From Phycisphaera mikurensis NBRC 102666 (GTDB lineage: Bacteria; Planctomycetota; Phycisphaerae; Phycisphaerales; Phycisphaeraceae), in contig NC_017080.1 in NCBI RefSeq assembly GCF_000284115.1, positions 3,030,001 to 3,062,000 on the forward strand: 32,000 nucleotides of DNA, written 5' to 3'. This document shows, one piece after another, positions 1 to 32,000 of this stretch. A program made the translations under genes and the position numbers. Within the stretch, counting starts at the first letter, position 1, and each line of letters begins with the position of its first letter. The notes under the pieces were generated by a model. That model did not search any database. It was given only the letters and a program-made list of their open reading frames with translations, and was not told the DNA's origin.

Positions 1-296
1 AGTGGCGGGTCTACTGGGACGTCATCCTCCCGCTGGCCCGCCCCGGCCTGGTGACGCTGGCCATCTTCACCTTCATGGGCACCTACAACAGCTTCTTCTG
101 GCCGTTGGTGATGCTCAAGAGCGAGCACCGCTACACGCTGCCGATCGGCATCCTCGCCTTCGACACCAGCGCCGGCCAGCAGACGAATCTGATGATGGCC
201 GCCATCACCATGACGATCGTCCCGATGATCATCGTCTTCGTGCTGCTCCAGAAGCAGCTGGTCAAGGGGATCCAGCTCGGCGCCGTGAAGGGCTGA
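1..296 (+). CDS. Carbohydrate ABC transporter permease, C-terminal fragment (gene begins upstream of the window)
   Basis: Frame 3 is open from the window edge. Translation reads WRVYWDVILPLARPGLVTLAIFTFMGTYNSFFWPLVML...TMTIVPMIIVFVLLQKQLVKGIQLGAVKG*, the typical tail of MalG/UgpE-type binding-protein-dependent permeases. GC3 is high. Confidence 0.85.
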   Translation, partial: WRVYWDVILPLARPGLVTLAIFTFMGTYNSFFWPLVMLKSEHRYTLPIGILAFDTSAGQQTNLMMAAITMTIVPMIIVFVLLQKQLVKGIQLGAVKG

Positions 297-316
297 CGCG
301 TCCCGAGCCCGTGCCC

Positions 317-548
317 GGGTGCCACGCCGCCCGCGGGGTGGCGAGCGCGGGAGATGGTCGCGACGCGGCCACCCCCCAAGGGGCGTGGCACCCGGAGACC
401 CCGATCAAGCGGACATCTCGGGTGCCACGCCGCTTGCGGGGTGGGGAGCGCGGGAGGTCGTTGCGGCGCGGCCACCCCCCGAGGGGCGTGGCACCCAGAG
501 ACTCCAACCAAGCGGAGATCTCGGGTGCCACGCCGCTTGCGGGGTGGT
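317..548. repeat. 103-bp tandem repeat with 2 full copies (317-419, 420-522) and a 25-nt partial third copy; each unit contains a long imperfect hairpin
   Basis: Manual alignment gives 90/103 identical positions between copies 1 and 2. Copy 3 matches the first 25 nt of copy 2 and then diverges. Within a unit, GGGTGCCACGCC (nt 1-12) pairs with GGCGTGGCACCC (nt 66-77), and GGGGTGG pairs with CCACCCC. The array lies between two convergent genes. Confidence 0.9.
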
Positions 549-619
549 GGTCGCCGCAGGCGACGCCGACGCCCCGGAATCAGGCGGGTCGCGCCTCACG
601 CACGCCCACCGAGCCGGCT

Positions 620-1216
620 TCAGCGGATGTTCTCTTTAAGCGCCGCAATCACGGCCTGCTTGTCGTGGCTGCGGAGGGCGTCGAGGATGTGCTGGTGCTC
701 CTCGAGCACCTCCCCGTAGTCGTGCAGGCGGGAGTACGCCATGAGCATCTTGGCGCAGAGCTGCCGCCAAACCTCCATGAAGTCTTCCGCCCCGCAGGCG
801 AGCAGGACCGCCTCGTGGAAGGCCATGTCGCACCGGGCCACCGCGGCCGCGCTGTCGTTGCTGCACGCGAAGCGGAGCTCGCGCAGCGCCATCTCGATCC
901 CCGCGTAGCCCTCCTCGGTGATGTCGGCGAGGCCGGACTTCACCGCGAAGGTCTCGATCTGCACCCGCAGCGACACGATCATGTCGCGGTTCTTCTTCAC
1001 CGGGGGGTGCCGCACGGTGACGCCGCGGTTGGCGACGTAAGCGAGGAAGCCCTCGTGGGAGAGCTGCAGGAAGGCATCCCGCACCGGCCCCCGGCTGACG
1101 CCCAGCCGCTGCGCCAGCTCGACCTCGCGCAGCACGTGGCCGCCCTCGAAGTTGCCGGCCACCAACTCGTCGCGGAGCGCCCGCGTCACCTGCTCACGGA
1201 CCGTCTGTGGCTGCAT
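620..1216 (-). CDS. GntR-family transcriptional regulator, FadR subfamily (wHTH plus FCD-type helical C-terminal domain)
   Basis: MQPQTVREQVTRALRDELVAGNFEGGHVLREVELAQRLGVSRGPVRDAFLQLSHEGFLAYVANRGVTV is a classic GntR wHTH, followed by an all-helical C-terminus. ATG at 1216 was verified in the sequence. An alternative ATG lies at 1228, and the longest ORF starts at TTG 1321. A TATAGT -10-like hexamer sits at 1247-1252 on the minus strand. Confidence 0.85.
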   Translation of the reverse strand: MQPQTVREQVTRALRDELVAGNFEGGHVLREVELAQRLGVSRGPVRDAFLQLSHEGFLAYVANRGVTVRHPPVKKNRDMIVSLRVQIETFAVKSGLADITEEGYAGIEMALRELRFACSNDSAAAVARCDMAFHEAVLLACGAEDFMEVWRQLCAKMLMAYSRLHDYGEVLEEHQHILDALRSHDKQAVIAALKENIR

Positions 1217-1364
1217 GCGTCGTCCCATTCCCAATCGTCCGGCAAGACTATAAGCTTGCGGCGCGAGGAGGACAGTCCGCCGCCGGGCGGCGGCCCGACG
1301 CACCGGTCGATCTCGCCGCAATCCGCGGGATGGCGTGCCCGCGTGCCGGGCCCGCCCGGTCGCC

Positions 1365-1877
1365 TCAGGGACCGGCCACGACCCCGACCGCGGAACCGTC
1401 GGGGCACCCGCCGGCGGCCGCCTCCATCATCTGGATGTTCTCGGGCGACATCTTCGGACCCCAGTTCGCTCCGGTCGCGTCGGAGACGAGTTCAGAGCCT
1501 CCGGTCGCGTCGCCCTCCTTGCGGATCGAGACCCAGCCCACCCGGGCCTCCACCCCGGCGAGTTCGTCCACGCTCATGCCGTTGGTGATGTCCCCGGGGT
1601 CGCCGCAGGTCAGCAGCGTGACGTCGACCAGCGACGATCCCTCACCGATCTGCGGATACGACCGCACCCCGGCGCCGCCCTCCGCGGCGGGAGAGCGGGT
1701 GTCGACCGGCCGGGCGTGAACGATCTGCGTCTCGAGGTCCAGCATCCACTTCTGGTCGCTGGGGCCGCGGTCGGAACCCAGCAGGTTCACCGCGAGGAGG
1801 ACCGCCGCGATGCCGCCGACCACCGCCACGGCACCAAGCTTCAGCAGCTTCTGAGGATCATCTTTGTCGTTGGCCAT
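1365..1877 (-). CDS. Hypothetical membrane-anchored protein (single N-terminal TM helix), downstream of the pseudopilin gene
   Basis: ATG was verified at 1877 and GC3 is high. The N-terminus MANDKDDPQKLLKLGAVAVVGGIAAVLLAVNLL forms a TM anchor. I recognise no domain. Confidence 0.7.
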   Translation of the reverse strand: MANDKDDPQKLLKLGAVAVVGGIAAVLLAVNLLGSDRGPSDQKWMLDLETQIVHARPVDTRSPAAEGGAGVRSYPQIGEGSSLVDVTLLTCGDPGDITNGMSVDELAGVEARVGWVSIRKEGDATGGSELVSDATGANWGPKMSPENIQMMEAAAGGCPDGSAVGVVAGP

Positions 1878-1970
1878 GGCAGCAATCGGGAATCGTGGGG
1901 ACGGGCGTGGGCGCCGGCTCGGGGATCCGTCACCCCGGCCGCACCGCCGGAGACGGCGAAGGGCCCCGCT

Positions 1971-2873
1971 TCACTGCTTCGCGTTCCAGTAGTTCGGCCC
2001 GCCGTAACCCCCGCCGGTGGGGAACGTGTCGTCGTTCGCCAGGAACTCGACGTGGCCGTCACCGAAGAGGTGGTTGCCCCGCCACCCCGTGAAGGAGACG
2101 GTGCCGCTCGCGGCGTTCTCGCCGCTGTGGTGGGCGTAGGCCCGCTGGAGGTTGCCGGTGTTCCAGACGGCCGGGAACGCCGCGAGCACGTTCACGGACG
2201 CCCCGTCCCACCCGCCCAGGACGTTCTGCGAGGTGGTCCCGATCAGCCCCTGGTTCTCGGAGATCACGATCGTGCTCGAGCCCGAGGTGAGCTGGTCCAC
2301 CCGCAGCGTGTCCTTCAACGAGTTGCCCGTCGACGTGCCGCCGGAGGGGATGAAGGCCGCGCCCGTGACGCCGCGCAGGTAGTCCGCGGCGCCGGTGGTC
2401 CCGCTGTTGCGGACGTTCATCGCGTAGGTCCGCGGCGACCGCGCCGACGGGTCGTAGCTCGTCGTGGTGATCGTCCCCTCGGCGGTGAAGCTCAGCGGGC
2501 ACTCGTACAACGGGTATCGGAAGGTGTCGTCCGGCACGGCGCCGGGGTTGGTCCCCCGGAACCAGTCGATCGAGCGGCCGTCGTACCCGCCCGTCGCGAG
2601 CGCGTCGTCCCAGGTGTACTGGTCCCCGCCGTAGTCGATCTGCTGGGCCGGCGGGTAGTAGTCCTTCGCATCCGCCGTGTAGGCCGCGATCGCGCGGCCG
2701 AGCTGCTGCTCCTGGGTGCCGCAGGCGAGCACGCGGGCCGTGCGGCGGGCGGCGCCCAGAGCCGGCAGCAGGATGCCGATCAGCAGGGCGATGATGCTGA
2801 TGACCACCAGCAGCTCGATCAGCGTGAAGCCGACGGGTCCGGGGGAAGAACGACGGGGGGCGGGAACGGGCAA
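1971..2873 (-). CDS. Prepilin-type N-terminal cleavage/methylation domain protein, DUF1559 / H-X9-DG class (type II/IV pseudopilin-like)
   Basis: GFTLIELLVVISIIALLIGILLPAL is the class III signal plus hydrophobic helix. The C-terminal HLFGDGHVEFL matches the H-X9-DG motif. I place the start at TTG 2873 because AAGGAG lies 6 nt upstream. The longest-ORF start (TTG 2987) would overlap the candidate promoter. Confidence 0.85.
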   Translation of the reverse strand: MPVPAPRRSSPGPVGFTLIELLVVISIIALLIGILLPALGAARRTARVLACGTQEQQLGRAIAAYTADAKDYYPPAQQIDYGGDQYTWDDALATGGYDGRSIDWFRGTNPGAVPDDTFRYPLYECPLSFTAEGTITTTSYDPSARSPRTYAMNVRNSGTTGAADYLRGVTGAAFIPSGGTSTGNSLKDTLRVDQLTSGSSTIVISENQGLIGTTSQNVLGGWDGASVNVLAAFPAVWNTGNLQRAYAHHSGENAASGTVSFTGWRGNHLFGDGHVEFLANDDTFPTGGGYGGPNYWNAKQ

Positions 2874-2951
2874 CGGAAACTCCTTGAGGGGAGGAAGGGA
2901 GGGGGCAGAGCGCAGGCCCGGGACGCCGCGAGTGGGCAACCGAGGGAAGGC

Positions 2952-2987
2952 ATTGTTGACAATATGCACCAAACGTCCGCCCGTCAA
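2952..2987 (-). promoter_or_regulatory. Candidate sigma70-like promoter of the pseudopilin operon with overlapping operator-like motif (site A, ATTGTTGACAAT 2952-2963)
   Basis: The minus strand reads TTGACG (2987-2982), a 17-nt spacer, then TATTGT (2964-2959), immediately followed by CAACAAT. This AT-rich sequence sits in a very GC-rich background. Confidence 0.45.
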
Positions 2988-3095
2988 GCGGCGTGCGTAG
3001 TGGAATCCACCACGCCTCCCTCCACTCCGGCGGCTCGCGTCGTTCCGGGGCGAAGAGCCGCCGATCCCCCGCGGCGCCCCCGCCCCGCATCGCGG

Positions 3096-3141
3096 CCGCG
3101 GACCGCGAGCGGAATCGGCGGGATCCGCCGACGGTCCGCGG
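3096..3141. terminator. GC-rich stem-loop of the CCGCGGACCG/CGGTCCGCGG family, just downstream of the glycoside hydrolase stop
   Basis: CCGCGGACCG (3096-3105) is the reverse complement of CGGTCCGCGG (3132-3141). The loop contains a nested CGGCGG-GAT-CCGCCG hairpin. There is no U-tract. Confidence 0.45.
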
Positions 3142-3150
3142 ATCCGGGCG

Positions 3151-5028
3151 TCAGCGCGGCGCCCCGAACACCCGCATCGTGAGGCTGCTCACGTGGCCGC
3201 CGGGCTCGGCGAACGTCAGCTCCACCTCGTTGTCCTCCTCCAGCGCCTCCGCGGGCACCGGGATCTCCAGGATCCCGAAGAAGCTGTTGCGGCTCTTCTG
3301 ATCGAAGCCGCGCCAATCGGTCGGCACCTCCAGCTCGTGGCCGTTGAAGCGGACACCGGGCCGCAGCGAGCGGCCGTGCTTGCGGCCCAGGCCCAGGCGC
3401 AGCACACCCGTCGCGCCCTCGCCGGCGTCCACGCCGTCGATCTCGAAGGCCAGCGGGCCGTCGCCGATCTCCCGGAGGTAGGCGTCGGCGTAGTGTTTGC
3501 GCTCGCGCACGGTGGCCTCCGCGTCGATCGCGCGGTCGTAGGCGAGCTTCAGGATCGCGGTGCCCTCGGTCCCGATCTCCAGCTCGCCGGGCACCGCGTC
3601 GGATTCGGTCCGGTCGATCACCGGCTTGCCGTCGGGGGCGTGCAGGTGGCGGATCGAGACGCTCCGCAGCGTGGCCCCCCGCGGCGTCGCCACGGCCGGC
3701 GACACGGTGACCGGCTCCAGGTCGAGGTTGTTGAGCACGAGGTAGGCGGTGTCGCCGTCGACGAAGCCCGCGGTCTGGACGTCGGGATCGTCCGACGTCG
3801 TCACGAAGCGCTCGCCGCGGACCTCGTCCCAGAACTTGAAGAACTTGATCAACTCGGTGTAGACCCACGCACCCTGCTCGTTCTCCCGCATCAGGCGGGG
3901 GCCGTAGGGCGTGCCCATCGAGTTGCTGTACCACAACGCCTTCAGGATCATGAAGGGCATCACCTTCTCCATGACCTGGGGCCGCTCCATCATCCCCATC
4001 ATCATCCCGCACCACGCGTTGAGCTGGAGCCAGTCGCGCTCCGGCGACCAGGGGTCGGGCGTGTAGCCGGTGTCGAAGGCGCCGAACTCGGAGATCAGCA
4101 GCGGCTTGACCTCGCCGAGGTCGACCTTGGAGGCGTGCTCGAGCATGTCGAGCACCGCCTCCATGCGGGCGCCCTTGATCCGCCACTGCAGGCCGCGCTT
4201 CCAGCCCTTGTCGTAGAAGTGCACCCCGAAGAAGTCCATGTTGTCGCCGGCGATGGGGATGAACCGCCCCCAGGTCTTCCGCCACTCGTCGAAGTCGTCC
4301 TTCTCGAAGTCGGTCGAGGCCTGGCAGTAACCGCCGATGAGCAGGTCCGGGTGCATCGGACGCACGGCGTCGGCGACGGTGTTGTGGTAGTGGAAGATGT
4401 CGTCGGGCGTCACCGAACCGTCGGCGTCCTTCGCGTCGACCAGCTCGTACACCGGCTCGTTCATCACCTCGAAGTAGACCGGCTTGGGCTGCCCGTGGAT
4501 CCCGTCGGCGTCGCCGAAGAAGTGCGTGAAGTAGCCGGCGAGGTACTTGCCGGTTGCCTCGGCGTCGGCGAAGGCCCAGCCCATCTTCGTCTCCTTGCCG
4601 TCGGGCCAGAAGGGGTGGATGTGGGTGGAGGTCATCAGCGCCGTCCGCGCCTCGTAGCGGTGCAGGTCGGTCCTCTTGGCGTAGCTCTGGCGGAAGGTCC
4701 GGCCGAGCTCTTCCATGTGGGCGGGCGAGGCGTGGCCCGGGTTCCGGGGGTCCTCCTTCAGCTTGCCGAGCGCGTAGGAAGGCCCGCCGACCTCGCGGCC
4801 GAGGTAGACGTCGTGCCCCTCGAGCAGCTCCTCCCGCTGCTCGACGCTCTCCCACTCGCCCTCGGTCGCCATCGAGTGCAGGTTGATGTACTTCTCCCGC
4901 TCGAAGGTCGCGACGTCGCCGATGACGTGGCGGGTGGCGGGATCGGCAGCGACCTCCACCGGCGCGGCGGAGGCGGTGAACGCGGAGCAGAGAACGGGTG
5001 CGGCGAGGACGAGGTGCTGGAGCTTCAT
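3151..5028 (-). CDS. Secreted clan GH-A (beta/alpha)8 glycoside hydrolase with C-terminal beta-sandwich region; candidate beta-agarase/porphyranase (GH86- or GH50-like, family unresolved)
   Basis: ATG was verified at 5028 and the signal peptide is MKLQHLVLAAPVLCSAFTASA|AP. VYFEVMNEP is the NEP acid/base motif. LLISEFG, about 120 aa later, is the nucleophile motif, as expected for clan GH-A. The listed 1,257-aa ORF (to 6924) is a GC-driven extension over the upstream transporter gene. Confidence 0.85.
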   Translation of the reverse strand: MKLQHLVLAAPVLCSAFTASAAPVEVAADPATRHVIGDVATFEREKYINLHSMATEGEWESVEQREELLEGHDVYLGREVGGPSYALGKLKEDPRNPGHASPAHMEELGRTFRQSYAKRTDLHRYEARTALMTSTHIHPFWPDGKETKMGWAFADAEATGKYLAGYFTHFFGDADGIHGQPKPVYFEVMNEPVYELVDAKDADGSVTPDDIFHYHNTVADAVRPMHPDLLIGGYCQASTDFEKDDFDEWRKTWGRFIPIAGDNMDFFGVHFYDKGWKRGLQWRIKGARMEAVLDMLEHASKVDLGEVKPLLISEFGAFDTGYTPDPWSPERDWLQLNAWCGMMMGMMERPQVMEKVMPFMILKALWYSNSMGTPYGPRLMRENEQGAWVYTELIKFFKFWDEVRGERFVTTSDDPDVQTAGFVDGDTAYLVLNNLDLEPVTVSPAVATPRGATLRSVSIRHLHAPDGKPVIDRTESDAVPGELEIGTEGTAILKLAYDRAIDAEATVRERKHYADAYLREIGDGPLAFEIDGVDAGEGATGVLRLGLGRKHGRSLRPGVRFNGHELEVPTDWRGFDQKSRNSFFGILEIPVPAEALEEDNEVELTFAEPGGHVSSLTMRVFGAPR

Positions 5029-5063
5029 GGGCGAATTGGGAGATCGAGGCAACGGGGCAGGGA

Positions 5064-6503
5064 TCAGACCGCCGGGCGGCGCTCTTCGAGTTCGGTCCGG
5101 ATCTCCAGCAGCCGCTTCTTCGAGAGCGGGTACTGCCAGAGCAGCAGGAACACCAGGGCCGTGAAGCTGGCCTGCACCGCCACGTAGCACGCCTTGAGCA
5201 TGAACATCGTGTGGGGGGTCTGCACCGCCTCGGGCGTGGCGTCGTAGCGGATGACGTAGTCGAGCAGCAGCCCGCCGATGAGCACCGAGACCGTCATCGA
5301 CAGCTTCACGAGCCAGTTGCCCGCGGCGGCGATGAGGCCCTCGCGGCGGCGGCCGAACCTCCACTCGTCGTAGTCGCCGATGTCCGCCCGCATCGAGATC
5401 GCCAGCACCCAGAAGCCCGTCTCGGCCATGGCCAGGAAGGGCCGCGAGGCGAGGGTGAGGTACGGCCGGCCGGGCAGGTACGTCCACCACCAGCTCAGCG
5501 TGCCGACGAACAGCACCGCGACGCAGGCGAGCAGCAGCTTCTTCTTCTCGACCCGCCGCGAGAGCCACTGCGTGAGGATGGCGCCGAGGATGCCGAAGAC
5601 CAGCCCCACCGTGCCGTGGTGGCCGCCGAGGATCGCGCCCGCCTGGATGTCGCCGCCGCAGACGTAGTACGTGTGGACGTAGAAGCCCAGCACGCTGTTG
5701 GTCATGATCCCGAAGAGGTACAGGGCGATCGAGCCCATCACGATCCAGAAGGGCCCGTTGCGGACCAGCGTCTTCATCCCCCTGAGCGGGTTCTCCTTCT
5801 CCTGGGCCTGGCCGACCTCCTGGTACCGCTCCACGCAGAAGATCGCCGGGACGACGCCAGCGAAGACGATCACCAGGCCCACCAGCACGCTCACCAGGCG
5901 GATGCCGTTGATGAGCCCGCCGAACACGGTGAGCGAGGCGAGCGGGAGGATCCAGGGGATGCCCAGGTCGAACGCCCGCTGCACGTAGGTGCGGACGGCG
6001 TAGATGTCCGTCCGCTCCTGGTAGTCGGGCGTGAGCTCCATGCCCAGCGACTCGTACGGCACCGAGAGCAGCGAGTAAGCGGTGTAGTAGACGAGCAGGA
6101 TGCCGCACAGCCAGGCGAAGGTCCAGCCGTCGGACCAGCTCTCCGGCACCAGCCAGATCAACGGGAACACGACGCCGGCGCACACCGCGCCCGCGAGCAG
6201 GAAGGGCCGGCGACGCCCGAAGCGGCTGCGGCAGTTGTCCGAGAGCGAGCCGACCAGCGGGTCGTTCACCGCGTCCCACAGGCGGGCGAGGGCCATCGCT
6301 CCGGCGACGGCGGTGGCGCTGAGTCCCAGCGTCACGTTGAAGAACGGCAGGATGAACGCCCCGAGCGCGAACATCGCGTAGTGGTCGCTGACCACGCCCA
6401 TCGCGTACGCGCACTTCTGGCCGAGCGGCACGCGGTCCTCGGGCCGCACGGGCGGATCGACGCGGGCGGCCGCCGGAGCGGGCGGATCGGCTGGATCGGG
6501 CAT
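5064..6503 (-). CDS. Glycoside-pentoside-hexuronide (GPH):cation symporter family MFS transporter (MelB/YicJ-like)
   Basis: ATG was verified at 6503. The protein has about 12 hydrophobic segments and the motif LWDAVNDPLVGSLSDNCRSRFGRRRPFLL, typical of GPH transporters. It lies directly upstream of the GH gene on the same strand. Confidence 0.9.
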   Translation of the reverse strand: MPDPADPPAPAAARVDPPVRPEDRVPLGQKCAYAMGVVSDHYAMFALGAFILPFFNVTLGLSATAVAGAMALARLWDAVNDPLVGSLSDNCRSRFGRRRPFLLAGAVCAGVVFPLIWLVPESWSDGWTFAWLCGILLVYYTAYSLLSVPYESLGMELTPDYQERTDIYAVRTYVQRAFDLGIPWILPLASLTVFGGLINGIRLVSVLVGLVIVFAGVVPAIFCVERYQEVGQAQEKENPLRGMKTLVRNGPFWIVMGSIALYLFGIMTNSVLGFYVHTYYVCGGDIQAGAILGGHHGTVGLVFGILGAILTQWLSRRVEKKKLLLACVAVLFVGTLSWWWTYLPGRPYLTLASRPFLAMAETGFWVLAISMRADIGDYDEWRFGRRREGLIAAAGNWLVKLSMTVSVLIGGLLLDYVIRYDATPEAVQTPHTMFMLKACYVAVQASFTALVFLLLWQYPLSKKRLLEIRTELEERRPAV

Positions 6504-6560
6504 GGCGGAGGCGACCGGAAGAGACGGGCCGTGACCGGGGGCGGACCCGGCGACGCCCGG

Positions 6561-6577
6561 ACTGTAAACAATTGTCA
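6561..6577. promoter_or_regulatory. Operator-like motif site E (ATTGTTTACAGT on the minus strand; contains the ACAATTGT palindrome) in the divergent MFS / FG-GAP intergenic region
   Basis: The plus strand reads ACTGTAAACAATTGTCA. It is one of six related AT-rich sites confined to promoter regions of the sugar locus. Confidence 0.45.
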
Positions 6578-6619
6578 GAGCAGGCCCGCTTCCGCGACGT
6601 CGGCGCCACCCGCCGCCGG

Positions 6620-6636
6620 TAGAGTGTCAACAACAC
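6620..6636. promoter_or_regulatory. Operator-like motif site F (GTTGTTGACACT on the minus strand) abutting a TAGAGT -10-like hexamer that faces the FG-GAP gene
   Basis: The plus strand reads TAGAGTGTCAACAACAC, nearly identical to the minus-strand sequence TATAGTGTCAACAATTG at site B. Confidence 0.45.
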
Positions 6637-6736
6637 GCCGCGCATCCGGTCGTCCCGCTCCCGGCAGAGACGGGCCGCCGGAGCGTTCAAAGCTCGGTCT
6701 CCCCCTCTCGCCGCCGCTCCATCCAGAACACACGAC

Positions 6737-8680
6737 ATGCTCCATCCGGTCCGCCGCTCTCCCGCCCTGCTGACGCTCGGCTCCGCCTTTGCCCTCGCTC
6801 CTCTCGCGGCGGCGGAGCTCCCCTCGCCGCTGGGCGCGGTCCACTTCTTCGACGTCACCGCCTCGGTGGGCATCGTCTCGCCGCCGGATTGGAAGTACGG
6901 CGGCCCGCTGGTCGCCGACTTCAACGGCGACGGCCTCTACGACCTGGTGCTGCAGAACCACGACCAGACGCCGCTTCTGCTGTATTTCGCCAACGGCGAC
7001 GGCACCTACACCCAGCAGAAGGACCCGTACCACCGGGCCGACTTCCACGGGCTCGCGGCGGGTGACTACGACGCCGACGGCGACCCGGACTTCCTGATCT
7101 CGCTCGGCGGCGGCAACGCGACCAACCCCAAGCCGCCCCGGCTGCTCCGCAACGAGGGCGGGGGTGAATTCGAAGACGTCACCGAGACCTCCGGCTTCGC
7201 CGACATCGGCGGCCGCGGCCGCTCCGTGGCGCTCAGCGACCTCGACGACGACGGCGACCTGGACCTGCTGACCATCAACGCCAAGCAGGCGGCGGGCGAG
7301 ACCGGCCCGCGGAACTTCCTCGCGGAGAACCTCGGCGACGGCACATTCGAGCCGCGGAGCAGCGCCGGCTTCGATCAGACCGAGGCGGAGAAGGTCTTCA
7401 TGACCGACTTCGACGGCGACGGGTTCCCCGACGCCATCACCTTCGGGCCGTGGAACGCCGTCAAGTTCTGGAAGGGCGACGGCAGCTTCGGCCTCACCGA
7501 CGTCACCGAGCAGTGGCTGCCCGCCGACCTCCAGAACGCCCGCAGCGTGGAGGCCGTCGCCGAGGCGGACTTCGACAACGACGGCGACCCGGACTACTAC
7601 CTCGCCCGCGGCGGCATGACCAACAACAACGTGGTGGAGGTCGACCCCGAACGCAGCCGCCTCGACATCAAGACCCAGGGCCGCGTGGGCGACCTGGCCC
7701 TCACCTTCCAGACCGAGCCGGGGTCCTCGGGCATCGACCTCACGCGTTTCCACCGGGCGGAGAAGCCCAAGCCCAGCGAGTTCCCCGTCTTCCTGGGGGC
7801 CGAGAAGGAGGAGATCCCGGCGCCGCACGAGATGAAGTGGGTCGGCCCGCCGATGGCCAAGGGCTTCCCCGAAGAGCTCGGCGACAGCGGCTGGTACCTG
7901 GGCCACCTCGGCGACAAGCAGTGGAAGCTCGTCTACCACGCGACCGAGTGGACGGCCTGGAGCGCGAGCGCGTCGTTCATCAACGTCGCCAGCTACGAGG
8001 CGGACTTCAAGGTCGGCAACCCCGACCTGCCCGACCTGTTGCTCCGCAACGACGGCTCCAGCCTCGCCGACGTGTCCGACGGGCTCCCGGAGCTGACCGG
8101 CGACACCAGCCGCGGCGTGGTCGCCGGCGACTTCAACAACGACGGCGGCACCGACTTGTTCGTCTACCGCCACGGCGACCTCACGACCCGGCTGCCCGAC
8201 CTGCTGCTCCTCAACGACGGCGGCGCCGACGGCGGCTTCGCCTTCACGCAGCACCTCGACCACAACGCCACCGACACCAGCGCCGCAGCCCACGGCGACA
8301 TGGGCGCCGCCTTCGACCACGACCTCGACGGGAAGCTCGACCTGTTCAGCGGGGACGCCGACGACGGCAGCTGGCACCTCTACGAGAACCACACCGCCGA
8401 CGCCGACACCGGGAACTTCCTGCTCGTGCGCGTCGGTCGCTCCCCCGGCGGCGTGGACCCCCTCGGCGCGATCGTCCGCGTCGACGCCGGCCACGGCACG
8501 CCGATGCTCCGCGTCGGCGCCGGCGCCTCCGCCTTCTCGCAGAATCTGCTCGACACGCTGCACTTCGGCCTCGGCGACGCCGACGCCGCGGCGAGCGTGA
8601 CCGTCACGTGGCGCGACGGGACCGAGGAGACGCTCGAGAACATCGACGCGAACCAGCGGATCGAGGTCGGCTCGTTCTGA
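6737..8680 (+). CDS. Secreted FG-GAP/VCBS repeat protein with ASPIC/UnbV-type C-terminus (CRTAC1-family-like)
   Basis: ATG was verified at 6737 and a signal peptide is present. DxDxDGxxD-type repeats recur (ADFNGDGLYDLV, GDYDADGDPDFL, SDLDDDGDLDLL, TDFDGDGFPDAI, ADFDNDGDPDYY, GDFNNDGGTDLF, DHDLDGKLDLF). The C-terminus reads RVGAGASAFSQNLLDTLHFGLG...VTVTWRDG. Confidence 0.9.
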   Translation: MLHPVRRSPALLTLGSAFALAPLAAAELPSPLGAVHFFDVTASVGIVSPPDWKYGGPLVADFNGDGLYDLVLQNHDQTPLLLYFANGDGTYTQQKDPYHRADFHGLAAGDYDADGDPDFLISLGGGNATNPKPPRLLRNEGGGEFEDVTETSGFADIGGRGRSVALSDLDDDGDLDLLTINAKQAAGETGPRNFLAENLGDGTFEPRSSAGFDQTEAEKVFMTDFDGDGFPDAITFGPWNAVKFWKGDGSFGLTDVTEQWLPADLQNARSVEAVAEADFDNDGDPDYYLARGGMTNNNVVEVDPERSRLDIKTQGRVGDLALTFQTEPGSSGIDLTRFHRAEKPKPSEFPVFLGAEKEEIPAPHEMKWVGPPMAKGFPEELGDSGWYLGHLGDKQWKLVYHATEWTAWSASASFINVASYEADFKVGNPDLPDLLLRNDGSSLADVSDGLPELTGDTSRGVVAGDFNNDGGTDLFVYRHGDLTTRLPDLLLLNDGGADGGFAFTQHLDHNATDTSAAAHGDMGAAFDHDLDGKLDLFSGDADDGSWHLYENHTADADTGNFLLVRVGRSPGGVDPLGAIVRVDAGHGTPMLRVGAGASAFSQNLLDTLHFGLGDADAAASVTVTWRDGTEETLENIDANQRIEVGSF

Positions 8681-8690
8681 TCCGACGGGA

Positions 8691-8738
8691 CCCGCGGACC
8701 GCGGGCCTCAGGGCCTCGCAGCGGCGGCGGTCCGCGGG
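8691..8738. terminator. GC-rich stem-loop of the CCGCGGACCG/CGGTCCGCGG family, 11 nt after the FG-GAP gene stop
   Basis: CCCGCGGACCG (8691-8701) is the reverse complement of CGGTCCGCGGG (8728-8738). The first arm is also self-palindromic (CCCGCGG-A-CCGCGGG). Confidence 0.45.
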
Positions 8739-8876
8739 AGCGCCGCCGGCCGTCGCGGCCGCGGGACCCGCCTGCGGGGCCCCGCCGCGATCGGGCCGAT
8801 GGGGAGGGGCCGACGAGGCCGGAACGCCGGGTTTGCGTCCCGGCTCGCTTCGCGACAACCGCTAGAATCCTGACTC

Positions 8877-9125
8877 ATGTCTTCTTCTTCCAAGCTCCGC
8901 CGCCTCCGCGTCTTGGAGACGCACCAGCTCCCGGGCACGCTCCGCCGCCTCAGCGGCGATGCCGGCCTCGTGCTCGTGGGCCTGCTCGCCTGGTGGGCGC
9001 TGCCCTTCCAGCAGCCCGGCTCGGTCGCGATCGTCGCCGGGACGGTCAGCCTGCTGCTCGCGAGCGTGCTGCTGCTCAGCGGCCACAACGCGCGGCTCAC
9101 CCGGCGGGCTCTGGAGTCGACCTGA
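8877..9125 (+). CDS. Small hypothetical membrane protein (82 aa, two predicted TM helices)
   Basis: ATG was verified and is preceded by a TAGAAT -10-like hexamer. GC3 is very high. Hydrophobic segments are LVLVGLLAWWALPF and VAIVAGTVSLLLASVLLL. Confidence 0.65.
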   Translation: MSSSSKLRRLRVLETHQLPGTLRRLSGDAGLVLVGLLAWWALPFQQPGSVAIVAGTVSLLLASVLLLSGHNARLTRRALEST

Positions 9126-9210
9126 GCGCCGGGGTTGGCGGGAGACTCCCGGCCGTCCCGTGCTCCCACCAGCGGTCTGCCCCGACGTGCGCCGTCAGGG
9201 CCGGGAAGCC

Positions 9211-10404
9211 TCACACGCCGCGGGTGCCGACGCTCGCTCCGCCGATGCGGTGCGGGGCGAGCCGCTTCCGGTCGAAGTCCACGCCGGTCCCGGGGGAGGT
9301 CGGCGCCACCGCCCGGCCCCCGACGAGGGTGACGGGGTCGAGGATCCACGCCTCGATGGGGAAGCTGTGCCACTCCATCCACCCGCCGTGCCGCTGGCTC
9401 GCGACGAGGCTGACGTGCAGCTCGTGCATGCCGTGCGAGCAGACGGGGATGCCGTGGCGCTCCGCGAGGGCGGCGACGCGGAGCCAGCCGGTGATGCCGC
9501 CGCAGTTCGAGGCGTCCGGCTGGATGTAGGAGAGCTTTGCCTGATCGAAGGCGTAGCCGAATTCATGGATCGTGTGGAGGTTCTCTCCCATCGCCAGCGG
9601 AACCCCGGTGGCGTCGGCGATCCGGGCGAACCCGAGGTAGTCGTCGGGCAGCGTGGGCTCCTCGAACCAGAGGATCCCCGACTCGGCGAACGCCCGGGCC
9701 GCGGCGATCGCGCGGTCGACGCTCATCGCGTAGTTCGCGTCCACCATGAAGGTGACGTCGTCGCCGATCGCGGCGCGGACCGCCCGCACCCGGTCCGCGT
9801 CGGTGGCGAGGTCGGGCAGGCCCACCTTGATCTTGACGCCCTCGAATCCACGCTCGACGGCCCCGGTGACGCTCCCGATGAGCTCGTCCCGCGTGAAGGC
9901 GAGGTCGATGCCGCCGTGATAGACGCGGCAGTCGCCCCGCTCGCCGCCGAGCAGCTCCCAAAGCGGCAGGCCCGCGCGGCGTGCCGCGAGGTCCCACAGC
10001 GCGATGTCCACGGCGGACGCGGCGAAGGCGGCGATGCCGCCGCGGCCCACGTAGTGCAGGTGCCACTCGATGAAGTCGCTGACGCCTTCGACGTCGAGAC
10101 CGTTCTTCCCGAGGAGAGCCTCGGCGAGGTCGTGCTCGAGCACGGCCGCGATCGCGTGCCCGCCCTTGCCGCCCGTGTAGGTGTAGCCGGTGCCGGTGGA
10201 GCCGTCGGCGAGGGTGATCGTGACCGTCACCAGCTCGAAGTGGGAGTGGCTGCCGTGCTTGGCGTCGACGAGGACGCGGGCCAGCGGCACCGCGTACAGA
10301 TCGATCGCCACGCCCCGGATCGCGAGCTTCTCGGCCCCTCCGCCCGACTGGGGCGATGCGGCGGCGGCGGCACGCTTCGGGAGGGCGCCGTTGCGGGCGG
10401 GCAT
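9211..10404 (-). CDS. Enolase-superfamily enzyme (mandelate racemase/muconate lactonizing family); candidate 3,6-anhydro-galactonate cycloisomerase or sugar-acid dehydratase
   Basis: [34 protein letters not shown] and [13 protein letters not shown] match the metal-ligand and barrel motifs of the MR/MLE subgroup. ATG candidates are at 10404 and 10428; the longest ORF (10671) is an extension. Confidence 0.85.
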
Positions 10405-10495
10405 CGGGGGCGTTTGGAGGGGTTGCATGAGGATCCGTGGGCCCGAGAAGCGGCCGCCGCGGAACCGGGACGGGCTCAGCCAGCCGGACGTGCCA

Positions 10496-10532
10496 ATTGT
10501 TGACACTATAGACGGCATCGGACCGCTGCCAA
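10496..10532 (-). promoter_or_regulatory. Candidate sigma70-like promoter of the enolase-family gene with overlapping operator-like motif (site B, ATTGTTGACACT 10496-10507)
   Basis: The minus strand reads TTGGCA (10532-10527), a 16-nt spacer, then TATAGT (10510-10505), followed directly by GTCAACAATTG. Confidence 0.5.
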
Positions 10533-10576
10533 GCGGGAGGCCCGCGGCCGGCGGGTTCCCGCCCGCAGCGGCTAAG

Positions 10577-10588
10577 GTTGTTGACAAT
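10577..10588. promoter_or_regulatory. Operator-like motif site C (GTTGTTGACAAT), 58 nt upstream of the aldehyde dehydrogenase start
   Basis: It has the same 12-mer core as sites A and B and lies in the divergent intergenic region. Confidence 0.45.
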
Positions 10589-10645
10589 CCGCGGCGGCCG
10601 GCACCCCCCCCGGCCGCCGCCGCCCACCCTCCCGAGCCTCCTGCC

Positions 10646-12109
10646 ATGCCCGCAACCGCCCCCGACGTCACCGCCTACGCCTGCTTCCTCGACAACGGCT
10701 GGGTCCACGCCGACGGCGGGGCGACCACCGAGGTCCGCAACCCGGCCACCGGAGCCGTCTACGCGACGGTGCCGGCCTGCTCCAAGGCGCAGGCCGAGTC
10801 GGCGCTGGAATCCTCGGAGCGGGCCCAGCCGGGCTGGGCGGCGCTGCCCGCTCAGCAGCGGGCGTTGTACCTGCACAGGATCGTCGACGGCCTCCGGGCC
10901 GAGCGCGAGCACTTCGCGGGGTTGCTCGTGCAGGAGCAGGGCAAAACGCTGCCCGAGGCACGCGGAGAGGTCGACGACACGATGATGTACCTCACCTACG
11001 CCGCCGAGGCGGCGCGGCGGCTGGAGGGCAGCATCTTCCCGGCGGATCACCCGGACGAGTCGCTCTGGATCACCAAGGTTCCCTTCGGCGTCACCGTCGG
11101 CCTGTGCGCCTTCAACTACCCGCTGGCGCTGATCGGCCGGAAGGTCGGTCCGGCGCTGGTCACCGGCAACACGATGGTGCTCAAGCCGCACGAGGCGACG
11201 CCGGTGACGGCTTCGGAGTTCTGCCGCGTCGTCGAGGAGGCCGGCCTGCCCGCGGGCGTCATCAACATGGTCACCGGCGGCGTCTCGGAGGTCGCCTCGA
11301 CGCTGGTCTCCAGCCCCCGCACCCGCCTGGTCACCGTCACCGGCAGCATCCCCGCCGGGCGGGCGATCTACGCCGCGGGGGCCCAGAACATCACCGCGAT
11401 GTCGCTGGAACTCGGCGGCAAGGCGCCCTTCATCGTGCTCGACGACGTGGACATCGACCAAGTGGTCGAGGCCGCGGTCGTCTCGCGCTTCGCCAACTGC
11501 GGGCAGGTGTGCATCTGCAACGAGATGGTCCTCGTCCACGAGAGGATCGCGGACGAGTTCACCGAGAAGTTCCTCGCGCGGGCCGGCAAGCTGCGGGTGG
11601 GCGACCCCATGGCCGACGGCACCGACATGGGCCCCTACACGACGCCGCAGGGCGTCGAGAAGTTCGAGCAGGTCGTCGCCGCCAGCGTCGAGCAGGGCGC
11701 AGAGGTCGCGCTCGGCGGCAGGCGGGCGGCGGTCGACGGCTTCGAGGGCGGCTACTGGTTCGAGCCGACGGTGCTCGTGAACGCGACCCGCGACACACCG
11801 GCGGTGGAGCACGAGGTCTTCGGCCCGGTGCTGCCGATCGTCAAGATCTCCGGCTACGAAGAGGCCGAGGCGATGGTCAACGGCCGCGACGAGGGGCTCT
11901 CCGCTTACCTCTGGACGCAGAACCACCGCACGATCATGAAAGCGACCCGTGACCTCGAGGTCGGGACGGTCTTCGTCAACAAGGGCATCTGCGGATCGGT
12001 GCAGGGCTTCCACACCGGCCACAAGTGGAGCGGCCTCGGCGGCGAGGACGGCGTGCACGGCATCGAGGGCTACCTGCAGAAGCGCACGATCTACATGAAC
12101 TTCGCGTGA
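10646..12109 (+). CDS. NAD(P)+-dependent aldehyde dehydrogenase; candidate 3,6-anhydro-L-galactose dehydrogenase
   Basis: ATG was verified at 10646. Motifs include [32 protein letters not shown] and [12 protein letters not shown] (catalytic Cys region), with an [16 protein letters not shown] signature. Confidence 0.9.
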
Positions 12110-12224
12110 GCGAGCACGCGGCGCGCGACGCCGCCGCCATCCCCCCCGAGGCTCCACCGAGCGGCCGCGCGTCGTCCCGCGGGCAAACCTCCCGCCTCGC
12201 CTCACCGCGGAGCGGAGCTTCCGC

Positions 12225-12995
12225 TCAGCGACCCATCCACCCGCCATCGACCAGCAGGATCGTGCCGTGCACGTACGCCGCGGCGTCGGAGGCGAGGAAG
12301 ACGGCGGGCCCCTTGAAGTCTTCGGGGTCGCCCCACCGCCCCGCCGGGATCCGCGACAGGATCGACGCGCTGCGGTCGGGGTCGTTGCGCAGCGCCTCGG
12401 TGTTGTCGGTGCTGATGTAGCCGGGCGCGATTGCGTTGACGTTCACGCCGCGGCCGGCCCACTCGTTGGCCAGCGCCATCGTCAGCTGCCCGATGCCGCC
12501 CTTGCTCGCCGCGTAGCCGGGAACGGTCACGCCGCCTTGGAAGGTCAGCAGCGAGGCGGTGAAGATGATCTTGCCGCGGCCTCGCGTCAGCATCCCCCGG
12601 CCGATCTCGCGGCTGAGCACGAACTGCGAGGACAGGTTCACCTCGATGACCTTGTCCCAGTCGGCGTCGGGGTGCTCGGCGGCGGGCGTCCGGAGGATGG
12701 TGCCGGCGTTGTTGAGCAGGACGTCGATGGGCGGGTTGTCCGCCTGCACCTCGGCGGCGAAGGCGGTGAGCGCGGCCCGGTCGGCAAAGTCGCAGGCGTA
12801 GCCGCGGAAGCTCCGCCCCAGCGCCCGCACCTCTTCGCCGACCTCGCCGCCGTCGGCTTCGAGTGTGGCGCTCACGCCGAGAACGTCGGCGCCGGCCTCG
12901 GCCAAGCCGACGGCCATCGCGCGGCCGATGCCCCGCTTGCAGCCGGTCACGAGCGCCGTCCTGCCGGCCAGAGAGAAGGGGGAGGGGTGGGTCAT
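12225..12995 (-). CDS. kduD: 2-dehydro-3-deoxy-D-gluconate 5-dehydrogenase-like short-chain dehydrogenase/reductase
   Basis: ATG was verified at 12995. Motifs are TALVTGCKRGIG (cofactor motif), NNAG and YAASKGG (catalytic YxxxK). The tail NVNAIAPGYISTDNTEALRNDPDRSASILSRIPAGRWGDPEDFKGPAVFLASDAAAYVHGTILLVDGGWMGR closely follows the KduD pattern. Confidence 0.85.
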   Translation of the reverse strand: MTHPSPFSLAGRTALVTGCKRGIGRAMAVGLAEAGADVLGVSATLEADGGEVGEEVRALGRSFRGYACDFADRAALTAFAAEVQADNPPIDVLLNNAGTILRTPAAEHPDADWDKVIEVNLSSQFVLSREIGRGMLTRGRGKIIFTASLLTFQGGVTVPGYAASKGGIGQLTMALANEWAGRGVNVNAIAPGYISTDNTEALRNDPDRSASILSRIPAGRWGDPEDFKGPAVFLASDAAAYVHGTILLVDGGWMGR

Positions 12996-13043
12996 GCGGG
13001 GCTCGGTCGGGACACGGGTCGGGCGGCGGGCGGCGGGGAAAGC

Positions 13044-14063
13044 TCAGCCGCGGCAGTCGATCAGGATCTTCATGTGGTCCGGGCTGTTAGACAGCGAATC
13101 AAAGGCTTCATCGACCCGCGTCAGCGGGTACTCCCCGGTCACCAGGGGGCTCGGGTCGATGGACCCGTCGGCCAGCATCGCGATCGCCCGGTCGTAGTCC
13201 TGGGGCTCGTAGACGCGGGTGCCGATGATCTTCAGCTCCTTCCAGAAGACCTGGAACAGGTCGACCTTCGCCGGCTCGGGCACGATCGCCACGACGACCA
13301 CCCGGCCGCGGACGCAGGCCAGGTGCGTCATCTGAGCGATGGCGGGCGCGGCACCGGAAACCTCGAAGACCACGTCCGCCAGCTCGCCGCCGTTGTGCTC
13401 TTTCACGAAGGCCGGCACGTCCTCGCTCACGGGGTTCACGCCGGCGACGCCCAGCGTTCTCGCCAGCTCCAGCCGCTTGGGGTTCACCTCCGAGAGGATC
13501 ACCTCCGCGCCGGTGGCCCGGGCGACCATGGCGATCAGCATCCCGATCGGCCCGCCGCCGAGCACCACCGCCGCCTCGCCCGCTCGCAGCCCGGCCATCC
13601 GCACGTCGTGGCAGGCCACCGCCAGCGGCTCGACGAAGGCCGCCATCTTCAGGTCCAGCCCCCCGGGCAGCTCGTGGACGAGGCCCGCCGGCACGGTCCA
13701 GCTGCCCTGGAAGGCGCCCGGCGAGTCGATGCCGATGAAGTTCAGGTTCGTGCACACGTGGCCGAAGCCCTTCCTGCAGGCGGCGCAGTCGCCGCAGGCG
13801 TCGAGCGGGCGGACCACCACGGCGTCGCCCGGCTCCACGCTCGTGACGCCCGGCCCCACCTCGGCCACGGTCGCGCTCGCCTCGTGCCCGATCACCTCGG
13901 GGAAGGCGACGCGCCGGTCCATGTGCCCCTTGAAGATGTGCAGGTCGGTGCCGCACACGCCGCAGAAGGCGACCTCCAAGCGGACCTGACCCTCCGCCGG
14001 CGCAATCGACTCGGTGTCCTGGATCTGAAACGACTTGTCGGCTTGGAGGAGCGCGGCGGGCAT
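13044..14063 (-). CDS. Zn-dependent medium-chain alcohol/polyol dehydrogenase; candidate 2-keto-3-deoxy-L-galactonate 5-dehydrogenase
   Basis: ATG was verified at 14063. Motifs are GVCGTDLH, GHEASATV, the structural Zn site DACGDCAACRKGFGHVC, and the Rossmann segment VVLGGGPIG. Confidence 0.9.
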   Translation of the reverse strand: MPAALLQADKSFQIQDTESIAPAEGQVRLEVAFCGVCGTDLHIFKGHMDRRVAFPEVIGHEASATVAEVGPGVTSVEPGDAVVVRPLDACGDCAACRKGFGHVCTNLNFIGIDSPGAFQGSWTVPAGLVHELPGGLDLKMAAFVEPLAVACHDVRMAGLRAGEAAVVLGGGPIGMLIAMVARATGAEVILSEVNPKRLELARTLGVAGVNPVSEDVPAFVKEHNGGELADVVFEVSGAAPAIAQMTHLACVRGRVVVVAIVPEPAKVDLFQVFWKELKIIGTRVYEPQDYDRAIAMLADGSIDPSPLVTGEYPLTRVDEAFDSLSNSPDHMKILIDCRG

Positions 14064-14105
14064 GGGGAGGCTCTGAAGTTGCGGTGAAGCTCGGCGGGAG
14101 CCCGC

Positions 14106-15158
14106 TCAGGCGTGAACGGGCACGTGGCTGGTGAAGCCGCGGATGTACTGCCATTTCCAGTCGGGCCCGTACTTGTGGCACAAGCCCCAGCGGACGCTGT
14201 TGAGCGGGTGGCCGTCGGGGTCGTCGCCTCGCCAGAGGCCGATCGCCTCGGGCCCGCCCTTGATGTGGGCCTTGATCTCGAAGTTGATCCCGTCCTCGGC
14301 GTACTGGAACGTGTTCCGCTCCACGCCGTCGGTGGTGAGCAGGCCGGCGATGCCGCCGCGGTACGGCCACACGCACACCTCGTGCCCGCTGTTGCTCACC
14401 GGGTTGTAGGGGCTCTTCTCGTAGGGCCCGGTGGGGTGGTCGGCGATGGCGACGCCCCAGGCGATCTCCCGCCCGCCGTAGGTCAGCTCCTCGCCCATGC
14501 GTTCGCCCTTGTAGTAGAGGTAGAACTTGCCCTGGAAGGGCAGGATGCACGGGTCGTGCGTCTTGTGGCTGTCGAAGCTGCCCTTGGAATGCACGTGGAA
14601 ACGGTTGTCTTCGTCGCCACGCCACTGCCCATCCTGCGCCGGCGAGAGCACGGGGCCGTCGACCTTCTCCCACGGCCCGAACGGCGAGTCGGCGACGGCC
14701 ATCGAGACGTGCTCGCACACGCGGTTGGTGTAGGGCGACTCCACCGTCTGGTAGACGAGGTAGTACTTGCCGCCGTGGGCCAGGATCTCCGGCGTGAAGA
14801 CCGAACGCTCGTCGTAGGCGCCCTTGGGCCCACGCCCGACGGCGAGGCCTTCCTCCTTCCACGTCTCGCCGTCGGGCGAGGTCGCATGCCAGACCTCGCA
14901 CTGGTCCCACGGGAAGACCTTCAGGCTCTCGTCCCCGGTGCCGAAGCCCGCGGAGGCGCCCTCGCCCCGCGTGTACCAGCAGTGGAAGACGCCATCGACC
15001 TTGATCAGGGCGCTGGGGTCGCGGCGGATGACGCCTTCCTCGTAGGCGAAGTCGCCTTGGAGGTCGTGCTCCTTGAACTCGCAGTACCACTCGGGGCCCT
15101 GCGTGTAAGCCAGCGCCCGCTTGGAGGCGGCGCTGAGGAACCGGGTGTCGTCGCTCAT
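14106..15158 (-). CDS. Cytoplasmic five-bladed beta-propeller glycoside hydrolase, GH117-like (alpha-1,3-(3,6-anhydro)-L-galactosidase / neoagarobiose hydrolase-like; clan with GH43)
   Basis: ATG was verified at 15158, with GGAG 11 nt upstream, and there is no signal peptide. The N-terminal [52 protein letters not shown] resembles my memory of GH117 enzymes. RDP is the clan GH-F catalytic-Asp context. The longest-ORF TTG (15218) lies inside operator site D. Confidence 0.8.
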
Positions 15159-15207
15159 GTCGTGGATCTCCGGGAGGCCGCCGGGACGCGTGGCCCGCGC
15201 GGGGATC

Positions 15208-15219
15208 GATGTTAACAAT
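15208..15219. promoter_or_regulatory. Operator-like motif site D (ATTGTTAACATC on the minus strand), 50 nt upstream of the GH117-like gene
   Basis: The plus strand reads GATGTTAACAAT. The core carries a single G-to-A change relative to sites A-C. Confidence 0.4.
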
Positions 15220-15229
15220 CGACGCCGTG

Positions 15230-15275
15230 CCGCGGACCGCGGGCGTTTTTCGTCGAAACCGGCCGCGGTCCGCGG
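15230..15275. terminator. 13-bp stem / 20-nt loop hairpin of the CCGCGGACCGCGG family, between the pyk stop and the GH117-like promoter region
   Basis: CCGCGGACCGCGG (15230-15242) and CCGCGGTCCGCGG (15263-15275) are exact reverse complements. Each arm is itself palindromic. The loop contains TTTTT on the plus strand. Confidence 0.5.
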
Positions 15276-15366
15276 AGGCGGCGGCGGGCGCAGCTTGTGC
15301 GTCGGGCACCCGGGGACGCGTCGCTGCGCGACCTCTCGCGGCCCGATGCGGTGGTGCCGCGGCCTG

Positions 15367-16881
15367 CTAGGCCAGCGGCGCCCGCAGCTCGTGGATGCGG
15401 ATCTTGTTGGTGACCCCCGGGGTGCCGATCGGCTCGCCCTTCACCACCAGCACCGTCTCGCCCGCCTCGGCCCAGCCGCGGCCGACGATCGTGTCGTCGA
15501 TCGTGCGGATGAAGGACTCCGTGCCCGGCGGCGTCTCGACCAGCACCGGGTGGATGCCGTAGAGCAGCGTCATCTGCCGCTCCGCCCGCGGGCTCGAGGT
15601 GAAGGCGATGATCGGCCGACGCAGGCGGCAGTGCGAGAGGTAGCGGGCGCCGCCGCCGGTCTCGCTCCAGATCACCACGTAGCGCGGCTCGAGTTCCTCC
15701 ACGATGGCGGCGACGCCGCGGGCGATGGCCGCGGCGCGGTGGTCGCGCAAGCCCTCCGGCGCGGGCCGCTGCGTCGGCTTGAGGCCGCTCCGGGCCAGGT
15801 AGCCCTCGGCGATCCGGGCGGTGCGGGCCATCGTCTTGACGGTGATGACCGGGAACCGCCCCACCGCCGTCTCGCCGGAGAGCATGGTGGCGTCGGCGCC
15901 GTCGAGGATCGCGTTTGCGACGTCGCTCACCTCCGCCCGCGTCGGGGTCGGGGCCGAGATCATGCTCTCGAGCATCTGCGTCGCGACGATCACCGGGCGG
16001 CCCATCGTGTGGGCGTGCTTGACGATCTGCTTCTGCAGCACCGGCACCTCGGCCACGTCCATCTCCACACCCAGGTCGCCGCGGGCGACCATCACCCCGT
16101 CGCTGGCGGCAAGGATCGCGTCGAGCGCCTCGATCGCCTGCGGCTTCTCGATCTTCGCGATCACCGGCAGCCGCGTGCGGCTGTTCATCGTGCGGTTGTC
16201 GCGGCCGAGCGACTCGAGCAGGTCGAGCAGCTCGTCCACGTCGGCGGCCTTCCGCACGAAGGAGAGCGCCACGAAGTCGAGGTCGTTCTCGACCGCCCAC
16301 GCCGCGCACCGCCGGTCCCAGTCGGTCAACGCGGGGGCGGAGACTTCGGTGTCGGGCAGGTTGATGCCCTTGCTCGGCGAGAGCAGGTTCCCGTGGGTGA
16401 CGCGGCACAGGAGCGCCGGCCGGCCGTCGCCGTCGGGGTGGCTCGCCTCGCGACGCACCGTGGCGAGCATGCGGATCGCCCCGTCGTTGATGAGCACGCG
16501 GTGGCCGGGCTCGACCTCGGTGACGATCGGGTCGTAGGTCGTGCCCAGCCGGATCCGCCCGGGGGTGACGACCACCGCGTCGTCGTCGCCGGCGACGAAC
16601 TCGACGGTGTCGCCGGGGTTGAGCTCCAGCGAGCCGCCGGTCACGCCGCGGCAGCGGATCTTCGGGCCCGAGAGGTCGCCGAGGATGCCCACGGGGAGCT
16701 TGGTCGCGGCGATCCCCTCCCGCGCCGAGGCGAGCGTGCGGGCGAACTCGTCGAAGCCGCCGTGCGAGAAGTTCAACCGCAGCACGCGGACGCCCTCCTG
16801 GATCAGCTTGGCGACGTTGGTCGGGTCGGCGGTGGCCGGCCCGAGCGTGGCCAGCACCTTCGTCAGCACGAGGTCGCTCAT
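15367..16881 (-). CDS. pyk: Pyruvate kinase
   Basis: ATG was verified at 16881, with AGGA upstream. Motifs are [27 protein letters not shown] and [11 protein letters not shown], plus a C-terminal regulatory domain. Confidence 0.97.
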
Positions 16882-17029
16882 GGAGTTCCTGGGGGCGTGG
16901 GTCGGCGCGACACGCTGTGCGGGTCGGCGTGGGAGCGAGCGGGCCGCGGCGGCGGAGTGTCGCGACGGTGTCGCGACGGGGTGGCACCCCGTCCCGGGGG
17001 ACGCTCCCGCCCCCTCGCCGGGGGCTCTG

Positions 17030-17572
17030 TCAGTTGAAGTCGCTGAGCAGGGGCATCGTGACGCCGGGCTGTCGCTCGATGACCACCGCAGACCACGGCG
17101 TCGTCGGGTCGCCCCCGACCGCCTCCTCGGGCCGGCGCACGTCGGCGGCCACGGTCAGCTCCGAACCGGTGCGGCGGACCGAGGTGATCTCCGCCGCGTA
17201 GCCGGGGCCGGGCTGCTCGCCCATCCCGAAGAAGACCACCGCCTCGTTGTCGAAGTCCGGCTTCAAAGCATCCGCCACCGGGCCGGGCAGCTCGTCGGGG
17301 TTCTCGATCAGGATCAGCGTGTACAAGGCCGGCGAACCGTTGGAGGCGGCCGTGCGGCGGAGGATCGGAACCTCCCGCGGGGTCGCGTCGGCGTCCGCCA
17401 CGCCCGCCGAAGCGGGGTCGCGGTGGGGGACGCCCTCCGCCGCCGGCGCGGGCGTCGATCCGCAGCCCGCCAGCGCTAGAGACACCGCGACCAGGCCCGA
17501 CGCGATCGCCGCGCGGCACGATGGTGCGAGGGAGGCGGCGGGTCGGGCGAGCGGGAGGCGGTGCATGCGCAT
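17030..17572 (-). CDS. Lipoprotein, possibly PrcB-like C-terminal domain
   Basis: The lipobox is LALAG|C, after a hydrophobic signal segment. ATGs are at 17572 and 17566. VVFFGMGEQPGPGYAAEITSV resembles the PrcB_C pattern, but that assignment is weak. Confidence 0.7.
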   Translation of the reverse strand: MRMHRLPLARPAASLAPSCRAAIASGLVAVSLALAGCGSTPAPAAEGVPHRDPASAGVADADATPREVPILRRTAASNGSPALYTLILIENPDELPGPVADALKPDFDNEAVVFFGMGEQPGPGYAAEITSVRRTGSELTVAADVRRPEEAVGGDPTTPWSAVVIERQPGVTMPLLSDFN

Positions 17573-17612
17573 GGGGAGTTTCACGGGTGCGGGCGGGACC
17601 TTCGGCGCCACC

Positions 17613-18293
17613 CTATCGACGCGCGAGGATCATCCCCTGGAAGCGGCGGCCCTCCGGGATGTACTTCCGCTCGAAGTTGGTGCCGACCCACTCGCCGGGG
17701 CCCGCGGACGCGGGCGGCACGTAGGGCCTCCGCTCGAAGACGTCCTCCACGCGCGCGGCGTGCGCCTGCATCCACTCGAAGTAGCCCTCGTGGTCCGTCG
17801 CCACCCGCAGCACGCCGCCAGGCCCGAGCACCCGGTGCACCTCCCGCAGGAAGGGCTCCTGAAAGCTCCGCCTCTTGTGGTGCCGATCCTTCGGCCACGG
17901 GTCGGGGAAGTAGAGGTGGACCGCCGCGAAGACCCCGTCGCCGCAGTGAGCGCGGACGAAGGCCTCCGCGTCGTGCCACAGCAGCCGCACGTTGGAGAGG
18001 CCCAGGCGACGAGCACGGTCGGCGGCGTGCCGCCAGAAGGGCTTCGCGATCTCGACCCCCAGGAAGTCGGTCCCGGGCTGCAGGGGAGCCTGTTGCGCGA
18101 GGAAGGTGCCCTTGCCCGAGCCGATCTCCAGCTCCAGCGGCCGCTGCCCCCCGTCCGCGTCGGGCTTGAAGCCGAAGACCTCCCGCAGGTCGATCGGCGT
18201 CCGGCCACCGGCCCCCGCGGCCGGCAGCACGTCCCGATCGAAGCCGAAGCCCGAGACGTCCGGAGGATGGTTGCTGGAGAGGGAGGCGGTCAT
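17613..18293 (-). CDS. trmB: tRNA (guanine46-N7)-methyltransferase
   Basis: ATG was verified at 18293. LELEIGSGKGTFL is the SAM motif, followed by FLGVEI, YFPDPWPK.RHHKRR and GTNFERKY. Confidence 0.92.
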   Translation of the reverse strand: MTASLSSNHPPDVSGFGFDRDVLPAAGAGGRTPIDLREVFGFKPDADGGQRPLELEIGSGKGTFLAQQAPLQPGTDFLGVEIAKPFWRHAADRARRLGLSNVRLLWHDAEAFVRAHCGDGVFAAVHLYFPDPWPKDRHHKRRSFQEPFLREVHRVLGPGGVLRVATDHEGYFEWMQAHAARVEDVFERRPYVPPASAGPGEWVGTNFERKYIPEGRRFQGMILARR

Positions 18294-18424
18294 GCGGGCA
18301 CCGTATGGGGGCGGTGCGTGATCCAAGGCTGGGGCATCCGGGAGGAAAGAACGCCTCGGAGTCGAAAGAGGCAACGCGAGGCGGCCACCACCGGCGGACC
18401 GACCCGGCTCCGCCGAGTGCGCGC

Positions 18425-18460
18425 AAAAAACAGGCCCGCCGGACCATCCGACGGACCTGT
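18425..18460 (-). terminator. Strong Rho-independent terminator (14-bp stem, 3-nt loop, U6 tail) on the minus strand
   Basis: The minus strand reads ACAGGTCCGTCGGA-TGG-TCCGGCGGGCCTGT followed by TTTTTT. The stem has two G.U pairs and is otherwise Watson-Crick. Canonical terminators are otherwise absent from this window. Confidence 0.75.
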
Positions 18461-18507
18461 CGCACGGGAAGCGGGTCCGGAGTCAAACGTCCAAAACGTT
18501 CAGCCGC

Positions 18508-18535
18508 AGGATAGGCAAGCCGCCCCCGCCGTCAA
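18508..18535 (-). promoter_or_regulatory. Candidate sigma70-like promoter, about 75 nt upstream of the 18425-18460 terminator
   Basis: The minus strand reads TTGACG (18535-18530), a 16-nt spacer, then TATCCT (18513-18508). Confidence 0.4.
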
Positions 18536-18710
18536 GAGGCCATCCATCGGTCGGGCTTTGCGCGGGTTCTCCACCGCGATCGTTCGCTCCAAATCGGCCA
18601 GGTCGTTCCTCACCGATTCCCGCCGCCCCTATGCTCCCGGGTGCGTCCGGCGTCCGCCGGGGCCGCACACCCCGCTGCTCCACGGCTTCACCGCTTTCCT
18701 GCCCCGCGTT

Positions 18711-19625
18711 TTGGAACCCACTTTCTCTCCCCGCCGCGTCGCCCGAGCCATCGGGGTCAGCGAGTCGTCGCTCAAGCGTTGGGCGGACGACGGGCGGCTT
18801 TCCGTGCACCGCACGGTCGGAGGGCACCGCAGGATCCACCGCGCCGAGGCGCTGCGGTTCGTGCGTGAGGCGGGGCTGCAGGTGCGTCGGCCCGACCTGC
18901 TGGGCCTGCCCAACCCCAGCGTGCCCACCGACGGGAGCGGGCGGGCCCGCGAGGGCGGCGACCCCGCCGCCACGCTGTACGACCTGCTCACCGCCTGCCA
19001 CCCCCGCGGGGTCCACGCGTTCCTGCTCGACCTGTACATGAGCGGGATGCCCGTGGCGGCCATCTGCGACGGCCCGATCCGCGAGGCGATGTCCCGCATC
19101 GGCGAGCTGTGGAAGTGCGAGCGGGAACGCGGGATCGTCGTGGAGCACCGGGCGACCTCCGCTCTGCTCCAGGGCGTCGCCTCGCTGCGTTCGGTCGTCA
19201 CCCACGCCCCGCAAGAGGGACTCGAACACCGGGTCCGCCCGGTCGTGCTCGGCGGCTCTCCCACCGGCGATCCGTACCTGATGCCCTCGATCCTCACCGC
19301 CTGGGTGCTCGCCGAGGCGGGGTTCGCCGACATCAACCTCGGCCCGGAGACGCCGGCGGAAGCCTTCGTCTCCGCCATCGACGACCACAAGCCCGCGATC
19401 GCCTGGATTGCCTGCTCGGTGCCCGACGCGCGGCCGAGCACCAACGATCTGAAGGACGTGCTCAAGGCCCTCGCCCCCCACGGCGGCTCCCTGGTCATCG
19501 GTGGCCGCGGCTTCTCTGCCGACCCACCCCCGCCGCTGCCGCGGATGAGCTTCTGCGCCACGATGAGCGACATCCACGGCTTCACCGCCGCGTTGCGCGA
19601 GCTCGACGCCGCGCCGGGGAACTGA
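18711..19625 (+). CDS. DNA-binding protein: N-terminal excisionase/MerR-type HTH fused to a cobalamin-binding-like (B12-binding_2 plus Rossmann-like) domain
   Basis: FSPRRVARAIGVSESSLKRWADDGRLSVHRTVGGHRRIHRAEALRFV is the HTH. The C-terminal VVLGGSPTGDPYLMPSILTAWVLAEAGF...VIGGRGF has the B12-domain layout. There is no in-frame ATG before the HTH, so I place the start at TTG 18711 (uncertain). The stop lies 27 nt before thrS. Confidence 0.75.
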   Translation: MEPTFSPRRVARAIGVSESSLKRWADDGRLSVHRTVGGHRRIHRAEALRFVREAGLQVRRPDLLGLPNPSVPTDGSGRAREGGDPAATLYDLLTACHPRGVHAFLLDLYMSGMPVAAICDGPIREAMSRIGELWKCERERGIVVEHRATSALLQGVASLRSVVTHAPQEGLEHRVRPVVLGGSPTGDPYLMPSILTAWVLAEAGFADINLGPETPAEAFVSAIDDHKPAIAWIACSVPDARPSTNDLKDVLKALAPHGGSLVIGGRGFSADPPPPLPRMSFCATMSDIHGFTAALRELDAAPGN

Positions 19626-19652
19626 TCGCTCCGCCGCCGGTACGTTGACCGC

Positions 19653-21743
19653 ATGCCTCGCGTACAGCTGCCGGATGGAACGAACGTCGACGCCCCCGCC
19701 GACGCCACCGCGCGCACCGTCGCCGCCGGCATCGGCGAAGGTCTGGCCAGGGCCGCCCTCGGCGCCCGCGTTGCCGGCGAGCTCGTCGACGCCGACCGGC
19801 CCCTCGCCGAAGCCGCCCCCGCCGGCGCGGAGGAGCCGCTGGAGCTGGGCATCGTCACCGCTCCCCGCTCCGACAAGAAAGGCCGGAGCAAGTGGCGGGA
19901 CGATGCCCACGAGAAGGACGCCCTGTTCCTGCTCCGCCACTCCGCCGCGCACGTCATGGCCGAGGCGATCCTGCGGCTGCATCCCGATGCGGAGCTCGCC
20001 TACGGCCCCCCGTTGGAGACCGGCTTCTATTACGACCTCGCGCTGGAGACGCCGATCTCCAGCGACGACTTCGAGAAGATCGAGGCGTCGATGCGTGAGA
20101 TCGCCGAGGAGGACCGCCCTTTCACCCGGATCGGTCTTCCCGTGGCCGACGGCCGGATCAAGCTCGAGGCCGAGGGCAACAAGTACAAGCTCGACAACGC
20201 CGATCGCGCCGCGGACCAGGGCGCCAACGTTCTGTCTTGGTACATCACCGGTGAGGCGGGCTCGGGCGCCTTCGAAGACCTCTGCCAAGGCCCGCACGTC
20301 GACCGCACCGGCCGGCTGGGCGCCTTCAAGATCACCGCCGTCAGTCAGTCCCACTGGCACGGCGACACCAACAGCGATCGCTTCCAGCGCGTCTACGGCA
20401 CCGCCTTCTTCACCGAGGCCGACCTGGCCGATCACCTCGAGAAGCTGGAGGAGGCCAAGCAGCGGGACCACCGCGTCATCGGCAAGAGGCTCGGCCTGTT
20501 CGCGATCGACGAGGAGGTCGGCGGCGGGCTGGTGCTGTGGAAGCCCGACGGCGCCGTGATCCGCCAGGAGCTGCAGACCTTCATCGGCGAGCACCTCGCT
20601 CGTCAGGGCTACAGCCAGGTCTTCACGCCGCACATCGGCAAGCTGGGCCTCTACCGCACCAGCGGGCACTTCCCGTACTACGCCGACTCCCAGTTTCCCC
20701 CGCTGATCGACCGCGAGACGATCGGCAAGCTCGCCGACGAGGGCTGCTCCTGCGCCGACCTCTCCGCGAAGCTCAGCGCCGGCGACGTCGACGGGTACCT
20801 GCTCAAGCCGATGAACTGCCCGCACCACATCCGCATCTACGCGGACGGCAAGCACAGCCACCGGGACCTGCCCATCCGCCTCGCTGAATTCGGCACCGTG
20901 TACCGCTGGGAGCAGAGCGGCGAGCTCGGCGGAATGACCCGCGTCCGCGGCTTCACCCAGGACGACGCCCACCTGTTCGTCACGCCGGAGCAGCTTGGTG
21001 CCGAGGTCCGCGGCTGCATCGACCTGGTGAAAGCCGTTTTTGAAACCCTCGGCATGGCCGACTACCGCGTGCGGGTCGGGCTGCGAGACCCCGACTCCTC
21101 GAAGTTCGTCGGCGATCCGGAGGACTGGGACCTGGCGGAGCGAGCCTGCAGGGAGGCGGCATCCTCCCTGGGCGTTGCCTTCTCGGAAGAACCCGGCGAG
21201 GCCGCGTTCTATGGCCCGAAGATCGACTTCGTCGTCCGCGACGTGATCGGTCGCGAGTGGCAGCTGGGCACGGTGCAGGTGGACTATCAGCTGCCGCAGC
21301 GTTTCGGCCTGCGTTACACCGGCGCCGACAACGCCGAGCACGTTCCGGTGATGATCCACCGCGCGCCCTTCGGCAGCATGGAGCGTTTCGTCGGCTGCCT
21401 GATCGAGCACTTCGGCGGGCGTTTCCCCCTCTGGCTCGCCCCCCACCAGGTCCGCGTCCTGCCCGTCAGCGAGAAATTCGATGGCTATGCCGGCCAGATC
21501 TGCGAGGAGCTGAAGGCCGCCGGCCTCCGCGCCTCCGTGGACAGCCGCAGCGGCCGCGTCGGGGCGAAGATCGCGAGCGCTCAGGCACAAGAGGTTCCGT
21601 ACATGCTCGTCGTCGGCGGCAAGGACGAGGCCGCCGGCACCGTCAGCGTCCGCACCCTCACCGCCGACCTCGGTGCCGTTCCCCGCGCCAGCTTCCTCGC
21701 GCGCGTCATCCGGGAGCGCGACGAGCGGGCGCTGCCTGCTTGA
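19653..21743 (+). CDS. thrS: Threonine--tRNA ligase
   Basis: ATG was verified at 19653. The protein has a TGS domain, then the editing-domain motif HSAAHVMA...HWHGD. Class II core motifs follow (FPYY, MNCPHH, YRWEQSGELGGMTRVRGFTQDDAHLF, GFYGPKIDF, MIHRAPFGSMERF), then an anticodon-binding tail. Confidence 0.97.
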   Translation: MPRVQLPDGTNVDAPADATARTVAAGIGEGLARAALGARVAGELVDADRPLAEAAPAGAEEPLELGIVTAPRSDKKGRSKWRDDAHEKDALFLLRHSAAHVMAEAILRLHPDAELAYGPPLETGFYYDLALETPISSDDFEKIEASMREIAEEDRPFTRIGLPVADGRIKLEAEGNKYKLDNADRAADQGANVLSWYITGEAGSGAFEDLCQGPHVDRTGRLGAFKITAVSQSHWHGDTNSDRFQRVYGTAFFTEADLADHLEKLEEAKQRDHRVIGKRLGLFAIDEEVGGGLVLWKPDGAVIRQELQTFIGEHLARQGYSQVFTPHIGKLGLYRTSGHFPYYADSQFPPLIDRETIGKLADEGCSCADLSAKLSAGDVDGYLLKPMNCPHHIRIYADGKHSHRDLPIRLAEFGTVYRWEQSGELGGMTRVRGFTQDDAHLFVTPEQLGAEVRGCIDLVKAVFETLGMADYRVRVGLRDPDSSKFVGDPEDWDLAERACREAASSLGVAFSEEPGEAAFYGPKIDFVVRDVIGREWQLGTVQVDYQLPQRFGLRYTGADNAEHVPVMIHRAPFGSMERFVGCLIEHFGGRFPLWLAPHQVRVLPVSEKFDGYAGQICEELKAAGLRASVDSRSGRVGAKIASAQAQEVPYMLVVGGKDEAAGTVSVRTLTADLGAVPRASFLARVIRERDERALPA

Positions 21744-22126
21744 GGCACGCCCATCCCCCCCCATCCTTCATTTGCGCTTGCGGACCGCGGAGCCGGAGGC
21801 CGCACGAGAGCCCCCACCCGCGAAACATGCCGCGCGGTCTCTAGCACCCGAGAGAGACTGCCCGCGGCGGCTTCCCCTCCTCTCCAGCCTTCCGCAGGGG
21901 CCTGGCCACCTCCAGGAACGGCTGCGGACGCGGGTTCTTGGCCGATGATGCTCGCCCGGGGCGGAATCGACGGCTGGGAGGACGCGGTTGGACGCTGCCG
22001 TCGAGTTACCGGGAGGTGAGAAGCCGCAATCGGTGCTTGGACGCCGGTTTTCGCGTCTGTGGGCGCAGCAGACAGCCGAGGCCGCGGGCGGCACGGTCTC
22101 GACGCAGGGCATGAGAAGGGACCCGC

Positions 22127-23119
22127 TCAGAAGTGCGGCGAGCCGCGGGCGAAGCGCGGGAAGCCGGAAAGCAGGTCGTCGGGATCCAGCCCCAGACGCT
22201 CGAAGATGGAAGCGGCGTCACGGGGGATCGTCGCCTTCCCCTCGCGGAACAGGCGCGAGGCGATGTCGAGGAGATTCAGATAACGCCGCAGCGTGAGCCC
22301 GGGGAGGACCACGCGGGAAGCCGTTTCGCCACCCGGCGACGCGTCCCCCTCAAGCGCCACCAGCCACGAAGCGGGGGTGCGGGCCTCCGGAGCGGCGGCC
22401 ACGGAGGTAAGGCACCCGAGGCGGCCCTCCAGGGAGGTGAAGCGACCGGCTTCGGGGGTGATGCAGAGGCGGGCGGCCAGCGGGTTCAAGTCGACGTAGA
22501 CCATCGTCTTCACGAGCTGGCCACGCTCCTGATCCGTGATCGGCTTGCTCTTGAAGCGACCGGCCCAGAAGGGGCCCTTGGCTCCGTCGAGCTTGTTCGC
22601 CACGACGGCGACGTGCTGCTTGAGGTCCTTCATGAACTGCGAAAGGTTCATCAGCTTCCGGCGGGTGCTGGCGACGAACTCGGCGTCACCGGCCAGCGCA
22701 GCGACGTCCTCAGGCTCCAACGCCACCGGCCCGCGTCGATCCCGGACCGGGTGCAGCGACAGCCAGCGGCCAACGACCTCCTCGGGGGACCAGGCGCTTC
22801 CCCAACCCGGGACGCTCCTCAGAACGAGATGGATGTGATTCCCCATCACGCAGAAGGCGATCACCTCAATGCAGAAGACGCCCGCCAGCCGCTCCACCCG
22901 GTCCAGGAGCAGCCGCTTGTGTCCGTCGACCATCCCGTCGAGCACACGATCATCCTCGCGGAACTCCGGCGGCGGTTCATCCAGAAGGAACAGCTCCCGC
23001 GAGCAGCGGCTCGTGACGTGCCAGACCTGCGGACGCTCCGGGTCGACGACGAGGTGGCGATTGCGGCGAGCGATGCGGAAGCCTTGCAGCCCGAAGAAAC
23101 GCGGAGGACCCGGAACCAA
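22127..23119 (-). CDS. RayT / IS200-like HUH-Y1 nuclease (REP-associated tyrosine transposase-like), 330 aa with a C-terminal extension
   Basis: AFCVMGNHIHLVL carries the HUH motif. GPFWAGRFKSKPI...VYVDLNPLAARL carries the catalytic Tyr helix (Y-x-x-x-NP). There is no in-frame ATG before the conserved N-terminus, so I place the start at TTG 23119 (GGAG 4 nt upstream), 11 nt after the upstream stop. Confidence 0.8.
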   Translation of the reverse strand: MVPGPPRFFGLQGFRIARRNRHLVVDPERPQVWHVTSRCSRELFLLDEPPPEFREDDRVLDGMVDGHKRLLLDRVERLAGVFCIEVIAFCVMGNHIHLVLRSVPGWGSAWSPEEVVGRWLSLHPVRDRRGPVALEPEDVAALAGDAEFVASTRRKLMNLSQFMKDLKQHVAVVANKLDGAKGPFWAGRFKSKPITDQERGQLVKTMVYVDLNPLAARLCITPEAGRFTSLEGRLGCLTSVAAAPEARTPASWLVALEGDASPGGETASRVVLPGLTLRRYLNLLDIASRLFREGKATIPRDAASIFERLGLDPDDLLSGFPRFARGSPHF

Positions 23120-23130
23120 GCGTCTCCACC

Positions 23131-26100
23131 CTAACGGTCGCTCTTCCGAATGGCAAGGCTCATGTTCGGTCCCTGATCGAGGTCTCCGCCGGCGGCGGGG
23201 GTCGGCCGCGGGCTCTTTCCGCCGGCGTGTCGCAGGCGCGAGCGCGATCCATCCGAAGGCCGTGGCTGATTCATCGCCTCGCAGCAGGCCCGCACGGTGT
23301 CGATGACCCGGCCCGCCGCTCCTGTCGCCTCCTCGAGCCCGTACATCATCAGCACCGACCGCGCGCGGGTCATCGCGACGTAGAGGCTGTCGGCCAGGGG
23401 GCCGCGGCTTCTCGCCACGAAGCCGTCGAGGCCGAGGATCACCACGACCTCGGCTTCGTGGCCCTTGAAGGATTGCGCGGTGGTCAGCAGCAGCGTGTTC
23501 TCGCGTCGTTCGAAGCCGCGGCCGGTCTGCCGCGACAGCTCGATGCCGATCGCCCGCATCGCGGGGCCGAGGAGCGCCTCCGCCTCGGCGCTCACGGCCG
23601 CGCCGTTGTACAGAAGCACGACGTCGGCCGCAGGCACCCGCTCGTCCACCAGCAGCCACCGCAGGTGCTTGGCGACGGCGGCCAGCTCCAGGGTGCGCGT
23701 CGCGAGCGTTCGGAGCCTCGGCGGCGGCCCCTCGCGGTCGTTGAAGCGGACGCCGATCCACCGCTCGCCCTCGCGCTCCTCGAGCACCACGAGCCTCCGC
23801 CGGACGAACTCCTTCAGGTCGGTCCGCCCCGCCGCGTCGGCGAGCCGCTCGCGGACGTTGATCGCGAGCTCCGCGACCGGCCGCGTCCCGCGGAAGCTTT
23901 CGGTCATCACCGTCGACCGCCCACGCACGTCGAGGCCGAGATGAGACCACACCGGCGGCTTCCGGTCGTACACGTTCTGCGCGTTGTCGTAGAAGACGTG
24001 CGCCGCCCGGCGGCCCGCGTCCTCGGGATCGGTTGCCCGCACCATCGCCAGCAGCAGGCGCAGCGTGGCGGGGCTCATGTCCTGCGCCTCGTCGATGAAC
24101 AGCGCCTCGCAGCGCGGCAGCCCCGACGCGGCATCGCCGTCGACGCCTCCGTTCCGGGCCAGCAGCCACTCCGCCGCGGCGTCGTGCTCGAAATCGTCCT
24201 TCCCCAGCCGGCCCGAGCCACCGGGCAGCAGGTCGCGGAGAACGTCGCGCACGTGCAGCAGCTGCGTCCGCTCCCAGGGGAAGGCTTCCTGACCGAAGAG
24301 CCCGCCGTCCGCCCGCGCCCGCTCGAACCAGGCCTGCTCCACACCGCTCCGCAGCATCGGCTCCAGAGCGCGGTTGGCGAAGACCGCCCACACCTGCGAC
24401 CCCGCATCGGGCCAGCCTTCCCGGCCGAAACGGAGCACCGTCTTCACGAGCCAGTGGCAGAGGACCAGCGACTTCCCGCTGCCCGCGACCCCGCGGACCA
24501 GACGCGGTTTGCCGTCGAGCGGGAGGTCCACCAGCCGCTGCTGCTCGGCGGAGAGCACCGGAGACGAGGCTCGCCGCCGGGCGATCTGGCCGCCGAGCGT
24601 GTCGGCGTGGGCCGCGTCGTCGACGGCGTAGGCCGCCCGCGATTCCGACACGCGGTCCGCCTCGACCGCCTCCCACAGCGGCGGGTCGCCGGGCCGCAGC
24701 CGCGACGCGGTCAGCGTCTGCCGCAGGGCCGCGAGGTACGGCTGGGCCATCTCATCGCGGCTGGCGAGGACGACCACGGCCTCCCGTGCCCGCGAGAGCG
24801 CCACGTTCACCAGCCGCCGCCACTCCTCCGCCGGGAAGCCAGCGCTGCCGGCGTGCACCGTGTCGAAGACGACGACGTCCGCCTGCGAGCCCTGCTGCCG
24901 GTGGACCGTCGACGCCGACCACGACGTGGAGCCGCGCACCCTCAGCCACGCGCTCACCGCGTCCGCCTGCGCCCGGTACGGCGAGACGAAGAGCCCGTGC
25001 TTGTCGTGCAACCCGCAGCCGTCGATGAGCCGCCCGAGCAGGTCCATCGTCACCGGCCTCACCCAGCTCCGCCCGCCGGGCCCGCGCTCGGCCCGCATCC
25101 GCGCCAGCGGCACGTCCTCCGCGTCGAGCACCCACCACACGACTCTTCCGTGCTCCGCGAGGGGAGACGGCAGCTTCGAAGCACGCGCGGCGGTCTCCGG
25201 GGCCGTCTCAAGGAAGCCGCCGTAGCGGTAGCCCGAAACCACGCGGCAGACCTCCGGGTGCATCCGCCGCTGCTCCTTCAACACGTGGACGCCGCGCGGC
25301 GCGTCGGCCGGGTCGTCCAGGTGCGAGAGGGCCGACGATCGCAGCCACCGCTGCTCCCGCGTGGGCAGCAGCCGTGCCCGCGTCGCGATCGGGGAGAGCT
25401 GCCGCGGGTCCCCGACCAGCACCACCCGCCGCGCCGCCAGCAGCGACAGCGCCGCGACCGACGCCCGCGAGAGCAACCCGGCCTCGTCGATGACGACCGT
25501 CGTGAACGGGGCGTCGTCGTCCTCGATCATCTCCCGCACCCGCTCCCGCTTCAGCTGGGCCGAGCCCGCGGCCGAGGTCGCCACCACCGCGCGGACGCAG
25601 GGGTCGAGGAAGACGTCGCCGCCGCCGGGTCGGGCGGCGAGACGGGAGATCCGCAACCGCGAGCGCGCCCGCTCCGCGGCCTCACGCTCGCTCGCGATCG
25701 CCTCCTGCAGCGCTTCGATCTCGGCCGCGGTGGCTTCATCCGCTCCGCGCAGCATCGACGCCAGCCCGGCCCGCTCGAAGTCGGTACGCCGTGCCCCGCG
25801 TCCCGGTCGGCACACCCCGGCGACCGCGCCGGCCAGGTCGATCTCCTCGGTCGCCCCCGAACGCGCCGCGACCGCCTCCTCGATCAACGCCCCGCCGATC
25901 GACAGGGCCACCTCGTCCGTCGCCCGGTTGGTCGTCGAGAGCACGAGCACCCGCTCGGATGGATCCCGGAGGGCCGCCGCCACTTGGAGCCCGGTCGTGT
26001 GGGTCTTGCCGGTGCCCGGCGGCCCCCACAACACCGACCACCCGCGTCCCCACCAGCCCGAAAGCTCCGAGAGGGCACCCGACCGCACCGCCTCTTCCGG

Positions 26101-26805
26101 CTCGGGCACCCGCGGGTGGATCCCGCCGCGCGACGCACGCAGCCGCGGCCCCAGCCGCTCTCGCACCGCCGCGTAGGCGTCTGCCGTGTAGACCAGGTCC
26201 ATCGCCTCCTGATGATCGAACGGCGACACCCAGAACGCTCCGCGGCCGGGCACCTGCGCCGGGTCCCGCAACGCCACGAACACCACGGCGTTCGCCTCGT
26301 CCACCTCCAGCACCTCACCCCGCCACCGCACCCAGTCCTCCGGCGGCGGATCCCGCATCAGCCGCTCCCGCACGCCGGCCAGCCCCTCCACCAGCCCGAA
26401 GGCGCTGGCTCCCTCCCAGGTCCAGTCGCAGGCGTCGGCTCCCTCGACCTTGATGGCCACGACCGCCGAGGCCGCGTCGCCCGGTCCCGCCTCCTCCGCC
26501 CGCGCCTCCACGTCGACCCGAACCGCGGACAGGCGGCGGGGCACCAGCCGCTCGGCGCTCTCCTCCCGGACCGCCCGGGCGGCCTCTGCGAGCTCCTCGA
26601 CGCCGGGCCCGGGCAGGCGCAGCGACACCGGAAACGAGGCGGGTTCGAAGTCCGCAGCGGTCCCGGTGCCGGGCTCGGCGGAAGCTTCAGCCACGCCGCG
26701 ACCCCGTGTCGTTGCTCCCACGGCAAGCCCGCGGCCGCACCGGAACCCGATGGTCTGTGGAGCCCGGGGCCGGACCCGGATCCGGAACGAGGGCCGGGTC
26801 CGCAA
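23131..26805 (-). CDS. Large (up to 1,224 aa) protein with two different SF1 helicase modules in tandem behind an unassigned ~250-aa N-terminal region
   Basis: The ORF is single and uninterrupted. Module 1 motifs are WGPPGTGKTHT, VVIDEAGLL, LVGDPRQLSPI, EQRRMHPEV, VHRQQGSQADVVVF and VNVALSRAREAVVV, a Upf1/DNA2-like pattern. Module 2 motifs are SAEQQRLV..VRGVAGSGKS, ALFIDEAQDM, TAQSFKGHEAEVVVILG and LYVAMTRARSVLMM, a UvrD-like pattern. The start is uncertain, either TTG 26805 (longest ORF) or in-frame GTG 26694. Confidence 0.85.
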   Translation of the reverse strand: MRTRPSFRIRVRPRAPQTIGFRCGRGLAVGATTRGRGVAEASAEPGTGTAADFEPASFPVSLRLPGPGVEELAEAARAVREESAERLVPRRLSAVRVDVEARAEEAGPGDAASAVVAIKVEGADACDWTWEGASAFGLVEGLAGVRERLMRDPPPEDWVRWRGEVLEVDEANAVVFVALRDPAQVPGRGAFWVSPFDHQEAMDLVYTADAYAAVRERLGPRLRASRGGIHPRVPEPEEAVRSGALSELSGWWGRGWSVLWGPPGTGKTHTTGLQVAAALRDPSERVLVLSTTNRATDEVALSIGGALIEEAVAARSGATEEIDLAGAVAGVCRPGRGARRTDFERAGLASMLRGADEATAAEIEALQEAIASEREAAERARSRLRISRLAARPGGGDVFLDPCVRAVVATSAAGSAQLKRERVREMIEDDDAPFTTVVIDEAGLLSRASVAALSLLAARRVVLVGDPRQLSPIATRARLLPTREQRWLRSSALSHLDDPADAPRGVHVLKEQRRMHPEVCRVVSGYRYGGFLETAPETAARASKLPSPLAEHGRVVWWVLDAEDVPLARMRAERGPGGRSWVRPVTMDLLGRLIDGCGLHDKHGLFVSPYRAQADAVSAWLRVRGSTSWSASTVHRQQGSQADVVVFDTVHAGSAGFPAEEWRRLVNVALSRAREAVVVLASRDEMAQPYLAALRQTLTASRLRPGDPPLWEAVEADRVSESRAAYAVDDAAHADTLGGQIARRRASSPVLSAEQQRLVDLPLDGKPRLVRGVAGSGKSLVLCHWLVKTVLRFGREGWPDAGSQVWAVFANRALEPMLRSGVEQAWFERARADGGLFGQEAFPWERTQLLHVRDVLRDLLPGGSGRLGKDDFEHDAAAEWLLARNGGVDGDAASGLPRCEALFIDEAQDMSPATLRLLLAMVRATDPEDAGRRAAHVFYDNAQNVYDRKPPVWSHLGLDVRGRSTVMTESFRGTRPVAELAINVRERLADAAGRTDLKEFVRRRLVVLEEREGERWIGVRFNDREGPPPRLRTLATRTLELAAVAKHLRWLLVDERVPAADVVLLYNGAAVSAEAEALLGPAMRAIGIELSRQTGRGFERRENTLLLTTAQSFKGHEAEVVVILGLDGFVARSRGPLADSLYVAMTRARSVLMMYGLEEATGAAGRVIDTVRACCEAMNQPRPSDGSRSRLRHAGGKSPRPTPAAGGDLDQGPNMSLAIRKSDR

Positions 26806-27018
26806 CGGAGATGCGCAAGCCCGATCGCTCCTTCGCGATGGGGCGTCGGGAGCGGAAGATCAAGACAATCTCCTTCAGAAACCGGCCCCCAAGCCAGGAG
26901 CCGGGCGAGCGACCGCACCCGATTCCGCGAACACCGTAGCCGGCATCGCGAGGCTCAACGAGCCGGCCGCCGCCGGGCCGCGACCCGGGCCGCCTCGCTG
27001 CCGCCCCTCCGGCCCCGG

Positions 27019-27040
27019 GCGGACCGCGGGCGGACCGCGG
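27019..27040. repeat. Two tandem GCGGACCGCGG units, with a complementary CCCGGTCCGCGGGGG at 27133-27147
   Basis: This is the same 11-mer found in the stem-loops at 3096, 8691 and 15230 and at 21780-21790. It lies in the 468-bp divergent intergenic region upstream of the helicase gene. Confidence 0.6.
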
Positions 27041-27273
27041 GCGGCTCGGCACCCACGCCGCGGAGGATTCTGTCCTGAGAAGATTACCGGAGGGATCGCA
27101 CGAACGCCGGGTGGCGCTCCGCAGCGGGCGTGCCCGGTCCGCGGGGGTTGGCATGGCGTGTGGCCCGCGCCACCCGCGTGTCGAAGGTCCTGCTTCGGGT
27201 GCTCGGGACGCATCTCCCGCTGTCCTTCCGTGCGCGGCCGCCGCCCGCCTCGCCCGGTAGCGTCCCGCCGCCC

Positions 27274-28119
27274 ATGCTTCCTCCCAGCGAGTCCGCCGAC
27301 GACGCCGACCCGCCGCGGCCGCTGCGGGCGGGCGCGGTCTTCGAGCGCCTGTGGCTGCGGCGGGCGGACGGGCGGCTGACGCTGTCGAGCCGCGGGCCGG
27401 TGGCGCGGTGGCTGCTGCCGGCGATCAACACGCTGCCGGCGCTGTGCCTGCTGCCCGCGGCGGCGGCGTGGGCCCTCATCGGCTGGGGGTTGATGAACCC
27501 GACCCCCGCGGCGCCGCCGCCGGCCGCGGGGGTCGCGGTCGTGATGGTGGCGATGGTGCTGGCTGGCGGCCTGCTCCCCCTGCTGCTCATCCTGAGCCTG
27601 CTGGCGTGGTGCGGCGTCGGTCGCGGCGTGGCGATCGAGCTCGACGCCGATCGGCAACGCTGCCGGGTGCGGCGCTCGCGCCTCGGCCTGCCCGCGGCCA
27701 TCATCGCGTGCGAGCTGGCAGACGCGAGCATCACGCTCCGGCGGCGCACCGCGGTGGGGGGCGGGCCGGAGGGGCGGAGGGGAGCGCCGGGCCGCGCCCG
27801 CTCCATCGGAAGCGGCTTGCTGATCGTCCTGGCCCTGATCAACCCGCTGTTCCTCATCCTCTCGCTGGCGATGGGGCGGCGGCGGTCCGCGGTGGACCCC
27901 GCGAACCCGCGGCCGACCTTCGCGCTGGACGTGACCGCGGACGGACACCAGCCCTTCGGCAGGCGGCTCGTCTGCGCCGGACAGGCGGCCTCCGCCGCCG
28001 AGGCCTTCGTCGCCGCCTGGGAACGAGCCCGCCGCGAGCGGTTCCGCTCCGGTTTCGAGCCCGCAGCCGGGGCACGCGCCGGGCTCCACGAGGCCCCAGC
28101 CCCTTCCCGAGCCCGATGA
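27274..28119 (+). CDS. Hypothetical integral membrane protein (about 3 TM segments), no recognisable domain
   Basis: ATG was verified at 27274. GC3 in this frame is nearly 100%. Hydrophobic segments are LLPAINTLPALCLLPAAAAWALIGWGL, GVAVVMVAMVLAGGLLPLLLILSLLAW and GLLIVLALINPLFLILSLA. Confidence 0.65.
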   Translation: MLPPSESADDADPPRPLRAGAVFERLWLRRADGRLTLSSRGPVARWLLPAINTLPALCLLPAAAAWALIGWGLMNPTPAAPPPAAGVAVVMVAMVLAGGLLPLLLILSLLAWCGVGRGVAIELDADRQRCRVRRSRLGLPAAIIACELADASITLRRRTAVGGGPEGRRGAPGRARSIGSGLLIVLALINPLFLILSLAMGRRRSAVDPANPRPTFALDVTADGHQPFGRRLVCAGQAASAAEAFVAAWERARRERFRSGFEPAAGARAGLHEAPAPSRAR

Positions 28120-28226
28120 TCCGCCTCCGAGGAGAAGCCCCGGCCGTGCGGGATGGAGCGCGAACGCCGGGCAGACCGGCCTCGGAGCGACGGCGTCCGC
28201 CGCGGATCGCGACCAAGAAGAACGGC

Positions 28227-28829
28227 CTACCCCGTCGGCGCTGTCCAAGGCACGTCCGCCACGCCGGCGGCGTGGTTCGCGTAGCGGGCCATCGCGAAGA
28301 GCAGATCCGACAGGCGGTTCAGGTAGACGCCGGTCGGCGGCTCGTCGCCCTGGTGGTCCTCGTCCACGTCGTCCTGCTCCTCCACGCGGCCGAGGCTGAC
28401 GCAGCAACGCTCCGCGCGCCGGCAGATCGTGCGGGCCAGGTGCAGCCGGGCCGAGAGCTCGGTGCCGCCGGGGAGGATGAAGCTGGTCATCGCGGGCACG
28501 GCCGCGTCGACGGTGTCGATCCAGCCCTCGATCTCGGCGATGTGCTCGGGCCCGATCCGGGGCACCATCCGGCCGCCCTTCCCGTCGCGCTTGGGCGTGG
28601 CGAGGTCGGCGCCGATCTCGAAGAGGCGGCGCTGGATCGATCCCAGCGGGCCGGCGATGAGCGAGAGGCCTTCTCCCGCCGCTTCGAGCCGCACGGCGGC
28701 GAGACCCACGGCGGCGTTGAGCTCGTCGACGGTGCCGTAAGCCTCCACCCGCAGGTGGTCCTTGGGGACGCGTCCGCCGCCGAACAGGTCCGTGAGGCCG
28801 CGGTCGCCCCGCTTGGTGTAGAGCTTCAA
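28227..28829 (-). CDS. PduO-type ATP:cob(I)alamin adenosyltransferase
   Basis: (M)KLYTKRGDRGLTDLFGG...RVPKDHLRVEAYGTVDELNA...RTICRRAER...YLNRLSDLLFAMAR matches the MMAB/PduO N-terminal domain pattern. The TTG start at 28829 overlaps the upstream stop (TTGA). Confidence 0.88.
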   Translation of the reverse strand: MKLYTKRGDRGLTDLFGGGRVPKDHLRVEAYGTVDELNAAVGLAAVRLEAAGEGLSLIAGPLGSIQRRLFEIGADLATPKRDGKGGRMVPRIGPEHIAEIEGWIDTVDAAVPAMTSFILPGGTELSARLHLARTICRRAERCCVSLGRVEEQDDVDEDHQGDEPPTGVYLNRLSDLLFAMARYANHAAGVADVPWTAPTG

Positions 28830-29224
28830 GGCATGCCTTCCATCTCGGAACCCAGAGCGACGATCGTGCCATCGCCGTCCCGAACGTACGCAACGGTCTG
28901 CCCCCAGGGGTGCTCGACGGGCGCGGCAAAGGCTTCGGCGCCGGAAGCGACCGCCCGCTCGTACGCGGCCTGCACGTCGTCGACCACGAAGCTGACCTCG
29001 AAGCCGATCGGACGGCGGGCGGCGTCGGTTTCGCGGTAGCTGCCGTCGAAGAGGGTCGCGGCGAGCCGATGGCTGGCGAAAGCCAGCTTCGTGGTGCCGG
29101 TGTCCAGCTCCCCGTAGTCGCCGCTCTCGTGCACGAAACCGGGCCGGACCCCGAAGGCCCGCTGCCAGAACGCGAGCGAGTCCTGCACCCGCTCCACGTA
29201 GACGATGGTGTGGGAGAAGCGCAT
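28826..29224 (-). CDS. VOC-family protein (glyoxalase/bleomycin-resistance/dioxygenase fold)
   Basis: ATG was verified at 29224. MRFSHTIVYVERVQDSLAFWQRAFG...FEVSFVVDDVQAAYERAV...PWGQTVAYVRDGDGTIVAL shows the paired beta-alpha-beta-beta-beta module pattern. Confidence 0.85.
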   Translation of the reverse strand: MRFSHTIVYVERVQDSLAFWQRAFGVRPGFVHESGDYGELDTGTTKLAFASHRLAATLFDGSYRETDAARRPIGFEVSFVVDDVQAAYERAVASGAEAFAAPVEHPWGQTVAYVRDGDGTIVALGSEMEGMP

Positions 29225-29307
29225 GCCGGCGACCGTACCCCAAGCGCCGCGGCCGGAGGCCGGTTCGGCGGCCCGCTACCCTCGCCGCCCGCCGCCGGGC
29301 CGCCGCC

Positions 29308-30210
29308 ATGACCGAATCCACCCCCGGGCGGTCCGCCGCCGAACCCGCCTCCCCCGTGCTCAGCTCGCCGCTCGTCGACGTCCAGGGCAAGTCCGATGGG
29401 CGGCGCGTGCCGATCGACCGGGTCGGCGTGAAGAACGTCCGCTACCCCATCTCGCTGGCGACGCCCGCCGGGGGGGCGCACGCCGGCCCGCGCCAGCACA
29501 CCATCGCCCGGATCGACATGTACGTCTCGCTGCCCCACCACCAGAAGGGCACGCACATGAGCCGCTTCCTGGAGGTGCTCAACGAGCACCACGACGGGCT
29601 GCCCAGCCACGACGTGATGAACCTGTGCCGCGCCATCCGCGAGCGCCTCGAGGCCGAGGACGCGCACCTGCGGTTGGAGTTCCCGTACTTCATCGACAAG
29701 CGAGCCCCGGTGACCGGGCAGCCCGGCAAGCTGGACATCGAGGTCGTGCTTGAGGCCCACGCGAGCGGGAGCGAGCCGGGGCCCGACGCGCCGATCGGCC
29801 CGGCGAGCCCCGGCTTCACGATGACGGTGCGCGTCCCCGCCACCTCGCTGTGCCCGTGCAGCAAAGAGATCTCCGCCTACGGCGCCCACAACCAGCGTTG
29901 CGAGATGGAGGCAAGCGTCCGCTTCTTTCCCGGCAAGCGGATGTGGATCGAGGACCTCTTCGCGATCGTCGAGGGCTGCGCGAGCACCCAGGTGTTCTCG
30001 ACGCTCAAGCGGCCCGATGAGAAGTTCGTGACCGAGGCCGCTTACGACAACCCCAAGTTCGTGGAGGACATCGTGCGCGACCTCGCGATGGCGATGGAAG
30101 CCGACGACCGCGTGTCTTGGTACCGGGTGGGCAGCGAAAACTTCGAGTCCATCCACTCGCACAACGCGTACGCGCAGCTGGAGCACGCGAAGAGCGCGGA
30201 GCCGCAATGA
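29308..30210 (+). CDS. folE2: GTP cyclohydrolase FolE2 (type IB)
   Basis: ATG was verified at 29308. Motifs are DRVGVKNVRYPI, HQKGTHMSRF, VPATSLCPCSKEIS..GAHNQR and FVEDIVRD...NFESIHSHNAYA. Confidence 0.92.
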   Translation: MTESTPGRSAAEPASPVLSSPLVDVQGKSDGRRVPIDRVGVKNVRYPISLATPAGGAHAGPRQHTIARIDMYVSLPHHQKGTHMSRFLEVLNEHHDGLPSHDVMNLCRAIRERLEAEDAHLRLEFPYFIDKRAPVTGQPGKLDIEVVLEAHASGSEPGPDAPIGPASPGFTMTVRVPATSLCPCSKEISAYGAHNQRCEMEASVRFFPGKRMWIEDLFAIVEGCASTQVFSTLKRPDEKFVTEAAYDNPKFVEDIVRDLAMAMEADDRVSWYRVGSENFESIHSHNAYAQLEHAKSAEPQ

Positions 30211-30224
30211 AGGCCGCAGGAGCG

Positions 30225-30342
30225 AGCGAAGAAGCGGGGAAGCGGAGAAGCGAAGGCGTCGGCAGGCGCCGGCCGATGCGACACCGTGCTTCGATTCTCT
30301 GTGCCTGACCTCTTCGCTTCCCCTCCTCTTCGCTTCTTCGCT
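30225..30342. repeat. Long imperfect inverted repeat built from GAAGCG-type purine-rich units, directly after the folE2 stop
   Basis: AGCGAAGAAGCG (30225-30236) pairs with CGCTTCTTCGCT (30331-30342). GGGGAAGCG (30236-30244) pairs with CGCTTCCCC (30315-30323). A further AGCGGC-GCA-GCCGCT hairpin follows. There is no U-tract. Confidence 0.55.
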
Positions 30343-30389
30343 TGAGCGGCGCAGCCGCTGCCCGCCCCCCCGCCGAGCCCGACCAAGCG

Positions 30390-32000
30390 ATGTTCACCAA
30401 GCCCCTCACCCCGCTCTGGCGCAACCTCAGCTTCACGCTGATGTGGACCTCCACCGCCGCCAGCGGGTTCGGTGACCGCATGATGATGGTCGCGGCGCTC
30501 GCGCTGCTCGGGGCGCTCGGTGCGGCGTCGGAGTCGACGGCGCTCAACGCGGGCACGCAGTTCTGGTTCTTCCTGCCGTACCTGTTCTTCTCGCTGCCGG
30601 CGGGCTGGTTGAGCGACCACCTGCCCCGCAAGTGGGTGATGTTCTTCTGCGACGAGAGCCGCGCAGCCATCCTGTTCCTGGGCTTCTGGCTCATCCCACC
30701 CGATCTCACCACCGGCGGGATCCCGCTGGAGGATCACTGGAAGGTGATGGGCGTCCTATTTCTGGTCGGAACGGCGGCAAGCTTCTTCAACCCGGCACGC
30801 AGCTCGATCGTCCCGCAGGTGGTCGCTCCCAAGCAGCTGCAGGCCGGCAACGCGATCCTGCTGTCGATCAGCGTGATCGCCTCGATGATCGGCCTGGTGG
30901 TCGGCGGCTACCTGATCGATCCCGACGAGGGCTCGACGGTGAAGAACGGGCTCTGGCTCGCTTTCCTTCTGTACGCGGTCAGCGGGACCTTCTTCACCTT
31001 CATGCGGGTGAAGGACCCCGTGGTCGAGGATCCCGACGAACCACGTGAGAAGCGGACGCTGATGCAGGCCGCTCGGTACATCCGCTCGCACCCGAAGCTG
31101 ATCCGGCTGATGGGGCTGCACGCGATCGTGTGGGCGGGAGCGATGATCGTGTACTCGGCCGTCCTCGCGGTCGGCAAGATCAACTTCGAGCTTTCGGGCA
31201 ACGACCTCCTGGAGCACTTCGCCTGGATGGGCCCGGTGCTCGGCTTCGGGATGCTGGTGGGGGCGATCCTCGTCGGGCTGATCCGGACGCGGCGCGAGGT
31301 GGTGCTGCCGATGATGCTCAGCCTGCTGCTCGCGGGGCTGTGCGTCACCGTGGTCGCGTTCGTGAAGGTCTACTGGCTCGCGCTGCTGTGCTCGTTCTTG
31401 CTGGGTCTCTTCGGGAACATCACGATCATCAGCGCCCTGACGCTGCTGCAGAGCATCACGCCCAACTACATCCGCGGCCGGGTCATGGGCCTGGACTCGA
31501 TGAGCTCGACGGCGATGTCGGTGATCGTCTCGGCGATCGTCTACCAGATGCCCGACGCCGACCGGAACATCCTCACCGTGATGTACTTCGTGGGGCCGGT
31601 GATGTTCCTCATCGGGCTGGTGCAGCTGGTGCGGCACATGAAGTCGGGCCGGATGGACTCGGCGGCCGCGAACGTGTTCCGCCGCATCGAGCGGTGGTTC
31701 TGCCTGGTCTGGCACCGCCTGGAGTGGACCGACCTGCACCGCGTGCCCCGCACCGGCGGCGTCATCCTCGCGAGCAACCACACGACGGCGCTGGACCCCT
31801 TCCTGCTGCAAGCCGCCGTGCCCCGGCCGATCCGGTGGCTGATGCTCACGAGCTACCGCTTCAGAGCCTTCGAGCCGCTCTGGAGGACGATCGACCCGGT
31901 CTTCCTCGAAGTGGATCCGGCCTCCGACGAGGTCGCTCCGGGGCCGGCGCAGGTGCGGGACCTCGCGAAGCGGCTCCGGGGCGGCGACCTCGTCGGCGTC
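30390..32000 (+). CDS. MFS transporter fused to a PlsC-type acyltransferase (LplT/Aas-like lysophospholipid transporter-acyltransferase fusion); runs off the window end
   Basis: I translated this manually from ATG 30390 and found no stop through 32000. It is absent from the ORF track, probably because it has no stop in the window. The sequence reads MFTKPLTPLWRNLSFTLMWTSTAASGFGDRMMMVA, then about 12 TM segments, then VILASNHTTALDP, which is the NHxxxxD acyltransferase motif. Confidence 0.85.
   Translation, partial: MFTKPLTPLWRNLSFTLMWTSTAASGFGDRMMMVAALALLGALGAASESTALNAGTQFWFFLPYLFFSLPAGWLSDHLPRKWVMFFCDESRAAILFLGFWLIPPDLTTGGIPLEDHWKVMGVLFLVGTAASFFNPARSSIVPQVVAPKQLQAGNAILLSISVIASMIGLVVGGYLIDPDEGSTVKNGLWLAFLLYAVSGTFFTFMRVKDPVVEDPDEPREKRTLMQAARYIRSHPKLIRLMGLHAIVWAGAMIVYSAVLAVGKINFELSGNDLLEHFAWMGPVLGFGMLVGAILVGLIRTRREVVLPMMLSLLLAGLCVTVVAFVKVYWLALLCSFLLGLFGNITIISALTLLQSITPNYIRGRVMGLDSMSSTAMSVIVSAIVYQMPDADRNILTVMYFVGPVMFLIGLVQLVRHMKSGRMDSAAANVFRRIERWFCLVWHRLEWTDLHRVPRTGGVILASNHTTALDPFLLQAAVPRPIRWLMLTSYRFRAFEPLWRTIDPVFLEVDPASDEVAPGPAQVRDLAKRLRGGDLVGV

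Follow-up and report, generated by a model that had tools for sequence, protein, structure and literature searches.

Six 12-bp palindromic sites (A to F) lie in the promoter regions of a sugar locus in the window, the 32,000-nt stretch of DNA analysed here, and are with a probability of about 0.85 the operators of the GntR/FCD regulator encoded at 620–1216 on the minus strand, which would repress agar and 3,6-anhydrogalactose genes until a pathway intermediate releases it. All six sites are intergenic and confined to the sugar locus, the motif is conserved in other genomes, and there it is linked to the gene of the same regulator; from these observations we infer that the regulator binds there, that it represses and what kind of effector releases it. 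The genes of the locus, the candidate operators and the predicted promoter elements are as follows.

620–1216, minus strand: GntR/FCD (FadR-subfamily) regulator, 198 aa, the proposed repressor
1365–1877, minus strand: 170-aa protein anchored in the membrane by its N-terminus, matching no family, encoded between pseudopilin and GntR
1971–2873, minus strand: DUF1559 pseudopilin with N-terminal methylation motif, first gene behind site A
2952–2963, no strand assigned: candidate operator A, ATTGTTGACAAT; the start of the pseudopilin gene (2873, minus) is 79 nt away, downstream
2959–2987, minus strand: predicted sigma70-like pseudopilin-operon promoter, -35 TTGACG (2987–2982), 17-nt spacer, -10 TATTGT (2964–2959), 9/12 matches
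3151–5028, minus strand: GH86-like beta-porphyranase/agarase (Porphyrn_cat_1 and BPA_C domains)
5064–6503, minus strand: MFS_2 / GPH-family sugar:cation symporter, first gene behind site E
6561–6572, no strand assigned: candidate operator E, ATTGTTTACAGT on the minus strand, 58 nt upstream of the MFS_2 start (6503, minus)
6571–6576, minus strand: weak putative -10-like hexamer GACAAT facing the MFS gene, overlapping the first two bases of E
6620–6625, plus strand: -10-like hexamer TAGAGT facing the FG-GAP gene, overlapping F
6623–6634, no strand assigned: candidate operator F, AGTGTCAACAAC on the plus strand, 103 nt upstream of the FG-GAP/ASPIC start (6737, plus)
6737–8680, plus strand: FG-GAP repeat / ASPIC-UnbV protein, behind site F
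9211–10428, minus strand: predicted 3,6-anhydro-L-galactonate cycloisomerase, enolase superfamily (PDB 5XD7, E 1.2e-149)
10496–10507, no strand assigned: candidate operator B, AGTGTCAACAAT on the minus strand, 68 nt upstream of the cycloisomerase start (10428, minus)
10505–10532, minus strand: predicted sigma70-like cycloisomerase promoter, -35 TTGGCA (10532–10527), 16-nt spacer, -10 TATAGT (10510–10505), 10/12 matches
10573–10578, plus strand: putative -10-like hexamer TAAGGT facing the ALDH gene, overlapping the first two bases of C
10577–10588, no strand assigned: candidate operator C, GTTGTTGACAAT, 58 nt upstream of the ALDH start (10646, plus)
10646–12109, plus strand: aldehyde dehydrogenase, ALDH (3K2W, E 6.5e-144; 6J75, E 1.2e-133)
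12225–12995, minus strand: KduD-like short-chain dehydrogenase, SDR (TIGR01832, 317 bits, just under the cut-off of 338.85)
13044–14063, minus strand: Zn-dependent alcohol-dehydrogenase-family oxidoreductase, ZnADH
14106–15158, minus strand: predicted GH117 3,6-anhydro-alpha-L-galactosidase, first gene behind site D (3R4Y, E 2e-148; 4AK5, E 1.6e-141; 3P2N, E 2.2e-137)
15208–15219, no strand assigned: candidate operator D, ATTGTTAACATC on the minus strand, 50 nt upstream of the GH117 start (15158, minus)

Each of six transcription units would have one operator at or next to its core promoter; the units are pseudopilin - small protein (possibly continuing into the GntR gene), MFS - GH86, FG-GAP/ASPIC, cycloisomerase, ALDH, and GH117 - ZnADH - SDR. 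Jointly these units would cleave and take up agar/porphyran oligosaccharides and convert 3,6-anhydro-L-galactose towards KDG. The cycloisomerase and the GH117 enzyme are well assigned by their E values to solved structures, while the ALDH is probably the 3,6-anhydro-L-galactose dehydrogenase, its specific function and substrate being deduced from context. With an ALDH (of this deduced substrate), a cycloisomerase and a GH117 enzyme the locus contains the L-3,6-anhydrogalactose (AHG) pathway of the Vibrio sp. EJY3 type, which proceeds through an AHG dehydrogenase and a 3,6-anhydro-L-galactonate cycloisomerase (summarised in PMC11219438), the AHG coming from GH117.

The coordinates and sequences under which the first-pass annotation listed the six sites are correct, and their positions agree with the gene map: A lies upstream of the pseudopilin gene, E and F between the MFS_2 and FG-GAP/ASPIC genes, B and C between the enolase-family (cycloisomerase) and ALDH genes, and D upstream of the GH117 gene. 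The pattern TTGTTNACA has 6 matches in the window against 0.05 expected, a number reached in none of 100 shuffles. The degenerate consensus RTTGTTGACAMT, which headed the earlier annotation, describes only four of the six sites (A, F, B and C; 0.00 expected), whereas E and D are covered only by the looser TTGTTNACA. When up to three mismatches to ATTGTTGACAAT are allowed, the sole additional place in the window is 11972–11983 inside the ALDH gene (CTTGTTGACGAA), which scores below 8 bits with the matrix described below, and the 9.4 kb to the left of the window contain no further site. GntR-family operators follow the consensus NyGTNxACNy, are A/T-rich with TKGT/ACMA boxes, and usually have a spacing of 3 nt, with 2–3 nt implied by GTM-N0-1-KAC (PMC4494728). 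The motif fits this general shape, as had been proposed, with x = 2; the GT-to-AC spacing of 2 nt is a correction to the earlier account.

The product of the regulator gene contains an N-terminal GntR winged helix-turn-helix domain (PF00392, 47 bits, cut-off 27) and a C-terminal FCD domain, of the all-helical type for effector binding and oligomerisation (PF07729, 56.8 bits, cut-off 24.3), and matches the FCD structures 3FMS, 2HS5 and 3SXY over its full length. The NCBIfam equivalogs (DgoR, LldR, NanR, CsiR, PhnR and others) are rejected as names for it, because the score stays under every curated cut-off (best phnR_burk, 97.3 versus 271.5 bits), and the regulator therefore represents an unnamed orthogroup, with about 290 homologs of 50–80% identity across Planctomycetota. 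All 13 orthologs compared share the recognition region GVSRGPxRDA unchanged. The best full-length match of known structure is the metal-bound GntR/FCD protein TM0439 of Thermotoga maritima (PDB 3FMS / 3SXY, E 4e-11), whose D-x3-H and H residues align with the invariant D134, H138 and H178 of the FCD pocket. It differs by its low similarity, by an unrelated function and operator, and at the fourth metal-ligand position, where the orthogroup has an invariant Asn200 instead of His.

In 48 of 57 loci of other genomes an ATTGT-NN-ACAAT palindrome, usually ATTGTTAACAAT, is found not more than 260 nt upstream of the regulator gene, as a rule in overlap with a -10-like box of a sigma70-like promoter. 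Counted as matches to ATTGTNNACAAT within these 260 nt, with random windows of the same loci as control, agreement at 8 or more of 10 positions is present in 48/57 loci (8.7% of control windows), at 9 or more in 37/57 (2.0%) and at all 10 in 21/57 (0.8%); the nine loci lacking a clear site include some with variants such as ATTATTAATAAT. The consensus ATTGT-NN-ACAAT derives from 41 foreign sites together with the six of the window. Its centre is mostly TG/CA in the window genome, and the core in other genomes is TTAACA and not TTGACA. The palindrome noticed at first stands; its general form is the perfect palindrome ATTGTTAACAAT, and the TTGACA core is a local variant and no -35 box.

The neighbourhood of the regulator is conserved as well. 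In more than 20 loci it adjoins ZnADH-SDR-ALDH-cycloisomerase, and often also GH117, GH86, GH16, an agarase-CBM protein, KDG kinase and KDPG aldolase, with extra sites preceding these genes; such linkage, which recurs in over 20 genomes, supports the dedicated sugar regulon suggested by the first-pass annotation. In the closest relatives (75–80% identity) the sites occupy orthologous promoters and keep their site-specific deviations: operator E is ATTGTTTACAGT in the window and ATTGTTTACAAT before the MFS gene of locus L063, operator F is GTTGTTGACACT in the window and GTTGTTAACACT adjoining the FG-GAP gene of L063. The D variant ATTGTTAACATC has an identical copy before the regulator gene of L048. 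Conservation of the motif before the regulator gene and before syntenic targets across genomes is the comparative-genomics signature of an autoregulated local repressor regulon.

A symmetrised matrix trained on the sites of other genomes only picks exactly the six sites of the window (A 24.7, E 18.5, F 11.3, B 15.8, C 20.2 and D 22.1 bits, F being the weakest), with the caveat that the foreign training sites were chosen by likeness to the window-derived consensus, a circularity that the random-window control reduces, if not wholly. The rest of the 32 kb stays below 8 bits, in keeping with the reported absence of the motif from the housekeeping half, and Markov shuffles give 0.06 matches of at least 12 bits. 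In the foreign loci (866 kb) the matrix yields 83 matches of at least 14 bits versus 3.4 expected.

The three -10-like hexamers pointed out earlier (TATTGT, TATAGT and TAGAGT) are present, and two of them belong to fully called sigma70-like promoters, those whose -10 boxes are overlapped by A and B. The promoter arrangement at A recurs in L003 and L008. In L063, CAAGAT takes the offset of the GACAAT at E and TAAAGT that of the TAGAGT at F, and the TAAGGT at C sits where the TAAGAT class is placed in L023, L025 and L035; TGTTAACAT, part of operator D, resembles an extended -10 box. Since the promoter scan finds no convincing -35 box at C, D, E and F, promoter occlusion at C, D and E is deduced solely from -10-like hexamers. 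Of 47 foreign autoregulatory sites, 15 have a stringent -35/-10 pair, whose -10 box always starts 1–4 nt before the operator, and 28 have a TAnnnT hexamer at offset -3. In the GH117 promoters of L008 and L019 the operator lies inside the -35/-10 spacer.

These arrangements bear on whether the regulator is a pure repressor or, at part of the promoters (C, D, E and F, for instance), an activator or dual regulator. FadR, the founding member of the subfamily, both represses and activates, and weak core promoters such as those four, which lack a detectable -35 box, are often activator-dependent. Such a role is nevertheless unlikely, as the operator overlaps the -10/+1 region at A, B and 15 foreign promoters and fills the spacer in L008 and L019, both positions typical of repression; moreover, the -10-like hexamer overlaps C, E and F at the offset seen in the clear cases, and DgoR, a characterised sugar-acid FCD regulator, is a repressor (PMC11705089).

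The operator could also be real and the local GntR gene a mere neighbour, the binder being another factor from elsewhere in the genome, either a GntR paralog or an unrelated protein. The regulator gene of the window has no operator of its own in the 148 nt upstream (1217–1364), so that autoregulation would depend on transcription reading through from operator A or E. In some genomes there are two or three related GntR paralogs whose motifs are nearly the same: two orthogroup copies share almost the same motif in other planctomycetes (L045/L059, L020/L032, L030/L021), and at three loci (L047-49) an adjacent paralog of 35% identity is accompanied by ATTGTAGACAAT. Against another binder, which we consider distinctly improbable, stands the position of the motif directly before orthogroup members in the 48 loci, which come from several families. 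In Puniceicoccaceae homologs (35% identity) the motif still precedes the regulator gene despite different neighbour genes, and therefore tracks the regulator. The helix-turn-helix is nearly invariant, in step with motif conservation, and in L063 as in the window the regulator gene lies downstream of, and co-directional with, site-controlled units. The gene at 620–1216, already singled out by the first-pass annotation, remains the candidate of choice, with GntR and FCD domains and with orthologs that carry the same palindrome directly upstream.

That the motif is no transcription-factor site but a general promoter element, with TTGACA serving as -35 box or the motif belonging to an alternative sigma-factor promoter, is hardly credible and already contradicted by the scan, by orientation and by the foreign core: the sites do lie in promoter regions and four contain the exact sigma70 -35 consensus TTGACA (all four TTGACA hexamers of the window are inside the motif), but none of these is followed by a TAnnnT -10 box at the right distance of 16–18 nt, the promoters called at A and B read from the other strand, the motif falling in their -10/+1 region, the core elsewhere is TTAACA, the 12-bp palindrome occurs in both orientations relative to genes and is missing from the housekeeping half and the 9.4-kb left flank, and the about four foreign matches (866 kb) away from regulator, carbohydrate-related or neighbouring secreted-protein genes agree with the chance level of 3.4.

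The proposed repression by the local GntR/FCD protein has counterparts among known systems. GntR of Bacillus subtilis, the founder of the family and repressor of the gluconate operon, responds to a sugar-acid inducer; its operator (ATACTTGTATACAAGTAT) overlaps the gnt promoter and has a TTGT-NN-ACAA core, in which two bases separate GT from AC, as here. This operator was reportedly first described by Fujita and Miwa in 1989. It differs in phylum, pathway and its single operator. Escherichia coli DgoR, the FadR-subfamily repressor of D-galactonate catabolism, likewise combines a GntR winged helix with a helical effector domain, which in DgoR contains a metal, as it may here. The sugar-acid pathway under its control passes by way of a 2-keto-3-deoxy-galactonate; its gene comes first in the operon, as does that of the regulator in Pirellulaceae loci. 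Its operators are promoter-overlapping inverted repeats with TTGT...ACAA arms resembling the window motif (IR1, ATTGTAGTACAAC; PMC11705089). The DgoR arms are TTGTA/TACAA around one central base, whereas here ATTGT/ACAAT enclose two; DgoR has two adjacent repeats and not six dispersed operators, the substrate branch here is L-anhydrogalactose from agar, and the proteins are not closely related in sequence, the PDB matches of the window regulator being other FCD proteins. Regulators reported for red-algal galactan genes belong to other protein families and use other DNA motifs, namely the LacI-family DagR of Streptomyces coelicolor for agar utilisation (PMC8055832, listed as retracted) and the AraC-family CgrA of Zobellia galactanivorans, an activator, for carrageenan utilisation (PMC5698469). 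In the carrageenan loci of some bacteria 'GNTR-like' genes are drawn as well, without a defined operator (PMC5698469).

In the proposed mechanism, a dimer of the regulator would occupy each operator when substrate is absent, with one winged helix per ATTGT half-site, and would thereby close the -10/+1 region to RNA polymerase. The DNA would be released when an intermediate of the pathway binds the FCD domain, which presumably contains a metal; the most plausible effector is a sugar acid, for instance 3,6-anhydro-L-galactonate or 2-keto-3-deoxy-L-galactonate. No earlier description of such a regulator and operator for Planctomycetota was found in the literature; the switch would be of an ordinary kind, not described before for this phylum.

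The newest angle is the putative co-regulation of surface or envelope proteins with agar catabolism. Candidate targets are the DUF1559 pseudopilin (behind site A, behind a site in L008 and behind a weak one in L063), the FG-GAP/ASPIC protein (site-linked in the window, L063 and L064) and, in other genomes, PEP-CTERM protein genes (L010, L013, L063 and L064). To our knowledge, Planctomycetota lack SusC/D systems, and the DUF1559 family is hugely expanded. We tentatively raise the possibility that the regulon includes these proteins as well, perhaps as a substrate-specific apparatus for the capture or uptake of agar oligosaccharides in Planctomycetota. If true, the operator would for the first time offer a condition-specific way into what the DUF1559 family does.

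The gene map, based on Pfam, NCBIfam and PDB-sequence searches together with public gene calls (assembly GCA_014207395.1, contig JACHEL010000002.1), comprises in the left half of the window:

620-1216 (-), GntR + FCD regulator
1365-1877 (-), unknown membrane-anchored protein
1971-2873 (-), DUF1559 pseudopilin
3151-5028 (-), GH86-like porphyranase/agarase
5064-6503 (-), MFS_2/GPH symporter
6737-8680 (+), FG-GAP/ASPIC protein
9211-10428 (-), 3,6-anhydro-L-galactonate cycloisomerase (PDB 5XD7, E 1e-149)
10646-12109 (+), aldehyde dehydrogenase (ALDH; nearest 3K2W, 6J75)
12225-12995 (-), KduD-like SDR
13044-14063 (-), Zn-ADH
14106-15158 (-), GH117 anhydro-alpha-L-galactosidase (E 1e-137 to 1e-148)

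Beyond the GH117 gene follow pyruvate kinase and then housekeeping genes. According to this map, the locus therefore carries genes for degrading agar/porphyran oligosaccharides and for catabolizing 3,6-anhydro-L-galactose. Zn-ADH and KduD-like SDR would fit the step from L-KDGal to KDG that has been reported. For its first two steps, the pathway agrees with the summary in PMC11219438.

The window has a G+C content of 71%, and an A/T-rich 12-mer is therefore rare in it. Nevertheless, RTTGTTGACAMT is matched four times (0.00 expected) and TTGTTNACA six times (0.05 expected), a number reached by no shuffle. A pattern search returned exactly the six places listed in the first-pass annotation, here termed putative operators A (2952-2963), E (6561-6572), F (6623-6634), B (10496-10507), C (10577-10588) and D (15208-15219); each precedes the first gene of one of six transcription units, at a distance of 50–103 nt. 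Tolerating up to three mismatches adds a single, poor match within the ALDH gene. With a symmetrised matrix built from foreign sites only, the six operators score 11.3–24.7 bits and no other site in the 32-kb window reaches 8 bits. The same matrix detected no further site in the 9.4 kb left of the window; an ABC transporter and an AP_endonuc_2 gene located there, considered as extra regulon members, were accordingly discarded. The mixed orientation initially assigned to the sites is an artefact of imposing one arbitrary orientation on a palindrome; when each site is read toward its neighboring gene, every promoter has one operator.

Comparison with other genomes strongly supports the assignment of the motif to the regulator. 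From species-representative genomes, 58 loci carrying regulator homologs were taken, 57 of which are covered by the upstream-site counts. In most foreign loci TTGT(TA/TG/AG/CA)ACAA is found 30–190 nt upstream of the regulator gene. In 48/57 loci a match of at least 8/10 to ATTGTNNACAAT occurs no more than 260 nt 5′ of the regulator, compared with 8.7% of windows drawn at random from these loci; at least 9/10 positions match in 37/57 (2.0% of random windows) and all positions in 21/57 (0.8%), while a clear upstream site is missing in 9/57. Over 866 kb of foreign loci the matrix yields 83 matches of at least 14 bits, with 3.4 expected. In Puniceicoccaceae, where the homologs share 35% identity, AATGTTAACAAT is still present 5′ of the regulator even though the genes around it encode a PQQ-like propeller, a TonB-dependent receptor and a sulfatase, and thus the motif follows the regulator and not a particular target gene. 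In these verrucomicrobial loci (L054-L056, Puniceicoccaceae/Oceanipulchritudo) AATGTTAACAAT is situated at about 165 nt 5′ of the regulator, and L055 has extra sites (10734, 18380, 20075) before the genes of the PQQ-like beta-propeller protein, the TonB-dependent receptor and the sulfatase, which suggests a related regulon of different content.

Paralogs with near-identical motifs are present in other genomes. In L047 (8959-9628), L048 (7735-8395) and L049 (9126-9782) a second paralog of the GntR/FCD type, with about 35% identity, lies directly upstream of the orthogroup regulator, accompanied by a variant palindrome of its own, ATTGTAGACAAT or ATAGTAGACAAT. The central AG variant of these palindromes is also found 5′ of the main regulator in L038, L043, L044 and L051.

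Synteny is likewise conserved. In tblastn searches with the window proteins as queries, the regulator adjoins ZnADH-SDR-ALDH-cycloisomerase in more than 20 loci. The order in Pirellulaceae is site, GntR, RhaT-like transporter (, aldose epimerase), ZnADH, SDR, ALDH, cycloisomerase (, GH117), with a divergent KDPG aldolase-PfkB kinase unit that uses the same site as GntR and a second site 5′ of the gene for an agarase-CBM protein; the same genomes carry a second regulator copy, with its own sites, between GH16 and GH117-like genes. Since the Pirellulaceae cycloisomerase is closer to 5XD7 (L-type, 7e-100) than to 5OLC (6e-47), deposited as 'galactonate dehydratase' and which we take to be the Zobellia D-anhydrogalactonate enzyme, these sequence comparisons favor an L- rather than a D-anhydrogalactose pathway in these clusters; the ALDH is likewise nearer to L-anhydrogalactose enzymes. 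In the high-GC relatives L008 and L019, sites are located between ALDH and GH117-ZnADH-SDR-GntR as well as before pseudopilin-cycloisomerase. The two closest relatives, L063 (80% identity) and L064 (75%), have sites at orthologous places, those of L064 being in the ALDH/cycloisomerase region, before the regulator, in the agarase/FG-GAP region and before a GH16-GH117 operon. The two sites in the divergent FG-GAP/MFS region of L063 match the deviations of operators F (GTTGTTAACACT in L063 against GTTGTTGACACT in the window) and E (ATTGTTTACAAT against ATTGTTTACAGT) from the general ATTGT-NN-ACAAT consensus. Strong-scoring sites also occur 5′ of genes for small PEP-CTERM-anchored proteins (L010 4672, L013 8383, L063 3707, L064 2543), and sites at L038 5208 and 7086 and at L044 7283 precede genes for proteins of about 495 and 397 amino acids without Pfam family.

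With respect to promoters, a consensus scanner reports three sigma70-like promoters over 18.7 kb, where 0.5 would be expected. Two of these coincide with sites, TTGACG-17-TATTGT with A and TTGGCA-16-TATAGT with B; each is directed toward the downstream gene, and in each the -10 box and the expected start are overlapped by the operator. A -10-like hexamer also lies over the operator edge toward the adjacent gene at F (TAGAGT), C (TAAGGT) and E (GACAAT), and L063 contains TAAAGT and CAAGAT at offsets equal to those of the -10-like hexamers in the window. Operator D contains TGTTAACAT, which may be likened, tentatively, to an extended -10 box. Among the foreign autoregulatory sites, 15/47 have a stringent -35/-10 pair whose -10 box always starts 1–4 nt before the operator, and a TAnnnT hexamer is found at offset -3 in 28/47; in L008 and L019 the operator occupies the -35/-10 spacer of the GH117 promoter. 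Such positions are typical of repression by occlusion, and negative regulation is the predicted sign. The stretch that separates operator D from the stop codon of the pyruvate kinase gene holds a G+C-rich inverted repeat (15225-15275, CCGCGGACCGCGG ... CCGCGGTCCGCGG), within which a scanner reports a terminator-like hairpin with a T run at 15225-15242 (+); this hairpin may shield the GH117 promoter against transcription of the pyruvate kinase gene.

Other explanations were also considered. Paired sites could mediate DNA looping, yet the two sites of a pair are 62 or 81 bp apart in the window, 89 bp apart in L063 and 145 bp apart in L064, spacings that are neither conserved nor in a common helical phase, and the pairs are therefore read as one operator per divergent promoter. 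The motif could also be a -35 box, as all four TTGACA hexamers of the window fall within it; these have no -10 partner, however, foreign sites have TTAACA instead, and the motif is located in the -10/+1 region. A general promoter element is contradicted as well: neither the housekeeping half nor the left flank contains the motif, and orphan matches in foreign loci stay at chance level.

The regulator itself has about 290 homologs at E ≤1e-10 with 50–80% identity in Phycisphaerae, Pirellulaceae, Fuerstiella and other Planctomycetota, the nearest named one being from a Phycisphaeraceae MAG (L003). This taxonomic distribution and the presence of a DUF1559 pseudopilin gene assign the window to Planctomycetota. 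Across 13 aligned homologs the helix-turn-helix region is almost invariant (…LRE.ELA.R.GVSRGPxRDA..QL..EG.L.Y.ANRGV…), and a conserved DNA specificity is therefore expected. The protein is a member of none of the named equivalogs, and among solved structures it comes closest to uncharacterised FCD proteins and to Thermotoga maritima TM0439; residues aligned with the FCD metal ligands are invariant, apart from an Asn in the place of the fourth ligand.

Directly 5′ of the GntR gene in the window (1217-1364) no operator is found, just a TATAGT box, retained at 1246-1241 (-) in the gap 1229-1364. As L008 and L019 have a degenerate half-operator at the corresponding position (TATACTGTTAACGAAAG, TATAGTGTCGATTAAAAG), the autoregulatory site appears to have decayed in the lineage of the window. 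The gene closes a co-directional string MFS-GH86-pseudopilin-small protein-GntR, and in L063 it directly follows GH86; without an operator of its own, any autoregulation in the window would therefore proceed by read-through.

Several further elements were observed in the window. Between the end of an ABC permease gene and the GntR stop codon lies a 103-bp tandem repeat (316-547, 2.3 copies, 89% matches), each unit of which contains inverted copies of CCCCGCAAGCGGCGTGGCACCC (five over both strands, 0 expected) and which looks like a REP-type element. An ORF at 22127-23134 (-) with a weak IS200-like Y1 transposase match (E 8e-4, 20 bits, cut-off 23) could encode a REP-associated tyrosine transposase related to this repeat. 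MerR-type HTH and B12-binding domains at 18651-19625 (+) and a PduO-type cobalamin adenosyltransferase at 28227-29390 (-) are about 9 kb apart; the former protein, which adjoins ThrRS, has the architecture of CarH-like light/B12 regulators.

To our knowledge, transcriptional control is still poorly understood in Planctomycetota. The window motif resembles the core of the B. subtilis GntR operator, TTGTATACAA. It also fits the GntR-family consensus NyGTNxACNy and the TKGT/ACMA boxes of the FadR subfamily, described in an operator survey in which Planctomycetes were not included (PMC4494728), and it resembles the operator ATTGTAGTACAAC of E. coli DgoR, a repressor of a sugar-acid pathway which binds repeats overlapping its own promoter (PMC11705089). 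In the full-text literature searched, neither this operator nor a GntR regulator controlling anhydro-L-galactose catabolism is described, and no operator or regulon for the use of polysaccharides was found for planctomycetes; 'GNTR-like' genes are drawn in carrageenan loci without being analyzed (PMC5698469). The putative operator and regulator are a well-supported new example of a well-known, conventional type of switch.

The finding is valuable for predicting regulons, for building tools and for the link that it provides to agar use. As motif and regulator are conserved in many marine planctomycetes, agar/anhydrogalactose regulons become predictable from sequence and candidate inducers are indicated, and the pair could possibly serve as an inducible promoter/repressor tool for planctomycete genetics. 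Furthermore, the regulon ties DUF1559 pseudopilins, FG-GAP/ASPIC proteins and PEP-CTERM proteins, all of unknown function, to the use of red-algal galactans.

What the first reader, a model, noticed from the sequence alone, without database searches (positions are those of the whole stretch)
23131..26040. Fusion of two non-identical SF1 helicase cores in one polypeptide
Module 1 (about 26030 down to 24700) has the Upf1/DNA2-like signature: GPPGTGKT, DEAG, DPRQL, RMHP, QGSQADVVVF and ALSRAR. Module 2 (about 24560 down to 23131) has a UvrD-like signature: a Q-motif-like SAEQQ, GVAGSGKS, FIDEAQD, SFKGHEAEVVV and MTRAR. All ATPase motifs look intact in both modules, so unlike TraI neither is obviously vestigial. 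A fusion of two different SF1 lineages (SF1B-like plus SF1A-like) could give dual polarity, as in RecBCD or AddAB, but within a single chain. That idea is inference.
Basis: partly seen in the sequence, partly recalled or inferred. Interest (0 to 1): 0.65.

Follow-up and report, generated by a model that had tools for sequence, protein, structure and literature searches.

The report
Two different helicases fused in one
This gene encodes one long protein made of two unrelated types of helicase motor, both apparently active; it belongs to a large uncharacterised family in Planctomycetota (plus Myxococcota MAGs) that behaves like a horizontally exchanged accessory gene, possibly for defence against phages.

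Summary
One uninterrupted ORF (23131..~26700-26805, minus strand) carries two complete SF1 helicase cores, and every quoted motif is present at the stated place.

- **Module 1:** with the N-terminal region it forms a full Upf1/IGHMBP2/Sen1-like SF1B helicase.
- **Module 2:** a compact UvrD/Rep/PcrA-like core, structurally closest to the SLFN11/14 (DUF2075) helicase domain. Its nearest relatives outside the fusion are NERD-UvrD proteins.
- **Not a duplication:** the two modules are not detectably similar to each other.
- **Not an artefact:** at least 120 full-length homologues at 45-61% identity share the layout, and 611 clusters match at E<=1e-100. Named members are Planctomycetota, with divergent ones in Myxococcota MAGs.
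- **Both modules look active:** both motif sets are invariant in 32 members, and the modules are equally conserved (68.2% and 68.9%).
- **No nuclease and no conserved partner gene** were found.

The family looks accessory. Its identities do not follow taxonomy, it is patchy within Gimesia, and 5-6 of 12 neighbourhoods are rich in defence or mobile-element genes. One variant is fused to a STAND NTPase.

Opposite-polarity (RecBCD-like) action in one chain remains an untested inference, because the polarity of module 2 is not established. I rate it a new variant of a known kind, of moderate interest.

The parts
23131..26805 (-). Whole ORF of the tandem SF1 helicase: 1224 aa from TTG 26805, or 1165 aa from GTG 26628 (= P0001). 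The stop codon is at 23133-23131.
   Evidence: The true start is probably GTG 26694, GTG 26721 or TTG 26805, because conserved residues (FxPAxF) lie upstream of 26628.
26059..26805 (-). Conserved N-terminal region: a small alpha/beta element, three beta-strands (barrel-like; the fold is inferred, not demonstrated) and helices. I read it as the accessory 1B/stalk-type part of the Upf1-like helicase. It contains the invariant DWTWEGA (26427-26407).
   Evidence: No Pfam or NCBIfam hit. Many columns are invariant. Secondary structure comes from the model. The Foldseek alignments to Sen1, IGHMBP2 and Upf1 span about 700 columns, which is N-terminal region plus module 1.
24709..26058 (-). Module 1, the Upf1/IGHMBP2/Sen1/DNA2-like SF1B core (RecA domains 1A and 2A). 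Motifs: I 26025-26002, II 25488-25477, III 25413-25390, IV 25272-25255, V 24909-24865, VI 24801-24784.
   Evidence: Pfam AAA_11 and AAA_12 above cut-off. PDB sequence hits to SETX, IGHMBP2, Upf1 and DNA2. PADLOC MkoA helicase part at 3.3e-43. Foldseek E about 1e-21.
24559..24708 (-). Poorly conserved linker between the modules (about 50 aa).
   Evidence: Mean pairwise identity is 31%, against 68-69% for the two modules. pLDDT is lower here.
23269..24558 (-). Module 2, a compact UvrD/Rep/PcrA-like or SLFN-type SF1 core. Motifs: Q 24555-24538, I 24492-24469, Ia 24387-24367, II 24099-24079, III 23994-23968, IV 23901-23884, V 23484-23440, VI 23379-23359.
   Evidence: PADLOC NERD+UvrD candidate at 6.8e-18, plus GajB. 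Among 17 family members, UvrD_C_2 and UvrD-helicase match 17/17, SLFN-g3_helicase 15/17 and UvrD_C 14/17. Foldseek hits: SLFN11 at 4.8e-14; PcrA, UvrD and Rep at about 3e-12.
23134..23268 (-). Poorly conserved C-terminal tail, predicted disordered.
   Evidence: pLDDT below 50 for residues 1125-1165. Mean pairwise identity is 30%.

Best explanation
The gene encodes a member of a large, uncharacterised family of nuclease-free, single-chain tandem SF1 helicases. An N-terminal accessory region and a Upf1-like SF1B motor are joined, through a variable linker of about 50 aa, to a compact UvrD/SLFN-like SF1 motor.

**Shown:** the two modules come from different SF1 lineages. Both keep every ATPase and translocation motif invariant. 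Both are under equal purifying selection. The fusion is ancient and widespread. The gene behaves as an accessory, horizontally exchanged, stand-alone gene that often sits among defence or mobile-element genes.

**Inferred mechanism:** both motors hydrolyse ATP. Module 1 tracks 5'->3' on one strand (RNA or DNA). Module 2 tracks the complementary strand, probably 3'->5', so the enzyme would advance in one direction along a duplex end, fork or R-loop, as the RecB and RecD motors do in RecBCD. It has no nuclease of its own. It would therefore act by unwinding or stripping invader replication or transcription intermediates, or by signalling or exhausting nucleotides, as a stand-alone surveillance or defence helicase.

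**Confidence:** about 0.95 for the architecture, about 0.5 for an accessory or defence role, and about 0.3 for the opposite-polarity two-strand mechanism.
For: **Architecture and lineages**
- Pfam, PADLOC and PDB sequence matches.
- Fold searches. The full-length model matches Sen1, SETX, IGHMBP2, Upf1 and DNA2 at E about 1e-21. Module 2 alone matches SLFN11/14, then PcrA, UvrD and Rep.
- The modules are not similar to each other.

**Both modules active and selected**
- Walker A, Walker B and motifs III-VI of both modules are invariant in 32 sequences.
- Mean pairwise identity is 68.2% for module 1 and 68.9% for module 2.

**Real and widespread**
- At least 120 full-length homologues.
- 611 clusters at E<=1e-100.
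- About 80 of the top 150 representatives (clustered at 50% identity) have module 2 at about 640-1100 of a 1040-1360 aa protein.
- Divergent members come from Myxococcota MAGs.

**Accessory or defence signal**
- Neighbourhoods include TIR, SNF2 and BREX genes; type I R-M, CTD6/MC2, RES and WYL; TacAT and NACHT; HTH and Abi_alpha; CRISPR-Cas I-C and a transposase; and an MmeI-like gene, SNF2, TIR, ArdC and an integrase.
- No synteny or conserved partner gene is seen.
- Identities do not follow taxonomy. Stieleria neptunia is 88% identical to Rubripirellula but 74% to another Stieleria.
- G. chilikensis has two alleles at 86% identity, and no other named Gimesia species appears among the top hits.
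- One variant is fused to a STAND/NACHT NTPase, and a relative of module 2 is fused to a protein kinase.
- The closest defence-library models for both halves are MkoA and NERD+UvrD/GajB.
- Nhi, a DUF2075 helicase, is a proven single-protein anti-phage enzyme.
Against: - No nuclease or other effector domain was found in this protein or in six longer variants, which is unusual for helicase-based defence.
- In this window, and in 5-6 of the 12 loci examined, the neighbours are housekeeping or nondescript genes.
- No relatives were found on annotated plasmids or phages.
- Sequence conservation is high for a defence gene: 63% mean column identity over about 1100 aa.
- The neighbourhood sample is small, and I did not test it statistically against background.
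- The polarity of module 2 is unknown. Its best structural neighbour, the SLFN/DUF2075 clade, has no established polarity.
- I had no model coordinates, so I could not examine how the two nucleic-acid channels are oriented relative to each other.
Confidence: 0.45

Rival explanations
1. It is a housekeeping genome-maintenance or transcription-conflict helicase. A Sen1/SETX-like 5'->3' RNA/DNA motor is joined to a UvrD-like DNA motor, and together they resolve R-loops, stalled RNA polymerases or replication-transcription collisions. It would not be an immune protein.
For: - The best structural matches of module 1 are Sen1 and SETX, which are R-loop and transcription-termination helicases.
- Module 2 matches UvrD, Rep and PcrA, and also the RNAP-associated HelD.
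- Conservation is high and equal in both modules.
- Several loci, including this window (thrS, cob adenosyltransferase, folE2), are housekeeping.
- No effector domain was found.
Against: - Distribution is patchy within Gimesia, and one species has two alleles at 86% identity.
- Identities do not follow taxonomy.
- There is no conserved synteny.
- Half of the neighbourhoods are rich in defence or mobile-element genes.
- A STAND-fused variant exists.
Confidence: 0.25
2. Only one module is the translocating motor. The other is an ATP-dependent switch, sensor or clamp that gates the first. Precedents are the C-terminal cassette of Brr2, the inactive helicase-like domain of AddB, and the N-terminal vestigial helicase of TraI. 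Under this reading there is no bipolar translocation.
For: - There is precedent from every well-studied tandem-helicase polypeptide (established knowledge).
- The SLFN11-type helicase domains, which are module 2's best fold match, have no demonstrated unwinding activity (my own knowledge).
- Module 2 is compact. From the secondary structure, it lacks a large UvrD-type 2B domain.
Against: - In those precedents the non-motor module has degenerate catalytic motifs.
- Here every motif of both modules is invariant, including nucleic-acid-contacting motifs Ia, III, IV and V, and both modules are equally conserved.
Confidence: 0.2
3. It is a cargo or helper helicase of a mobile element, acting with the HUH (IS200/RayT-like) protein encoded 13 nt downstream. 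This would resemble the Rep-helicase pairs of rolling-circle elements or the relaxase-helicase TraI.
For: - The downstream same-strand ORF at 22127-23119 matches the REP-associated tyrosine transposase and Y1_Tnp models weakly.
- It can start at a TTG 13 nt after the helicase stop.
- The helicase gene has a higher GC content than its flanks.
Against: - None of the 11 relatives' loci has a Y1/HUH gene next to the helicase.
- No terminal repeats, tRNA or integration signature flank the pair.
- Both HUH matches are below the curated cut-offs.
Confidence: 0.05
4. It is an artefact: two adjacent genes joined by a sequencing or assembly frameshift, or a decaying pseudogene.
For: None was found.
Against: - The same continuous architecture occurs in at least 120 homologues from independent assemblies, including closed genomes.
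- Codon-position GC is uniform along the ORF.
- Both modules are conserved.
Confidence: 0.01

Closest known systems
RecBCD / AdnAB / AddAB dual-motor helicase-nucleases
   Same: They combine two SF1 helicase modules of different lineages in one machine: UvrD-like RecB (SF1A) with RecD (SF1B). In RecBCD both motors are active and move on opposite strands.
   Different: Those are multi-subunit complexes with obligatory nuclease domains and, in some, Chi recognition. Here the two modules are in one chain, no nuclease was found, the SF1B module is Upf1-like rather than RecD-like, and the polarity of module 2 is unproven.
Mokosh (MkoA/MkoB, MkoC)
   Same: Module 1 is closest among defence models to the Upf1-like COG1112 helicase part of MkoA (PADLOC 3.3e-43). 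In Mokosh, ATP binding by that helicase is needed for defence.
   Different: Mokosh is defined by a PLD nuclease in the same protein or in an adjacent gene, and type I also has a Ser/Thr kinase domain. Neither is present here or in the neighbours. Mokosh has no second helicase.
NERD-UvrD helicases (PADLOC candidate C3a187) and Gabija GajB
   Same: They are the nearest relatives of module 2 outside the fusion. The ~680 aa NERD + UvrD-like proteins match at E 1e-50 to 1e-63. The PADLOC C3a187 model matches at 6.8e-18, and GajB also matches.
   Different: Here the NERD nuclease domain is replaced by a whole Upf1-like helicase. GajB works with the OLD nuclease GajA, which is absent from these loci.
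Schlafen group-3 / DUF2075 helicase domains (SLFN11, SLFN14; bacterial Nhi)
   Same: They are the best structural match of module 2 (SLFN11 at E 4.8e-14). Of 17 family members, 15 match PF09848. Both SLFN proteins and Nhi are immune proteins, and Nhi is a single-protein anti-phage enzyme with bipolar unwinding.
   Different: SLFN proteins and Nhi couple the helicase to an N-terminal nuclease. Here the partner is a second helicase, and the window protein scores below the PF09848 cut-off.
Tandem-helicase polypeptides (TraI of F/R1 plasmids; Brr2, ASCC3)
   Same: They have two helicase cassettes in a single chain.
   Different: In TraI both cassettes are RecD-like and one is vestigial, and a relaxase domain is present. 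Brr2 and ASCC3 are SF2 Ski2-like duplications. Here the cassettes come from different SF1 lineages and both look catalytically intact.

Membership tests
Upf1-like SF1B helicases (module 1) | Matches to Pfam AAA_11 and AAA_12 above the gathering score | tested here: met
   AAA_12 scores 79.1 bits and AAA_11 58.6 bits, each against a cut-off of 27.
Upf1-like SF1B helicases (module 1) | Fold of the helicase core plus N-terminal accessory barrel/stalk, like Upf1, IGHMBP2 and Sen1 | tested here: met
   Foldseek against the PDB gives Sen1, SETX, IGHMBP2, Upf1 and DNA2 at E 8e-22 to 1e-18 over about 700 aligned columns.
Upf1-like SF1B helicases (module 1) | 5'->3' translocation | not testable with these tools
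   This needs unwinding or translocation assays.
UvrD/Rep/PcrA SF1A helicases (module 2) | Matches to Pfam UvrD-helicase (PF00580) and UvrD_C (PF13361 or PF13538) above the gathering score | tested here: inconclusive
   The window protein scores 17.0 bits on PF00580 (cut-off 23) and 23.9 bits on PF13538 (cut-off 27.4), both below cut-off. All 17 family members match PF00580 and PF13538 at E<=0.01, and 14 of 17 match PF13361. The nearest NERD-UvrD relatives pass the cut-offs.
UvrD/Rep/PcrA SF1A helicases (module 2) | UvrD-type motif signatures: Q motif, DExQD, DxxQxIY, xYRS-like, HxxKGxE, TRA(R/K) | tested here: met
   LSxEQQ, FIDEAQD, FYDNAQNIY, SFRS/G, SxKGxExEVV and AMTRAR are present and fall on invariant columns. 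The comparison with the canonical motifs rests on established knowledge.
UvrD/Rep/PcrA SF1A helicases (module 2) | Four-subdomain fold with large 1B and 2B insertions | tested here: inconclusive
   Foldseek gives PcrA, UvrD and Rep at E about 3e-12 with TMq 0.57-0.59. The segment between motif IV and the 2A core is only about 60 aa in the model, so a UvrD-size 2B domain seems absent.
UvrD/Rep/PcrA SF1A helicases (module 2) | 3'->5' translocation | not testable with these tools
   This needs biochemical assays.
Schlafen group-3 / DUF2075 helicase (PF09848) (module 2) | Match to PF09848 above cut-off, and an SLFN-type helicase fold | tested here: inconclusive
   The window protein scores 12.9-19.3 bits against a cut-off of 24. 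Of 17 members, 15 match at E<=0.01, with a best E of 4.7e-8. The best Foldseek hit is SLFN11 at 4.8e-14.
Mokosh defence system | PLD-family nuclease in the same protein or in an adjacent gene | tested here: not met
   No PLD hit appears in the protein, in the window neighbours or in the 11 relatives' loci.
Mokosh defence system | Upf1-like COG1112 helicase | tested here: met
   PADLOC MkoA PDLC03920 matches at 3.3e-43, but only over the helicase part of the profile (635-1081 of 1112).
RecBCD/AddAB/AdnAB-type helicase-nuclease | Nuclease domain(s) coupled to the motors | tested here: not met
   No nuclease family appears in the Pfam, NCBIfam or PADLOC scans of any part of the protein. AddA and RecD give only fragmentary sub-threshold hits.
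RecBCD/AddAB/AdnAB-type helicase-nuclease | Two motors of opposite polarity acting on the two strands | not testable with these tools
   The lineages are compatible with this (SF1B plus UvrD-like), but neither polarity was measured.
Gabija (GajB) | Partner OLD/TOPRIM nuclease GajA encoded next to it | tested here: not met
   No OLD or TOPRIM gene lies next to the helicase in the window or in the 11 loci.
NERD-UvrD candidate system (PADLOC C3a187) | N-terminal NERD nuclease-related domain | tested here: not met
   The window protein has no NERD hit. NERD is present in the ~680 aa relatives P0229 and P0249.
TraI-type tandem SF1B relaxase-helicase | HUH relaxase domain, and two RecD-like cassettes of the same lineage | tested here: not met
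   There is no relaxase domain. TraA_Ti and Dtr relaxase models hit only the Walker-B region, far below cut-off. The two modules are unrelated in sequence.

The most novel reading that the evidence does not exclude
This is a self-contained, single-polypeptide bipolar helicase. Two catalytically active SF1 motors of opposite polarity, Upf1-like 5'->3' and UvrD-like 3'->5', work on the two strands of one duplex. It would serve as a nuclease-free, stand-alone anti-phage or anti-plasmid immune protein in Planctomycetota and Myxococcota. That would be a new class of defence effector and the first natural 'RecBCD motor pair in one chain'.
Probability: 0.2. Interest if true: 0.8.

Novelty: new variant of a known kind. 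Interest (0 to 1): 0.55.

Why it matters
All well-studied dual-motor SF1 machines (RecBCD, AdnAB, AddAB) are multi-subunit and carry nucleases. All well-studied tandem-helicase polypeptides (TraI, Brr2) are same-lineage duplications in which one cassette is degenerate or regulatory.

This family combines two different SF1 lineages in one chain, and both are fully conserved. It would be a compact natural system for asking how two motors of possibly opposite polarity are coordinated. It would also show what a helicase can do in genome conflict without a nuclease.

Planctomycetota have large, poorly annotated genomes. Here about 600 sequence clusters are labelled only 'AAA domain-containing protein' or 'RecD-like helicase'. 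The structural link of module 2 to the human Schlafen helicase domains, and of module 1 to Upf1 and Mokosh, adds to the list of immune-type helicase modules shared between bacteria and animals.

Tried and rejected
- **Frame error.** My first scan of the C-terminal half was out of frame and gave no hits. I repeated it in frame.
- **Genome-collection scan.** It gave one full-length locus (L004) plus single-module relatives in many phyla, so it could not be used for presence/absence.
- **Sequence search of the PDB with module 2.** Neither the single sequence nor the 17-sequence profile found anything significant. UvrD1 and FBH1 appeared only at E about 0.3. Classification therefore had to come from fold search and from relatives.
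- **Taxonomy of divergent representatives.** Cluster look-ups mostly returned unnamed metagenome proteins. Only two Myxococcota names were recovered.
- **Plasmid and phage collections.** No full-length relatives were found.
- **Mobile-element boundaries around the helicase and IS200-like pair.** There are no tRNAs, and the repeats are short and imperfect, as expected by chance in 71% GC DNA.
- **Hidden nuclease.** I looked in the N-terminal region, the tail and six longer variants. None was found. The extras were STAND, FHA-like (weak) and zinc-finger (weak) domains.
- **Literature.** Four searches on tandem or fused SF1 helicases found no description of this architecture. The library covers open-access papers only.
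- **Membership rejected.** Mokosh, Gabija, Nhi, TraI and RecBCD-type memberships were each considered and rejected because a defining feature was tested and not met.
- **Geometry.** I could not analyse how the modules are arranged relative to each other, because model coordinates are not exposed.
Full report
**1. What is in the sequence**

The minus strand carries one uninterrupted reading frame from 26859 (stop-to-stop) to the stop codon at 23133-23131. The first possible start is TTG 26805, giving 1224 aa. The database version (P0001, 1165 aa) starts at GTG 26628.

Codon-position GC is 0.76/0.55/0.91, the pattern of genuine genes in this 71% GC window. The huge ORF on the opposite strand (23227-27078) has the inverted pattern of a shadow frame.

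A conserved N-terminal region of 190-250 aa lies upstream of 26040. The conserved 'FxPAxFxxxLxLP' stretch is encoded before GTG 26628, so the true start is 26694, 26721 or 26805.

**2. Identity of the two modules**

*Module 1* (P0001 residues ~191-640):
- It passes Pfam AAA_11 and AAA_12, at 58.6 and 79.1 bits against cut-offs of 27.
- By sequence it finds SETX, IGHMBP2, Upf1/Nam7, DNA2 and Sen1 in the PDB, at E 8e-14 to 3e-6.
- It matches the helicase part of PADLOC's MkoA model at 3.3e-43.
- The full-length AlphaFold2 model (pLDDT 74.6, pTM 0.64) matches Sen1, SETX, IGHMBP2, Upf1 and DNA2 at E about 1e-21 over about 700 columns. That span is N-terminal region plus module 1.
- I therefore read the N-terminal region as the accessory barrel/stalk part of a complete Upf1-like SF1B helicase. 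That fold assignment is inferred from secondary structure, because I had no coordinates.

*Module 2* (~691-1120) is more divergent:
- Alone it gives only sub-threshold Pfam hits to UvrD_C_2, UvrD-helicase and SLFN-g3_helicase.
- It finds nothing in the PDB by sequence, even as a 17-sequence profile.
- PADLOC's NERD+UvrD candidate model matches at 6.8e-18, and several GajB models also match.
- Across 17 family members, UvrD_C_2 and UvrD-helicase match 17/17, SLFN-g3_helicase 15/17 and UvrD_C 14/17.
- A separate model of module 2 (pLDDT 81.3, pTM 0.72) is closest to the helicase domains of human SLFN11 and SLFN14 (E 4.8e-14). PcrA, UvrD and Rep follow (E about 3e-12, TMq 0.57-0.59). Upf1-type structures rank lower (E about 3e-10, TMq 0.47-0.49).
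- Its motifs are of the UvrD type by established motif definitions: Q motif, DEAQD, DNAQNIY, SFRS, SxKGxE and MTRAR.
- The segment where UvrD carries its large 2B domain is only about 60 aa in the model.

*The modules compared with each other:* the best BLASTP E-value is 0.46. hhalign gives 3.8% probability over motifs V-VI only.

**3. The architecture is a real, large family**

- The full-length search returned at least 120 proteins of 1109-1244 aa covering 88-95% of the query at 45-61% identity.
- With the Gimesia member as query, 611 clusters (at 90% identity) scored E<=1e-100.
- Named members are all Planctomycetota: Gimesia, Planctomicrobium, Anatilimnocola, Stieleria, Novipirellula, Rubripirellula, Roseiconus, Neorhodopirellula and Rhodopirellula.
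- They are annotated only as 'AAA domain-containing protein', 'superfamily I DNA/RNA helicase' or 'ATP-dependent RecD-like DNA helicase'.
- An exhaustive profile search with module 2 found 250 representatives (clustered at 50% identity) at E<=1e-30. About 80 of the best 150 are 1040-1360 aa proteins with module 2 at about 640-1100.
- The most divergent of these still show AAA_11/AAA_12 followed by SLFN-g3/UvrD_C. Those that carry names come from Myxococcota MAGs.
- In an alignment of 32 diverse members, every catalytic motif of both modules is invariant.
- Mean pairwise identity is 68.2% for module 1 and 68.9% for module 2. It is 57% for the N-terminal region and about 30% for the linker and tail. 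Neither module is decaying.

**4. Relatives with other architectures**

- The next group of module 2 relatives (E 1e-50 to 1e-63) are ~680 aa NERD + UvrD-like proteins that pass the Pfam UvrD cut-offs.
- One relative carries an N-terminal protein kinase instead of NERD.
- One 1854 aa protein places a STAND/NACHT NTPase in front of both helicase modules.
- Longer two-module variants add an FHA-like domain (weak) or a zinc finger (weak). None adds a recognisable nuclease.

**5. Genomic behaviour**

Eleven loci of family members were examined, plus this window.

Rich in defence or mobile-element genes:
- G. chilikensis: TIR, SNF2, SACS, BrxL and PglZ.
- Anatilimnocola: type I R-M, CTD6, MC2, AAA_23, RES, DUF932 and WYL.
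- Planctomicrobium: an HTH gene 8 nt upstream, Abi_alpha downstream, and an HTH-M78 gene.
- Rubripirellula: CRISPR-Cas I-C and a transposase.
- L065: an MmeI-like gene, SNF2, TIR, DUF4365, ArdC and an integrase.
- Stieleria is intermediate, with TacAT and NACHT.

The remaining five loci, including both Myxococcota loci, are housekeeping or nondescript.

No neighbouring gene is conserved.

In this window the neighbours are:
- thrS upstream of the 3' end;
- a RayT/IS200-like HUH gene 13 nt downstream on the same strand;
- an unknown divergent ORF;
- cob(I)alamin adenosyltransferase, a glyoxalase-family protein, FolE2 and an MFS-acyltransferase.

No mobile-element boundaries were found.

The family tree does not follow taxonomy:
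- Stieleria neptunia is 88% identical to Rubripirellula lacrimiformis but 74% to another Stieleria.
- Planctomicrobium is closer to Novipirellula (70%) than to Gimesia (65%).
- G. chilikensis has two alleles at only 86% identity.
- Apart from one Gimesia sp. MAG (89%), no other named Gimesia appears above the 62-66% level of other families.

These are properties of an accessory, horizontally exchanged gene. No relative was found on annotated plasmids or phages, though those collections contain few planctomycete elements.

**6. Mechanism**

*Shown:*
- Two different SF1 lineages sit in one chain.
- Both have intact and equally constrained ATPase and nucleic-acid-contact motifs.
- There is no nuclease and no fixed partner gene.
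- The gene has an accessory distribution with frequent defence-island context.

*Inferred:*
- Module 1 translocates 5'->3', as all characterised Upf1-like and DNA2-like enzymes do (established knowledge).
- Module 2, by its UvrD-type motifs, most likely moves 3'->5'.
- Two such motors tethered by a flexible linker would move in the same direction on the two strands of a duplex end, fork or R-loop. That is the principle of RecB plus RecD.
- Without a nuclease, the output would be unwinding, displacement of proteins, or nucleotide consumption.

The defence reading is supported by context, by the STAND fusion and by the immune affiliations of both modules: Mokosh/Upf1, and NERD-UvrD, GajB, SLFN and Nhi.

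It is weakened by the lack of an effector, by the housekeeping contexts and by high sequence conservation.

The polarity of module 2 is the weakest link. Its best structural neighbours are SLFN-type domains with no established polarity, and Nhi, from that clade, unwinds from both 5' and 3' tails with a single module.

My estimates are 0.95 for the architecture, about 0.5 for an accessory or defence role and about 0.3 for true opposite-polarity cooperation. The rivals are a housekeeping R-loop or conflict helicase (0.25), one motor plus one regulatory ATPase (0.2), a mobile-element helper (0.05) and an artefact (0.01).

**7. Comparison with known systems and novelty**

It works most like the RecB/RecD motor pair, but it fails membership of RecBCD, AddAB and AdnAB because it has no nuclease and is a single chain.
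- It shares the helicase type of Mokosh but lacks the defining PLD nuclease.
- It shares module 2 with NERD-UvrD candidates and GajB but lacks NERD and GajA.
- It resembles Nhi and Schlafens in module 2 but lacks their nuclease.
- It differs from TraI and Brr2 in joining different lineages that are both intact.

No NCBIfam model names it. No paper in the searchable library describes it.

I classify it as a new variant of a known kind: a tandem or dual-motor helicase, in a conserved but uncharacterised family. It is neither a new principle nor merely another member of a described family. Interest is moderate (0.55). The anatomy is clear-cut and unusual, but the function is still inferred.

Noticed in passing
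window 22127-23119 (-): An ORF related to REP-associated tyrosine transposases and IS200 Y1 HUH proteins (NCBIfam NF047646 at 4.7e-7, Pfam Y1_Tnp at 8e-4; both below cut-off). It can start at a TTG 13 nt after the helicase stop, on the same strand, so it may be co-transcribed. None of the 11 relatives' loci shows this adjacency.
   Followed up: partly
window 27130-28119 (+): An ORF with no match in Pfam or NCBIfam, hydrophobic and Ala/Pro-rich, transcribed divergently from the helicase. A mirror ORF on the minus strand (27084-28226) has the codon-position GC of a shadow frame.
   Followed up: partly
window 23227-27078 (+) and 18483-21764 (-): Very long antisense ORFs (1283 and 1093 aa) lie opposite the helicase and thrS. 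They are artefacts of the 71% GC composition: GC is highest at their codon position 2 rather than in the pattern of real genes. An automated caller could mis-annotate them.
   Followed up: yes
window 23131-26805 versus flanks: The helicase gene is more GC-rich (74.3%) than the window average (71.2%), thrS (69.4%) and the IS200-like gene (68.1%). This could reflect foreign origin or gene-specific composition.
   Followed up: no
P0168, P0267, P0179, P0170 (relatives, not in the window): Architectural variants of the family: a STAND/NACHT NTPase fused to both helicase modules (1854 aa); a protein kinase fused to a module-2-like helicase (967 aa); an FHA-like N-terminus (weak hit); and a C-terminal zinc finger (weak hit).
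   Followed up: partly
L001 2729-7821 and L065 245-4999: A SNF2-family helicase gene and a TIR-domain gene recur a few kb upstream of the tandem helicase in two different Planctomycetota genomes. This may be a shared defence island or a multi-gene association.
   Followed up: no
L061 7663-7992: In Planctomicrobium sp. SH527 a 109 aa HTH_3 (Xre-type) gene ends 8 nt before the tandem-helicase start, and an Abi_alpha gene follows the helicase. This suggests a regulated defence-type cassette in that genome.
   Followed up: no
window 28227-30210 and 30309-32000: Housekeeping genes flank the locus: PduO-type cob(I)alamin adenosyltransferase (28227-28826, -), a glyoxalase/VOC protein (28826-29224, -), FolE2 GTP cyclohydrolase (within 28996-30210, +) and an MFS transporter fused to an acyltransferase domain (30309 to beyond 32000, +). 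The FolE2 stop-to-stop frame overlaps the glyoxalase gene, so its real start must be further downstream.
   Followed up: partly
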